Source: Candidatus Micrarchaeota archaeon (GTDB lineage Archaea; Micrarchaeota; Micrarchaeia; Norongarragalinales; JACRGE01). Taken from it: 47,134 nucleotides of DNA. The notes beneath the pieces are model-generated. The model saw only the letters and a list, made by a program, of their open reading frames with translations. It made no database searches and was not told where the DNA came from. Location of the stretch: assembly GCA_016212465.1 (NCBI GenBank), contig JACRGE010000034.1, positions 1 to 47,134 of the forward strand, in the 5' to 3' direction. Shown in pieces: positions 1 to 47,134 of the stretch. Position 1 is the first letter of the stretch. The number at the start of each line of letters is the position of its first letter. Position numbers and translations under genes: made by a program.

Positions 1-1
1 C

Positions 2-244
2 TACAACTCAGAGCAATCCTTTAGTAAAGAGGTAATGCGCTACGATCGAGGTCAAAATGGAGTGAGAATACAAGCAAAATCTCTATACAGTACTGCCATA
101 AATGCTACCCAACGAGTTGTGCTCAAGACCGAGACTTCATTGAACCAAGAGCTGAAGGCATGCTCGCATGGAATACTTCTTTTCCCCAATGTTGAGCAAA
201 CCATATACGCATTGCTCGGGCTCATTTCAAACATCATTCCCTAG
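2..244 (+). CDS. Possible 3' end of a hypothetical protein entering from the left edge
   Basis: Frame of ORF 35..244 is open back to position 2; no recognisable motif. Confidence 0.35.
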   Translation, partial: YNSEQSFSKEVMRYDRGQNGVRIQAKSLYSTAINATQRVVLKTETSLNQELKACSHGILLFPNVEQTIYALLGLISNIIP

Positions 245-415
245 CTGTTTGCGTTTCTTGGTTTAATTAAACCACAGTATCTATAGCACCCCTTCAAAGT
301 TTTGTTGGTGAACCAAGATTCTATTGATAGTTTCATGGAGTAAAAACGCTCAAACCCCAAAAAGAGAATATGAACTGAAATTTACATTAGTTATGTGGAG
401 CGATATAGTGGTGAT

Positions 416-1993
416 ATGGCTGATAGGACTAAAGCAATTGAAGAAGCAGTTTCCTTTATTACGGGCAAGAGAAACCTTGGAGAAAAAGAACTGCTTGAAC
501 TGAAAAAACACCTGAGCTTAAGGTATGGGCTGTCCGAGCTTTTAAGGAACTCCGAGATCTACGAAAAAATTCCCGAAGCAAAGAGAACAAGGAGGCTCAC
601 GCGTCTTTTGAGAATTAGGCCAGTTCGTTCCTTCAGCGGCGTCTCTGTGGTTGCAGTCATGACCCCCCCATCTAAATGCCCTGGCAGCTGCATATACTGC
701 CCTGGCGGAAGCGATTCTCCCAAGAGCTACACTGGCTTCGAGCCAGCTGCTCGCCGCGCCAAACAAAACGAATTCGACCCATTTAAGCAGGTGAGCGCGA
801 GGCTTAGGCAACTGGAGAGCATCGGTCACTCGCCTGAAAAATGCGAGCTTATCGTAATGGGTGGAACATTTAACGCCCTTCCGAGGCATTTTCAACAGGA
901 TTTTGTAAAGCACGCTCTTGACGCATTCAATGGAATAGAGAGCAGGAATCTTGAGCAATCAAAGAAATTGAATGAATGCGCGGCGCATAGGGTGGTCGGG
1001 ATTTGTTTTGAAACCAGGCCGGACTTTGCTTCTGAGAAACAGGTTTCTTCCCTCTTGGAGCTTGGTGCGACTAGACTGGAGTTGGGTGTGCAGACATTGA
1101 GCGACGAAGTCTATCAAAGAGTGGGGCGAGGGCATACAAAAAAAGAGGTGATTGAGGCAACTAGGGTCTGCAAGGACGCGCTTCTGAAAGTCGGCTATCA
1201 TTACATGCCTGGCTTGTTCGTGGAAAGGAAGAGAGACGTGCGGATGTTCCGGGAATTGTTTGAAAACCCTGCCTTCAGACCGGACATGCTGAAGATATAC
1301 CCCTGCCTCGTAGTCCCTGGCACGAAGCTTTTCACGATGTGGAAGCGCGGAGAGTATTCGCCCTACGAGGCTGAAGACGCAGCTGAAGTGATTGCTGAGA
1401 TGAAGCGCTTCATCCCTCCATATTGCAGGGTGATGCGGGTGGACAGAGACATTCCGACTGATTTGATTGCAGCAGGGGTGAGGAAAAGCAACCTGCGGCA
1501 GCTCGTCAAACAGAGGATGGAGGAGAAAGGAACCAAGTGCAGGTGCATCCGATGCAGGGAGATCGGGTTGAGGACGCTGAAGGAAAACCTTAAAATAGAC
1601 TGGAATGCGTTGGAGTTAAAGAGAAGGGATTACGAAGCGAGTGGAGGGAAAGAGGTTTTTTTGAGCTTTGAAGACGAGGAAAATGATGCGCTGATCGGGT
1701 TCCTTCGCCTCAGAAAGCCCTCGGAAAAAATTTTTAGGAAAGAGATTACAGAAAACAGTTTGGGCATACGCGAATTGCATGTCTACGGCGAGCAGGTCGG
1801 AATAGGAAAAAAGGAAATAACGGCAGCACAGCATAAGAGCTTTGGAAAAAAACTTGTGGAGGAGGCGGAGCGCATCTCTCGCGGGGAGTTCGGTGCGGAA
1901 AAACTCTTGGTGATAAGCGGCGTCGGAGTAAAACCTTATTACAGGAAGCTTGGCTTTAGAGACGACGGAGTATACCTATCGAAAAAACTTTGA
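416..1993 (+). CDS. elp3: tRNA U34 carboxymethyltransferase Elp3 (radical SAM + KAT domain)
   Basis: CPGSCIYCPGG radical SAM motif, SYTGFEP, MGGTF, ETRPD, RELHVYG and QHKSFGK..ISGVGVKPYYRKLG KAT motifs; ATG 416 follows GGTGAT SD. Confidence 0.96.
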   Translation: MADRTKAIEEAVSFITGKRNLGEKELLELKKHLSLRYGLSELLRNSEIYEKIPEAKRTRRLTRLLRIRPVRSFSGVSVVAVMTPPSKCPGSCIYCPGGSDSPKSYTGFEPAARRAKQNEFDPFKQVSARLRQLESIGHSPEKCELIVMGGTFNALPRHFQQDFVKHALDAFNGIESRNLEQSKKLNECAAHRVVGICFETRPDFASEKQVSSLLELGATRLELGVQTLSDEVYQRVGRGHTKKEVIEATRVCKDALLKVGYHYMPGLFVERKRDVRMFRELFENPAFRPDMLKIYPCLVVPGTKLFTMWKRGEYSPYEAEDAAEVIAEMKRFIPPYCRVMRVDRDIPTDLIAAGVRKSNLRQLVKQRMEEKGTKCRCIRCREIGLRTLKENLKIDWNALELKRRDYEASGGKEVFLSFEDEENDALIGFLRLRKPSEKIFRKEITENSLGIRELHVYGEQVGIGKKEITAAQHKSFGKKLVEEAERISRGEFGAEKLLVISGVGVKPYYRKLGFRDDGVYLSKKL

Positions 1994-2032
1994 AAAAACA
2001 GAACGCATGCTTCAAATTAGATATAAAGATCA

Positions 2033-2097
2033 TGGTACAGAACCGAAGCAACCCCAAGGAGGTGGAGACAATTCGAAAGTGCCTCTCTTCTGTACCA
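2033..2097 (+). ncRNA. Candidate structured RNA motif, copy 1
   Basis: Perfect 10-bp stem TGGTACAGAA (2033-2042)/TTCTGTACCA (2088-2097) encloses GCAACCCCAAGGAGGT (2048-2063), which recurs at 23071-23086 on the minus strand. Confidence 0.6.
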
Positions 2098-2234
2098 CTC
2101 ACAGTTGAGAAGACGATAACCCCATTATTATGCTGGAGCCTATGCTTTTATTTCTTATCCGATAAAAACCGAAAAATTTTCAAAATTTTATGCTTTTTAT
2201 ATTCTCTTTCCGTAATATTTACGGAGGGGGTACT

Positions 2235-2696
2235 GTGGAAGAAGTTGAAATGAAGCTGTTGTCAGAGCTCCAGGCAAACTGCAAGCAGAGCCTTCGTGAC
2301 CTTTCGCATAAACTTGGAATTCCGATGAGCACGATACACGATAAAATACGGAAGTTTGAGAAGAATGGAATTATAAAAAAGTTTTCAGCTATCATTGACG
2401 GAAGCAAACTCGGGTTTCCAATAACAGCTTTCGTTCTTGTTTCAGTCAGGCCGACTTCGAAGAAGCTGAAGGTTTCACAGCAAGAGTTGACGAAGGCCAT
2501 CTCCAAATACCCTCAAGTCCAAGAAGTCTACATCATTACTGGAGAATGGGATATCCTGGTAAAGATGAAGGGAAAAGACCTCGCAGAGATAGGGGACCTC
2601 GTGGTTTCAAAGATCCGGGAAATGCACGGAGTTGACAAGACCTTCACCATAAACATCTTCGAAACCGCCAAGGAAACTTCCGATGTCGCTGTTTAA
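2235..2696 (+). CDS. Lrp/AsnC family transcriptional regulator
   Basis: N-terminal HTH (SLRDLSHKLGIPMSTIHDKIRKFEKNGII) and RAM domain (VYIITGEWDIL); GTG 2235 after GGAGGGG. Confidence 0.93.
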   Translation: MEEVEMKLLSELQANCKQSLRDLSHKLGIPMSTIHDKIRKFEKNGIIKKFSAIIDGSKLGFPITAFVLVSVRPTSKKLKVSQQELTKAISKYPQVQEVYIITGEWDILVKMKGKDLAEIGDLVVSKIREMHGVDKTFTINIFETAKETSDVAV

Positions 2697-2759
2697 AATA
2701 CTATTCCTTCAAAAAAATAATATTTATTCAGCAGATGCGTAGTGTGTGGTGGTGGTTTC

Positions 2760-4097
2760 TTGGCTTATTCTAAAGAAATAGACGGAATCCTGAAAGCGAA
2801 AAGGATTTCAGTAGGCGATGGAGCGCGCATAACTACATCGGGAGTAGTATACGAGGGGCTCCTGATGCCAAGGATTGAAGTGGGAGACGACAACGTGCTC
2901 ATTCTGAAACTCCAGTCAGGTTACAACATCGGTCTCGAGTATTCCTCCTCAATGCAAATCGAGAAAATGGAAGCCAATGCTTTTTCAGAAAAACCGACGC
3001 CTCGATACTCCTTAAAGAAAAGCAGCCTACCGAAAATTTCCTTGATTGCAACAGGTGGCACCATTGCCTCAAAGATAGACTACCGCCTCGGTGGCGTAAA
3101 GAGCCTGCTCGAGCCCCAAGAGATATGCCAGGCGATGCCTGAGCTCGTGAATGTAATAAGCTTTAAATCACTTCTTTCGCCGTTCAAGATATTCAGCGAA
3201 AACATGTCCCCCGTAGAGTGGCAGAAGATAGCCGCCCTTGCTGCAAAGGAGCTTAATTCAGACATAAAAGGGCTGGTTATAACCCACGGCACGGACACGC
3301 TTCACTTCACTTCAGCTGCACTTTCGTTCATGCTCAAAAACCTTTGCAAACCCGTTGCACTAGTCGGAGCTCAGCGCTCTCCGGACCGAGGCAGTTTCGA
3401 CGGCGCAATGAACATGGCTTGCGCTGCTCACTACCTGCTCTCGGATGCAGCTGAAGTCGCGATCGTGATGCATGCCACGTCCAGCGACGACTATTGCTAC
3501 GCAATTAGGGGGACTAAGGTGCGGAAGATGCACACTTCAAGAAGAGATGCTTTCCGGCCCGTAAACGACCTTCCGCTTGCGAAGATATATTCCAACGGAA
3601 GAACGGAGTTCTTGAAAAAAAATTACCGTAAAAGGAGTGCGGGCAAGGTGGTTGCGGACACGGCATTTGAGAAAAAAGTTGCATTGTTGAAGGCCTACCC
3701 CGGCTCTGAGCCAGGGCTTGTTGATTTCCTGATCGACAAAAAATACAAGGGGATCGTGGTAGAGGCCACTGCGCTGGGCCAGATTCCGACGTTTACTTTC
3801 GATAAGAAAAACTCTTGGCTACCCCAAATCAAGCGGGCTGTGGAGGAGGGAATCATCGTGGCATTCGCAACCCAGTGCCTCTACGGAAGAACCAATCCCT
3901 TCGTTTACGAGACCGCCAGGGAGATGTACCGCCTGGGAGTAATCTACTGCGAAGACATGCTCCCAGAAGTCGCATATGTCAAACTTGGATGGGTGCTCGG
4001 GCACACGAGAAAAAAGGAAGAGGTAAGAAAACTCATGCTCACAAGCTTGGCAGGCGAAATAAATCCAATGCTTACTGAAGAAGAATTCCTAATCTGA
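2760..4097 (+). CDS. gatD: Glu-tRNA(Gln) amidotransferase subunit D
   Basis: N-terminal KLQSGYNIG, asparaginase motifs TGGTIASKIDY, HGTDT, GAQRSPDRGS; adjacent to gatE; probable TTG start after GGTGGT. Confidence 0.96.
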   Translation: MAYSKEIDGILKAKRISVGDGARITTSGVVYEGLLMPRIEVGDDNVLILKLQSGYNIGLEYSSSMQIEKMEANAFSEKPTPRYSLKKSSLPKISLIATGGTIASKIDYRLGGVKSLLEPQEICQAMPELVNVISFKSLLSPFKIFSENMSPVEWQKIAALAAKELNSDIKGLVITHGTDTLHFTSAALSFMLKNLCKPVALVGAQRSPDRGSFDGAMNMACAAHYLLSDAAEVAIVMHATSSDDYCYAIRGTKVRKMHTSRRDAFRPVNDLPLAKIYSNGRTEFLKKNYRKRSAGKVVADTAFEKKVALLKAYPGSEPGLVDFLIDKKYKGIVVEATALGQIPTFTFDKKNSWLPQIKRAVEEGIIVAFATQCLYGRTNPFVYETAREMYRLGVIYCEDMLPEVAYVKLGWVLGHTRKKEEVRKLMLTSLAGEINPMLTEEEFLI

Positions 4098-4119
4098 TTT
4101 ATTCAATTAAGTGCGTTAT

Positions 4120-5940
4120 ATGAAAGCGAAGATAGGGATAGAGGTCCACCAGAGACTTGCAACTGAGAGGAAGCTCTTCTGTAACTGCAGCAGCACAGTC
4201 TCTAATGAAGTGCCTTGTCTGACTGTGAAAAGGCGAATGAGAGCCGTTGCCGGAGAGCTGGGGGGAGTTGACCCAGCTGCTGCTTTTGAGATGAGCAGGG
4301 GAAGAGAGTTCACTTACCAGCTCTTCAAAAACTCTAGTTGTCTGGTGGAATGCGATGAAGAGCCGCCTCACGAACTGAACAAAGAGGCTCTTGAGACCAC
4401 GCTTGAAGTCGCTCTCCTGCTGAATGCAAAGCGGGTTAATGAGCTCCACGTAATGAGGAAAACAGTTGTAGACGGCTCTGCTGCAAGCGGCTTCCAGAGA
4501 ACGATGTTGGTTGGAACCGACGGAAGCATCAAGACCTCGAGGGGACCTGTTGGGATACTATCCGTCTGCCTTGAGGAAGAAAGTGCAGGCATCGTTGAAG
4601 CCTTTGAAGCAGGCACGGTTTACCGGCTTGACCGGCTCGGAATTCCGTTGATCGAAATCGCGACTTCCTCTAACATCGTCGACGGCGCGCATGCACGCGA
4701 AGTAGCTGAAAAGATCGGCATGTTGCTTCGTTCGACAGGAAAAGTGCAAAGAGGCATTGGAACCATTCGCCAAGACCTCAACATTTCCATCGAAGGAGGT
4801 GCGAGAACTGAGATAAAAGGCGCTCAAGAACTCGAGCTCCTGCCCAAGCTTGTTGACAACGAAATACGTAGGCAGAGCGCCCTCATTGAAATAAAAAACG
4901 AGTTGAAGAAAAGAAACCCAGGGAAGTTCGTATTCGCTCCAGTTGACCTGTCCCATGCATTTTCGAAAACACACTGTGGCATCCTGAAGAAAATCCTGGA
5001 AAGAGGCGGTGCCATAATGGGATTTAGACTGCCTGCGTTCAGCGGCCTCTTGGGAAGAGAATTGATGCCGAACCACAGGTTCGGAACCGAATTGAGTGGT
5101 TATGCGAAGGTGGTCGGGGTAAGCGGGTTGATTCACTCCGACGAAGGCTTGGAGGCATATGGTTTCTCTGAAGCGGAGTTGGCTGAAGTAACCAAGCTGC
5201 TATCCTGTTCTTCAGGCGATGCCTTCATTTTGTGCGGGGGGGAAAGGAAGAGAGTTGCAGCAGCGTTGAAGGCAGTTTTCGAGCGGGCGTTGCAGGCCTT
5301 TGAGGGCGTAGTGAAGGAAACGCGGCGGGCCGAAGGCGAGCTATCTGTTTACCTGCGTCCCCTGCCTGGCTCTCAGAGGATGTACCCTGAGACAGATGTT
5401 ACACCAATCAAAATAGAGCGGAAGGAAGTGGAAGAGATTCGTAAAAAACTGCCTCTTTCTTGCGATGAGAGGAAGAAAAAATACTTTGAGTGGGGCCTCG
5501 GCCAAGTCCTTGCTGAAAAGATGTTGAAGTCACCTGATTTCACCTTGTTCGAAGAAATCGTTGAAAAAACCAGGGCTGAAGGAAAGACTGTTGCAGGCAT
5601 CCTGCTCGAAAGCATGGTTGCCCTGAGGCGGGAAGGCTTTGCAGTGGATTCCATTGAAAAACAGCATTTGATAGAGTTGTTTTCGCTTTACAAAAAGAAT
5701 AGGATTGGAAAAGCAGCCATTGAAGAAGCGTTGAAAGACGTTTCCAGAGGCAAAAGCGTCCAAGAAACCATTAAAGAAAAGAACCTGGAGTTGTTTGACG
5801 ACCCCAAGCTCAAAAAACTCGTTTCCGAATTGCGCTCGCAAGGCATTTCCGATCCAAAGCAGGTATTCAGCGAAATGATGCGGCGCTATAGAATGAACGT
5901 GGATCCGAAGCGCCTTCAGCTTCTGGTGGGCGTGAAATAA
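4120..5940 (+). CDS. gatE: Glu-tRNA(Gln) amidotransferase subunit E
   Basis: KIGIEVHQRL, KLFCNC, MRKTVVDGS..SGFQRT, RLDRLGIPLIEI, RGIGTIRQD, RMYPETD. Confidence 0.97.
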   Translation: MKAKIGIEVHQRLATERKLFCNCSSTVSNEVPCLTVKRRMRAVAGELGGVDPAAAFEMSRGREFTYQLFKNSSCLVECDEEPPHELNKEALETTLEVALLLNAKRVNELHVMRKTVVDGSAASGFQRTMLVGTDGSIKTSRGPVGILSVCLEEESAGIVEAFEAGTVYRLDRLGIPLIEIATSSNIVDGAHAREVAEKIGMLLRSTGKVQRGIGTIRQDLNISIEGGARTEIKGAQELELLPKLVDNEIRRQSALIEIKNELKKRNPGKFVFAPVDLSHAFSKTHCGILKKILERGGAIMGFRLPAFSGLLGRELMPNHRFGTELSGYAKVVGVSGLIHSDEGLEAYGFSEAELAEVTKLLSCSSGDAFILCGGERKRVAAALKAVFERALQAFEGVVKETRRAEGELSVYLRPLPGSQRMYPETDVTPIKIERKEVEEIRKKLPLSCDERKKKYFEWGLGQVLAEKMLKSPDFTLFEEIVEKTRAEGKTVAGILLESMVALRREGFAVDSIEKQHLIELFSLYKKNRIGKAAIEEALKDVSRGKSVQETIKEKNLELFDDPKLKKLVSELRSQGISDPKQVFSEMMRRYRMNVDPKRLQLLVGVK

Positions 5941-6210
5941 ATTAAGCTGTTTAAGCAGGACATACAAAACCGAAGACACCGAGGCATCTAATAAATGAGT
6001 TTTTATAGCGCGTTATCTTTGTTATTTTTTGTTTGAGGTGTGAGCTTACGAGGCAAGCAAACAAAAGATCTCCTGAATATATCCGCCAGTCCACAAAAAA
6101 CTTTGAATTTGGTGAATTTTTAGACAACGCCTGAAAACACAAAGACTTTAAAAGCCGTGCATCCCTAAACATTTAAATAACAAAAAAACAAAAAGAATTT
6201 GGTGGTATTA

Positions 6211-6414
6211 ATGAGAGTAAGCAAGATAGGATTAGCAAGCCTTTTGCTCGGATTGACCTTGGTGCTCGGAACGTGGTGGTTCGGGTTCTACAACGGCGTG
6301 CAAGGCATGTTTACCAAGAGCATCATAAGCGCTGTCGTGGTCACCATCCAAGGCGGGCTGATTCTACTTGGATTGTTCATCCTATTCATAGGATTGCTCA
6401 TGCTCGTAATCTAA
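6211..6414 (+). CDS. Small two-TM membrane protein, unknown function
   Basis: Two hydrophobic segments; GGTGGT SD; TTTAAATA TATA-like box at ~6172; T-rich tract after stop. Confidence 0.75.
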   Translation: MRVSKIGLASLLLGLTLVLGTWWFGFYNGVQGMFTKSIISAVVVTIQGGLILLGLFILFIGLLMLVI

Positions 6415-6511
6415 AAGTGCTTCTTTTTCTTTTCATTCTTCCTTATTTTATTTGTTTTCCAGCGCATGCATAATCCGTTTATTTGCAGTAAGTCTTTTTC
6501 AGGTGCTTTCA

Positions 6512-8254
6512 ATGAGGATAGCTATCGTGGACAGGAAGAAATGCAACACGGGAAAATGCGGCCTTGAGTGCATGAAAATCTGTCCCGGCGTGAAAATGAA
6601 GGAAGAGACCATAAAGGTAGAAGAAGATTTTCCAATCATAAGCGAGGAGCTGTGCAGCGGATGCGGTCTGTGCGTCAAGAAATGTCCATTCAAAGCCATT
6701 CAAGTGACGAATCTCCCCTCGGAATTGGGCAAACCTACCTTCCAGTATGGCTCCAATTCCTTTCGTTTATATGGCTTTCCGCTTCCGAAGAGGAATTCAG
6801 TAGTGGGCATAATCGGCGTGAATGGAATCGGCAAAACTACTGCTTTAGAGCTTCTCAGGGGAGCGCTAAAACCGAATTTTGGGAAAGCATCTGAAGCAGA
6901 CTGGAATGCAGTCAAAAAGGAATTCAAAGGCCTCGAGGTGCTCAACTACCTCAAAATGATTTACGATGGCGGAGTGAAGGTAAGCCACAAAATGCAGAAC
7001 ATCGAATCCCTTTCCAAGCCCGTTAAGGCAAGGGAGCTTCTTGAAGACTGTGACGAGAAAGGAGCCCTGAAAGAGACCGTGAAGGAATTCGGGCTTGTAA
7101 ACTGCATGCAGAAGAAAATGAATGAATTGAGCGGAGGCGAGCTCCAGCTGACCGCCATTGCATGCGCTTTCCTGAAAGATGCAGAGTTGTACTTCTTCGA
7201 CGAGCCAGCCTCTTATCTCGACGTCAGGCAAAGACTTACCTTGGCTAAAAAGATTAAGGGACTCAGTGAAAACGCTTCCGTGATGGCAATAGAGCACGAC
7301 CTTTCTGTGCTGGACTACCTGTGCGACTACGTGCACGTGCTCTACGGAAGACCCGGAGCATTTGGGGTAGTGTCCAGATTGAAGAGCGCCAGGAACGGCA
7401 TTAACGAATATTTAGCGGGCTATTTGAGGGAAGAGAACGTCAGGTTCAGAAACCATTCCATCCGATTTGAGCCAAGCAGGTTATCTGAGTTTGCCACAAA
7501 GAAAAAGTATGAATACGGTCCGATTGAAAAAAATTATCCTGGCTTTAGCATGCTGGCGGAAAAAGGCGACTTGGGCGAAAGCGAGGTCATGGGAATCATT
7601 GGACCGAATGCAACTGGAAAAAGCACATTCGTGAAAATCCTTGCAGGAGTAGAGAAGCCAGACTCTGGCAAGGGACTTGGCCAAAAAAGAATTTCATATA
7701 AACCGCAGTATATAAAATCGTCTTTCCCTGGAACAGTCGGGGAACTGATTGCCTCAACTGATGCGAAAAAGGAATTTCTTAATGAAATCAAGGCAAAGCT
7801 GCTCATAGACGAAATACGCGACAAAAAAGTTTCGAGCCTGAGCGGAGGAGAGCTCCAAGCTCTTTCAATCTGCCTAACGCTTTCCAAAGAAGCGGACCTT
7901 TATCTCCTCGACGAGCCGTCTGCTTTCCTGGACGTGGAGCAGAGGCTAATAGTCGGAGGCCTCGTGAGGAAGATCGTGAAGAAACGTAATAAAAACGCAT
8001 TCGTGGTCGACCATGACCTGCTGTTCATTGACTCAGTGAGCGACAGGCTTATGGTGTTTGAAGGAATGTCTGGGAAAGAAGGGCTTGCGCATGCGCCACT
8101 CATGCTGCGAGACGGAATGAACCTCTTCTTGAAGGAGCAGGGCATAACCTATAGACGGGATCCGGAAACCGGCCGGCCGAGGGCCAACAAACCTGGTTCG
8201 GTGAAGGACAGGGAACAAAAGGAGAAAGGGGACTACTATTATCTCACTGAATAA
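6512..8254 (+). CDS. abcE1: Ribosome recycling ATPase ABCE1/Rli1
   Basis: N-terminal Fe-S domain (MRIAIVDRKKC..C...C..ICP; CSGCGLCVKKCPF), two ABC domains (GVNGIGKTT, GPNATGKST, LSGGELQ twice), C-terminal RPRANKPGS. Confidence 0.97.
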   Translation: MRIAIVDRKKCNTGKCGLECMKICPGVKMKEETIKVEEDFPIISEELCSGCGLCVKKCPFKAIQVTNLPSELGKPTFQYGSNSFRLYGFPLPKRNSVVGIIGVNGIGKTTALELLRGALKPNFGKASEADWNAVKKEFKGLEVLNYLKMIYDGGVKVSHKMQNIESLSKPVKARELLEDCDEKGALKETVKEFGLVNCMQKKMNELSGGELQLTAIACAFLKDAELYFFDEPASYLDVRQRLTLAKKIKGLSENASVMAIEHDLSVLDYLCDYVHVLYGRPGAFGVVSRLKSARNGINEYLAGYLREENVRFRNHSIRFEPSRLSEFATKKKYEYGPIEKNYPGFSMLAEKGDLGESEVMGIIGPNATGKSTFVKILAGVEKPDSGKGLGQKRISYKPQYIKSSFPGTVGELIASTDAKKEFLNEIKAKLLIDEIRDKKVSSLSGGELQALSICLTLSKEADLYLLDEPSAFLDVEQRLIVGGLVRKIVKKRNKNAFVVDHDLLFIDSVSDRLMVFEGMSGKEGLAHAPLMLRDGMNLFLKEQGITYRRDPETGRPRANKPGSVKDREQKEKGDYYYLTE

Positions 8255-8416
8255 AAGAGGGTTGGAACTGTAGGAATCTCCAAGAAAAGAAGGCTCGTGT
8301 GATTGTCTAATACTTCTCTAAATCCCGCGGTTATTCGTTGACCTAAAACAAAAAACAACAAAACCAATGCAACTTAAACTGATTTATTAAACAACTTCCG
8401 GTTCGTGTAAAAAAAT

Positions 8417-9040
8417 TTAAACGACTTCCATTACTTTCAGCACATCGCCGCTCCGGTTGACCGCAGCCAGTTTAGAATATTTTCCGTAGCTCCACTCAAC
8501 AACCCACAGCTCCTGAACAGGAAGATCCGACACCAAGCTTTCTACAAGGGAGCATTCCTTGCAGTCTTTCGTCGCCCTAATCTTCTCTGCACTAAAGAAC
8601 AACACACTGGTTTTTACCCCCCTCGCGTTGCAGAACTGATTTTCTATCTGCTTGCTTTTGCCTGAAGCGATAATCGCCTCTTCTTCATAGAGTATAGGCT
8701 TGCCTGCAGTGCAACCCTTGGTTATGGTTTCAGAGCGAAAGCGCAGCGGCATCAACTCATAATACCTGACAAAAACCTTTGGGCAACACGCGTTCAAGGG
8801 GTCTTCAACAGTGATTTTAATATTTATCTTCCAGGCATCACTGCCGTTTCCCGAGAATCCTATTGGCGGAAGCACAGTCACGGAAGCACCAGGATAAGAA
8901 GATTGAGCGTCTTTTTTAACTAAGGCGATTGCTTCATCCATGCTCATGGTCGTTTGGCGAAACGGGGCAAAGGAATAGATTGCGAGAACTAGGAAGATAA
9001 CAATTATCAGTAATACAGCCGGTCTATCCATGCCCTTCAC
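8417..9040 (-). CDS. Membrane-anchored/secreted Cys-containing hypothetical protein
   Basis: N-terminal hydrophobic anchor then a soluble domain with 6 Cys; co-oriented downstream of the pilus locus. Confidence 0.75.
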   Translation of the reverse strand: MKGMDRPAVLLIIVIFLVLAIYSFAPFRQTTMSMDEAIALVKKDAQSSYPGASVTVLPPIGFSGNGSDAWKINIKITVEDPLNACCPKVFVRYYELMPLRFRSETITKGCTAGKPILYEEEAIIASGKSKQIENQFCNARGVKTSVLFFSAEKIRATKDCKECSLVESLVSDLPVQELWVVEWSYGKYSKLAAVNRSGDVLKVMEVV

Positions 9041-9135
9041 AGAAAAGCTACTCCCTTAAAGCTTAATAATTTTTCTTGATGAAGAGAACATCCCATGATC
9101 CGGCGTCATCTGGTTTTCGACACTCTCTCGAAGGC

Positions 9136-9657
9136 TCATCCACAATTGCTTAAGGTAATATCTTGCGCTGGAAATAATATTTTGAGTTGGGGAACGTTCT
9201 GTTGAAATTGGATGTTTATGTTCTGCTGGGTGAAATCCTTCTTTGCTTTTCCCGAAGGCGAAACAACGTAGACAGAGTATTGGACGTTGAAGCTACTTCC
9301 ACAATCCAGATTACTGAAAGAGGACAGTCCAGAATAGAAAACTGAAAAACCGTCTTCGCTCAGGGTGCGATTGGATTCGTCAAGATACTGTTTTATTTTC
9401 GTATTGATGGCATCTGTCGGATTGTTTGGATTACCTGCTGGACAACAGGCTTCAGCAGCAGCATCAACAACTGCGTCAACCACACTCGAGCTAAGGAAGG
9501 GTATTGCATCTTGAAGCCGGTCAGCGGTCTTCTTGGCTTCCATCTCATGAAGCTCTGCTTGAGTGTAGGCTGAGAAAGAGTATACGGAAGCAACCGCAGC
9601 CATTATAACGAAGGAAACCAAAACAGCTGTGATGATGGAGAGATAACCTTTTTTCAT
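9136..9657 (-). CDS. Pilin-like protein (class III signal peptide)
   Basis: MKKG|YLSIITAVLVSFVIMAAV; ATGA overlap with upstream gene. Confidence 0.75.
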   Translation of the reverse strand: MKKGYLSIITAVLVSFVIMAAVASVYSFSAYTQAELHEMEAKKTADRLQDAIPFLSSSVVDAVVDAAAEACCPAGNPNNPTDAINTKIKQYLDESNRTLSEDGFSVFYSGLSSFSNLDCGSSFNVQYSVYVVSPSGKAKKDFTQQNINIQFQQNVPQLKILFPAQDITLSNCG

Positions 9658-10040
9658 GGCGCCACCCAAGCCTCGTGTTTAGAGGAAGCAATGCTTTCCT
9701 GTTGATTCAAACACGCGTCTGTGCCATACACCAACGTAGTTCTTCCACCGCATATCAAGGAGTATTTGTAGTAGATGCTGTGGACTACCAAAGGACCGGA
9801 AAGCGGAGATGAAGTTGAAACCTGGGAGCCAGTATCATCCTTGAATTGATTACGCAATTGTTCGGTGTCTGTAACGCCACCCTGTGTTATTACGAGATAA
9901 TCCCGCGCAAGTGCCTCGAGCGCGACGTATTTCCCTACTTCTGGGGGTTTGCTTGAAAGGAGCACTGCAACAGAGAACACGGAAAAAAGTATGGCCAAAG
10001 CTAGAAGCGAATCCAGTGTGAGAAGAAATCCTTTCCTCAT
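9654..10040 (-). CDS. Minor pilin-like protein (class III signal peptide)
   Basis: MRKG|FLLTLDSLLALAIL; ATGA overlaps on both sides. Confidence 0.82.
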   Translation of the reverse strand: MRKGFLLTLDSLLALAILFSVFSVAVLLSSKPPEVGKYVALEALARDYLVITQGGVTDTEQLRNQFKDDTGSQVSTSSPLSGPLVVHSIYYKYSLICGGRTTLVYGTDACLNQQESIASSKHEAWVAP

Positions 10041-10378
10041 CCACACACCTTTACTTTTACGACATCCCATCCGCTCTGGTCTGCTTTAGCGACAAGGCGC
10101 GTGGCATAAAAAGTGTTTTTTTCACAAGAGCATTGGCTCAAGGTATCTGTTTCCTTGTATTTTATGCAGGAATGGGGCGGAGACGGTGTTGGCGCAGGCA
10201 AGCTTGAAACGATGGCTTCTGCAATGACGTCCGCTTCGTTTGAAGAAAGCTCGTTTTGGAGGTTGTGGCGCCGTTGATTGAATTCATACATGTTCAAGAC
10301 AGCCCCCAATACTATGGTGAAGACAGCAACTGAAATAAGGAAATCCATGCTGAATATCTGCGCCCTCTTTTTTCCCAT
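10037..10378 (-). CDS. Minor pilin-like protein (class III signal peptide)
   Basis: MGKKRA|QIFSMDFLISVAVF; GGTG SD. Confidence 0.85.
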   Translation of the reverse strand: MGKKRAQIFSMDFLISVAVFTIVLGAVLNMYEFNQRRHNLQNELSSNEADVIAEAIVSSLPAPTPSPPHSCIKYKETDTLSQCSCEKNTFYATRLVAKADQSGWDVVKVKVCG

Positions 10379-10392
10379 TCCAACACCATTTA

Positions 10393-10821
10393 TCAACACG
10401 AGCCCATGCTGAACTTGACTGTTCCAACTTTTTTTATGCATACCTCTCCTGCGTCGTTGACGCGCTGGTCAAGGCAGCCAGAGAAAACATCTGCATCCAA
10501 GTTGCATGCCGCAGACCCGTCAGCTGAAACATCGTAAACCAATGAATTAATTTTCACTTTGTTGCCCTCTGTTTTTATGGAGTATACAACTGGCCTGTTT
10601 TCGTGGATGATGCAAGGAAGCCTGTATGTCACTTCAGTTTCGGAGACGCATACTCTGTTCGCGAGGAGAACGAGCCCGTTTGCCAGCAGCTTCTCTTGGT
10701 TGTAGAGCGAGGAAGAGGATTTGGTTAACAGGTTGAGGTAATTAGCCAGCCAAAGCATGAGCAACAGTAGGACTGAGAAAACAAAAAACAATTCAAGGGA
10801 AGCTTGAGCGCGCACATCCAC
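10393..10821 (-). CDS. Pilin-like protein (class III signal peptide)
   Basis: RA|QASLELFFVFSVLLL with Q+1/E+5. Confidence 0.85.
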   Translation of the reverse strand: MDVRAQASLELFFVFSVLLLLMLWLANYLNLLTKSSSSLYNQEKLLANGLVLLANRVCVSETEVTYRLPCIIHENRPVVYSIKTEGNKVKINSLVYDVSADGSAACNLDADVFSGCLDQRVNDAGEVCIKKVGTVKFSMGSC

Positions 10822-10913
10822 ACCTGTAATGAAGTGAAGGAATTATGAGCTGGCTGTTATTAAACTTTTATCGTCCTTGGTGCATTGCGTATAAACATGT
10901 AGATAGCATTTCG

Positions 10914-12101
10914 CTAGCTTAGAACTCCCTGGATAAAATAATTCAGGCCAGAGAAATAGAGTAAGGACGGAACGATGAGCGCGCCCATGGAATAGCTGCG
11001 TTTGAGCTTCAGCAGCGGAGGCAATAGCCCCAAGGGAGTTGCAAACGCCATTATGAATAAGCCAGCGAATCCACTGGTAAAGAAAACTGCTGCGGAGAGA
11101 ACCAAGAGAAAAAACAGGTTCAGCTTAAGGAAGTTGAAGGAGTAGAGAAAACCCACGAGCCGCCTGTACGTGAGGAGAAGCAATGCGAGGGAGAGAAAGA
11201 AGGAAACCGCTGTCGCTATCACGATTAACAAAAGCGCTGGGGAAGAATGGAGCATGTCTTTGAGGACAACAGCTGCTCCAGTCCTTGCCTTGCCGATGGT
11301 GAAGACGGCAACAAAGTCAAAGAAGAGCTTGGACGCGACAAGCGATGAATTCAGCACAAGAAAAGACTCGGGGCTGCATTCAAGGAAGATGAAGACCAAC
11401 GCGCTCAAGAGAGCTGGGTTGATTGCAGGAAATAAAACTGAGAGCGAGCCCAGTACGCAACCTGTAAAAACGAGTTTCTTGCTTACCCCTGGCCAAGGGG
11501 CCTCCTCTTGCTTCGGAAACTCGCTTCTTCCCTGGAGGGAAAGCAGGATGGAGGAGACACCGAACAATCCTGTGAGGAGGGGAAACAGCGCATCCGAGGA
11601 GAAAGAGAATGAAAAGAATCCGAACAAGCCCGATAAAAGAAATATTGAAGCAGACAACAGGATGTTTCCCAGAGTTTTCTCGGAAAGGAAGAACGCAATC
11701 AGCAAGAGCAGGAGCACTGGGAGAAGAAGTGGCTTCAGGGAAGTGAACAAAGGCGGCAACAGAATCAGCACGAACGGAAAGAGGATGAAAGACAGGAGAA
11801 GAGAGTGGAAGAACGAGGACAGGACGAGGTTCAGCGCCAAAAATCCTTTTCCTTCCAGCACGAGTTTGTGCGCTGGGAGTACAGTAACCCCCTGGTCGGC
11901 TGATGGAATGCAGAAGAATACAACTGGAATACTCTCAAAGACGAGGTGTGAGAAAGCAACGCCTGCTGCGAATAAACCAAGCGCAAGGGAATCACTGAAA
12001 AAGCCTTTCGCCAGCTCCATCAAGAGGTTCGTGTGAATGAACGGGAAAATCCCTAGGATACCGACGAGGATTCCTATGAAAACAAACAACAAGGGATTCA
12101 T
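10914..12101 (-). CDS. Polytopic membrane protein, probably archaeal TctA-like (tripartite tricarboxylate transporter permease) family
   Basis: ~11-12 TM segments; G..P.IHTN, VLPAHKLVLEGKG, LFPLLTGLFG and ARTG match my recollection of the archaeal TctA/DUF112 family. Confidence 0.75.
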   Translation of the reverse strand: MNPLLFVFIGILVGILGIFPFIHTNLLMELAKGFFSDSLALGLFAAGVAFSHLVFESIPVVFFCIPSADQGVTVLPAHKLVLEGKGFLALNLVLSSFFHSLLLSFILFPFVLILLPPLFTSLKPLLLPVLLLLLIAFFLSEKTLGNILLSASIFLLSGLFGFFSFSFSSDALFPLLTGLFGVSSILLSLQGRSEFPKQEEAPWPGVSKKLVFTGCVLGSLSVLFPAINPALLSALVFIFLECSPESFLVLNSSLVASKLFFDFVAVFTIGKARTGAAVVLKDMLHSSPALLLIVIATAVSFFLSLALLLLTYRRLVGFLYSFNFLKLNLFFLLVLSAAVFFTSGFAGLFIMAFATPLGLLPPLLKLKRSYSMGALIVPSLLYFSGLNYFIQGVLS

Positions 12102-12496
12102 TTCAAGACATTCACCGAATCAATATCCAAAGGAACTAACTCCAACTCTCCCCCGTATTCTTTTAAAACTCCTTTCACCTCCACCAACCCCCCGTTCTTT
12201 ATTCCAGCTGGGTTAATGGAACCCTCTCGCATTCTCTTGGCAAGCGATGAAAAGATTGCTACCTGAACGCAACGAGGATATTCGCATAGCTTGAAGAACG
12301 TGTTTCCGTTCTTTGAGTAAATCCCTGAAACCCTTCCCTTCACCAACAGCATTCTCCCTATATCCTCTTCGCTGATTTCATTCAACTTTTTTTCAGTCGG
12401 GCCACTTGATTTAAGGAAGACAACGAGCAATAGAATTCCGACAAACGCTAGGCCCAGCGATAGGTAGACATAATGCCTTTCACTCAAACACTCCAC
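12098..12496 (-). CDS. Membrane-anchored OB-fold protein
   Basis: N-terminal TM then OB-fold pattern (DIGRMLLVKGRV..G.TFF.L..VEVKGVLKEYGGELEL). Confidence 0.8.
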   Translation of the reverse strand: MECLSERHYVYLSLGLAFVGILLLVVFLKSSGPTEKKLNEISEEDIGRMLLVKGRVSGIYSKNGNTFFKLCEYPRCVQVAIFSSLAKRMREGSINPAGIKNGGLVEVKGVLKEYGGELELVPLDIDSVNVLK

Positions 12497-12497
12497 C

Positions 12498-13010
12498 TCA
12501 CTCGACTCTGCAGAGCCTTGCTTCAGAGAATAAGTTCTTCTTCAACAAGATTTTAACACTTTCGCCTGGCGAAACCCTGCGGGATGGAACAGCGTAAACG
12601 CCTTTGAAGTTGTGGGAAATGCTTTCCTCCATTTCAACTACTGCATAACCATTGGAATAGCCGATTGCCTTCCCGAATGCATGCGACGGCACGACCAGTT
12701 TCCTGAGGACGATGAACAACGCTAGAAAAAACACGATGAAGAAAATTGATAAAGCAGGTAGAAGAAATGGATTCAAGATAAAGGCGTTGAAATAAATTTT
12801 GAACAACAGGAAGAGGATGGATACCGCTGAGAAAACGAAGACGAAGAAAAACGCGGCCTTCCTCTCATACTGTTTTAGCTTGAAGGCGATCCAGATGCAA
12901 GCAGATGAAATAATTAGCACAGCTATAAATGAAAAGACGATGTTGTAGAATGAAAGAAGGAAGGAGAACAAGAACATGAGAACCAATACAAGTTGGAACC
13001 ATAGCTTCAT
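12498..13010 (-). CDS. Pilus-locus membrane protein (DUF2101-like)
   Basis: 4 TM segments followed by a small beta domain (FGKAI..YAVV..KGVYAV..GESVKI); position in the locus. Confidence 0.6.
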   Translation of the reverse strand: MKLWFQLVLVLMFLFSFLLSFYNIVFSFIAVLIISSACIWIAFKLKQYERKAAFFFVFVFSAVSILFLLFKIYFNAFILNPFLLPALSIFFIVFFLALFIVLRKLVVPSHAFGKAIGYSNGYAVVEMEESISHNFKGVYAVPSRRVSPGESVKILLKKNLFSEARLCRVE

Positions 13011-13026
13011 TTCAAATCCACTTTAT

Positions 13027-13398
13027 TCAATCCAGTTGAACTGAGTAAACGTAGTTCGGTGCAGAAAACTGTTCCTTACCTTCAATATCAAGGGATGGAG
13101 AAAACGTGTCTCTTATCTTGCCCAAAATCCTTTGCCTCAACTCGTTTTTTTCTCCAATACTTAAGTCAGCAGTTGCTATCCCCGGCTTCAGAACCACGCT
13201 CTTTCCATCTATTGCATAATTCATTTCAGCGAACGAGAGGGAGTGCTCTTGAGCATATTCTAGGGCACCAACTCTTGCTGAAGAAATCGCGAGATTGAGC
13301 TCGGATTCCCTGAGGCCAGGAAGCAAAACAAAGGAAATGAATAGGACGATCAAGCCGACCACTATGATGAACTCAATCGAGCTCTGTGCCCTTTGCAT
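13027..13398 (-). CDS. Pilin-like protein (class III signal peptide)
   Basis: MQRA|QSSIEFIIVVGLIVL. Confidence 0.87.
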   Translation of the reverse strand: MQRAQSSIEFIIVVGLIVLFISFVLLPGLRESELNLAISSARVGALEYAQEHSLSFAEMNYAIDGKSVVLKPGIATADLSIGEKNELRQRILGKIRDTFSPSLDIEGKEQFSAPNYVYSVQLD

Positions 13399-13438
13399 CA
13401 AAACCACTTTTCATAAGTCAACCATCATTCTTGCCACA

Positions 13439-13864
13439 TCAACTGATTGTTTGGCAGGTTACCTTTATTGTCTTCAAGGGAGCATCGTTGAAAGCAGTGA
13501 AGCGAATCCATCCTGAAGAATAACAGTCTTCTTCAAATGAAACATCTGGAGACAGGAATTGGTCGCCGTACACTTTTTTCCCGGATTCCTTTTGTAAGCA
13601 ATATGATTCTCTACCATCTCTCAGAAAGCAGACCATGTCCTTTGGAACGAATACATCCTGTGTTATGCTTGTACCAGCTCCTCCAAGCTTCGCATAGTTC
13701 ACTACTCCAGAGACCGTGTCCGCACAGGATTTGGCGAGAGCCGCTGCATCCAACTGCCGGATGTACTTCATTTGCTCCAGTGCGTTAGCCAGCAGCATGC
13801 TGATCATGGCCATCACTATCGCTAGGATGAGGAAGAACTCAACTGAAAGCTGGCCTTTCTTCAT
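13439..13864 (-). CDS. Pilin-like protein (class III signal peptide)
   Basis: MKKG|QLSVEFFLILAIVM; GGAGG SD. Confidence 0.88.
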   Translation of the reverse strand: MKKGQLSVEFFLILAIVMAMISMLLANALEQMKYIRQLDAAALAKSCADTVSGVVNYAKLGGAGTSITQDVFVPKDMVCFLRDGRESYCLQKESGKKVYGDQFLSPDVSFEEDCYSSGWIRFTAFNDAPLKTIKVTCQTIS

Positions 13865-13947
13865 CAGATTATCCTCCCATAGCACAAACTGCATTCCAAC
13901 AAATCAATTCCTGATAAATAACCAAAACAACGCCATCAACCATTTTG

Positions 13948-15036
13948 TCAGACTACCTTCCAAAACACACTCAACACAAAGCCCAGGAACAAAACCGGCG
14001 CAAAGGCAATGGTTTCCCTCACACCCAGATACTTTAATGCCCCCAGCTTTTTTAACTCTTTGATTTCCTTCCCAGAAATCCCTGCTGCATTCAATGAATC
14101 CACCACAATCTTGTTTCTCGGAAGAAAGAAACCGCGCCCCCGCACAAGGCTTCCCAGCGCTTCCGCCATAGTCCACTTCATAACCCTGCCTTTTTCTAAG
14201 TAAACGGTTTCAGCCGGCACCATTCCCTTCCTTAAATCACGGAGCGCAACCCATTTAACGAGCACTCGAGAGGAAAAAACCTTCAAGACGTTCTTTAGAA
14301 AAGCCAGTGTAATAATTGAAGCGAAAACAAGTGGAAAGACTGAAATAGTTGAATTAAAGTCCAAGAGAAGGCCGGCAAAGAAAAGCAGGAACGGAACTGG
14401 ATTTGGTTTTTTAAGAAGCGGGTTTAAGAAAAACCCTGCAACAACCAAGAAAACCAATGCAAGCAGTAAATCCAGCCGAGAGGCTAGGAGGAACAAGGGA
14501 GTTGAAAGCAAGGAATTCAGGAGAGAAGCCTCGATTAACTCAATTTTAAAAACATTCCTTCTCAGCTTAACCAATTGCTTGAAGTGAATTACTAAAAGCC
14601 CTAGTGCCAGCATGAAAGCTGAATTCAGGAAGATAGAGAGAAAAGAATAATAGTTGTAGTCTGCAAAAAGAGGGAATGCTGCGGAAAGCGCCCAAAAGAA
14701 CTTGGCGTCTCCTCCTCCCCAGACCCCTAGCTTAAAGAGAAGGTAAGAGAAAAGCAGGGAAAGCAAGAGAAACAAGATATAGGTTGCTGAAAAAATTGAT
14801 GAAAACACTGAAATAAAAATGGAGGACAAAAGCAGCAAGTAATTGAGGTTGTTAGGGATTCTTCTCTCTTTCACATCAAAATATATTGCTGCAAGCGAGA
14901 ATAGGGAAACGACGAGAAATGGAATAAACAGCTTAATGGAAGAAAGCACTGAGGAAACCATGAGAAGAAAGGGAGAAGAACTAAAAACGGTGGGGAATGG
15001 AGTGCTGAAGACAGGGCAGAAGGGGTTTAATCCCAT
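13948..15036 (-). CDS. EppA-like A24 prepilin peptidase
   Basis: Catalytic aspartates in YFDVKERRIPN and WGGGDAK; extra TM segments and C-terminal LRKGMVPAE..AAGI..IAFAP, as in the larger EppA type. Confidence 0.9.
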   Translation of the reverse strand: MGLNPFCPVFSTPFPTVFSSSPFLLMVSSVLSSIKLFIPFLVVSLFSLAAIYFDVKERRIPNNLNYLLLLSSIFISVFSSIFSATYILFLLLSLLFSYLLFKLGVWGGGDAKFFWALSAAFPLFADYNYYSFLSIFLNSAFMLALGLLVIHFKQLVKLRRNVFKIELIEASLLNSLLSTPLFLLASRLDLLLALVFLVVAGFFLNPLLKKPNPVPFLLFFAGLLLDFNSTISVFPLVFASIITLAFLKNVLKVFSSRVLVKWVALRDLRKGMVPAETVYLEKGRVMKWTMAEALGSLVRGRGFFLPRNKIVVDSLNAAGISGKEIKELKKLGALKYLGVRETIAFAPVLFLGFVLSVFWKVV

Positions 15037-15046
15037 TGCACCACTT

Positions 15047-15214
15047 TTACCTCAACAGCATGGCTATGGTTGCATCGCGTTCCATCGCAATATGCGCTGC
15101 TACAGTGTCAGTGAACGCCTTTACGTTGATGGCAATCGCAATCCCCACTACCACGATAAGCAATCCAAGTGCAACTAGCAGGATATACTCCGTCGCCGCC
15201 TGCCCCCGCTTCAT
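15047..15214 (-). CDS. Short pilin (class III signal peptide)
   Basis: MKRG|QAATEYILLVALGLLIVVV; TTTAAATA box at ~15263-15270 upstream. Confidence 0.87.
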   Translation of the reverse strand: MKRGQAATEYILLVALGLLIVVVGIAIAINVKAFTDTVAAHIAMERDATIAMLLR

Positions 15215-15327
15215 GGAACGCCTCTTCAACAGCATACAGACCCAAATAGATTAGACTGGAGGTATTTAAAACTTGGCTACATAGCTTTATTTTATGAAAG
15301 TAAAATGATAACAAAAAGGTAAGAAAG

Positions 15328-15690
15328 TTACTTACCACAACAAGTCAAGCAGAATCCACAAAACCCCGTGCCTGTCGTCGCCCACTCATAACTCGTTGAT
15401 GTCGCGGTACACAATCCGGCGGTGGTATCCCCCTTTATTCTATAGCCGTTGAGTCCCTTACAAGAAGGCACAGAAGCGTAATCGACGACACCATCGGCTT
15501 TAAAATTTCCACTAGTATCCCAGCACCCACTGCTGGACGCAAGCTGAGTATAGCAAGCTTGTTTCATAGCTTGGGCAGGTCCGGTCTGTGCAAGCGGTCC
15601 CCTCAATAGGACGACGATGATGACGACAATCAGCAAAACTCCGGCTAGAAGCAGGATGTATTCAAAAGCACCTTGACCTTTCTTCATCAT
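15328..15690 (-). CDS. Pilin, likely the major subunit
   Basis: MMKKG|QGAFEYILLLAGVLLIVV; GGTGAT SD; own promoter and T-rich terminator; 8 Cys. Confidence 0.9.
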   Translation of the reverse strand: MMKKGQGAFEYILLLAGVLLIVVIIVVLLRGPLAQTGPAQAMKQACYTQLASSSGCWDTSGNFKADGVVDYASVPSCKGLNGYRIKGDTTAGLCTATSTSYEWATTGTGFCGFCLTCCGK

Positions 15691-15760
15691 ATCACCAACC
15701 ATTTTTTCATTCAACTTTAACTAAACCAACAAAAACGACTATAGAGAGAAATGCGGGGGG

Positions 15761-15776
15761 CTTTAAAAAGATTTCG
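15761..15776 (-). promoter_or_regulatory. BRE/TATA promoter for the putative major pilin
   Basis: Minus strand CGAAATCTTTTTAAAG about 75 nt upstream of the start. Confidence 0.55.
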
Positions 15777-15816
15777 TTTAAATGGGGGAGAGCATTCTGT
15801 GGGTTATGTGACTAAC

Positions 15817-16326
15817 CTATGGTGTTTTGCAACAATGCGGAGTAGAAGAATCGCATAGGCCTTGAAGCTCGGAGCCGCTGGAGCAGGCACTGGCTTGGCA
15901 AACGCCGCCAATCTTTTCGCAGACTGGACCACAGCACACCTTGTCTTTCGGGTCGCAGATGCCTGCAAGAGAAAAGCCGCTGGCGCACTCGGCTCCCCCG
16001 CATACTCCGTTAATGAGTTCGCAGGGAGGTCCGCAGTAGTGGGTGGGGTCGCCCTCGAGTTTGACGCCGCAGCGGGATGCGAGCCGTTGGTTTACTGGAG
16101 TTGCATCAGGCATCCACTCACCGTGTTCGTCAAAGCAGCCGGAGCGCAAGTCAGAGTTCAGTCTTTGCCTGCAGTAAGCGTAATAATCTTGGATGGTTTT
16201 GTTCTCAGTTGGAAAGAGAATGCCTCCTCTAACGACTACGGTTACGATGACTACGATGAGTATTCCGACGCCGATGAGCAGCAGGTACTCTACGGAAGTT
16301 TGGCCCTTCAACGAAACACCTTTCAA
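15817..16326 (-). CDS. Pilin with two C-terminal beta-defensin-like six-Cys repeats
   Basis: KG|QTSVEYLLLIGVGILIVV; two copies of C-x6-C-x4-C-x9-C-x6-CC. Confidence 0.88.
   Translation of the reverse strand: MKGVSLKGQTSVEYLLLIGVGILIVVIVTVVVRGGILFPTENKTIQDYYAYCRQRLNSDLRSGCFDEHGEWMPDATPVNQRLASRCGVKLEGDPTHYCGPPCELINGVCGGAECASGFSLAGICDPKDKVCCGPVCEKIGGVCQASACSSGSELQGLCDSSTPHCCKTP
15829..16023 (-). repeat. Tandem 34-aa-period Cys-rich protein repeat (2 copies)
   Basis: CELINGVCGGAECASGFSLAGICDPKDKVCC and CEKIGGVCQASACSSGSELQGLCDSSTPHCC. Confidence 0.9.
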
Positions 16327-16424
16327 CCCATTACGTATCTTTTGATGAAGAACGTGATTAAAGCAACTACTCCGACTACCGAGCCAATCAGCAGCAGGTA
16401 TTCAACTGCGGTTTGTCCCTTCAT
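16323..16424 (-). CDS. 33-aa minimal pilin (not in the ORF track)
   Basis: MKG|QTAVEYLLLIGSVVGVVALITFFIKRYVMG*; GAGGTG SD; stop overlaps the TTG start of the next pilin. Confidence 0.85.
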   Translation of the reverse strand: MKGQTAVEYLLLIGSVVGVVALITFFIKRYVMG

Positions 16425-16514
16425 TTCACGCACCTCGCTACTGTAAATACGTTCGCTTCATTAAAAAACATTTCATAACCCATAACCCTCTTCTTTAGAC
16501 TTCGCAAAACCATT

Positions 16515-17534
16515 TTACATGATGCAGGAAATCGAGGAGCCAATAATCAAGTCGCTGAAGATCTTTCCTCCCTCGAACATGAGGATGGTGAACAACACCA
16601 TGATTGGAACATAAAGAATGTATTTGAAGGGGTCTCCTTCTCGAATGATTCCTACTGCAATGAGGGAGACAATTGCTTGAGCGGAAAGGAATACTGTGAG
16701 GAGGAGGTTGAGCCAGCTTAAATCTAGTGGAGAGGGGATGCATGCGTCTGCAGAGGGGTTGAAAACCATTTTCTGGGAAGTGCAGTAGGCTGCTTTCTGC
16801 TGGGGCAGCAGGTTGGAGACGGAAATAGTTGTTTGGCCTGTTGCAGCAATCATGCCGCTTCCCATGTAACAAACGATGCTTAAGGAAAAACCGAATATGA
16901 ATGGCGAAAGCAACAGCGTAGAAATATACAGGAACATGACGTGCATGGTTGTCCTGGAATATCTTTCCCTCTTCACCCTGAGGATTTCCTTGGCGTCGTC
17001 TGCAATGGAGTTCATTACATCAGCTAAGCCCGCACCTGCCTTGCGTGCATCCAATATGATTGTAACGCATCTCTTGAAGATGATGGAGCCCGTTTTTTTG
17101 GCGGCGTCTGTGAGGACTGCATCAAACTCCCTGCCCTCCCTCAACTGCTTTAAAGAAACCTTGAGGTCGACGCTGATGGGACCGTAATCCGAGTTTGCCG
17201 CTTCTTCAAGCGCGCTCTCCGTTGTTCCACCTGACTTGAGGACTGCTGACATGTGCTTTAGAACATCGGGAAGAGTAGAGTCAATCTGAGAGATTCTGGC
17301 GTTCCTTAAGGTGATGGGGAAGCTGACTATGAGGCTGAGGACTGCAATGAAGCCGATGACTGCAATGAGGGGCTTGAGGTTCAGGACGAGGAATATGAGC
17401 GCGGTTGCCAATGCAATAAAGAAGATGACTGCAATGAATTTCTTGAAGCTGAACCTGAATCCCGTTCCCTCGTAGTAAACCTCCATTTTCTTGTACTCTT
17501 CCTTCAACCTTGCCTTGATTTCGTTGGAATTCAT
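16515..17534 (-). CDS. Type IV pilus platform protein (TadC/GspF family)
   Basis: LPDVLKHMSAVLKSGGTTESAL..DYGPIS..AGAGLADVM; multiple TM segments; next to the ATPase. Confidence 0.92.
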   Translation of the reverse strand: MNSNEIKARLKEEYKKMEVYYEGTGFRFSFKKFIAVIFFIALATALIFLVLNLKPLIAVIGFIAVLSLIVSFPITLRNARISQIDSTLPDVLKHMSAVLKSGGTTESALEEAANSDYGPISVDLKVSLKQLREGREFDAVLTDAAKKTGSIIFKRCVTIILDARKAGAGLADVMNSIADDAKEILRVKRERYSRTTMHVMFLYISTLLLSPFIFGFSLSIVCYMGSGMIAATGQTTISVSNLLPQQKAAYCTSQKMVFNPSADACIPSPLDLSWLNLLLTVFLSAQAIVSLIAVGIIREGDPFKYILYVPIMVLFTILMFEGGKIFSDLIIGSSISCIM

Positions 17535-17538
17535 TTCA

Positions 17539-18594
17539 TCACGCTGGTTCTATCCTCCTTATTATGAACAGGATGAGTCCCATCGCCGCAAACACGAGGA
17601 GGAAACTGATGTAGACGATGCTCATCGGAATCTTGCCGGCGAAAATCGGGAGCTGTATGATGGCTGACAGAATCGTGATGGTAACAGGTGCAACCACTGC
17701 AACCATTATGAACACTACGTTGATAATGTTCAGTTTTTCAGTGAAATCCCGTATGAGCATCCTCGTCTCAAACGAAACATCTGAGGCGATTCCCGACATG
17801 ATGTCGGAAAGGTTTCCGCCAGTCCTCAAAGCCCTGTTCATCTGCATAATGGTTTTCTTCAATCCCTTTGAGCGAGTTGAGTAAGCGAGTTTCATGAACG
17901 CTTCTTCAGTGTTCATCCCGCCATCAATGTCCCGCAACACTTTTTTGATTTCCATGCTGAGCAACCCGTAATCAGCTTCAGCAATGGACTGCAACGCCCT
18001 GTGAAAGCTTACGCCAGACTTCAGTTGGGTTGCGAGGTGCCTCAACGCAAAGGGAAGCTCCCTGTCTATCTTGAATGCGCGGTTGGTTGCCCTCATGGAA
18101 GGATAGAGGAGCGCAAGCAAGGACAAGCCGATGAAAACAAACAAGCCGATTAAGGGTGCTAGCGCAGCCAGGGATATGTCCGCGATTGCAACGCCCAAGG
18201 TGATGAGAAGCAACATGATCAACAAGGAGGAAAGCAAGGCAATGGATGAAACTGCCACCAGGTATGCCTCCACGCTGAGGTCAATGCCTGCAGCCGCAAG
18301 ATCGACTTTCATGTTTTTTGTGACTGGAATGGAGGAAAGGAATTCAGCTATCCTCAGTATAACTCCCTGCAAGGAAGAGTATACTCTTCCAACCAAGGCA
18401 AGCCCCTTTGCCGTAAATGTCTCGGAACTGACTTTTGAAAAGTCAAGCGGCAATTCCTTGGACTGGCCTTCAAGCCTTGCCTTCAGCTCTGCGACCTTTC
18501 CTGCTGGAGCTGGTGCAACAGGCCTCTCTTTTTCCTTGAGCCTGCTTATTATCTTCTCGAGCTTTTCCTTTTCTTTATCCACTTCCTTATCCAT
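17539..18594 (-). CDS. Type IV pilus platform protein (TadB/C, GspF family)
   Basis: IDRELPFALRHLATQLKSGVS..DYGLLS..TGGNLSDIM. Confidence 0.92.
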   Translation of the reverse strand: MDKEVDKEKEKLEKIISRLKEKERPVAPAPAGKVAELKARLEGQSKELPLDFSKVSSETFTAKGLALVGRVYSSLQGVILRIAEFLSSIPVTKNMKVDLAAAGIDLSVEAYLVAVSSIALLSSLLIMLLLITLGVAIADISLAALAPLIGLFVFIGLSLLALLYPSMRATNRAFKIDRELPFALRHLATQLKSGVSFHRALQSIAEADYGLLSMEIKKVLRDIDGGMNTEEAFMKLAYSTRSKGLKKTIMQMNRALRTGGNLSDIMSGIASDVSFETRMLIRDFTEKLNIINVVFIMVAVVAPVTITILSAIIQLPIFAGKIPMSIVYISFLLVFAAMGLILFIIRRIEPA

Positions 18595-18822
18595 TTAAAT
18601 GACCATCCATTTGATTTTGCACCAACAGCCTAAGACCCCTTCCATGTTTTTATTAACTAAATCCTTTCTTCAATTTAATCGCCTTCGTCAACCTTGTATT
18701 ATCCAAGCAATAATGTTAAAATAATTTTTTGATGTTCTTTCAACCTATTTCTTTTCTTATTTTAATGTCCTGGGTTTTTGTTTTTACAGCCTCTATTCAA
18801 GCAATCAAGAAATATTGAACGC

Positions 18823-20391
18823 TCACGTCTTCAGCTTCTTCTTCAACACGTAGTTTTGGGTGATTTCGCAAACGGAATTGATGTCGCGAACGCCTTTCTT
18901 GCTCATTTCCTTGAGTTTGTTCTCTCGCTCAGAGAGCTCTTCCAAGAGTTCTTTCTTCGTCAAGCCCGTGTACTTCGTAAGCAACTGCAGGAAATTGGAT
19001 GAAAACTCTGTCTTCTCTTGCGTGTCCTTGAGCGGGTTCCAGGAGTAAAGCGTTTGCAACTCGAGCTTGTCGTTATTGCCCGCAATCACTTCAGTCAGCT
19101 CAGTGATTCTCCGAATGGTTCCCCGCTTCCTGTCGTGAATCCTTTGCTCCATGAGAATGAAATTCAGTGCAGAGAGCATGACGTGGGGAACGCTGATGGG
19201 CGGACTTTCAAGCCGGACGAGAGTCTCCCTGGCTGAATTAGAGTGCACTGTCCCCAAACAACCCTTGTGGCCTGTGTTCATGGCAGCGAACATCGTGAAC
19301 CCCTCTGCTCCACGGATTTCGCCCACAATGATTCTATCCGGTCTCATCCTCAACGAATTCTTTACTAAGTCGTTCATCGTGATTTCGCCTGTTCCCTCCA
19401 GTCCAGGAGGCCTGGTTTCAAAGCGGACGAGATGCGGGAGGGGCAGGTTCAACTCCGCTGTGTCTTCTATTGTAACAATGCGTTCGTCTGCAGGGACGAA
19501 GGAAGCCAAGACGTTGAGGGTCGTGGTCTTGCCTGCGGCAGTTCCTCCAGCAACCAGTATGTTTGCAGGATAAGCTCCGAGCCCATCAACGCACATCCAA
19601 AGAAAGGCAGCGAGCTCGCTGCTCAATGTATTCAGGTTAATCAAATCGATTATCGTGAACGGGTCCTTCCTGAATTTCCTTAAGCTCAACGTGGAGCCGT
19701 CGAGGCTAATCGGAGGAAGGGTTGCGTTCACTCTTGTTCCATCAGGCAGCCTGGCGTCAAGCAACGGAACCTGGAAATCAATTCTCCTTCCAACGATGCG
19801 CGCAACTCGTTCTATAAGGTTTCTGATGTCTTTGTCTTCGTAGAAAACGATGTTGGTTTTCATCATCTCATATTTCCTGTGGTGCACGTAAACAGGTCTG
19901 TTGGAGCCTATAATCAGGATGTCTTCCAGGTTGTCGTCCCTCACCAAAGCATCTATGAGGCCATAGCCGATCATTTCCTTGACAACAGCGTCCGCATAGA
20001 ATTCCTTCGCGTGAATGGGAATCTTTAATTCAGGCGAGGCGTCGATGATCTTCATTATCCTGTCAAAGTATTTTCTCCGTCTCTCCTCTTCTGTCCCGAA
20101 GTACCCTGGCTCTGTTTCAATGACGCTGGCAGCGATTTCAACCAATGCTTCTATGAGCGCCTTTTCCTCCCCTCTATAGTGTGGAACCGGGACTTCGTAC
20201 TTGAAGAGCGGGTCTCCTTGGACCTTGTATATTCTGACATCGCCATATGAGTCAACAAGAGTCTTTTCCTCTTTTTTTTCTTCTGGAACTGCCTCTTTTT
20301 TCTCTGCTTCCTTTTCAGCAGTAGCGATTGCTTGCGCCTTGCGTTCTTCCTTTGCTTTCTTGAGGAGTTCTTCGAGGTAACTCATGCTCAT
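18823..20391 (-). CDS. Type IV pilus assembly ATPase (CpaF/TadA/VirB11 family)
   Basis: DARLPDGTRVNA, Walker A GGTAAGKTT, IEDTAEL, LRMRPDRIIVGEIRG, MNTGH..TVH. Confidence 0.96.
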   Translation of the reverse strand: MSMSYLEELLKKAKEERKAQAIATAEKEAEKKEAVPEEKKEEKTLVDSYGDVRIYKVQGDPLFKYEVPVPHYRGEEKALIEALVEIAASVIETEPGYFGTEEERRRKYFDRIMKIIDASPELKIPIHAKEFYADAVVKEMIGYGLIDALVRDDNLEDILIIGSNRPVYVHHRKYEMMKTNIVFYEDKDIRNLIERVARIVGRRIDFQVPLLDARLPDGTRVNATLPPISLDGSTLSLRKFRKDPFTIIDLINLNTLSSELAAFLWMCVDGLGAYPANILVAGGTAAGKTTTLNVLASFVPADERIVTIEDTAELNLPLPHLVRFETRPPGLEGTGEITMNDLVKNSLRMRPDRIIVGEIRGAEGFTMFAAMNTGHKGCLGTVHSNSARETLVRLESPPISVPHVMLSALNFILMEQRIHDRKRGTIRRITELTEVIAGNNDKLELQTLYSWNPLKDTQEKTEFSSNFLQLLTKYTGLTKKELLEELSERENKLKEMSKKGVRDINSVCEITQNYVLKKKLKT

Positions 20392-20395
20392 CACT

Positions 20396-21454
20396 TCAAG
20401 ACGCGGTTGGTCCGCTGATGCTGACTGTAAGCTCTCTCTTCGGCGGACATGCATGGGAGACTATGAGCTTGCCGAAAGTACTCTCAGTAACAGGCGCGAT
20501 CTGGACCCAGAAGTTGAGCTCTTCGCCTGGCGGGATAGAGTTTGCGTCAAATGAAATCAGTTTAACTAGCTCCGCAAGATTGTCCGACACTTTTACTGAG
20601 AGCTCCGTGATTTCACTTTCCCCCAAATTCTTTATTCTGACAAGGTTTGTACAAGGTGGATTCCTGCAATCGATGTTTCCGCCTTCCGGCGAGATGACGG
20701 AAAGCTGAGGTTTGTCAGTGGTTGTCAGAGAAACTGGAATGGAAACCTCCGTGTACTTAATCCTCAACTCTCCCTTCACCTTGCCTTTACTACCTAGTGC
20801 AACCACTGGGACTTGAAAGTTACTCTCGCCCTTTGGCCCCAGCGGGCTCGGCTGGGTTTTAATCAACCTCTCCAGCTCGCCAGTGCCCACGAACTCTACA
20901 CTCGCTGAAGCGTCTCCTTTGTTCTTTACAGTGACGGTTAACATCTTCGTGCAGCCTGCGCCCACTGTCACATCAATGGACGGCGCGTTTTCTATTGCAA
21001 GATCCCAGTTCCTTGGAACCTCAATTGTTTCTGACTTGCTTTCGCCTGAAGCCAGGCTAATGGTTCTCGGTATACCCGCGTAGTTCGACCCGACGTCGGC
21101 CACTATCGTAAGGTCCTTTTCAGATGGAACCAAAAACTCTGCAATTCCCTTTTCAGTCATCTTGGATTCTATATTATTGCACATGAAGAAAAGAAAGCAG
21201 TTCCTTGCAGTTTCCCCATCCTCTAGGATCTCTACGGTTCCATCCAACGCTTTTCCCGAGTCTTTTTCAACCAATGCAACTGTGAGGGTGGCTGGCTTTG
21301 GATACAAGAAAAAATACCAGACCAGAGAAAGCAATATGATTACAAGGATGGAGAACTTGATTACGCCGAATCTGCGAATCCAAAGAGCCAAGTCTGAAAA
21401 GGCGTTTTTCACCTTGTCCAGGAAGCCTTCTTCAAAACCGTATTCCTCTTCCAT
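20396..21454 (-). CDS. Single-TM protein with beta-rich Ig-like extracellular domains, first gene of the pilus operon
   Basis: TM near the N-terminus; repeated V.VKN.G / IKNLG motifs typical of Ig/CARDB-like folds. Confidence 0.72.
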   Translation of the reverse strand: MEEEYGFEEGFLDKVKNAFSDLALWIRRFGVIKFSILVIILLSLVWYFFLYPKPATLTVALVEKDSGKALDGTVEILEDGETARNCFLFFMCNNIESKMTEKGIAEFLVPSEKDLTIVADVGSNYAGIPRTISLASGESKSETIEVPRNWDLAIENAPSIDVTVGAGCTKMLTVTVKNKGDASASVEFVGTGELERLIKTQPSPLGPKGESNFQVPVVALGSKGKVKGELRIKYTEVSIPVSLTTTDKPQLSVISPEGGNIDCRNPPCTNLVRIKNLGESEITELSVKVSDNLAELVKLISFDANSIPPGEELNFWVQIAPVTESTFGKLIVSHACPPKRELTVSISGPTAS

Positions 21455-21666
21455 GAACTGATTAATGGAAGGTAGTATAAAATCATTTTGAATTAAAGAT
21501 TTTTACCCTCCTGAAAATTAAGTTTTGTATCCCCGCTTATAAGCAAAATTCTCACTCCTCGAACCCCCCACAGCAACCTATTATTACCAAGCATCCATAT
21601 TATCTACTGGATTATCCCTTTTCTCACAAATTAAGAAGCGATAGAACCATTTTAACAGGGATTGGA

Positions 21667-22710
21667 ATGAGAATCATTCATTTTGACAAAAGGAATAATG
21701 AAATGAAGTTAGAGCCCGAGAGCTTGGAGGACCTTTGGTATCTCACCAAGGTAGTGGAGCCAGGTGACAAGGCGATTGCGCGCTCGCTGAGGCGGTTCAA
21801 GATAGAGCTTGAGCGAGCAGAATCAGGGGAAAAAAAGCCAGTTTTGATTGAGTTGAATGTGGAGTCCGTTGAGTTCTCGGAGAGCATGAACAAACTGCGT
21901 TTAACAGGCAAAATCCTTGCAGGCACTCCAGAAGAATACGTTTCTGTAGGTTCCCACCATACGCTTGACATTGAACCGCACCATTCCTTCACTTTGAAAA
22001 AAGAGTTTGGTCCCTATCACCTCAAGGTACTTGAAGAGGCGAAAAGAAGTGCGAGGCAGCCTGTGATACAGCTTGTTGTGATGGATGATGAAAAGGCTAC
22101 TGTCTGCTCTCTTGAAAGAAGAGGCCTGTCTCCCTTCATAGAGATTCAGAGCCGCGCGAGGAAACGAGATCCAGAGTCCTACGAGGAGTTCAGGAAGAAG
22201 TACTTCTCTGAACTCATGAAATTAGTTGAAGAAGGCAAGAGGAAAACCATTATTGCGGGCCCTGGCTTTGCGAAAGAAGATTTCAAGAAATATGTCGCAG
22301 AAAAGAAGCCCAAGTTGATTTCAAACATGATCTTCGAGCACGTGAGCTCCTCTGAAAGAAGTGGGGTTTATGAACTCCTGAAGAAAGGCGTGGTGGAAAG
22401 GGTTTTTGGAGAACAGAAGCTGGAAGAGGAATTTATTGCTCTTGAGAAACTGAAGAAAAGCATTGCGTCCGAGGATGGGCTTGCCTGTTATGGCGTGGAT
22501 GAAGTGAAAAACGCAGTTGAATTGAATGCTGTTGAAGAAATCCTTGTGCTAGACGAGCTATTGCGGAAAAACAAGGAGGCCCAGGAGCTAGTTGAAAAAG
22601 CGGAAAAGAAAGGCGCTAAGATATTAGTCTTCGATTCAGGAGACGAAGCCGGCCAGGAGTTCAAGACCTATAAGCTAGCTGCATTGCTGAGGTTCAGAAC
22701 TAGCTACTGA
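21667..22710 (+). CDS. pelA: mRNA surveillance protein pelota
   Basis: PESLEDLWYL, KLRLTGKI, GSHHTLDI, IIAGPGFAKEDF, AALLRF. Confidence 0.96.
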   Translation: MRIIHFDKRNNEMKLEPESLEDLWYLTKVVEPGDKAIARSLRRFKIELERAESGEKKPVLIELNVESVEFSESMNKLRLTGKILAGTPEEYVSVGSHHTLDIEPHHSFTLKKEFGPYHLKVLEEAKRSARQPVIQLVVMDDEKATVCSLERRGLSPFIEIQSRARKRDPESYEEFRKKYFSELMKLVEEGKRKTIIAGPGFAKEDFKKYVAEKKPKLISNMIFEHVSSSERSGVYELLKKGVVERVFGEQKLEEEFIALEKLKKSIASEDGLACYGVDEVKNAVELNAVEEILVLDELLRKNKEAQELVEKAEKKGAKILVFDSGDEAGQEFKTYKLAALLRFRTSY

Positions 22711-22713
22711 CTC

Positions 22714-22774
22714 CCCTCCTCTTCTTATGGATGGACCGTTGAATACGCTGTAGGCAAGAATAAAAAGAGGAGGG
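22714..22774. terminator. 15-bp inverted repeat between convergent genes
   Basis: CCCTCCTCTTCTTAT (22714-22728)/ATAAAAAGAGGAGGG (22760-22774); the one mismatch becomes a G-U pair on the minus strand. Confidence 0.5.
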
Positions 22775-22792
22775 TAGGGGAACCTTGGTTCC

Positions 22793-23011
22793 TCATACGC
22801 TGATTTCGGTGATTTTCTCCTTAACCGAGGGTGGTCCCCGCTTGGCTGATTGGTAGTAGAGAGCTACAAGCAAGAAGAAGAGGAATATGCTTATGAGGAC
22901 GCCTCCCATGAACAATACTGCTGTTGCTGTGAAAAACAACAGGTATACATAGCCATAACCCTGCGTGCTCTGTTGCTCAACCTCTGTAGTGCCTTCCTTG
23001 TACACAGCCAT
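22793..23011 (-). CDS. Small (72 aa) membrane protein
   Basis: Central ~33-residue hydrophobic stretch; upstream BRE/TATA. Confidence 0.65.
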   Translation of the reverse strand: MAVYKEGTTEVEQQSTQGYGYVYLLFFTATAVLFMGGVLISIFLFFLLVALYYQSAKRGPPSVKEKITEISV

Positions 23012-23029
23012 CCCTGGGGGTTTGAGACG

Positions 23030-23110
23030 GGATTGCCTTCGGTGGGAATCAAGAGTGCAAGTAACGGATTACCTCCTTGGGGTTGCCTCTTTATTTCCCA
23101 CCAGCAATCC
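23030..23110 (-). ncRNA. Candidate structured RNA motif, copy 2 (putative 5' leader)
   Basis: Nested stems GGATTGC/GCAATCC, GGTGGGAA/TTCCCACC, AAGAG-GCAA/TTGC-A-CTCTT around GCAACCCCAAGGAGGT. Confidence 0.62.
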
Positions 23111-23162
23111 AAAAACAATTTCTCCCCCTCACTGCCTTAGGCAAAAATATCACATTACACAC

Positions 23163-23178
23163 ATATATAAGCTTTTCG
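23163..23178 (-). promoter_or_regulatory. BRE/TATA promoter
   Basis: Minus strand CGAAAAGCTTATATAT. Confidence 0.65.
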
Positions 23179-23276
23179 TTTTTGGACAATTTAATGGTAT
23201 TTCAAACAAAAAATACAAAAATCATACAATTCAAACTTACTATTGAATTGCTCTCGTATTTTCAAACAAACCAGTA

Positions 23277-23291
23277 GAAAAGTTTATTAAC
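23277..23291 (+). promoter_or_regulatory. BRE/TATA promoter for the ACT-domain gene
   Basis: GAAAAGTTTATTAAC about 45 nt upstream of the GTG. Confidence 0.55.
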
Positions 23292-23334
23292 TTGTTGGTT
23301 TATACTGTCTTAACGCGTTTTTTGGGGTTGTGGA

Positions 23335-24057
23335 GTGAACGGAATAAATTCAAAGTACAATATTACCGAAGCAACTGTTGAGGTATTGGAAGCATTGCCG
23401 TGTTTAAAAATCCCTCTTCGTTACGACTTGCTTAATCTATCAGCCTTGGCTAGATTCATTAAGCCAGCTGTTGAAAAGAAGATGAAGGGCTCAAGCATCG
23501 GAATCGATGCAATCACAATCGCAATCAGAAGGTACGCTGAAGCAGTTTCAAAGGCAGAAGCCCCCAACAACGTCCTTGACGTCATAAAAGGAAGCAGGCT
23601 TACATTTGGAACTGACTTGTCTATGGTTCATCTCAAGAGAACTCCCGAACTCTACCTGAAGCTCATTGAGTTGAGCAAGACTGTGAACTGGTACGCAGGC
23701 GAGCGGATGTACATCATCCAGAGGACCGACGACATGTCTGTCGTAGTAACACCTCGTTTTATGCAATTGCTTAGGACTCTGGTGAGCTCTCCTCAAGAGA
23801 TTCTTGGAGAACGAGAGGACCTGGCGATCATCACCGCTTATACGCCCCCAAAATCACTTGAGACCCCGGGAGTGATTGCGTATTTCGCGAACCTGCTTGC
23901 AGAAACTGGCGTCAACATCCTCCTTACCTTCTCTACCTTCTACACGATTTCTTTCGTGATTGAAGCGGAGGACGCTGGAAGGGCTTACGAAAAGCTCTCT
24001 ATCGCAATAAAGAATGTGCAGGCAGTTTCAACAGACTCAACTGAGACTGTCCCATAA
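23335..24057 (+). CDS. ACT-domain amino-acid-binding regulator with N-terminal helical/HTH-like domain
   Basis: LLNLSALARFI..AITIAIRRY N-terminus; C-terminal ACT motif ETPGVIAYFANLLAETGVNI. Confidence 0.85.
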   Translation: MNGINSKYNITEATVEVLEALPCLKIPLRYDLLNLSALARFIKPAVEKKMKGSSIGIDAITIAIRRYAEAVSKAEAPNNVLDVIKGSRLTFGTDLSMVHLKRTPELYLKLIELSKTVNWYAGERMYIIQRTDDMSVVVTPRFMQLLRTLVSSPQEILGEREDLAIITAYTPPKSLETPGVIAYFANLLAETGVNILLTFSTFYTISFVIEAEDAGRAYEKLSIAIKNVQAVSTDSTETVP

Positions 24058-24084
24058 TTCCTGCTTTTAATTCCTTAAAACAAT

Positions 24085-26154
24085 TTATTTAACGGAATCC
24101 AGGAAATCAAAATAAGGCTGGACATACTGGGACCAGTATTGAATAGGATTCTTTACAGGAACGAGTTCACTGGTGCCTGAGCTTGCCGGGTTCCTTCCTT
24201 CGGGAAGCGCAAAGAGCTCATGGTTGTAGAAAATAACTCCCTCTGTTTGCTGGTGGTCCAAGTTACTTAACAAGATCTCTTCAGCTTTATTTCTCTCTCC
24301 AACTGCGAGTAACAGCCTGACGAGATAGGGATTGTCCCTGGGCCAGACGGTCGCCTCATGGTATTCATCATCCCCGTAGAAAACTTTTTTACCCAAATTC
24401 CTCACCAGGGAGCCGAAGAGCTTTCCCTTTCTTCTCACAAAAAGTTTTTCTTCCGCAACACGCGAAGCAGCATTCAATTCCTCTTTTGAAAAAAGGTCAG
24501 GCAGAAGTGAATAGGCGCAGAGCGCCATCGAACTCTCTTCAGCGCCTTTCCCGAATTCGTCGCTTACGATATGCGCCAAGAAGCCGTTTTCTAGGAATTT
24601 TTTCTTAAAAACCCCCTCCGCGCTTTCCCTTATCTCACTCCAGTCCGTTTTGCCGGACAATTTTTCTAATTCCCTGAGACACTTTATCCACAACGCATTG
24701 ACTTCAACCAGATAATACTTTGGGTCAAAGGCTTCTTTTTTCCCTTCTTCTCCTTTTTTACTCATCTCCGCAATCCACTCGACAGGAAGCCTTTTAGGCA
24801 TCCCCGCATAAATTGAGTCAGTCCAACCCCAGTTGGCCGGGCACTTCAGGAGCCCGGTTTCATCCAGCTTCACCGCATCCCCCTTGGAGTACGATTCAAG
24901 CATTTCGGCACTCTTTTCCTCCAGCAAAGCTGCTGTTTTTTTGTCTGCGCTCCTTTTCAGGTATTCCATCGCTACGAGCAGTGAAAGCAGGACTGCGTCA
25001 ACGCTTTTTTCTGCTGAACCAACCTTGGCCGGAAGCAGTCCATCGCTCTGCAGCGCCAAACCAGTGACCACGTTTTTCTTCAAATCCCTTTTTTTTATCG
25101 CGTAGTAAACATCAAAATTGTTGTACAATCCCTCAAGAAGGTCCCTGAACCATACCTCCCTGAACCAAAAACCCCCTGCTTCGGGAAAGACTCCGCCAAA
25201 CTCCGGAATGCCGAATTTGGTGAGTGCTATAAACCTAGCTGAAATCGCTTTGGCTTCGTTTTCCCCCCAAACCTGCTTTGCTTTTTCAAAGTATTTCTTG
25301 AATTTCTTTAAGTCTCTTTGAATCTTCAACACTTCATTCCTTTCATCGTACTCCGCAAGGCTCAGCATGCTTACTTTCTTGACTAGTTCGCTTGCCTTTC
25401 GGCAACTTAAGAAAAGCTCTGCTTCATTTTTCTTCAGTTCAATCTCGAGCTCACCCGCACACAACAACATCCTCATTTCATTCTTAAAGACTGTAAAACC
25501 ATTTCTTTCTTCTCTCGCCCCAGAACCTAGCTTGTAGTTCCAGAGCTGCTCACTCACCCCCAGGAGTATGCTTTTAATGCGGGGGCCTGAAAACATAAGA
25601 CGGTAACCGTTTTTTTCCACAAAGAGTGTTTTTTCCCTCTCATAAACCTTGTATTCCGTCCCCTCAGCTCTTCCATTGGCATCCCTTAAGTCAACCAATG
25701 GTTTTATGATTATGGCATCTGCAGCAAAGTTCGTTCTGAAGCAAACGCGCAATTGAGGGCAATTTCGTTTTCTTAACAGATAGTATTCCACAAGAACTTT
25801 TCCAACAGCTGATCCATTTTCAAATGCCTTGTATTCGTAAACCGCTTTCCAGGGAAATACCTTCACGGTTTCGCCTTCAACCCTGAGAAACCTGTTCTCC
25901 TTCTTTACTCCAAAGAAAATGGCGTCAAGGAATTTGAGGTTCCTTCCGTCTATTAACACAGTAAGCCCCTCATGAGGATAGTCTCTGTTGGGACCTACTA
26001 GATCCTCCAGCCCAGTTGAAAAAACGGACTGGACGAATTCGCAATCCTGTCTCCTCAACGCTATCCTGCAGTTTCTGGCATAGCCCCAATCGGGGTTCTC
26101 TTCCTGCTTTACGTCTGTGAATAGTTCTTCTGGTTTCATCCGCAACCCATTCAT
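24085..26154 (-). CDS. Glycogen debranching enzyme (amylo-alpha-1,6-glucosidase, GH133-like)
   Basis: AGGFWFREVWFRD, SVDAVL, WTDS, VEVNALW, YHEATVWP, QYWS. Confidence 0.85.
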   Translation of the reverse strand: MNGLRMKPEELFTDVKQEENPDWGYARNCRIALRRQDCEFVQSVFSTGLEDLVGPNRDYPHEGLTVLIDGRNLKFLDAIFFGVKKENRFLRVEGETVKVFPWKAVYEYKAFENGSAVGKVLVEYYLLRKRNCPQLRVCFRTNFAADAIIIKPLVDLRDANGRAEGTEYKVYEREKTLFVEKNGYRLMFSGPRIKSILLGVSEQLWNYKLGSGAREERNGFTVFKNEMRMLLCAGELEIELKKNEAELFLSCRKASELVKKVSMLSLAEYDERNEVLKIQRDLKKFKKYFEKAKQVWGENEAKAISARFIALTKFGIPEFGGVFPEAGGFWFREVWFRDLLEGLYNNFDVYYAIKKRDLKKNVVTGLALQSDGLLPAKVGSAEKSVDAVLLSLLVAMEYLKRSADKKTAALLEEKSAEMLESYSKGDAVKLDETGLLKCPANWGWTDSIYAGMPKRLPVEWIAEMSKKGEEGKKEAFDPKYYLVEVNALWIKCLRELEKLSGKTDWSEIRESAEGVFKKKFLENGFLAHIVSDEFGKGAEESSMALCAYSLLPDLFSKEELNAASRVAEEKLFVRRKGKLFGSLVRNLGKKVFYGDDEYHEATVWPRDNPYLVRLLLAVGERNKAEEILLSNLDHQQTEGVIFYNHELFALPEGRNPASSGTSELVPVKNPIQYWSQYVQPYFDFLDSVK

Positions 26155-26363
26155 TCCTTTAATGAGAACTTGAACAACAACGGCGTGTTGCCTAGTATGC
26201 ATGTCTTTCCTTCCCTACCCAGCCATCCCAATGCTCCATAAAGCTCTTTGTCAGTAAGCTTCGTCTTGCTCTTCAACTGCGCTATGTTCATTGGTCCTTT
26301 TTCCTTCAGGGCGTGCCATACGACTCCTGCATTTTTCCCGAAATACTCTTCGACTGTTGGCAT
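26151..26363 (-). CDS. Small winged-helix protein (DUF2582-like)
   Basis: FGKNAGVVWHAL..ALGWLGREGK; GGAGGTGA SD. Confidence 0.85.
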   Translation of the reverse strand: MPTVEEYFGKNAGVVWHALKEKGPMNIAQLKSKTKLTDKELYGALGWLGREGKTCILGNTPLLFKFSLKE

Positions 26364-26380
26364 TCGTTCACCTCCTTTCT

Positions 26381-27958
26381 CTAGACGATCACCAGATCGC
26401 TGTTTTCCCTCCAAAAACCATAATTTTCACTTGCCCCAGTATAAATTTCGAACAGCCTGAACACCAAGGAATTCCAGTCAAAGTTGTTTGAGATGATGCT
26501 CTCTGCTCCGCCTTTGGCGACTTTTTTCCTGAGCCTGTCATTCGTTAGTACAATCTTGAGCACTTTAGCGAGGTCCTCTGGCTTGAGAGTGAAATCCGTG
26601 ACCTGCACCTTGAATCCATTGATACCGTTTTTTATTACTTCCCCCATCCCTCCAGTGTCTCCGACTACAACCGCGGGTCCAGGCAAATCATTTACCTCAC
26701 ACGCCAGGTCTGCAGCCAGTCCTTCAAGCGTCACCAGTCCAAATGGCTCGTAAAGCGATGGAATGGCCAGCACGTCTATTGAACAAAACAAGGATTTTTT
26801 CAAATCCTCTTCAAGCCACCCGGAGTAGATGATTGCGTTCTTCTTCAAACCCAGCTCCTCCAGCATCCTGTTGTATTTAATGGATTCCCCGTTACTTAAT
26901 GAACTGCTTAAAATCAATCCCGCATTGTCCATCTCGAGCTGCGCGAAAGCGTTTATGAGTTGATCCATTCCCTTGCGTGCATCCGGCCGGCCAATGAACA
27001 TGACATATTTTTTCTTGTCTGGAAGCAACTTTTGGAGGACCACTCGTCCAAACTTTATCTTTTCCACGCTCATCTTCCTCCAGTCTTCTAGGATGATTCC
27101 GTTCGGAACACCGCCGGCCGCGTGGGTTATGGAAATGAATTCCTCCTCTGGTTCAAGCAACAGGAATTCCTCGTATTTCTCTTCTTTCCAAAGCTGTTCC
27201 TCAAACCATTTCTTTGCTTTCTCTTCCCCCACTGAGTTGCACAAATCTTCAAATAGCTGGTTCCTGGTCTCTTGCTTCAGTGGAAGGAGCTTTCTTATCT
27301 CAAACTTGGCTTCGCTCACTGAAACCCCTACGACAAAATCTGCTTCCTGCAATGCAGCTGCTTCTATGCGGACTGGTGCGTCATCCAAGTCCGGGTGCCC
27401 CATGCTGCGACCCCATTCTCCGGAATGGAATCTGCACACAAGCGGCTTTCCTATCCTCTCGCGGCACAGGAAACCTGCGGGGAACGCCAGCCAATCCTGC
27501 GCGTCAATCACAGTGATGTTTTCCTTCTTCGCCAGCTGCTCGGCTATTGCAGGCATGGTCTTCCAGTATGCATTCAGTTTCTTGTAAAACGGCCAATTAC
27601 TCGATTTTTCTGACTTCACCCCGTACTTGGCCCACAACCCGTAATGTAGTGCGTTTCTTTCCTCAGTGCTCAACTCCGATTCCACGAAGAAACAGAGCAC
27701 GCCTCCTCGTTTCGCTTCATAAATCTTAACCCCGTTTTTTTTCGCTAATTCGTTGAAGCGCTCTGAGGGCTTGAGGTCTCCAAGCGGCAGATCCTGGTCC
27801 CTTATTGAAAACACGAGCGGTTCAAAAAGGGTTTCGCCGCGGTTGAACCTGTTCATCCACACCGGCAACAGCTCGGTTGTAAACCTGTGCAATCCCCCTA
27901 CTGGCCTCTGCAACTCCGTGACAAGGAATAACACCCTCTTGCTTTCCCTTTCTTTCAT
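26381..27958 (-). CDS. GT4 glycosyltransferase (glycogen-synthase-like)
   Basis: VGGL, DAQDW, FIGR..RKG, PSLYEPFGLVTLEG. Confidence 0.88.
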   Translation of the reverse strand: MKERESKRVLFLVTELQRPVGGLHRFTTELLPVWMNRFNRGETLFEPLVFSIRDQDLPLGDLKPSERFNELAKKNGVKIYEAKRGGVLCFFVESELSTEERNALHYGLWAKYGVKSEKSSNWPFYKKLNAYWKTMPAIAEQLAKKENITVIDAQDWLAFPAGFLCRERIGKPLVCRFHSGEWGRSMGHPDLDDAPVRIEAAALQEADFVVGVSVSEAKFEIRKLLPLKQETRNQLFEDLCNSVGEEKAKKWFEEQLWKEEKYEEFLLLEPEEEFISITHAAGGVPNGIILEDWRKMSVEKIKFGRVVLQKLLPDKKKYVMFIGRPDARKGMDQLINAFAQLEMDNAGLILSSSLSNGESIKYNRMLEELGLKKNAIIYSGWLEEDLKKSLFCSIDVLAIPSLYEPFGLVTLEGLAADLACEVNDLPGPAVVVGDTGGMGEVIKNGINGFKVQVTDFTLKPEDLAKVLKIVLTNDRLRKKVAKGGAESIISNNFDWNSLVFRLFEIYTGASENYGFWRENSDLVIV

Positions 27959-29220
27959 CTCAATCCCGTCTCAGTTTCTTGCTGCGGTTTCCAAACCAAT
28001 TCACGTTCCAGACCCTCTTTCGAGGCTTTTTCAACTTCTTCCTTCAAGTCCTGTATGGCATTCATGTAGTTGATGAAGTTCTCGTAAGGCCCCCAGTCCT
28101 TGTGGGGAGAGAAGTGCTTATGGACATCACCGTCGGCCCAACTCTTCGTGCACAAGTAATAAAGGTGGTCGGATGTCTGGAGGAGCCGCCAAAGCTCCCT
28201 CAGCTCACTGTTCTTGGTATTCTTCACCTTGTCTTCCATTCCCTCTAGTTCCTTGAAGCACGTCCACTGAAGCTGGTTTCCGAGCCAAGCTGAAACATCT
28301 CTCTCGAGGTCCGCCCACGAGAGGTTGAATGGAATATCTATCTCCCCCACTGCATCATATCTTTCAACAGTCTCGCTTGCGGTAAGGAAATCCAGGCCGT
28401 TCTTGATTGCTTCCTTCGGGAAATGCTCCAAGAACTGGAATATTCCACTGCCTTCCCAGTGGTGCTCTCCAAAGGTTTCGTAGTCCATGAAGAGGTTTAT
28501 CGTCTGTCCATTACATGCCTTTAGCCATGAGACATACTTGTCTGCCGTGAGCGGGAATTCGCTCCACCACTTAGCTGAAAAACGGTATCCCACATCGTCA
28601 CTGAGTTTGTAGTTCCTTAAGACAACCTTTATCCTCTCGCATCCCTTGGGTCTGTAGACATAGTTCGGTGAACGCCATCCAAGCACGTGCTCTATTCCTT
28701 CAGTGAGAATTCCTGCATATTCATTTTCTTCAGCTTCCCTTGCTATCGTGTTGTTATAGATGACTTCCGTGTTCCTGAAAACCTTGGGCTTTGCGCCGAA
28801 GACTTCCTTTATCTTCTCGGAATGCTGTTCCACTTGCTCCCAGAACTCCCTCCTGTTGCCGTAAAGCGAAGCAAGAGAATGGTAGTAGGTTTCGTTAAGG
28901 AATTCCACGCAACCCGTAGACGCAAGATGCTTGAAGCTCTTCAAAACCTCTTCGCCGCCTTCAAATTGTTCGCATTGCTCCAAAAAAGTTCCAGTGATGC
29001 TGAAACTTACCTTGAATTTTCCTTTCGTCTCCCTTATGTTGTTCAAGAGGATCTTGTTGGTTGGCAGATAGCATTTCTCAGCTGCTTTTTTGAAGTAACC
29101 TTCGTTCAGTTTCCTGTCGAAATATTGTTTTCTCAGGTTTTCGTTGTGCTCATGGAAGATGCTGAACCTACCCAGCCTGAAAGGCTGGTGGACGTGAAAA
29201 TACAGGAACACGCTTGGCAT
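27955..29220 (-). CDS. GH57 family alpha-amylase
   Basis: YFHVHQP, ETYYHSL, FRNTE, FMDYETFGEH, LQTSDH. Confidence 0.93.
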   Translation of the reverse strand: MPSVFLYFHVHQPFRLGRFSIFHEHNENLRKQYFDRKLNEGYFKKAAEKCYLPTNKILLNNIRETKGKFKVSFSITGTFLEQCEQFEGGEEVLKSFKHLASTGCVEFLNETYYHSLASLYGNRREFWEQVEQHSEKIKEVFGAKPKVFRNTEVIYNNTIAREAEENEYAGILTEGIEHVLGWRSPNYVYRPKGCERIKVVLRNYKLSDDVGYRFSAKWWSEFPLTADKYVSWLKACNGQTINLFMDYETFGEHHWEGSGIFQFLEHFPKEAIKNGLDFLTASETVERYDAVGEIDIPFNLSWADLERDVSAWLGNQLQWTCFKELEGMEDKVKNTKNSELRELWRLLQTSDHLYYLCTKSWADGDVHKHFSPHKDWGPYENFINYMNAIQDLKEEVEKASKEGLERELVWKPQQETETGLR

Positions 29221-29221
29221 G

Positions 29222-30427
29222 CTACCCCCTCAAACACTCTTCGTAAACCCCCTTGGTTTCATCAGCTGCCTTTTCCCAAGAGAAGCTCATCAAATCCTCG
29301 GAAAGGCCCTTCCTTATCGTATCACGCAACGCAGCGTACCTGAGTAACGCGATGATTTTGTTCGCCATTTCGTTCACGTCCCAGAAATCCACTTTCAGGC
29401 AGTGGTTCAGCACTTCCCCAACGCCAGCTGTTCTGGAGATGACACAAGGCGTTCCGCTCGCCATCGCTTCAAGCACTGTTATTCCGAAGGGCTCGCTTAC
29501 GCTCGGCAGAACATATACGTCGCTGATTGCATAGATAAGAGGAAGCTTTTCAGCCGGGATGTATCCCGTGAAAGTCACTCTATCTTGAATCCCCAGTTCA
29601 ATGGACATCTCAACGAGTCTTGGCAGCATGTCGCCTTTTCCGCTCACGATGAAGCGCGCGTCTGGAATCTTTTCCAGCACCTTTTTAGCTGCTTGCAGGA
29701 AAAACTCCGGTCCCTTTTGGATGCTCAGCCGGCCATGGAAGAGGACAACTGGGGAATTTATTCCGAACTGCTCCTTCTTCGCCTGCGTCCTGAACTGATC
29801 CAGTTGAGCTGCGTTGTATACCACCCTGATCTTTCCCTCGTTTGCCCCGAACCGCACCACCAACTGGTTTTTCATCATTTTGCTTACTGCAATGATCCTG
29901 TCTGCCTCCCTCACACCATCCCTTTCGATGTTCAAAATCCATTCGAATGGCCACAGGTTCGCAGTTCGGTCGTATTCAGTTGAATGCATCGTGAGCACAA
30001 GCGGCCGTCCAGTCCTTTTCTTGGAATCAATGCCGGCTTTCGTGCTGATCCAGTCATGGCAGTGAATCAAGTCGTAGTGTCTTTTCTTGTTGCTCCTTTC
30101 CACGATCCTTGCGCAAAGGAAGTTGTACCGGTTTACCGCTTCAAAGAAGTTCAGGTCATAGGGCACTCCGTTTTTTTCTTCATTCTTGCTTGCTTCCTTC
30201 ATGAGCCTGTAATACGGCCCCCATTCACTAGGAGTTGATTCCTTGAGCGCAGAGTCATCAACGAATACCAGGTTCATCCAAGGCGCCTTCACTCCTTCTG
30301 CTCTCGGCATATAGAAATCGATTTCAATTCCTTTCTCCGCAAGGGCTTTTGTGAGGTGATAGCAGTGGACTCCAAGGCCTCCGCTAACAAAAGGAGGCAA
30401 TTCCCAACCTAACATCGCGATTCTCAT
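29222..30427 (-). CDS. GT4 glycosyltransferase (glycogen synthase)
   Basis: WELPPFVSGGLG, IHCHDW, HSTEYDR, QKGP, PSVSEPFGI. Confidence 0.92.
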   Translation of the reverse strand: MRIAMLGWELPPFVSGGLGVHCYHLTKALAEKGIEIDFYMPRAEGVKAPWMNLVFVDDSALKESTPSEWGPYYRLMKEASKNEEKNGVPYDLNFFEAVNRYNFLCARIVERSNKKRHYDLIHCHDWISTKAGIDSKKRTGRPLVLTMHSTEYDRTANLWPFEWILNIERDGVREADRIIAVSKMMKNQLVVRFGANEGKIRVVYNAAQLDQFRTQAKKEQFGINSPVVLFHGRLSIQKGPEFFLQAAKKVLEKIPDARFIVSGKGDMLPRLVEMSIELGIQDRVTFTGYIPAEKLPLIYAISDVYVLPSVSEPFGITVLEAMASGTPCVISRTAGVGEVLNHCLKVDFWDVNEMANKIIALLRYAALRDTIRKGLSEDLMSFSWEKAADETKGVYEECLRG

Positions 30428-30687
30428 TCGGCATTCACTCGCTTAAAATATTCCGCTCCGCCTTTCATGCGCTGAAAATCGCTCATTTTCGCCAGCGTGA
30501 GTTTTCTATACGGCAATCCGCTTAGAATAAGAAATTAATCTGCATTATTAACCTTTTCTGGAGGCCAGTCACATTATCAAAATTAGGTTTCAACTAAGAA
30601 GTAAGAGAGAGGTAGAGAAGGCTTCTTTCCTTATCCATTAAATAATTTTACAATGGGTTTCGGCGTGGTTATAAAAAGAAGAGAAAA

Positions 30688-33033
30688 CTATTTCTTTGCC
30701 CCACCGTGCAGCATGATCTGCGCCAAAAGGGCTTCAAGCTGAATCCGTTCATTCGCTCCTTCAACCATTCTGAAACTGTATTCCCCCACCCTATCCACTA
30801 GCAGAACCTTTTCCTTGTCAGGCAAGTCTGATTTCACAATCTCTCTGTAGATCTGTTTTATTACGTCTTCACCGCTCATGCCGTATTTTATCATGACTTC
30901 ATCCAGCAGCTTCCTTGCCTCGGCGAAATTGCCTTTCAACGCAAGCGAAACCATCTTTTCAATCTCTTCTGGCCGTGCCCGTGAACTTACCTTGAAGATG
31001 TCCTCTTCGCTGATCTTATCATGGAGAATGGCTGCGCCTTGCAAGCAGTTTATTGCTTTCCTGGCATCACCGTCCGCCACATAAACAACTGCTTTCTTTG
31101 CTTTCTCATCCATCTTCAGGTCTTCTTCTTTCGCTATCGTCTCAATCAAGCCCGTCAATTCCTCATCGCTCAACCGCGACAGACGAAAAACAGCGCACCT
31201 GCTCTGGACTGGCTCAATGATCCTGGAGGAATAATTAGCTGAAAGACAGAACCTCGTGTTCCCGGAGTACTTTTCCATCGTTCTCCTGAGGGCCTGCTGC
31301 GCGTCGGCTGTGAGTGCATCTGCCTCGTCGAGGAATATGATCTTGAATGGAACACCTGAGAGCGCAAGCGTTCTCGCAAAGTCCTTTATCTTACCCCGCA
31401 CGGTATCTATCCCACGTTCGTCGCTGTTGTGAAGCAGTATAGGAGTTGTACCGCCGAAAAAGGTCTGAGCTTCGGGAACGCAAAAGTCATACACGTATCC
31501 TTGGTAATCGCTGACTTCCATCTCGCGAATCATTACTACAGACAACTGGGAGTGAAGGAACTTCCTCAAGTTCTCCTTTATTTTTTCCAGATGGCTTGGA
31601 AGTTCATCTGAAAAGCGGCTCAAGAATTCCATTGCTGCCTGCTTTGTGATTCTCTTGCTCCGCTTCGAGTAAAGCGCGTGGCGCAGGAAATACCTTGGGT
31701 TTCCCTTGCTTAAGGCTTTTGCCAGCTGGACGAATGGAGCAGTAGGAATGAAATCTGTTTTAATGTAGGAATACGAGGGTAGCTTCCAGACCGCTCTTGC
31801 TTCATTTTCAAAAACTGAGGTATCTATTCCCGACAGCCTTCCCAGCCATGCAACGTCGATTAAATTTTCGTGCGAGCGCGAACTGTAGCGCACGAATTCG
31901 TTCCATTTCCCGTGCGCATCGCCCATATAGCCTTTTAGGAAAGCAGTGCGAAGTTTAGGCTCTGCAGAATAAAAGAAATAGGGAATTCGCTTGGTCGTAG
32001 CGTTCTTTTTTGAAGCACCGTCGTAAAAGTTTTGTGAAAAGAATTTCGCGAGTTGGGAGTTGTATATTCTTACTTGAATGGAAGACATTCTGCTTCGGTC
32101 AAAGCCAGAACTTGCTTGTTTAATATTGCAAACCAGCCCAAAGTGTTCTTTTACGACGCGGGCCACCTCTTCCGCTAATTCAAGCTCAGCCGGGTAACCG
32201 AGCGTGAAAATCGTTTGGCCGCTTGTGCCATGCCTGAAACCGACGCATCCTTCTGCCAAATAAAGGCCGAAGAGCCACGCTAATTCCTCGTCTAATTCAA
32301 GTTCCCCGTAGACGTGCTTAACGCGCGGATTTCGCAAAATACCACTTTTTAGGACCGCATATTCTTGTGGCGCGTACTCGCTCAAATCCAAGCGTACTTT
32401 TTCTCCAGGTTGAGCCTCCGCAAATGTTATAAGAGAATCCCCTTTCTTCAGGCTTGAAACTTGTCTTGATTGAACCTCGCCGTGTTCATCCATGACCCTG
32501 ACCGAATGCTCCAGGCTTGTTCGAACTACACCCCCCTCGTACCGTATTTGCGCGATTTTTTCAACGCGGTGGCGCGAAATCCAGCTTACTGGCAGAAAAC
32601 GCACGCGATAGTCTCGATCGCAAGCCAGTACTTCAAGCCCGTCTGTTGTTGCGCGTTTGCTCGCATCGTCATTAAAATACTCTGCAGCCAAGTCCCCGAA
32701 GGTTGTTCTTCTGGCAATTCCCTTACTTCGGACGAGAATTGGCGTTTCCGGGGCGACACTTGCATTAAACTCCAGGACGCTCTGGCGGAAAGCATCCCCG
32801 TAAAGCTCGCTTGCGAGAGCCAGGATGCAAGTGGTTTTGCCGCAGCCGGCTGGGCCGGCGAAAAGAAGGTGTGGGAGATTCTTAGCTTTCACGAACGCCT
32901 GCAACCTTTTCACTACAGCATCATGCCCAACGACTTCACTCAGCTTTTTTGGCCTGTACTTCTCGGTCCATGGAATAAATTCCTCTGCATCTCTTGCTTG
33001 CCTTCCCTCCTTTGGATCAGGATTGTGACTCAT
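30688..33033 (-). CDS. rfcS: Replication factor C small subunit, intein-containing
   Basis: WTEKYRP, Walker A GPAGCGKTT, EFNA|SDERG split by an intein, LDEAD, SRC. Confidence 0.96.
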   Translation of the reverse strand: MSHNPDPKEGRQARDAEEFIPWTEKYRPKKLSEVVGHDAVVKRLQAFVKAKNLPHLLFAGPAGCGKTTCILALASELYGDAFRQSVLEFNASVAPETPILVRSKGIARRTTFGDLAAEYFNDDASKRATTDGLEVLACDRDYRVRFLPVSWISRHRVEKIAQIRYEGGVVRTSLEHSVRVMDEHGEVQSRQVSSLKKGDSLITFAEAQPGEKVRLDLSEYAPQEYAVLKSGILRNPRVKHVYGELELDEELAWLFGLYLAEGCVGFRHGTSGQTIFTLGYPAELELAEEVARVVKEHFGLVCNIKQASSGFDRSRMSSIQVRIYNSQLAKFFSQNFYDGASKKNATTKRIPYFFYSAEPKLRTAFLKGYMGDAHGKWNEFVRYSSRSHENLIDVAWLGRLSGIDTSVFENEARAVWKLPSYSYIKTDFIPTAPFVQLAKALSKGNPRYFLRHALYSKRSKRITKQAAMEFLSRFSDELPSHLEKIKENLRKFLHSQLSVVMIREMEVSDYQGYVYDFCVPEAQTFFGGTTPILLHNSDERGIDTVRGKIKDFARTLALSGVPFKIIFLDEADALTADAQQALRRTMEKYSGNTRFCLSANYSSRIIEPVQSRCAVFRLSRLSDEELTGLIETIAKEEDLKMDEKAKKAVVYVADGDARKAINCLQGAAILHDKISEEDIFKVSSRARPEEIEKMVSLALKGNFAEARKLLDEVMIKYGMSGEDVIKQIYREIVKSDLPDKEKVLLVDRVGEYSFRMVEGANERIQLEALLAQIMLHGGAKK
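31426..32760 (-). mobile_element. 445-aa intein with LAGLIDADG homing endonuclease
   Basis: Starts SVAPETPILV, ends VYDF..LLHN|S; block B TSLEHS; LFGLYLAEG and FLKGYMGD motifs. Confidence 0.93.
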
Positions 33034-33160
33034 TTCCCACCACCCAAAAATCTTCATTAGATGAATTCTGCGCTGATACCGCTAATGAAAACACTACGTG
33101 AAAAAAATTATTTAAATAGTATGCATAATGACTACACACTTATGCTGGAGGCGTGATAAA

Positions 33161-33496
33161 ATGATCGTTACTACCACGGAGAACATTCCTGGGTATGAGA
33201 TAAAGAAATATGTCGGAGTCGTGTGGTCTTCTTCAGCCCGCGCCAAGCATTTGGGCCACGACATTGCTGCAATGGCTAAAGCCGCTCTTGTGGGCGGAGA
33301 GCTTTCTTCTTACCGGAAGATGATGAACGAGGCGAGGAACGACGTGCTCCAGGGCATTATTAAAAACGCGGAAAAAATCGGCGCTAACGCCATCATTGGA
33401 GTCCGCCTCGGTTCAACGCAGATAATGCCTGCCACAGTTGATATTTTCGCCTACGGCACTGCTGTGATAATTGAAGAGGAAAAAAAGAAGAAATAG
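33161..33496 (+). CDS. YbjQ/UPF0145 family protein
   Basis: MIVTTTENIPG, GGEL..Y, GANAIIGVR, AYGTAV. Confidence 0.92.
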   Translation: MIVTTTENIPGYEIKKYVGVVWSSSARAKHLGHDIAAMAKAALVGGELSSYRKMMNEARNDVLQGIIKNAEKIGANAIIGVRLGSTQIMPATVDIFAYGTAVIIEEEKKKK

Positions 33497-33516
33497 CTGA
33501 TTGTTCGGTTGGAAAA

Positions 33517-34065
33517 ATGAATAGACTAATTAGAGAAATGAAGAACGCAGGATACGAACTTATTTCAACTGTTGAAGGTCCCGTCAGGTTCAGAGAGGTT
33601 GAACCTCGCGTCATGTTGGAAACAGTTTTTAAGCAGTGGCGGGAGCTGTATACCGGAAAGCTGCCTGTTGAAAAACCAGGATTGAGAGACCGCCTCGCGC
33701 GGGCAAGGATTGCATGGCAAATAAACCGCGATCCCCTTCATAAAACCTTGGGGGAAAAAGCGAGCGTTTCCAAAGTAACCCATTCTATGCTTTTCCTCAA
33801 GCCATTCGATGAAGAAACTTATGCGCCTTATGGGAGCGGCGTTCCATTTGATCCACGAATACCTTCCTCAAAAAATAAGTCCATTGCCCTTCACTCTGAA
33901 CGCATCCAAGTGGATCCCCTAGTGTCTGATTTTATTAACCGATCGGGGGAAACAAAACACGCTAATGCAACGATTCAGGTAGTCCAACACCCAACTAAGA
34001 AAAAGTATTTCCTTGCGATAATAAGGTTGAGAAATATTGACATAAAGTCCGTCAGGCGCTCTTGA
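33517..34065 (+). CDS. Hypothetical basic protein
   Basis: 182-aa ORF filling the gap after ybjQ; no motif recognised. Confidence 0.6.
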   Translation: MNRLIREMKNAGYELISTVEGPVRFREVEPRVMLETVFKQWRELYTGKLPVEKPGLRDRLARARIAWQINRDPLHKTLGEKASVSKVTHSMLFLKPFDEETYAPYGSGVPFDPRIPSSKNKSIALHSERIQVDPLVSDFINRSGETKHANATIQVVQHPTKKKYFLAIIRLRNIDIKSVRRS

Positions 34066-34231
34066 AGTCCCTTCTCTTGTCCATCTTTCCCCAGCAGTCT
34101 TTGCAGATGATTTTCCTCTCCCTTTTTTTAATCACTTTCGTGCTCTTCTCGCAGCTCCTGCATACTCTTCTGTTGCAGTAAAAACACTGCTCAAGCCAAT
34201 GGGTTTCCTTAGCGCATCTGTCGCACTTCAT
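34052..34231 (-). CDS. Small zinc-finger protein (4 CxxC)
   Basis: CDRC, CFYC, CRSC, CKDC. Confidence 0.8.
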   Translation of the reverse strand: MKCDRCAKETHWLEQCFYCNRRVCRSCEKSTKVIKKRERKIICKDCWGKMDKRRDFKSA

Positions 34232-34328
34232 TCCAATCCCCTTCTGCAAATATGCTAAACAAACGAATTAATCAATAGAATTCGCACTTATTATAGCGCA
34301 GTAGAAATATATAAATGCTAATTCAGGT

Positions 34329-34802
34329 GTGAGTTTGTACACTGAGAAAGAGCAGCAGGCGCTGGAAAAAAAGCTCGACCAACTAGGAAAATTCAAGCGA
34401 AGGGAGTGGACAAAAGAGCACTTCATCAAATTACTGAATGAAAAAAGAATCAAAAGGATAGACGAAAATCTGAAGGAAACGAAGAAAAAATACGCCCACT
34501 TGCCTTTGGAAGAGCAGGCAGTCCACATTCTCTACTTCGACCACATGGAAATCAACCCTGAGCACGTTCAAATAGAACGCCTTTCCCCAACCAAGTTGAG
34601 GACAGTCGCGCGCAACTTCTGCCCATACCTTGAGGCCTGCAAGCAACTGGGTTTGGACACCCGGGTCGTTTGCAGGAAGATTGGCGAGCCATCCATTCAC
34701 GAGATGCTCAAGCGAATAAATCCGCGGCTTAAATTTTCCAGAAATTACGACAACATCCGTCCTCACACTGATTTTTGCGAAGAATACTTTGAGCTCGTTT
34801 GA
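34329..34802 (+). CDS. Hypothetical protein with putative metal-binding Cys motif
   Basis: NFCPYLEAC..LGLDTR.VC..FSRNY..RP..FCEE; TATATAAA box at ~34308. Confidence 0.8.
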   Translation: MSLYTEKEQQALEKKLDQLGKFKRREWTKEHFIKLLNEKRIKRIDENLKETKKKYAHLPLEEQAVHILYFDHMEINPEHVQIERLSPTKLRTVARNFCPYLEACKQLGLDTRVVCRKIGEPSIHEMLKRINPRLKFSRNYDNIRPHTDFCEEYFELV

Positions 34803-34815
34803 AGTGTGGTTTAAA

Positions 34816-36114
34816 ATGCGCATTTTCATCAAAACATTCGGCTGCACCTTCAACAAAGCAGATTCGGATGGAATTGAAGTGGCTTTGGAACAGAGAGGTC
34901 ACTCCCTCACTAGAAACGAAACGAAGGCAGATTTCATCATCTTGAATACGTGCACAGTAAAGGAAGCAACCCAGAACAAGATTTTGAGAAAAATTTCTGA
35001 AACGGATGGAACAAAGCTCCTCGTAACCGGTTGCTTGGCTCAGGCTTCACCTGAGCTAATTGAAAAAGCAAACCCTTATGCTTCTATTATCGGCATTTTC
35101 CTTCAGTCACGAATTGCAGACGCAGTTGAAGAAATAAAAAAGGGAAATAAACTTGTTTGGAATTCTGGAAAAACTGCTTCGCCTTTACTCCCTAACGTGG
35201 ATGGCGTGATTTCAAGGATAAAGATCGCGCGAGGATGCTTGGGCAACTGCTCTTTCTGTGAAACCAAGTTCGCGCAAGGCAGTTTGGAGAGTTATTCACC
35301 AAAGGAAATATTACACTCCGCGGAGACTGCTGTAGAGAATGGAGCTAGGGAAATCCAGCTCTGCGCCCAGGACACGGGCTGCTATGGCTTTGACAGAGGA
35401 GTTGATTTGGCGGAACTGCTGAATTCGCTTGTGAAAATTGAAGGCAATTTTTTCATTAGAGTTGGAATGATGAACCCCGACCATGCAACTAAATTATTGC
35501 CGAGGCTGCTTTGTTCTTTTTCCAGCCCTAAAATATACAAGTTCATTCACTTCCCCGTCCAATCAGGCAGCGATTCTGTTTTGAAGGCGATGGAAAGACC
35601 GCACTTCGTAAGTGATTTCATTCGAGTCGTTTCCTCATTCAGGGAGCAATTCCCTGAAATCACTATTGCAACCGATGTGATTGTTGGCTTTCCTGGCGAG
35701 TCTGAAGCAGATTTCAAGAAAACGCTTGAGTTGATTGCATTGGTGAAACCAGACGTAGTCAACGTCTCGAAGTTTTCTGCGCGGCCGCACGCAAGAGCAT
35801 CCCAAATGAAGGGCTTGGAGAGATCGGAGATAAAGAGAAGGAGCGGAATCGCAAGCGCGCTCTGCAGACGAATTGCTTTGGAGAAAAACAAGGAGTCTGT
35901 GGGAAAAAAATGTGTGCTACTGATAAATGAAAAAGCGAGAGGATGGATGCAGGGGCGAAATCTTAATTACAAGCCCGTTCTAGTCAAGAAGGGAAACTTG
36001 GGGGAATTCCTTGAGGCTAGGGTTATCCAAGCTGGGCCGAGCCACTTGAAGGCCGAGGTGCTTGAAGGAGCCTTAAGGGATATTTATAATAATTCTTTTA
36101 AATTAAAGTCATAA
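34816..36114 (+). CDS. mtaB: tRNA t6A37 methylthiotransferase (archaeal MtaB/CDKAL1-type)
   Basis: TFGCTFN, NTCTVK, GCL, CLGNCSFC, RVGMMNP, PVQSG, C-terminal TRAM domain. Confidence 0.88.
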   Translation: MRIFIKTFGCTFNKADSDGIEVALEQRGHSLTRNETKADFIILNTCTVKEATQNKILRKISETDGTKLLVTGCLAQASPELIEKANPYASIIGIFLQSRIADAVEEIKKGNKLVWNSGKTASPLLPNVDGVISRIKIARGCLGNCSFCETKFAQGSLESYSPKEILHSAETAVENGAREIQLCAQDTGCYGFDRGVDLAELLNSLVKIEGNFFIRVGMMNPDHATKLLPRLLCSFSSPKIYKFIHFPVQSGSDSVLKAMERPHFVSDFIRVVSSFREQFPEITIATDVIVGFPGESEADFKKTLELIALVKPDVVNVSKFSARPHARASQMKGLERSEIKRRSGIASALCRRIALEKNKESVGKKCVLLINEKARGWMQGRNLNYKPVLVKKGNLGEFLEARVIQAGPSHLKAEVLEGALRDIYNNSFKLKS

Positions 36115-36148
36115 TATCTCTTGGGCTTGAAGCGGAGGAGATGCTTGA

Positions 36149-36898
36149 ATGAGTGGCTTCGGCGACATTCTTGAAAATTCTTATGAAGCATATGCGAGGA
36201 ACATAAGACTAATCTCTTTCTTCAGCGTTCCCTTTCTACTCGCCTTCTTGCTTGTGATTGTGTTCAAGCTACCCATATACGTCGCAAACGGCGGAATCTT
36301 TCTGAGATTCGGCAGCATAGAGCGTGGAGACCTCTCCATAACCGATACCCTGAGCATAACCGTAGTGTTCTTGGTAGCGCTTTTCTTGTTTTCCGTCGCC
36401 CTCGCTGCCATAAACCTGTTGATGAAATCCCAGAGGACGCTTGTTCGACTTACGACCGAGAACATAGTACAGGTTGAAGGAAATACCTTCAAGCTCTTTA
36501 CCGTGTTCTTGCTTGCTTTCTTTATAACGCTCGTGGCCAATGTCTACCTCTATAGGTATTTTCTCAACAACACAGTTGGCGCCTTCATTGCGTTACTGGT
36601 TTCACTTGCAGTTGTTTTCGTTCCTCAAGCCGTCGTTATAGACGGCCTCGGCATAATCAAATCTGTGAAAATGAGTTTTTCAGTGGTCTCCCGTAGGGCA
36701 ACATACTTCGTTTTCTTTCTCTTAATCGCTGCCGCGCTCTTGGTCCTAAACGCCTTGATCTTCCTGTGGCTCAGCGGCTTTTTGCCTGCATTAATTTATC
36801 TGCCTTTAGTAATCAATGCGCTGGTGATCCTTCCCTTCCTTGAAGTCCTAAAAACCCAGATTTATCTAAGTAAGTATACGCTCCTCCACAAAATGTGA
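36149..36898 (+). CDS. Six-TM hypothetical membrane protein
   Basis: Six hydrophobic segments; GGAGG SD. Confidence 0.8.
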   Translation: MSGFGDILENSYEAYARNIRLISFFSVPFLLAFLLVIVFKLPIYVANGGIFLRFGSIERGDLSITDTLSITVVFLVALFLFSVALAAINLLMKSQRTLVRLTTENIVQVEGNTFKLFTVFLLAFFITLVANVYLYRYFLNNTVGAFIALLVSLAVVFVPQAVVIDGLGIIKSVKMSFSVVSRRATYFVFFLLIAAALLVLNALIFLWLSGFLPALIYLPLVINALVILPFLEVLKTQIYLSKYTLLHKM

Positions 36899-36971
36899 CT
36901 AAGCCCACCTCGTCGAGTGAAATTTTTTATTTCCTTTAAGCTTACGTATTTTCCTTAAAAAGGGTGTAGAG

Positions 36972-39041
36972 ACGGTTATAGTACTGATTTCGGAAAAACC
37001 CCAGGCTGCACTTAGGATAGCACTAGCTTTAGGAGATGGAAAAGCTGTTAAGAAAGTCAAGAGAAACACTCCCTACTTCGAGGTCGAGCGCGATGGCAAG
37101 AAAATTCTTGTCCTACCCGCTGCAGGGCACTTGTACGGCCTCGTGCCGACTGAGCGGGGTTACGGTTATCCTGTGTTTGGGGCGGAGTGGGTGCCAACTT
37201 ATAACGCAAGCAAAGGAGCTGCTTTCACGAAGGGCTATCTGGAAAACATTATAGAATTCTCAAAGGCTTCGGAGGAATTCATTTCCTCAACTGACTACGA
37301 CCTTGAAGGCGAAGTCATAGCGGCCAACATCATTGAGTTCGCTTGCAAGGCCAAAAAAGCAAAGAGAATGAAGTTTTCAACACTCACGACGGAAGAGCTG
37401 GTTGAAGCGTTTGAGAACGTGCTTCCTTCAATAAACACAGGAATGGTTGAAGCTGGGAGGACTCGGCATTACCTTGATTTTGCATGGGGCCTGAGCCTCA
37501 GCAGAGCTCTAATGGCTGCGATAAAGAAGGCAGGCGTGTTCAAGGTGATGAGCATAGGGAGAGTCCAAGGCCCTTCATTGGCCCTTCTCGCAGCTCGCGA
37601 GGAAGAGATTTCCGCTTTTGTTCCAAGGCCATACTGGCAACTCTTCGCCTACTGTAAAGGAGCCCAATTCGTCCATGAGAATGGACAGTTTTTTGAAAAA
37701 AGCGAAGCAGAAACCGCGTTTGGAAGGACGGAGACGGAAGGGGTTGTAAAAAAAGTTGAATGCAGGAAATTGCTTGCGCTTCCGCCGGTTCCCTACGACC
37801 TTACCTCCCTCCAGATTGATGCTTACCGGGCATTCGGTTTCTCGCCTTCCCAAACGCTTGACATCGCCCAGTCCCTATACGAAGGGGGCGTCATCTCCTA
37901 TCCAAGGACCTCTTCTCAAAAGCTTCCTGAAAAACTTAACCTAAAGAAGATTGTGTATCAGCTGAACGAATTGCCTGCCTATGCTCCGCTTGCGTCACAG
38001 CTTATTTCCCAAAATCGTTTCAAGCCACGCGAGGGACCGAAGGAAGATCCTGCTCACCCCGCCATTTTTCCGACTGGCAACAAGCCAAGCAACCTGACTG
38101 TACAGGAAGGAAAGCTCTTTGACCTCATCTCAAAGCGCTTTCTCTCAACCTTTGCTCCTCCTGCAAAGAGGGAGCGAATGAAAGTGGAACTGTTGTTGGG
38201 AAAAGAGACTTTTTTAGCAGAAGGCGCTCGCACCATTGAAGAGGGATGGATTAAATTCTTTGCGCCTTACGCGAGGTTTGATGAAACCATTTTACCGGAT
38301 TTCAAGGAGGGGGAAAGCGTTAAAGCGGAGAAAATTGAAATGGTGGAAAAGGAGACCAAGCCGCCCAAGCGGCTTACTCAAGCCTCCCTCATAAAGAAGC
38401 TGGAGGAGCTTGGACTCGGCACTAAGGCAACGCGCGCAGAAATAATTAAAACACTTTATGACCGAGGCTACGTTTCTGGAAAAAACATCCAAGTTACTCC
38501 CTTCGGTATGGCTGTATACAATTCATTGAGGCACCACTCTCCTGAAATCCTTCGGGAAGACCTAACCCGGAATTTCGAGGAAGAAATGGAGCAGATTCAA
38601 GAAGGAAAAAAGAATCCCGCAGATGTTATAGATGAAGGCAAGGCCGTGTTGACAAGGATTCTAGATGACTTCAGGAAAAAGGAATCCGCCATTGGGGCAG
38701 AGCTTTTGAAGGGCTTGAACGAGGCCCAAAGGGAGGAGATGAACAAGAGCTTGGGGAAGTGCAACCTCTGCAGAGCGGATCTCGTGATAAAGCGAAGCAA
38801 ATATGGGTTTTTCGTGGCATGCTCAGCTTATCCAAACTGCAAGAACACCTTTCCCCTTCCCCGTAATTCCTCTATATCTCCAACAGGCAAAGTATGCGAA
38901 AAGTGCGGCACCCCAATAATAATAGTGAAAAGAAAAGGAAAGAGGACTTTCCAAATGTGCCTAGCAACGAACTGCGAGACCAAAAGAGATTGGGGCAACA
39001 GTAATTATCCCAAAGAAACAAATAATGAAGAGAAAAAGTAG
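36972..39041 (+). CDS. topA: DNA topoisomerase IA
   Basis: TOPRIM start ISEKP in frame upstream of the ORF-track start; GHLY, DYDLEGE, SIGRVQ, catalytic ISYPRT, GLGTKATR, C-terminal Zn ribbons; start inferred at ACG 36972. Confidence 0.93.
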   Translation, partial: TVIVLISEKPQAALRIALALGDGKAVKKVKRNTPYFEVERDGKKILVLPAAGHLYGLVPTERGYGYPVFGAEWVPTYNASKGAAFTKGYLENIIEFSKASEEFISSTDYDLEGEVIAANIIEFACKAKKAKRMKFSTLTTEELVEAFENVLPSINTGMVEAGRTRHYLDFAWGLSLSRALMAAIKKAGVFKVMSIGRVQGPSLALLAAREEEISAFVPRPYWQLFAYCKGAQFVHENGQFFEKSEAETAFGRTETEGVVKKVECRKLLALPPVPYDLTSLQIDAYRAFGFSPSQTLDIAQSLYEGGVISYPRTSSQKLPEKLNLKKIVYQLNELPAYAPLASQLISQNRFKPREGPKEDPAHPAIFPTGNKPSNLTVQEGKLFDLISKRFLSTFAPPAKRERMKVELLLGKETFLAEGARTIEEGWIKFFAPYARFDETILPDFKEGESVKAEKIEMVEKETKPPKRLTQASLIKKLEELGLGTKATRAEIIKTLYDRGYVSGKNIQVTPFGMAVYNSLRHHSPEILREDLTRNFEEEMEQIQEGKKNPADVIDEGKAVLTRILDDFRKKESAIGAELLKGLNEAQREEMNKSLGKCNLCRADLVIKRSKYGFFVACSAYPNCKNTFPLPRNSSISPTGKVCEKCGTPIIIVKRKGKRTFQMCLATNCETKRDWGNSNYPKETNNEEKK

Positions 39042-39050
39042 AGTGGTTGG

Positions 39051-39830
39051 ATGGACGTTGAAATTTATTTGGACAAGAATGTGATGGAGAACGCAACCCT
39101 GCACTACGAGAAGGCGAAGGAGTGCAGGAAGAAAGCCGAAGGCATTCGCAGGGGAATAGAGGATTTGAAGAAAAAGATTGAAGAGGAAAAGAATGGGATT
39201 GAACGGAAAGAGATTGAGCAAAAGAAAAAAGAGGAAAAGAAAGTCAGGGTAAAGGAGGCTATGAAAAAGGAATGGTTTGAGGTATTTCACTGGTTTTTCA
39301 CAAGCGGCGGTTTCCTCGTAATCGGCGGAAGGGACGCGAAGCAGAATGAACTCGTTGTTTCAAAGCGCATGGAGAAAGAGGATTTGTTCTTTCATGCGGA
39401 CATTCAAGGGGCTTCAGCAGTTGTCATGAAAACTGGCAGAAAAATTCCTGCCGAGCAAGATAAGAGTGAAGCAGCCCAGTTTGCAGCCTGCTATTCCAAG
39501 GCATGGAACAGGGGTTTGGGCAGCGTGGACGTTTATTGCGTTGAAGGTTCGCAGGTGAGCAAGACCGCGCCTTCCGGCGAGTTCGTCCCAAAAGGAGGTT
39601 TCATGATATACGGAAAACGGGAGTGGTTCAGGAACATGGAATTGAAATTAGTTGTTGCGAAAGAAAATGAAAAACCCCTAGTTTTTCCAGCAAACCATTT
39701 AAAAAAACCAAAAGAATTCGTTGAAATAACGCCGAGCGGAGAAAGCAAGTCTTCCGTTGCGAAGAAGATACTCAAACACCTGAATTTGGGCGGGGACTCA
39801 ATAGATTTTCTTCTTTCAATTCTGCCTTAA
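39051..39830 (+). CDS. Short NFACT/Rqc2-like protein (coiled coil + NFACT-R)
   Basis: ENATLHYEKAK, WFEVFHWFFTS, GGRDAKQNE, FHADIQGA, QVSKTAPSGEFVPKGGFMIYG. Confidence 0.9.
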   Translation: MDVEIYLDKNVMENATLHYEKAKECRKKAEGIRRGIEDLKKKIEEEKNGIERKEIEQKKKEEKKVRVKEAMKKEWFEVFHWFFTSGGFLVIGGRDAKQNELVVSKRMEKEDLFFHADIQGASAVVMKTGRKIPAEQDKSEAAQFAACYSKAWNRGLGSVDVYCVEGSQVSKTAPSGEFVPKGGFMIYGKREWFRNMELKLVVAKENEKPLVFPANHLKKPKEFVEITPSGESKSSVAKKILKHLNLGGDSIDFLLSILP

Positions 39831-39839
39831 CGTGAGACC

Positions 39840-40508
39840 ATGGTTTTTGTTTTTCGGGGACCCCATACGCGGGAAACAATCCGAGAATTTCTTAAAAAAG
39901 TGGATGCACTAACGCCTCACAAGATTCTTTTAGAGCTCCCAGATGATGCAGAGGTCCGCAGCGCCCTCTACCGCGCAAGTACAAAAGGGAGGATGGAAGA
40001 AGCAGAGGAAGTGCTTGCCGGCGGAAGAGAAGTCTTCTCAAGATATGCTCCAATACTTGAATACGGATTTCATAAGGGAGGAGTACCTTGTGTTCCCATT
40101 GATTCGCCATCCCTCAGAGGGCAAATGCTTGAAACACGCATCAAAATGGCCCTTACACTCAAGAGTGAATTGGATTCAGAAAGCAAGGCAAGAAAATTGC
40201 TGGAGTTGTTGGAGGAGAGATCGAAAATAACTACGCAAAGAAACAACTACATGAGTAAACGGGTGGAGGATGAAACGGAGTTGTCTAAGATTATTCACGA
40301 AGAACCGGTTGTGGTGGCGCTGATTGGAACCGACCATGAGCTTTCTTCAAAGAAAATCCTTACCCCCCACGAGGAGCTTGCGCAGCCTCTCGCAAGAGAT
40401 TACCCAATAAACCAAGCTGAACAGATGTTGTTGAGCAGAAGGAAAAAAAGTGAGATAATTCACTTTCTGAAACGTAAAATCGAGTCCGGAGAGCTGAAAG
40501 AAGTATAA
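39840..40508 (+). CDS. Hypothetical protein, possibly TraB/ChaN/EreA-like fold
   Basis: Ordered motifs GPH, LELP, PIDS, RN.YM, IG.DH. Confidence 0.6.
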   Translation: MVFVFRGPHTRETIREFLKKVDALTPHKILLELPDDAEVRSALYRASTKGRMEEAEEVLAGGREVFSRYAPILEYGFHKGGVPCVPIDSPSLRGQMLETRIKMALTLKSELDSESKARKLLELLEERSKITTQRNNYMSKRVEDETELSKIIHEEPVVVALIGTDHELSSKKILTPHEELAQPLARDYPINQAEQMLLSRRKKSEIIHFLKRKIESGELKEV

Positions 40509-40565
40509 CCCCTGCTTTGTGCGTTAATAACGCCTAAACTAATTACGGGCTTGTCTGGAAGAAAA

Positions 40566-41117
40566 TCAACGCTTGAGGTATTCGTTTGCCTTCAGAATTA
40601 GGACGCAGCTTGAGCTGTGAGTGATTTCGCTTGCCATGACTTTGCGCAAGGCTTCTTCAAACTTCATTCTGCTAGCCTTAATGGTTTCGCTTCCTTCTTG
40701 GCGTGCCTTGGTGAAAGAGAGCTTTCGGGCAAGAAAGAGCTTTGTAGGAGAAACTACTATGGTCGTGAAGGGGTCGACTTGCCCCAAGTCCGTCCAAGTC
40801 TCTGCGGCGATTCCTAGTTCTTCCAAGAGTTCGCGTTTCGCAGCTTCAATAGGTGTTTCTTTTTCTTCTATCCCGCCACTCACCACTTCCAAGCTTTCGC
40901 GGTTCACTCCGTAGTGAAACTCTTTGGTTAAATAAACGAATCCCTCGCCATCCAAGGGAAGCACTGAAACCCCGGGCTTCACTTCAACTATTGCATGAAT
41001 TCCTGGCTTGCCATCAGGCCGAATTACCTTGTCTTCCCTCACCTTAATCCAAGGGTTCTCGTACTTTATCGCAGTTCCGAGAACGGTCCAAGGGCCGCGT
41101 TTGGTTAGCTCTGGCAT
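40566..41117 (-). CDS. NUDIX hydrolase (ADP-ribose pyrophosphatase-like)
   Basis: Nudix box GGIEEKETPIEAAKRELLEELG; NPWIKVRED. Confidence 0.92.
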   Translation of the reverse strand: MPELTKRGPWTVLGTAIKYENPWIKVREDKVIRPDGKPGIHAIVEVKPGVSVLPLDGEGFVYLTKEFHYGVNRESLEVVSGGIEEKETPIEAAKRELLEELGIAAETWTDLGQVDPFTTIVVSPTKLFLARKLSFTKARQEGSETIKASRMKFEEALRKVMASEITHSSSCVLILKANEYLKR

Positions 41118-41293
41118 GGAAGTATTTAGTGCGAGAAGCATATTTAAGATCGCGCCACTAGCCTTTCTTCAAATCCCATACGCAGGAGGCTGGTGTTTAA
41201 GACACAACCAACTTTTTCCCGAATTTATGCACAAAGCCAAAGCCCTCCCTCCCACAAAAGGCTTAAATATGTGCATTTTGCATAATATTAACC

Positions 41294-41569
41294 ATGGAAG
41301 AACGCCGCATCAAAAAGGTTTTCATTCGTTTTTCGAAGCAAATGGGCTGCAAGCCCATCGTGCTCGAGGAGATAGTGATATTAAGGAACAGAGGATTGAG
41401 CAACATTGAAATCGCCGAAGAGGCGGGCATTTCGAGAAACACCGTTGCGAATTACTTGGAAAAGATGAGGAGAATGCAGGAGGAGCAGGTTGCGGAATTG
41501 CTTTCGCTCATTGGGATGATGCACGCCAAAAGAAGGGAGATGAGCAGGCTCCTTGAGGAAATGGAATAG
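41294..41569 (+). CDS. Small HTH DNA-binding protein
   Basis: GLSNIEIAEEAGISRNTVANYL. Confidence 0.85.
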   Translation: MEERRIKKVFIRFSKQMGCKPIVLEEIVILRNRGLSNIEIAEEAGISRNTVANYLEKMRRMQEEQVAELLSLIGMMHAKRREMSRLLEEME

Positions 41570-41590
41570 ATTTATTCTTATTTCATGTAG

Positions 41591-43783
<2,193 letters not shown>

Positions 43784-43801
43784 AGATCCAGAGTGATTTG
43801 A

Positions 43802-44221
43802 ATGAATCTCCGCATACTGGTTTCATCCTTTGTTCTCTTGCTTGCAACCTCGCTGTTACTCTATGGGTTTTCCGTTGTCGGCTCCCAAACCGCGCTTGTG
43901 AAAAGCCCAATAGACAGCTTCTGGAAGCTGCTTGCGCTTGCAATTGGTTTTTCACTTGTCGCATCCTATGTCTATCCACATGCCAGGGGAGTCAAGAAAG
44001 GAGATCAGTTGATTGCACTCGTGAAAGGCGTGTCCCCAACTGGAGGAACTCCTTTTCTCAACTCGGTCATTGTAAACGCCGTTGAGAGCGGGAGACTAGG
44101 TCAGAGGATTAAAATCCGGCTTGCGGACGGCACCGAAGGAGAAGGCATAATCACGTCCTATGCTGGAACCCTTTCCCCGCCTGCAATAAGGCTTACTGAA
44201 ACCGAGATTCCAATAGAATAA
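43802..44221 (+). CDS. Two-TM membrane protein with small beta-rich C-terminal domain
   Basis: Two N-terminal TM segments; starts 18 nt after cdc48. Confidence 0.75.
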   Translation: MNLRILVSSFVLLLATSLLLYGFSVVGSQTALVKSPIDSFWKLLALAIGFSLVASYVYPHARGVKKGDQLIALVKGVSPTGGTPFLNSVIVNAVESGRLGQRIKIRLADGTEGEGIITSYAGTLSPPAIRLTETEIPIE

Positions 44222-44392
44222 TCTCTTCAAAATGGGGCTTAGTTGAGAACCTCGGCGGCTTCAAAAAACATGTTTAGAGTTAAATTCCAGTTTTGCAAAA
44301 AAATCATGAAATTATGAGGGAAATATTTTTAATAGAGCCTTCAAAACGGTTTTCTTTTTATTATGCGAAGTAGTTATGTGGGTGGACTGGTT

Positions 44393-44968
44393 ATGGATTG
44401 GGAGGAGTTTCTGCACATCACAGTTTCCGTTCTATCCATTTCTCTAGCCTTTTCCATCATCTTTCCCGAATCATTCGGCGACCCGATTCAAAAGTTTTTC
44501 GTGATCTTTCTGACAGTCGGCCTAGGATTCATACTGCACGAGCTAGCCCACAAATACGTGGCGATGCACTACGGCGCTTACGCAGTTTACAGGGCTTGGG
44601 TGTGGGGGCTGGTTTTCGCGGTTTCCCTTGCGTTCGCAACCCAGTTTTTATTCGGGAAAGGATTCGTCTTCGCTGCGCCGGGAGCGGTTTATATCTTCGG
44701 CCCCCACCTCTCTCGCAAACACAACGGTCTCATTGGCTTGGCCGGCCCCCTCATGAACCTAGTGGTTGCTATTGGATTCTCTTTGCTTGGTGCGCTTTCT
44801 TTCCTTAACCCTGCTATCGCGTCGCTGGGCTTCCAAGTGAATATGTTCCTCGGCTTCTTCAACCTCCTTCCATTCTATCCAATGGACGGAGAGAAAGTCG
44901 TACGCTGGAACCAAAACGTTTGGTTTGCTCTTTTCATCGTGTTCATGTTCTTCGTTTTCTTCATCTAG
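44393..44968 (+). CDS. Site-2 protease (M50 metalloprotease)
   Basis: HELAH, AGPLMN, NLLPFYPMDG. Confidence 0.94.
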   Translation: MDWEEFLHITVSVLSISLAFSIIFPESFGDPIQKFFVIFLTVGLGFILHELAHKYVAMHYGAYAVYRAWVWGLVFAVSLAFATQFLFGKGFVFAAPGAVYIFGPHLSRKHNGLIGLAGPLMNLVVAIGFSLLGALSFLNPAIASLGFQVNMFLGFFNLLPFYPMDGEKVVRWNQNVWFALFIVFMFFVFFI

Positions 44969-45025
44969 AAAGCCACCGAATCTGCTTTAAAAACCTTCCT
45001 CTCCCGTATTATAGCCGGTGTTTGA

Positions 45026-45241
45026 ATGAGGTGGAAATACGGTAAAAGAAATAGCGGACGCAAAGGATTTTGGTCTGATGAAACAGGCCAAGTGAGTGCA
45101 GAGCTGATTATAGTAATTGCTGCGCTCATCGCAGTAGCCTTGGTTTTGATTACTCAACTGCAGAATACTGCAAAAACAGGGAAAAAAATTCTTGCAAACG
45201 AAACGAGCAAGGCATGGGACGAGATCAGAGACATCAAATGA
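45026..45241 (+). CDS. Short pilin (class III signal peptide)
   Basis: FWSDETG|QVSAELIIVIAALIAVALV. Confidence 0.85.
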   Translation: MRWKYGKRNSGRKGFWSDETGQVSAELIIVIAALIAVALVLITQLQNTAKTGKKILANETSKAWDEIRDIK

Positions 45242-45678
45242 CCCCCCTCCACAAAGAAGGAATGCGGGCGCAGTCCAGCTTGGAGTACCTGCTTGTGCTT
45301 TCTGTTTTATTCGCTTTCCTCGCCGTATTCATTCCAGTTGTGAAGGATGCAGTTGAAGCCGCAAAGTTCGCTGCAATCCTCGAGCAAGAGAGGGCTTCCT
45401 TCCAACGCCTAATTGATTTGGGCAGCGAAGCCCACGCTCTTGGAAAAGGCAGCTTCCTTTCCGAAGAAATTCATTTTCCAGCTCAAACCAAACTAACCTT
45501 CAACCCGCGTTCAACTGATCTATCCATTTCCTTCACTGCTTTCAACAAAACCAAGATACTCTGGAAAAAAATTTCATTCAACCCACGCCCTCTGTCAAAG
45601 GAGTTGTTTGGAGATTATTTGGTCAAAGCGTTTGCTGAAGGCGAAGGCATCACTTTTGAATTCAAAAAAATGCATTAA
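45238..45678 (+). CDS. Pilin-like protein (class III signal peptide)
   Basis: MRA|QSSLEYLLVLSVLF; start either 45238 (ATGA overlap) or 45262. Confidence 0.83.
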   Translation: MTPLHKEGMRAQSSLEYLLVLSVLFAFLAVFIPVVKDAVEAAKFAAILEQERASFQRLIDLGSEAHALGKGSFLSEEIHFPAQTKLTFNPRSTDLSISFTAFNKTKILWKKISFNPRPLSKELFGDYLVKAFAEGEGITFEFKKMH

Positions 45679-46073
45679 TTCATTGAAATGCTTGCCTGCA
45701 GCACCATAAACCTTCTTCCATCATATACGATTCTCTCTGCTTTCAGCGCCTCCCGTCTTTCTTCCAATGGTTTTGCACAATTGGCTTCCAATTTTTTTCC
45801 ATTCATTTCAAGAACGAGGCAATAGTCTCCTAAGGCACTCATCATTCTGGAATATTCTTTCTTTATTTTTTCCACAACTTCTTTGTCCTCTGATGCAAAA
45901 CCAATGATTTTTTCTCTGTTTTCATCGCTTTTGACGCTGATTTCAAGAACATCCTGCACCAGTTGGTATAAGTACACTTCCTTTAGTGTTGGAGCAGGTG
46001 CAGGTGCAAGCAGCATAACGAATCCAGTGAGCGCGAGAACGCTGACCAGCGCTTCTATCGAGAGTATGGCCAT
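45675..46073 (-). CDS. Minor pilin-like protein with little or no leader
   Basis: MAILSIEALVSVLAL..; AGGTGA SD; in the pilin cluster. Confidence 0.65.
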   Translation of the reverse strand: MAILSIEALVSVLALTGFVMLLAPAPAPTLKEVYLYQLVQDVLEISVKSDENREKIIGFASEDKEVVEKIKKEYSRMMSALGDYCLVLEMNGKKLEANCAKPLEERREALKAERIVYDGRRFMVLQASISMN

Positions 46074-46077
46074 GCCG

Positions 46078-46473
46078 TCACCTAATGCAAACCTCCAGAA
46101 TCTTTGTTTCCTCTCCTTGAAGAACAAGCCTTTTCACGCATATCTTGCTCTTCGCCCCTATTTCTTCAAGTCCATCGATCGATATGATTCTGAACGAAAT
46201 CGTTTTGTTTCCTTGTTTCCACTCTCTTGGTATTTCATTCAGTTTCCGCTCGTCCAAAACATGGGATATAATAAAGGCGCCTTTCTCTTCCGCCAACCCT
46301 TCTTTGACCAAAAAATCGGCAGCCGCAAACACCTTTTTTTCATCCTCGTGTAATCTGGCTGCCGCAGCAAACGTCCCTATTTCCACTTTGAAAAAAGTCA
46401 TTCCCAGAATGAAAATAACTATTGCCACCAAGACTGCAACCGACAAGTCAAAACCCGTTAATCCTTTCCGCAT
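46078..46473 (-). CDS. Minor pilin-like protein (class III signal peptide)
   Basis: MRKG|LTGFDLSVAVLVAIV. Confidence 0.78.
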   Translation of the reverse strand: MRKGLTGFDLSVAVLVAIVIFILGMTFFKVEIGTFAAAARLHEDEKKVFAAADFLVKEGLAEEKGAFIISHVLDERKLNEIPREWKQGNKTISFRIISIDGLEEIGAKSKICVKRLVLQGEETKILEVCIR

Positions 46474-46484
46474 TTTTTCACCAA

Positions 46485-46823
46485 CTATGCAGGCTCTTTT
46501 TCACTCTGTCTGATCCTAAGCCCTTTTTCCACGCTGATGTTGATACTGCAGTATTCTGCAGCATTTCCGTTGGTGAAAGACAACTTGCTCTTATTCACCA
46601 CCAGTTCTCGCTCTAACCCAAGGTCATAAAAAAAGTTTCTGCCATTCAACGAAAACGTGCTTGCGAGGCTGCAGATATTCCTCAGCTTCGTTTTTTCCAA
46701 AAAAAGGTTGCTGGCGGTTTCGGTTTCTCTCAACAATTGTTTTTCAAAAACAGCGAAAGCGACGATGAACATCACATAAGCAGCTAGGTAAACTAGGATT
46801 TCAATCGAGGCTTGGCCCTTCAT
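46485..46823 (-). CDS. Pilin-like protein (class III signal peptide)
   Basis: MKG|QASIEILVYLAAYV. Confidence 0.85.
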   Translation of the reverse strand: MKGQASIEILVYLAAYVMFIVAFAVFEKQLLRETETASNLFLEKTKLRNICSLASTFSLNGRNFFYDLGLERELVVNKSKLSFTNGNAAEYCSINISVEKGLRIRQSEKEPA

Positions 46824-47092
46824 TCAAATCCCTCAGGAACCAAAATCAAGTAGGCAACTTTCTCCTTTTCGGAGTATACACTAGCTCCAAACCCGAACCA
46901 CGTTCCAGCAACATGAAAGTTGGGAATGAATGCCAAGCCATTTCTTGAAACTCTGATTTTCCCGTGCGCATAATCCAGGAATGCCGTGCTTTTGAACGAA
47001 ACCCCTTTCCGCCAGTCAACTGTTTTCTCAAAGAAGTCAAAGCAGTTTCTGCACTTTACGGGTTTTCTTTCAACGACCATCGTCGACCTCAT
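46820..47092 (-). CDS. Hypothetical protein (start uncertain near the window edge)
   Basis: ATGA overlap with the downstream pilin gene; CRNC. Confidence 0.55.
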   Translation of the reverse strand: MRSTMVVERKPVKCRNCFDFFEKTVDWRKGVSFKSTAFLDYAHGKIRVSRNGLAFIPNFHVAGTWFGFGASVYSEKEKVAYLILVPEGFE

Positions 47093-47134
47093 TTCCTCAA
47101 ACTCTTTTTCATCAGCTGTTCCGAACCATGCTTC

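What the first reader, a model, noticed from the sequence alone, without database searches (positions are those of the whole stretch)
2033..2097. Structured non-coding motif (copy 1) with a 16-nt core shared with a site 21 kb away
Seen: copy 1 reads TGGTACAGAA-CC-GAAGCAACCCCAAGGAGGT-(16 nt)-TGCCTCTC-TTCTGTACCA. Copy 2 (minus strand near 23.07 kb) reads TGGTGGGAA-ATAAA-GAGGCAACCCCAAGGAGGT-(11 nt)-TGCACTCTTGA-TTCCCACC. The core is identical, while the closing stems differ in sequence yet both pair, as expected for a conserved RNA structure. Both copies are intergenic and lie next to amino-acid-sensing regulators (Lrp/AsnC here, an ACT protein there). The GCAACC..GGT..GC arrangement recalls the SAM-I P3 helix, but the rest of SAM-I is absent. 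The core also contains a perfect SD sequence, AAGGAGGT. Inference: an undescribed archaeal riboswitch-like leader, sRNA family or protein-binding RNA.
Basis: partly seen in the sequence, partly recalled or inferred. Interest (0 to 1): 0.82.

Follow-up and report, generated by a model that had tools for sequence, protein, structure and literature searches.

The report
New small RNA family in Micrarchaeota
The two look-alike hairpins belong to an undescribed family of small structured RNA genes found in one order of tiny DPANN archaea, most likely read from the strand opposite to the one first proposed, with a function still to be found.

Summary
The 16-mer occurs exactly twice in the window (0.01 expected) and both copies sit in hairpins whose stems differ but pair.

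They belong to a family. It has 8 hits in this 1.2 Mb genome and is found in 47 of 68 genomes of the same archaeal order. It was not found in 116 or 132 sampled genomes of other orders. Named holders are Candidatus Micrarchaeota MAGs.

Three helices covary strongly: 91.8% of cells paired against 43-62% when slid, and 123 compensatory cells against 35 in shuffles. No Rfam family matches.

Evidence is a BRE/TATA promoter about 48 nt upstream, a conserved CGAAUUYUG leader, more G-U than A-C pairs, and oligo-T downstream.

So the invariant loop reads GGAUUGCCUCCUUGGGGUUGCC, an anti-SD-like sequence resembling the 16S rRNA 3' tail.

This makes it a stand-alone sRNA gene family, not a riboswitch leader. 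The strand of copy 2 stays ambiguous. Function is inferred only, and no RNA data were available.

The parts
2030..2100 (-). Copy 1: sRNA hairpin (P1a, P1b, P2 and a large loop ending in CCUCCUUGGGGUUGC), read on the minus strand.
   Evidence: R2 hit of 39.9 bits, E 2.2e-6 genome-wide; alignment to the model. It has 11 Watson-Crick and 2 G-U pairs and no A-C pair in this orientation. The minus strand folds to -28.0 against -22.4 kcal/mol for the plus strand.
2048..2063 (.). The 16-nt core of copy 1 as reported (GCAACCCCAAGGAGGT on the plus strand).
2136..2154 (-). Putative promoter of copy 1: a TATA-like AAATAAAA (2147-2154, minus strand) followed by GGCTCC (2136-2141).
   Evidence: Seen directly in the sequence. 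It lies 47-54 nt upstream of the hairpin, where 33 of 52 family members have a TATA-like box. The GGCTCC(G/A)(C/G)C element just 3' of the TATA is shared with own-genome paralogues C46 and C71. This is an inference: my TATA pattern did not pick this site up.
23037..23106 (+). Copy 2: family hairpin. The plus strand is assigned by homology to the family; the strand actually transcribed is unresolved.
   Evidence: R2 hit of 38.6 bits, E 4.8e-6. Folds well on both strands. No TATA-like box in the 110 nt examined upstream on the plus strand (row L046).
23071..23086 (.). The 16-nt core of copy 2 (reads GCAACCCCAAGGAGGT on the minus strand).
23164..23178 (-). BRE-like cgaaaag (23172-23178) plus TATA-like cttatata (23164-23171) on the minus strand.
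   Evidence: Read directly. Assignment as a promoter rests on the archaeal BRE/TATA consensus, which is recalled knowledge.
22793..23011 (-). Orphan 72-aa hydrophobic ORF, 30 nt downstream of copy 2 on the minus strand. It is uncertain whether it is a real gene.
   Evidence: ORF list. No Pfam family. No homologue in the 67 other genomes of the order with this query.
395..1993 (+). ELP3-like radical-SAM/GNAT gene, convergent with the copy 1 sRNA.
   Evidence: Pfam Radical_SAM, Radical_SAM_C, ELP3_N and Acetyltransf_1. The same gene sits next to the hairpin in G001, G026 and G006.
2235..2696 (+). Lrp/AsnC regulator gene, divergent from the copy 1 sRNA gene.
   Evidence: Pfam AsnC_trans_reg and HTH_24. 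An Lrp-like ORF is called in this position in G001 only.

Best explanation
Both sites are members of an undescribed multi-copy family of small structured RNA genes. The family is restricted, as far as searched, to one order of Micrarchaeota (DPANN archaea).

Anatomy
- Each member is a hairpin of about 65-85 nt with three helices: P1a (GUGG/CCAC in the main orthologue), P1b (CGAGAG/CUCUCG) and P2 (..GGC/GCC..).
- The helix sequences differ between copies but stay paired.
- The hairpin is closed by a loop of 25-40 nt. The 3' half of the loop is invariant: (GGAUUG)CCUCCUUGGGGUUGC.
- Transcription starts from the family's own BRE/TATA promoter. The transcript begins about 15 nt before the hairpin with CGAAUUYUG and ends near an oligo-T run.

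Status of each step
- Shown: the family, its spread, the helices, and the absence of any Rfam match.
- Strongly inferred: the strand and the promoter.
- Inferred only (about 0.25-0.3): the mechanism. The RNA acts in trans through its invariant loop. That loop looks like the 16S rRNA 3' tail (GGAUCACCUCCU) and carries the anti-Shine-Dalgarno pentamer CCUCC. It could pair with AAGGAGG-type ribosome-binding sites and so dampen or tune translation initiation. Alternatively it could serve as the handle of a lineage-specific RNA-binding protein.

The confidence given below is for the identity claim (stand-alone sRNA gene family on the opposite strand), not for the mechanism.
For: Family and spread
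- The core, with up to 2 mismatches, occurs 10 times in the own genome against 1 for the reversed control.
- R1 and R2 find 8 members in the own genome.
- 47 of 68 genomes of the order have a hit at E <= 0.01, and 18 of 22 high-quality ones do.
- In the class sample, 23 of 34 same-order genomes hit and 0 of 116 from other orders.
- In the phylum sample with R2, 15 of 18 same-order genomes hit and 0 of 132 others.
- The exact 22-mer is found in 18 GTDB contig stretches, 17 of them Candidatus Micrarchaeota or 'archaeon' MAGs. All 17 score 38-80 bits with R2.
- 20 of 23 metagenome stretches holding the 22-mer carry a full hit.

Structure
- On 65 distinct sequences, 91.8% of cells pair against 43-62% when partners are slid.
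- All 15 pairs of P1a, P1b and P2 show changes on both sides.
- There are 123 compensatory cells against 34.9 +/- 4.8 in shuffles, reached by 0 of 500 shuffles (same picture on 53 rows).

Strand
- The opposite strand has the lower folding energy in 21 of 28 hairpins.
- G-U cells number 55 against 28 A-C cells. G-U exceeds A-C in 29 rows, the reverse holds in 9, and 14 are equal, out of 52.
- A TATA-like box lies 45-80 nt upstream in 33 of 52 members, with a peak at 41-59 nt, against 6 of 52 for the other orientation.
- The leader CGAAUUYU lies 8-32 nt upstream in 31 of 52 against 0 of 52.
- BRE-like cgaaa directly precedes the TATA in the printed flanks.
- A T5+ run lies within 40 nt downstream in 20 of 52 against 6 of 52.

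Not a known family
- Rfam gives 0 hits at gathering score on the window and on 16 loci.
- Only noise appears at E <= 10 around copy 1 and at E <= 1 on six loci of relatives.

16S resemblance
- The own 16S 3' ends read GGAUCACCUCCU and AGAUCACCUCCA, against GGAUUGCCUCCU in the loop.
Against: - No transcript data could be had. Only DNA runs hold the stretch, so the strand and the ends are inferred.
- Copy 2 has no TATA-like box on the plus strand, but it has a canonical BRE/TATA on the minus strand.
- The alignments behind the pair counts were fitted to a model built in the proposed orientation, which biases them towards it.
- Copy 1's own promoter is weak (AAATAAAA) and was not picked up by my TATA pattern.

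Against the mechanism
- Extended complementarity to the loop is not enriched at RBS-like sites in the own genome. CCCA precedes AGGAG at 2 of 405 RBS-like sites and at 12 of 2834 other sites. GGAGG followed by CAA is no more enriched than other A-rich triplets.
- CCUCC is only moderately accessible in predicted ensembles, with a mean unpaired probability of 0.41.
Confidence: 0.72

Rival explanations
1. It is a cis-acting leader (riboswitch-like or protein-binding 5' UTR element) on the reader's strand, with AAGGAGGU as a sequestered Shine-Dalgarno sequence that controls the downstream gene.
For: - Copy 2 has a canonical BRE/TATA on the minus strand about 60-75 nt upstream. An ORF starts 30 nt after the hairpin on that strand.
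- Copy 2 and C91a fold somewhat better in this sense.
- The core is a very good complement of the 16S tail.
Against: - No start codon lies at SD distance from the core in either copy.
- Copy 1 is separated from the Lrp gene by the Lrp gene's own AT-rich promoter region.
- In relatives the hairpin in this sense is often followed by the 3' end of a convergent gene, or flanked by genes on the other strand.
- The promoter, leader, G-U/A-C and T-run statistics all favour the other strand.
- Downstream genes are unrelated from copy to copy.
- The ORF behind copy 2 is an orphan, found in 1 of 68 genomes.
- No riboswitch model matches.
Confidence: 0.07
2. It is a stand-alone sRNA on the proposed strand, but it works purely as a protein-bound RNP scaffold. 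The invariant loop and the U-rich leader would be protein handles, for example for an Sm-like protein, and the SD/anti-SD look is coincidental.
For: - The 15-22 invariant loop nucleotides are far longer than the 5-nt anti-SD and identical across families.
- Paralogues keep the loop while the stems drift, as in RNP families.
- The leader GAAUUUUG and the loop motif UUCGAUUUCU are U-rich. The likeness to an Sm site is recalled, not tested.
- No target enrichment was found.
Against: - No partner protein was identified.
- No gene is conserved next to the RNA.
- No known protein-binding motif (K-turn, ACA box, C/D boxes) was seen by inspection.
Confidence: 0.2
3. At copy 2 only, a type-I toxin-antitoxin-like or cis-antisense pair exists. 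The family hairpin on the plus strand lies antisense to the structured 5' leader of a small hydrophobic protein gene (22793-23011, minus strand). Alternatively that leader is a near-perfect (21 of 22) trans target or sponge for the main family sRNA.
For: - A 72-aa hydrophobic orphan ORF with its own BRE/TATA and a leader of about 135 nt contains the hairpin.
- The sense copy is complementary to the invariant loop of the other members.
Against: - The ORF has no homologue in 67 other genomes of the order and no Pfam family.
- It has no SD in front of it.
- No plus-strand promoter for the antisense RNA was seen.
- No other family member has such an ORF at this position.
Confidence: 0.06
4. It is a DNA-level repeat: a MITE end, a palindromic protein-binding site or a recombination site, not an RNA.
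For: It is an inverted repeat around a fixed core, dispersed in several copies per genome. C18 and C51 carry near-identical copies at contig ends.
Against: - The arms differ completely between copies, so they are not terminal repeats of one element.
- Pairing is kept through G-U pairs and compensatory changes.
- Orthologous copies stay in syntenic places across families.
- A promoter and a leader accompany them.
- 20 of 22 viral 17-mer loci have no model hit, and the other 2 are weak at 25.7 bits.
Confidence: 0.03

Closest known systems
Archaeal and bacterial trans-acting sRNAs that mask ribosome-binding sites with C-rich or CCUCC loops (for example Methanosarcina mazei sRNA41 and staphylococcal UCCC-motif sRNAs; recalled, no paper text read)
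   Same: A stand-alone gene with its own promoter. A short structured RNA with an invariant pyrimidine-rich element complementary to AAGGAGG-type SD sequences. Sibling copies exist in one genome.
   Different: No sequence or model homology (Rfam negative). The invariant block is 15-22 nt, not 4-6 nt. No targets were found and no enrichment of complementary RBSs. Found only in one Micrarchaeota order among the genomes searched.
3' tail of 16S rRNA (anti-Shine-Dalgarno region)
   Same: GGAUUGCCUCCU in the loop against GGAUCACCUCCU at the 3' end of the own 16S on C77. That is 10 of 12 positions, and both differences are transitions.
   Different: Helix 45 and the rest of the 16S are absent. The loop continues with UGGGGUUGCC, which the 16S lacks. 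It is a separate gene of about 100 nt in up to 8 copies.
Archaeal single-hairpin H/ACA guide sRNAs
   Same: Size of 65-85 nt. A two-step hairpin. Several paralogues per genome with differing stems. Own promoters.
   Different: No conserved ACA 3' of the stem: the flank is CCAC-NG-UCUC, and ACA is present in some rows only. No K-turn or K-loop GA pairs. The internal loops of 2-5 nt are too small for a pseudouridylation pocket. Here the conserved part is the loop, which is the variable part in guide RNAs.
   Different: No four-way junction, and no match to any SAM model at E <= 10. Not placed in front of a gene it could regulate. Probably on the wrong strand.

Membership tests
Any Rfam 15 family | Score at or above the family's gathering threshold | tested here: not met
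   There are 0 matches on the whole window and on 16 loci of relatives and paralogues. At E <= 10 or E <= 1 only noise appears: mir-373 at 18 bits against a threshold of 69, and sR53 at 20 bits against 49.
SAM-I riboswitch | Four-helix junction with conserved P1-P4 core, detected by RF00162 | tested here: not met
   No SAM-family hit even at E <= 10 in 1900-2300. The consensus structure here is an unbranched P1a/P1b/P2 hairpin.
Riboswitch or cis-leader in general | Sits in the 5' UTR of, and on the same strand as, a recurring class of downstream genes, with an expression platform | tested here: not met
   Downstream genes differ between copies and often lie on the other strand. The promoter points the other way in 33 of 52 members. 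Copy 2 is the single possible exception.
Archaeal H/ACA sRNA | ACA box directly 3' of the lower stem | tested here: not met
   The 3' flanks read CCAC(A/U/C)(G/C)-UCUC. ACA occurs only where CCACAG happens to contain it.
Archaeal H/ACA sRNA | Pseudouridylation pocket (large internal loop) and a K-turn or K-loop in the upper stem | tested here: not met
   Internal loops between P1a, P1b and P2 are 2-5 nt. No tandem G-A pairs are conserved (alignments). This was judged by inspection only.
C/D box sRNA | C box RUGAUGA near the 5' end and D box CUGA near the 3' end | tested here: not met
   Neither box is conserved in the alignment or its flanks. The only Rfam C/D hit is below threshold, at 20 against 49 bits, and on the other strand.
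Stand-alone archaeal sRNA gene | Own BRE/TATA promoter at a fixed distance, and oligo-T after the RNA | tested here: met
   A TATA-like box lies 41-59 nt upstream in most of the 33 of 52 positive rows, against 6 of 52 for the other orientation. BRE-like cgaaa precedes it. A T5+ run lies downstream in 20 of 52 against 6 of 52. Actual transcription could not be tested.
Stand-alone archaeal sRNA gene | Conserved secondary structure supported by covariation | tested here: met
   All 15 P1a/P1b/P2 pairs show changes on both sides, and 0 of 500 shuffles reach the observed values. The extra mini-hairpin P4 (GCCUC/GGGGU) has no such support and a low predicted probability of 0.13.
RBS-masking (anti-SD) sRNA | Accessible anti-SD element and mRNA targets with matching ribosome-binding sites | tested here: inconclusive
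   CCUCC is invariant. Its mean unpaired probability is 0.41. No enrichment of extended complementarity was found at RBS-like sites of the own genome. The 5-nt match alone fits any SD.
MITE or transposon end | Terminal inverted repeats of a shared sequence, and target-site duplications | tested here: not met
   The arms share no sequence between copies, and only the loop is shared. Target-site duplications were not looked for systematically.

The most novel reading that the evidence does not exclude
A lineage-specific, multi-copy sRNA family whose invariant loop imitates the 3' tail of 16S rRNA (GGAU..CCUCCU) acts as an anti-Shine-Dalgarno decoy. It would compete with the 30S subunit for SD-led mRNAs, or titrate a factor that recognises the 16S tail. 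That would give these genome-reduced, host-associated archaea a global RNA-based brake on translation initiation. Paralogues under different promoters, such as the copy divergent from an Lrp/AsnC gene, would tie the brake to nutrient state.
Probability: 0.12. Interest if true: 0.8.

Novelty: new member of a known kind. Interest (0 to 1): 0.58.

Why it matters
Almost nothing is known about non-coding RNAs of DPANN archaea. These organisms are uncultured or grow only in co-culture, and Rfam covers them poorly.

What is found here is a well-supported, order-wide structured RNA. It has its own promoter, up to 8 paralogues per 1.2 Mb genome, and a 22-nt invariant loop.

It is a ready candidate for a new Rfam family and a handle for annotation: the hairpins otherwise tempt gene callers into false small ORFs.

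It is also a concrete object for asking how genome-reduced archaea regulate translation, given the loop's likeness to the anti-SD tail of 16S rRNA.

Tried and rejected
- RNA evidence: no RNA holder was listed. Only three DNA runs of one groundwater study came up, one holding 0.92 of the sampled words, one 0.08 and one next to none.
- Target search in the own genome: sites complementary to the invariant loop over 10 nt or more are scattered, mostly in coding sequence, with no rRNA or tRNA target standing out. CCCA before AGGAG is not enriched at RBS-like sites: 2 of 405 against 12 of 2834 (one search used a wrong register and is void). GGAGG+CAA is 2-fold over a mononucleotide expectation, like other A-rich triplets.
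- A third helix P3 (AAUUC/GGAUU) inside the loop fits some rows but has no consistent register, so it was dropped.
- P4 (GCCUC-CUU-GGGGU) is invariant, so covariation cannot test it. It is thermodynamically weak. It was kept only as a possibility.
- MAFFT alignments did not place the stems in register, and RNAalifold on them found only P4. I therefore seeded a model from 4 well-aligned orthologues with a hand-set structure and iterated.
- Viral contigs: the 17-mer is found in 22 stretches, which could be chance matches. Only 2 give weak model hits of 25.7 bits, so no viral link.
- The named relative found through ELP3, a Candidatus Norongarragalinales MAG at 54% identity, has no hit in the 1.5 kb either side of its ELP3 gene.
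- Literature: four searches (listings and abstract starts only, no paper text read) showed nothing on such an RNA. Supplements are closed and may hold ncRNA lists I could not see.
- H/ACA, C/D, SECIS, T-loop/tRNA-like, SRP helix 8, K-turn and origin-recognition-box readings were considered from memory and dropped after inspection of the alignments.

Full report
**1.

Window 2033-2097 (+) and 23041-23103 (-) read exactly as described. GCAACCCCAAGGAGGT occurs only at 2048-2063 (+) and 23071-23086 (-), even when 2 mismatches are allowed. The chance expectation is 0.01, and 0 of 100 shuffles gave two matches.

Both sites fold as a two-step hairpin around the core. Copy 2 folds far better than shuffles on either strand (z -6.6 and -4.5, 0 of 200 shuffles). 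Copy 1 alone is unimpressive (z -1.4 and -1.9).

Pfam confirms the neighbours:
- Copy 1 lies between an ELP3-like gene (395-1993) and Lrp/AsnC (2235-2696), which is followed by GatD.
- Copy 2 lies between a Pelota/eRF1-like gene (21667-22710) and an ACT-domain gene (23335-24057).

**2. It is a family, not a pair**

The window is contig C10 of a 1.2 Mb, 104-contig, 46% GC genome that is 91% complete.
- The core, with up to 2 mismatches, occurs 10 times there against 1 for the reversed control.
- Each good copy is a hairpin with different stems.
- The core with up to 1 mismatch is present in 15 of 31 relatives, own genome included.

I built a covariance model from four orthologues (R1) and a second one from 52 hits (R2).

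R2 finds 8 members in the own genome:

| Place | Bits | Note |
|---|---|---|
| C46 | 56.9 | the 'main' orthologue |
| C91 | 45.5 | |
| C71 | 40.2 | |
| copy 1 | 39.9 | |
| copy 2 | 38.6 | |
| C33 | 37.5 | |
| C51 | 26.6 | near-identical to C18, at a contig end |
| C18 | 25.1 | near-identical to C51, at a contig end |

Only the two reported sites hit within the window.

Spread:
- In the order, 47 of 68 genomes have a hit at E <= 0.01, and 18 of 22 high-quality ones do. Usually there is one strong orthologue plus 0-3 weaker paralogues.
- Outside the order nothing was found: 0 of 116 genomes in a class sample (R1) and 0 of 132 in a phylum sample (R2). Stricter filters applied to these large searches.
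- The exact 22-nt loop occurs in 18 GTDB contig stretches. Seventeen are titled Candidatus Micrarchaeota or 'archaeon' MAGs and one is a Burkholderiales MAG.
- R2 scores the 17 at 38-80 bits and the Burkholderiales one at 25 bits.
- Twenty of 23 metagenome stretches holding the 22-mer carry a full hit.
- The nearest named relative of the ELP3 gene is a Candidatus Norongarragalinales MAG, class Micrarchaeia.

**3. Structure**

On 89 hits (65 distinct sequences):
- The helices P1a, P1b and P2 are paired in 91.8% of cells, against 43-62% when the partners are slid.
- All 15 of their pairs show changes on both sides.
- There are 123 compensatory cells against 34.9 +/- 4.8 in shuffles. No shuffle out of 500 reaches any observed measure (same on 53 rows).

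These alignments are fitted to the model, and relatives are not independent. The slid control and the completely different stems of the paralogues argue that the signal is real.

The R2 consensus is gAGuGG-aug-cGaGag-gacaa-GGC-aaauucGauUUuUaaa-GGAUUGCCUCCUUGGGGUU-GCC-uuuuu-cuCuCg-ua-CCaC.

Inside the loop:
- A 5' motif (A/U)UUCG(A)UUUCU is semi-conserved.
- A candidate helix P3 has no consistent register.
- A candidate mini-hairpin P4 (GCCUC-CUU-GGGGU) is invariant, so covariation cannot test it. It is predicted to be weak, with a mean pair probability of 0.13.

**4. Which strand**

- **Folding energy.** The opposite strand folds better in 21 of 28 hairpin windows, with totals of -899.5 against -825.4 kcal/mol. 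The set includes a few coding false positives.
- **Wobble pairs.** In the model orientation there are 55 G-U cells against 28 A-C cells. G-U exceeds A-C in 29 rows, the reverse holds in 9 and 14 are equal, out of 52.
- **Promoter.** In this orientation the flanks show a textbook archaeal promoter, cgaaa(g)-TTTAAATA (the BRE/TATA consensus is recalled). A TATA-like box lies 45-80 nt upstream in 33 of 52 members, peaking at 41-59 nt, against 6 of 52 without a peak for the other orientation.
- **Leader.** A conserved leader CGAAUUYU lies 8-32 nt upstream in 31 of 52 against 0 of 52 (one reversed row, L087, was dropped). The spacing puts the start of transcription at or just before CGAAUU.
- **Terminator.** A T5+ run follows within 40 nt in 20 of 52 against 6 of 52.
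- **Gene context.** Contexts do not fit a leader.

Copy 1 specifically:
- It has a weaker TATA-like AAATAAAA at 2147-2154 (minus strand), at the family's usual distance.
- It has the same GGCTCC(G/A)(C/G)C element after the TATA as own-genome paralogues C46 and C71.
- It is divergent from the Lrp/AsnC promoter and convergent with ELP3.
- ELP3 sits upstream of the hairpin in G001, G026 and G006 as well, and an Lrp-like ORF follows it in G001.

**5. Copy 2 is the exception to keep open**

- No TATA-like box precedes it on the plus strand (row L046).
It would then be the leader of a 72-aa hydrophobic ORF (22793-23011).
- That ORF has no Pfam family and no homologue in the 67 other genomes of the order.
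- In that sense the hairpin would be 21 of 22 complementary to the loop of the main sRNA.
- Possible readings are a cis-antisense pair, a type-I-toxin-like pair, or a trans target. None can be tested here.

**6. What it is not**

- Rfam 15 gives nothing at gathering score on the window or on 16 loci, and only noise at permissive E-values.
- SAM-I is therefore not supported.
- H/ACA features (ACA box, pocket, K-turn) and C/D boxes are absent on inspection.
- The arms are not shared between copies, so it is not a MITE.
- Viral contigs do not carry it.

**7. How it may work (inferred)**

On the proposed strand the invariant loop reads GGAUUGCCUCCUUGGGGUUGCC. The own 16S genes end in GGAUCACCUCCU (C77) and AGAUCACCUCCA (C63). 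The loop thus repeats the anti-SD tail with two transitions.

The most economical idea is a trans-acting sRNA whose loop pairs with AAGGAGG-type ribosome-binding sites, or mimics the 16S tail for a binding factor. A pure protein-handle (RNP) role is about as likely.

Tests here did not help the pairing idea:
- No enrichment of extended complementarity at RBS-like sites.
- Scattered 10-mer matches only.
- CCUCC about 41% unpaired in predicted ensembles.

I put about 0.25-0.3 on RBS/anti-SD-related action, about 0.2 on a pure RNP scaffold, and leave the rest open.

**8. Limits**

- No RNA data: only DNA runs of one groundwater study hold the stretch.
- E-values of my models are rough because calibration was short.
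- Counts across relatives are not independent.
- Four literature searches (listings and abstract starts only) showed no description of this RNA. Supplements were closed.

**9. Verdict**

This is a real, well-supported and apparently undescribed sRNA gene family of one Micrarchaeota order. It is not a riboswitch. Its function is open, with an intriguing likeness to the 16S anti-SD tail.

Noticed in passing
G000 C77:901-2711 (L097) and C63:4481-7411 (L098): The genome holds two different 16S rRNA genes. Both are longer than the 1478-position model (1811 and 2931 nt), so both carry insertions, about 0.3 kb and 1.4 kb. Their 3' ends differ (GGAUCACCUCCU and AGAUCACCUCCA). Possible causes are introns or homing-endonuclease inserts, a second operon, or contamination of the bin.
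   Followed up: partly
G000 C91:17200-17353 (L003:1407-1552): Two family hairpins lie in tandem, 77 nt apart. The second (C91a, core GCAAGCCCAAGGAGGC) is degenerate and missed by both models.
   Followed up: partly
G000 C18:412-479 and C51:27598-27664: Two near-identical family copies share the promoter-side flank up to the end of contig C51 and diverge on the other side. This is either a recent duplication or an assembly repeat at contig ends.
   Followed up: no
G000 C9:17689-17703 (L004): A 14-nt sense-strand piece of the core (GCAACCCCAAGGAG) sits just after a stop codon. It is followed by a GC-rich hairpin and T8. It is either a possible target site or a decayed family member.
   Followed up: no
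G000 C94:~3199-3240 (minus strand): The ribosome-binding site of a second Lrp/AsnC-like gene (MDKIDVEIIETLKKNGRIPFS...) reads GUUGCAACCCAAGGAGGU. That is the family core in sense with one C missing, 13 nt before the ATG.
   Followed up: no
G024 C1:45739-46202; G029 C7:9329-9784; G014 C10:19903-20565; G055 C29:45501-45944: In family f9, two family members lie 300-600 nt apart on the same strand, which suggests local tandem duplication.
   Followed up: no
L108 (LNEG01000131.1, titled Burkholderiales bacterium MAG), 5476-5550: The exact 22-nt loop occurs in a contig binned as a bacterium, with a weak model score of 25 bits. It may be a mis-binned archaeal contig or a chance match.
   Followed up: no
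window 2742-5940: GatD (2742-4097) follows the Lrp/AsnC gene directly, and the next ORF (4111-5940) was not annotated here. The copy 1 sRNA gene thus sits at the head of a putative Lrp-GatD gene string.
   Followed up: no
L043, L045, L047 (own-genome copies C46, copy 1, C71), 35-40 nt upstream of the hairpin: A shared element GGCTCC(G/A)(C/G)C lies between the TATA box and the predicted start. It was seen only in this genome's paralogues and may be a binding site of a common regulator.
   Followed up: no

Follow-up and report, generated by a model that had tools for sequence, protein, structure and literature searches.

Beta-defensins are animal peptides. According to an excerpt of a paper on duck beta-defensins (PMC3480435), six cysteines and the GXC motif are conserved in all of them, and an excerpt of PMC7203481 describes the trans-defensins, which include the beta-defensins, as arising exclusively in animals and gives three antiparallel strands as their hallmark. 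The only prokaryotic defensins that we found in the literature are bacterial cis-defensins, which are also the only ones covered in the passages of PMC11561630; a search of that paper found the word archaea 0 times. A sequence-only reading of the window, a 47,134-nucleotide stretch of archaeal DNA, had proposed a type IV pilin ending in two beta-defensin-like units and knew of no description of such a fusion; our literature searches likewise turned up no account of a defensin-like module fused to a pilin. We propose, with a probability of roughly 0.55, that the gene product is an accessory pilin whose disulfide modules are specific to its lineage and converged on the beta-defensin signature. 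The gene and its parts are listed below.

15817..16326, minus strand: pilin open reading frame with the defensin-like units, 169 aa from the TTG at 16326; stop codon 15817-15819
16303..16326, minus strand: class III (prepilin) leader, residues 1-8; Pfam PF04021 (Class_IIIsignal), 24.2 bits against a cut-off of 23.7
16225..16302, minus strand: hydrophobic N-terminal alpha-helix of the mature pilin, residues 9-34, predicted from the sequence and an AlphaFold2 model
16024..16224, minus strand: small pilin head, residues 35-101, with four cysteines (52, 64, 86, 98), ending in the family C-G-P motif (family alignment)
15931..16023, minus strand: unit 1, residues 102-132, C-x6-C-x4-C-x9-C-x6-CC; Pfam Defensin_beta 14.6 bits, E 0.034, below the cut-off (12.4 bits in the six-frame search)
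15922..15930, minus strand: G-P-V linker between the units, repeating the G-P-P that comes after Cys98
15829..15921, minus strand: unit 2, residues 136-166, C-x6-C-x4-C-x9-C-x6-CC; Pfam Defensin_beta 25.4 bits, E 1.4e-5 when searched alone
15820-15828, minus strand: K-T-P tail after unit 2

Translation probably starts at the second TTG (16311), which appears likelier than that at 16326 and would give a 164-aa form beginning MKGQ; GGTG stands 5 nt upstream of this codon, and the 164-aa form (P0002) is the version present in protein libraries. The leader is predicted to be cleaved between G8 and Q9, placing a Glu at +5 of the mature protein, and its [KR]GQ..[FL]EY motif is common to the whole pilin family alignment. 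In the full-length AlphaFold2 model the helix spans residues 11-34 (pLDDT 73-84). The protein thus has the class III signal peptide (PF04021 match) and the following hydrophobic helix (predicted) that define archaeal type IV pilins, and its initial assignment to this class is borne out by the PF04021 match above the cut-off and by the pilus operon in which it lies. The 169-aa translation contains 16 cysteines, at positions 52, 64, 86, 98, 102, 109, 114, 124, 131, 132, 136, 143, 148, 158, 165 and 166. Contigs of one sequencing run (Logan) cover 15821-16002 and 15985-16263 with 1 and 6 letter differences, which are silent at Cys136, Gly99 and Pro100 and otherwise decode to the substitutions T95K, H96Y and D74E. 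The differences may be errors because the depth is only 4-5, and the contigs give no independent support since the run may be the window's own source.

Both units are 31 aa long with identical spacing, and G107-x-C109, G122-x-C124, G141-x-C143 and G156-x-C158 are all present; the translation confirms two C-terminal units with G-x-C before Cys2 and Cys4, as first described. A pattern search over 15,109 six-frame open reading frames of at least 40 aa found the exact spacing twice in the host's own 1.2 Mb assembly, both times in this gene, the chance expectation from the cysteine frequency being 5.7e-4 occurrences. Outside the cysteines, 9 of 25 positions are identical between unit 1 and unit 2 (p = 1.2e-4 against shuffles of the non-cysteine residues); judged by this comparison, the units are true repeats, homologous to each other. 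They had been called not strongly cationic, which understates the matter: both are in fact acidic, with net charges of -2 and -1 and a pI of 4.7 for residues 98-169. Between head and units the sequence contains no dibasic or other processing site.

The gene is surrounded by components of a pilus operon.

16323..16424, minus strand: 33-aa Flp-like pilin open reading frame directly upstream, with a MKGQT.VEYLLLIG start as in the pilin; Class_IIIsignal 27.5 bits on 16338-16430
15328..15714, minus strand: paralogous pilin, 128 aa, with a cysteine-rich head and no defensin-like unit; Class_IIIsignal 30.9 bits
15047..15235, minus strand: short helical Flp-like pilin, 62 aa; 17 bits, below the cut-off
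13948..15036, minus strand: prepilin peptidase (Peptidase_A24 and archaeal A24 C-terminal domain, Arc_PepC; 43.8 and 28.1 bits)
16515-17534 and 17539-18594, minus strand: two T2SSF-type platform proteins (Pfam)
18823..20454, minus strand: T2SSE/FlaI/TadA-type assembly ATPase, 166 bits
13439-13894 and 13027-13407, minus strand: two further pilin-like open reading frames, each with a Q..[ILV]EF leader and a hydrophobic stretch

The stop codon of the 33-aa frame overlaps the TTG at 16326, and the 128-aa paralogue is 38% identical to residues 6-96 of the unit-bearing pilin. The 62-aa pilin is kept beside the peptidase in related loci (homologues in L019 and L032-L060). Of the two further pilin-like frames, that at 13439-13894 scores 18.4 bits, below the cut-off, and that at 13027-13407 was recognised by eye only. 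The peptidase, T2SSE and two T2SSF genes share the strand of the pilin gene and are found within 5 kb. The contig is archaeal, encoding GatD/GatE, ABCE1, an RFC subunit with an intein, CDC48 and aRF1. The host archaeon has a small genome (1.2 Mb at 91% completeness), consistent with the DPANN-like organism suggested at the outset, and both sequencing runs containing the stretch, which belong to one study, are labelled groundwater metagenome; no RNA run is listed as containing it. In the host genome, one gene specifies a membrane-anchored protein of thioredoxin fold that has a CPYC motif and a Pfam DSBA match, and there is also a 1,153-aa open frame with 130 cysteines and a hydrophobic N-terminus, making extracellular disulfide-rich proteins plausible in this organism; a search of this 91%-complete genome for the VKOR and Thioredoxin_4 families was negative.

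The N-terminal 97 aa of the pilin belong to a family that occurs within the order in 60 of 67 other genomes, and within the class's other orders in 18 of 233. Its members (L032-L060, P0004 and the paralogue at 15328-15714) have heads with conserved cysteine pairs and end in C(x)CGP. The unit-bearing head likewise ends in this terminal motif (Cys98-G-P-P) and the units are therefore located past a complete pilin. At least ten cysteines occur in 4 of 72 pilin-like open reading frames from 29 loci, and these four frames matched in Pfam (E <= 0.1) only the signal and Flp/Fap families, besides three weak matches far below the cut-offs. Since other members bear different cysteine-rich add-ons, C-terminal cysteine modules are a recurrent and variable theme of the family. 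A MAFFT alignment hinted that the units derive from the family's own C-terminal cysteine segment; this was rejected, as hhalign gave a probability of 0.9% and aligned only a 4-column CCGP, revealing no donor or precursor for the units within the family.

The sole known relative carrying a unit is P0003, a protein of 139 aa that is 50% identical to the pilin across residues 7-100. Its single unit has all six cysteines, both G-x-C motifs and a CCKT tail, with a third loop of x8, not x9, and by our own count a net charge of about -4. The unit was thus present in two proteins only, P0002 and P0003, in libraries of 1.84 billion representatives and 5.8 billion clusters (about 15 billion proteins in all). 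Queried against these libraries, the whole pilin returned just itself, P0003 just P0003, and an alignment of the units, with longer proteins allowed, P0002 and P0003 alone. Among the phylum's 400 other genomes the unit profile had no credible match: in the 401 genomes searched, the four non-self matches were all partial, each extending over 15-29 of 40 positions (E 0.007-0.0096). In the host genome and 40 of its order, the four non-self matches were weak (E 0.019-0.47), three having an in-frame TGA and one spanning 25 residues. A six-frame check of the 29 related pilus loci found the spacing in none of them. A scan of metagenome contigs returned one related pilus locus (L019), consisting of a platform fragment, two small pilins and the peptidase and devoid of a cysteine unit; scans of genome contigs and viral contigs found no relatives, and ESM Atlas feature searches gave no usable match for the pilin or P0003. 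The survey of archaeal pilins that had been suggested for this pattern was accordingly positive for P0003 but negative for the 29 related loci and the 400 further genomes of the phylum.

Defensin_beta (PF00711) is the only cysteine-rich Pfam family matched by the protein. Against its curated gathering cut-off of 21 bits, unit 2 reaches 21.2 bits in the whole protein and 24 bits in the six-frame search, in addition to its score alone, and the P0003 unit has no match. The claimed beta-defensin signature therefore stands as an exact pattern of cysteines and glycines in both units and, in Pfam, as a match above the cut-off for unit 2 but not for unit 1. Most of the score comes from the six cysteines and two glycines, and the resemblance comes down to these eight positions. 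Searches of the 400 other genomes with Defensin_beta found no full-length match and a six-frame background of partial matches up to 22.5 bits. The highest of these (genome G335), although above the cut-off, was rejected as noise that covers only model positions 9-29 and includes an in-frame TGA; a 20-bit match in G138 lies antisense to a 400-aa gene and was likewise dismissed, and G216, a genome flagged as unpublished, gave a mere 16-bit noise match. Among PDB sequences, a profile of the three units matched beta-defensin-type peptides in 8 of 8 cases, at non-significant E-values of 0.7-2.4, and the best matches of the 75-aa C-terminus were human beta-defensin 1 variants (E 0.035-0.13). In the alignment at E 0.035, unit 2 and human beta-defensin 1 have in common, beyond the cysteines, G-G-x-C, S-A-C, Q-G-x-C and a C-terminal C-C-K. 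Gallinacin-11, a double defensin, aligns over both units at E 6.2, which is not significant.

Structure predictions give weak evidence on the fold. The full-length AlphaFold2 model, built on a 4-row alignment, has a mean pLDDT of 49 and values of 31-47 over the units, and was dropped for this reason as a basis for fold claims. Of five AlphaFold2 models of the unit, the best reached a pLDDT of 72 and the other four 56-61. The former has strands at Cys2, Cys4 and Cys5/6, the places of the three strands in the structure of human beta-defensin 1. Foldseek returned 0 matches in the PDB for this model at E <= 10. The nearest structural neighbours of the pilin's ESM Atlas model include beta-defensin clusters, at TM-scores of 0.37-0.43, all below 0.5; they make up 3 of 7 representative rows, a fourth row has Defensin_beta in 17% of its members, and the first is a cluster named 'GLL11 protein' (TM 0.42), which we take to be gallinacin-11. 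In the proposed comparison with defensin folds, the predicted strands and some of the Atlas neighbours were beta-defensin-like and Foldseek was negative; a beta-defensin fold and the expected Cys1-5, Cys2-4 and Cys3-6 pairing are candidate features of the units. Moreover, neither the predicted strands nor the Atlas neighbours are independent of the signature, because both predictors were trained on solved defensins. We put the chance that the units share the beta-defensin fold at somewhat less than even. The fuller claim, that they are three-stranded, three-disulfide domains of trans-defensin type, the first outside animals, independently invented and serving as a tandem acidic binding module on a type IV pilus, is made more tentatively still.

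The resemblance could reflect true homology of the units with animal beta- or big-defensin domains, the units having been acquired by horizontal transfer or inherited from a much older common ancestor and later fused to a pilin. Such an origin would account for unit 2 scoring above the gathering cut-off and resembling human beta-defensin 1 beyond a bare framework match, for the beta-defensin 1 variants and gallinacin-11 among the PDB sequence matches, for the uniformly beta-defensin-type matches of the three-unit profile, for the beta-defensin clusters around the Atlas model and for both G-x-C motifs being in register across all three known units. However, the profile E-values are non-significant, six-frame noise in other genomes reaches as high as 22.5 bits, and unit 1 and the P0003 unit lie under the Pfam cut-off, so that the extra similarity is particular to unit 2. 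Furthermore, the units are acidic, only two proteins are known, the runs containing the stretch are labelled groundwater metagenome, the gene is otherwise typically archaeal and sits in an archaeal operon, and PMC7203481 (in part) confines trans-defensins to animals. Homology of the units with animal defensins is in our judgement unlikely, and the complete course of transfer or common descent followed by fusion is very improbable. Local invention is favoured over shared ancestry because two proteins are known in about 15 billion and none in the 400 further genomes of the phylum; judging from the sequences, the units were probably invented independently and neither descended nor were transferred from an animal defensin. 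Convergence on the signature may in turn be a coincidence of framework, with another connectivity or fold (knottin-like or another small knot), 'defensin-like' then describing the spacing only. This is possible but doubtful. The absence of a PDB match in Foldseek, the single AlphaFold2 unit model at pLDDT 72 with the full-length model far lower over the units, the Atlas TM-scores below 0.5, the shorter third loop of P0003 and the confinement of all information in common with beta-defensins to eight positions would fit a coincidence; the strands at the three places known from human beta-defensin 1 and the beta-defensin clusters among the Atlas neighbours, including the row with 17% Defensin_beta, speak against it.

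The cysteines might alternatively bind metal (Zn or Fe-S-like clusters) and form no disulfides, the C-terminus being a metal-binding or redox-active pilus tip suited to reduced groundwater. Twelve cysteines in 65 residues, the groundwater label of the source runs and the failure to find VKOR and Thioredoxin_4 in the genome are compatible with this reading. Nevertheless, the units have neither a His- or Asp-rich ligand pattern nor CxxC pairs, the 16 cysteines are even in number and the family head has conserved pairs of them, the genome contains a gene for a membrane-anchored DsbA-like CPYC protein, and G-x-C motifs typically mark tight hairpins braced by disulfides; we regard metal binding as quite unlikely. 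Least probable of all, and in our estimate extremely so, is a membrane-active or antimicrobial effector, held on the pilus or freed by proteolysis and directed against a host or competitors. The defensin resemblance would suit such a role, as would the episymbiotic life commonly assumed for archaea with small genomes, but the charges (-2, -1 and about -4 in P0003) and the pI of 4.7 are those of acidic modules, which are covalently fused to the pilin with no processing site between head and units. Since the modules are acidic, an adhesive or stabilising role is expected over membrane killing.

We therefore return to an accessory pilin with convergent disulfide modules as the preferred reading. 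Its accessory, non-major status is suggested solely by the shorter Flp-like pilins in the operon. The A24 prepilin peptidase encoded nearby would cut the short leader at G|Q, and the FlaI/TadA-type ATPase with the two T2SSF platform proteins would insert the subunit into the filament via its hydrophobic N-terminal helix. Beyond the helix, the four-cysteine head is followed by the lineage-specific add-on of two tandem 31-aa modules, each most likely with three disulfides and projecting from the pilus. The modules may act as rigid, protease-resistant knobs that are adhesive or stabilising and that bind a host cell or another surface.

An archaeal protein meeting the sequence definition of a beta-defensin and scoring above the Pfam threshold may extend the scaffold to a third domain of life by convergence; alternatively, the low-information Defensin_beta signature may yield false positives in metagenomes. 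Either outcome is useful for defensin evolution and for the mining of antimicrobial peptides. If the fold is true, a 'defensin' scaffold would have arisen by convergence once more, and the cysteine/glycine signature would be a physically favoured solution and not a marker of animal ancestry. In addition, the interchangeable cysteine-rich C-terminal modules of the order-wide pilin family are candidates for the cell-surface recognition that small-genome archaea presumably need. With only two sequences and a putative fold, the weight of the case is at present moderate.

Compared with known systems, the archaeal units share with vertebrate beta-defensins (PF00711; human beta-defensin 1, PDB 1IJV) the identical cysteine spacing, both G-x-C motifs, a Pfam score above the cut-off in unit 2 and, by prediction, the strands at Cys2, Cys4 and Cys5/6. 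They differ in that unit 1 and the P0003 unit score under the family cut-off and in that vertebrate beta-defensins are cationic, amphipathic products of secreted propeptides, whereas the archaeal units are acidic and constitute the C-terminal domain of a pilin predicted to be membrane-inserted in an archaeal host. AvBD11/gallinacin-11 (PDB 6QEU) has, according to an excerpt of PMC9138766, two tandem divergent beta-defensin-type units in one chain, as the archaeal pilin does; it is, however, a free bird egg protein, and its likeness to the archaeal units is at the level of the framework only. The N-domain of invertebrate big defensins is unrelated to the pilin helix and head, and our comparison found no sequence link between the two. 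The bacterial cis-defensins of Myxococcus xanthus and Actinomyces (PMC11561630, in part) are likewise disulfide-rich modules of defensin type in prokaryotes, but their framework is a different one, that of the cis (CS-alpha-beta) superfamily, and they are free peptides, unlike the pilin-fused archaeal units. With the order-wide archaeal pilin family and with Flp/Tad-type and archaeal type IV pilins, the protein has in common the leader, the helix, the head with cysteine pairs, the CGP end and the A24/ATPase/T2SSF context; within that family the defensin-like unit is particular to this pilin and P0003, while the other members bear unrelated cysteine-rich add-ons or none.

The pilin encoded by window 15817-16326 ends in two tandem units, residues 102-132 (unit 1) and 136-166 (unit 2), and translation bore out the description of them in the sequence-only reading in every detail: each is 31 amino acids long with the spacing C-x6-C-x4-C-x9-C-x6-CC, and G-x-C precedes Cys2 and Cys4 in both. 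Among 15,109 six-frame ORFs of at least 40 amino acids in the organism's own assembly (1.2 Mb, completeness 91%), this exact spacing occurs twice, both times in this gene, with 5.7e-4 occurrences expected by chance from the cysteine frequency. The two units are identical at 9 of 25 non-Cys positions (p = 1.2e-4 in shuffles of the non-Cys residues) and are genuine repeats, and their DNA identity of 54% points to an old duplication. Net charges are -2 and -1 and the pI of residues 98-169 is 4.7, so that the units, previously called not strongly cationic, are in fact acidic.

The claimed class III leader and pilin part likewise held up. The N-terminal prepilin leader, MKG/QTSVEYLLLIG, scores 24.2 bits against Pfam PF04021 (cut-off 23.7) and is followed by a hydrophobic helix predicted by AlphaFold2 at residues 11-34 (pLDDT 73-84); 16 cysteines come after the helix, four in a small head (C52, C64, C86, C98) and 12 in the two units. 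The library form of the protein, P0002, has 164 amino acids and begins at the second TTG (16311), the start that we prefer because GGTG sits 5 nt upstream. A low-depth Logan contig of sequencing run X1, covering window 15985-16263, differs by 6 letters, which decode to T95K, H96Y and D74E and leave Gly99 and Pro100 unaltered, and a second contig of that run carries a silent change at Cys136; these differences come either from a strain present alongside or from errors of assembly.

The gene belongs to a pilus operon on the minus strand within an otherwise archaeal window (GatD/GatE, ABCE1, an RFC subunit with an intein, CDC48, aRF1, Elp3).

Pilus operon and intein-bearing gene of the window
20396-21454 (-): 352-aa protein at the operon head, without family; faint Ig-like/CARDB-type hints, E 0.02-0.06
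18823-20454 (-): T2SSE/FlaI/TadA-type ATPase
17539-18594 (-): T2SSF platform protein
16515-17534 (-): T2SSF platform protein
16323-16424 (-): 33-aa Flp-like pilin, leader and single hydrophobic helix only, start MKGQT.VEYLLLIG
15817-16326 (-): pilin with the two units, translation of 169 aa
15328-15714 (-): paralogous pilin, 128 aa
15047-15235 (-): helical pilin, 62 aa
13948-15036 (-): A24 prepilin peptidase with archaeal C-terminal domain
30688-33057 (-): replication factor C small-subunit gene with intein (Intein_splicing match at residues 157-544, between AAA parts)

The 33-aa ORF starts almost exactly as the unit-bearing ORF does, and its stop codon runs into the upstream TTG of that ORF; it may represent a minimal Flp-like pilin or be left over from a duplication. 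Downstream of the peptidase, window 8417-13894 (minus strand) contains six or more additional small ORFs whose leaders resemble those of pilins (for example RAQSSIEF, RAQASLEL and KGQLSVEF) and whose starts are hydrophobic, which suggests a large minor-pilin set.

The N-terminal part of the protein, 97 amino acids, belongs to a large family. Of 301 genomes of the class, the organism's own included, 79 contain a match to it; in the others, matches number 60 of 67 within the order and 18 of 233 elsewhere in the class. Members are typically about 100 amino acids long, carry a class III signal and conserved pairs of cysteines, and end in C(x)CGP.P. The head under study has this kind of ending in the alignment, at C98-G-P-P, and the units are thus an add-on beyond a complete pilin; the G-P-V between them repeats the linker after C98. 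With hhalign, the CCGP motif alone aligned between units and family, and no precursor of the unit was found inside the pilin family. Among 72 distinct pilin-like ORFs taken with a leader regex from 29 related pilus loci, L032-L060, of genomes in the order or class, 17 have six cysteines and four have at least 10. Other members bear quite different Cys-rich or Pro/Thr-linked C-terminal tails: L040 (109 aa), L045 (146 aa), L056 (193 aa, with Cys modules after a Pro/Thr linker) and L036 (476 aa); at E <= 0.1, the four Cys-rich members scanned gave no Pfam match apart from the signal, Flp/Fap and three weak ones that fall far short of their cut-offs. Long Cys-poor pilins of about 220-310 amino acids with a common F(F/R/E)(D/E)NFD-type stretch were also seen (L046, L049, L053, L058).

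The unit itself is extremely rare. When 1.84 billion representatives were searched exhaustively with HMMER, three proteins came back: the pilin itself, P0003 and P0004, the last a pilin without the unit. P0003, a singleton of 139 amino acids on a 9-kb contig, is 50% identical and has a single unit (C-x6-C-x4-C-x8-C-x6-CC) with both G-x-C motifs and a CCKT tail. No further carriers were found in a 5.8-billion-cluster library, in 40 genomes of the order and 400 further genomes of the phylum, or in scans of metagenome, genome and viral contigs. The defensin spacing is absent from the 29 related loci in every one of the six frames, which leaves P0003, with its x8 loop, as sole other carrier found. 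Both runs containing the stretch are labelled groundwater metagenome and belong to a single study; run X1 may be the window's own source. Given the variable modular C-terminus, the extremely narrow distribution and these groundwater-labelled runs, local invention fits far better than transfer from an animal.

As to likeness to beta-defensins, one of the three known units exceeds the Pfam cut-off. Pfam Defensin_beta (PF00711, gathering score 21) matches unit 2 at 21.2 bits within the whole protein, 25.4 bits (E 1.4e-5) scanned alone and 24 bits in a six-frame genome search, whereas unit 1 stays below the cut-off (14.6 bits, E 0.034; weak matches to two platypus defensin-like families, E 0.067 and 0.15) and the P0003 unit has no Defensin_beta match in the Pfam scan. 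Units 1 and 2, built on one framework, lie about 11 bits apart. The framework by itself thus accounts for no more than roughly 15 bits, and some non-Cys similarity comes on top in unit 2. Across six frames of 401 genomes of the phylum, 73 had a PF00711 match at E <= 0.05 and two exceeded the cut-off, of which the own genome has the sole match spanning model positions 5-36; none of 14 control genomes exceeded it. The other match, in genome G335 (22.5 bits), covers positions 9-29 only and contains an in-frame TGA, and the next best, in G138, scores 20 bits and overlaps a 400-aa gene on the opposite strand. Searched with phmmer against all PDB sequences, the 75-aa C-terminus matched human beta-defensin 1 variants best (E 0.035-0.13, with a proteasome subunit, clearly noise, among those top matches), sharing G-G-x-C, S-A-C, Q-G-x-C and the terminal C-C-K; the double defensin gallinacin-11 aligned over both units at E 6.2. 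A three-unit profile gave eight PDB sequences at E <= 10, all eight beta-defensin-type (six beta-defensin 1 variants, platypus defensin-like peptide 1 and Defensin-BvL), at a non-significant E of 0.7-2.4.

Structure prediction gave weak evidence for the proposed fold. The hallmark of trans-defensins, as stated in passages of PMC7203481, is three antiparallel strands with three bracing disulfides. The full-length AlphaFold2 model was useless over the units. With the three-unit alignment, the best model of unit 2 (pTM 0.41) has its strands at Cys2 (model positions 13-14), Cys4 (27-30) and Cys5/6 (35-38), with a short helical turn at Cys3; presumably these strand positions agree with those of human beta-defensin 1. 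The pLDDT reached 72.4 in this one model only (56-61 in the other four). The seven representative ESM Atlas neighbours all lie at TM 0.37-0.43 by query length: three vertebrate beta-defensin clusters (GLL11, beta-defensin 110-like, beta-defensin 116), one arthropod cluster annotated in part as Defensin_beta and tick inhibitor I68, and three archaeal hypothetical-protein clusters. Because both predictors were trained on solved defensins, this likeness is not independent of the signature. We give a shared beta-defensin fold a probability of about 40%. The observation of the sequence-only reading is confirmed and its interpretation partly supported.

Neither VKOR nor Thioredoxin_4 was detected in the genome, which is 91% complete. 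Contig C6 (4047-4949; locus L061 1441-2343, minus strand) codes for a 300-aa protein that is anchored in the membrane at its N-terminus, has CPYC in a thioredoxin-like domain and scores 33.4 bits, summed over the frame, against Pfam DSBA; it may act as an extracellular disulfide oxidoreductase. On contig C44 (2123-5581, plus strand), outside the window, lies an open frame of 1,153 aa with a hydrophobic N-terminus, 130 cysteines, an HExxH motif (HEFGH) and many repeats of the type C-x5/6-C-x3-C-x5-CC-x5-CC, which may encode a secreted metalloprotease. In a relative, the C-terminal tail of a pilin (L040, 109 aa) consists of a similar Cys repeat. With these two proteins, disulfide-rich extracellular proteins seem normal for the organism.

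In the mechanism that we propose, the A24 peptidase would cleave the prepilin leader between G and Q, and the ATPase and platform proteins would build the subunit into a filament that probably consists mostly of the operon's short Flp-like pilins. Once oxidized, the two acidic, triply cross-linked modules would project as rigid, exposed knobs and might attach to a partner surface or reinforce the fibre. Their negative charge and covalent fusion to a pilin make killing activity unlikely.

As the earlier reading had held, the fusion appears undescribed: literature searches on prokaryotic trans-defensins, beta-defensins in DPANN or archaea, and cysteine-rich DPANN pilins gave no such protein, and an archaeal type IV pilin with a defensin-signature C-terminal tandem would be new. 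A groundwater preprint (10.1101/2020.05.14.094862) reports, in the part available, DPANN genomes without type IV pilus components, with which the order-wide pilin family would be at odds, provided that the organism belongs to DPANN, as its genome size, the groundwater label of the runs containing the stretch and the taxa of the Atlas neighbours suggest. Bacterial defensins are reported as cis-defensins only in the portion consulted of PMC11561630, and trans-defensins are assigned an exclusively animal origin in passages of PMC7203481. The archaeal units have in common with beta-defensins six cysteines and two glycines; according to a passage of a duck beta-defensin paper (PMC3480435), six cysteines and the G-x-C glycines are all that is conserved across the family, so that, low in information though this definition is, the units fall within the beta-defensin family's own sequence definition.
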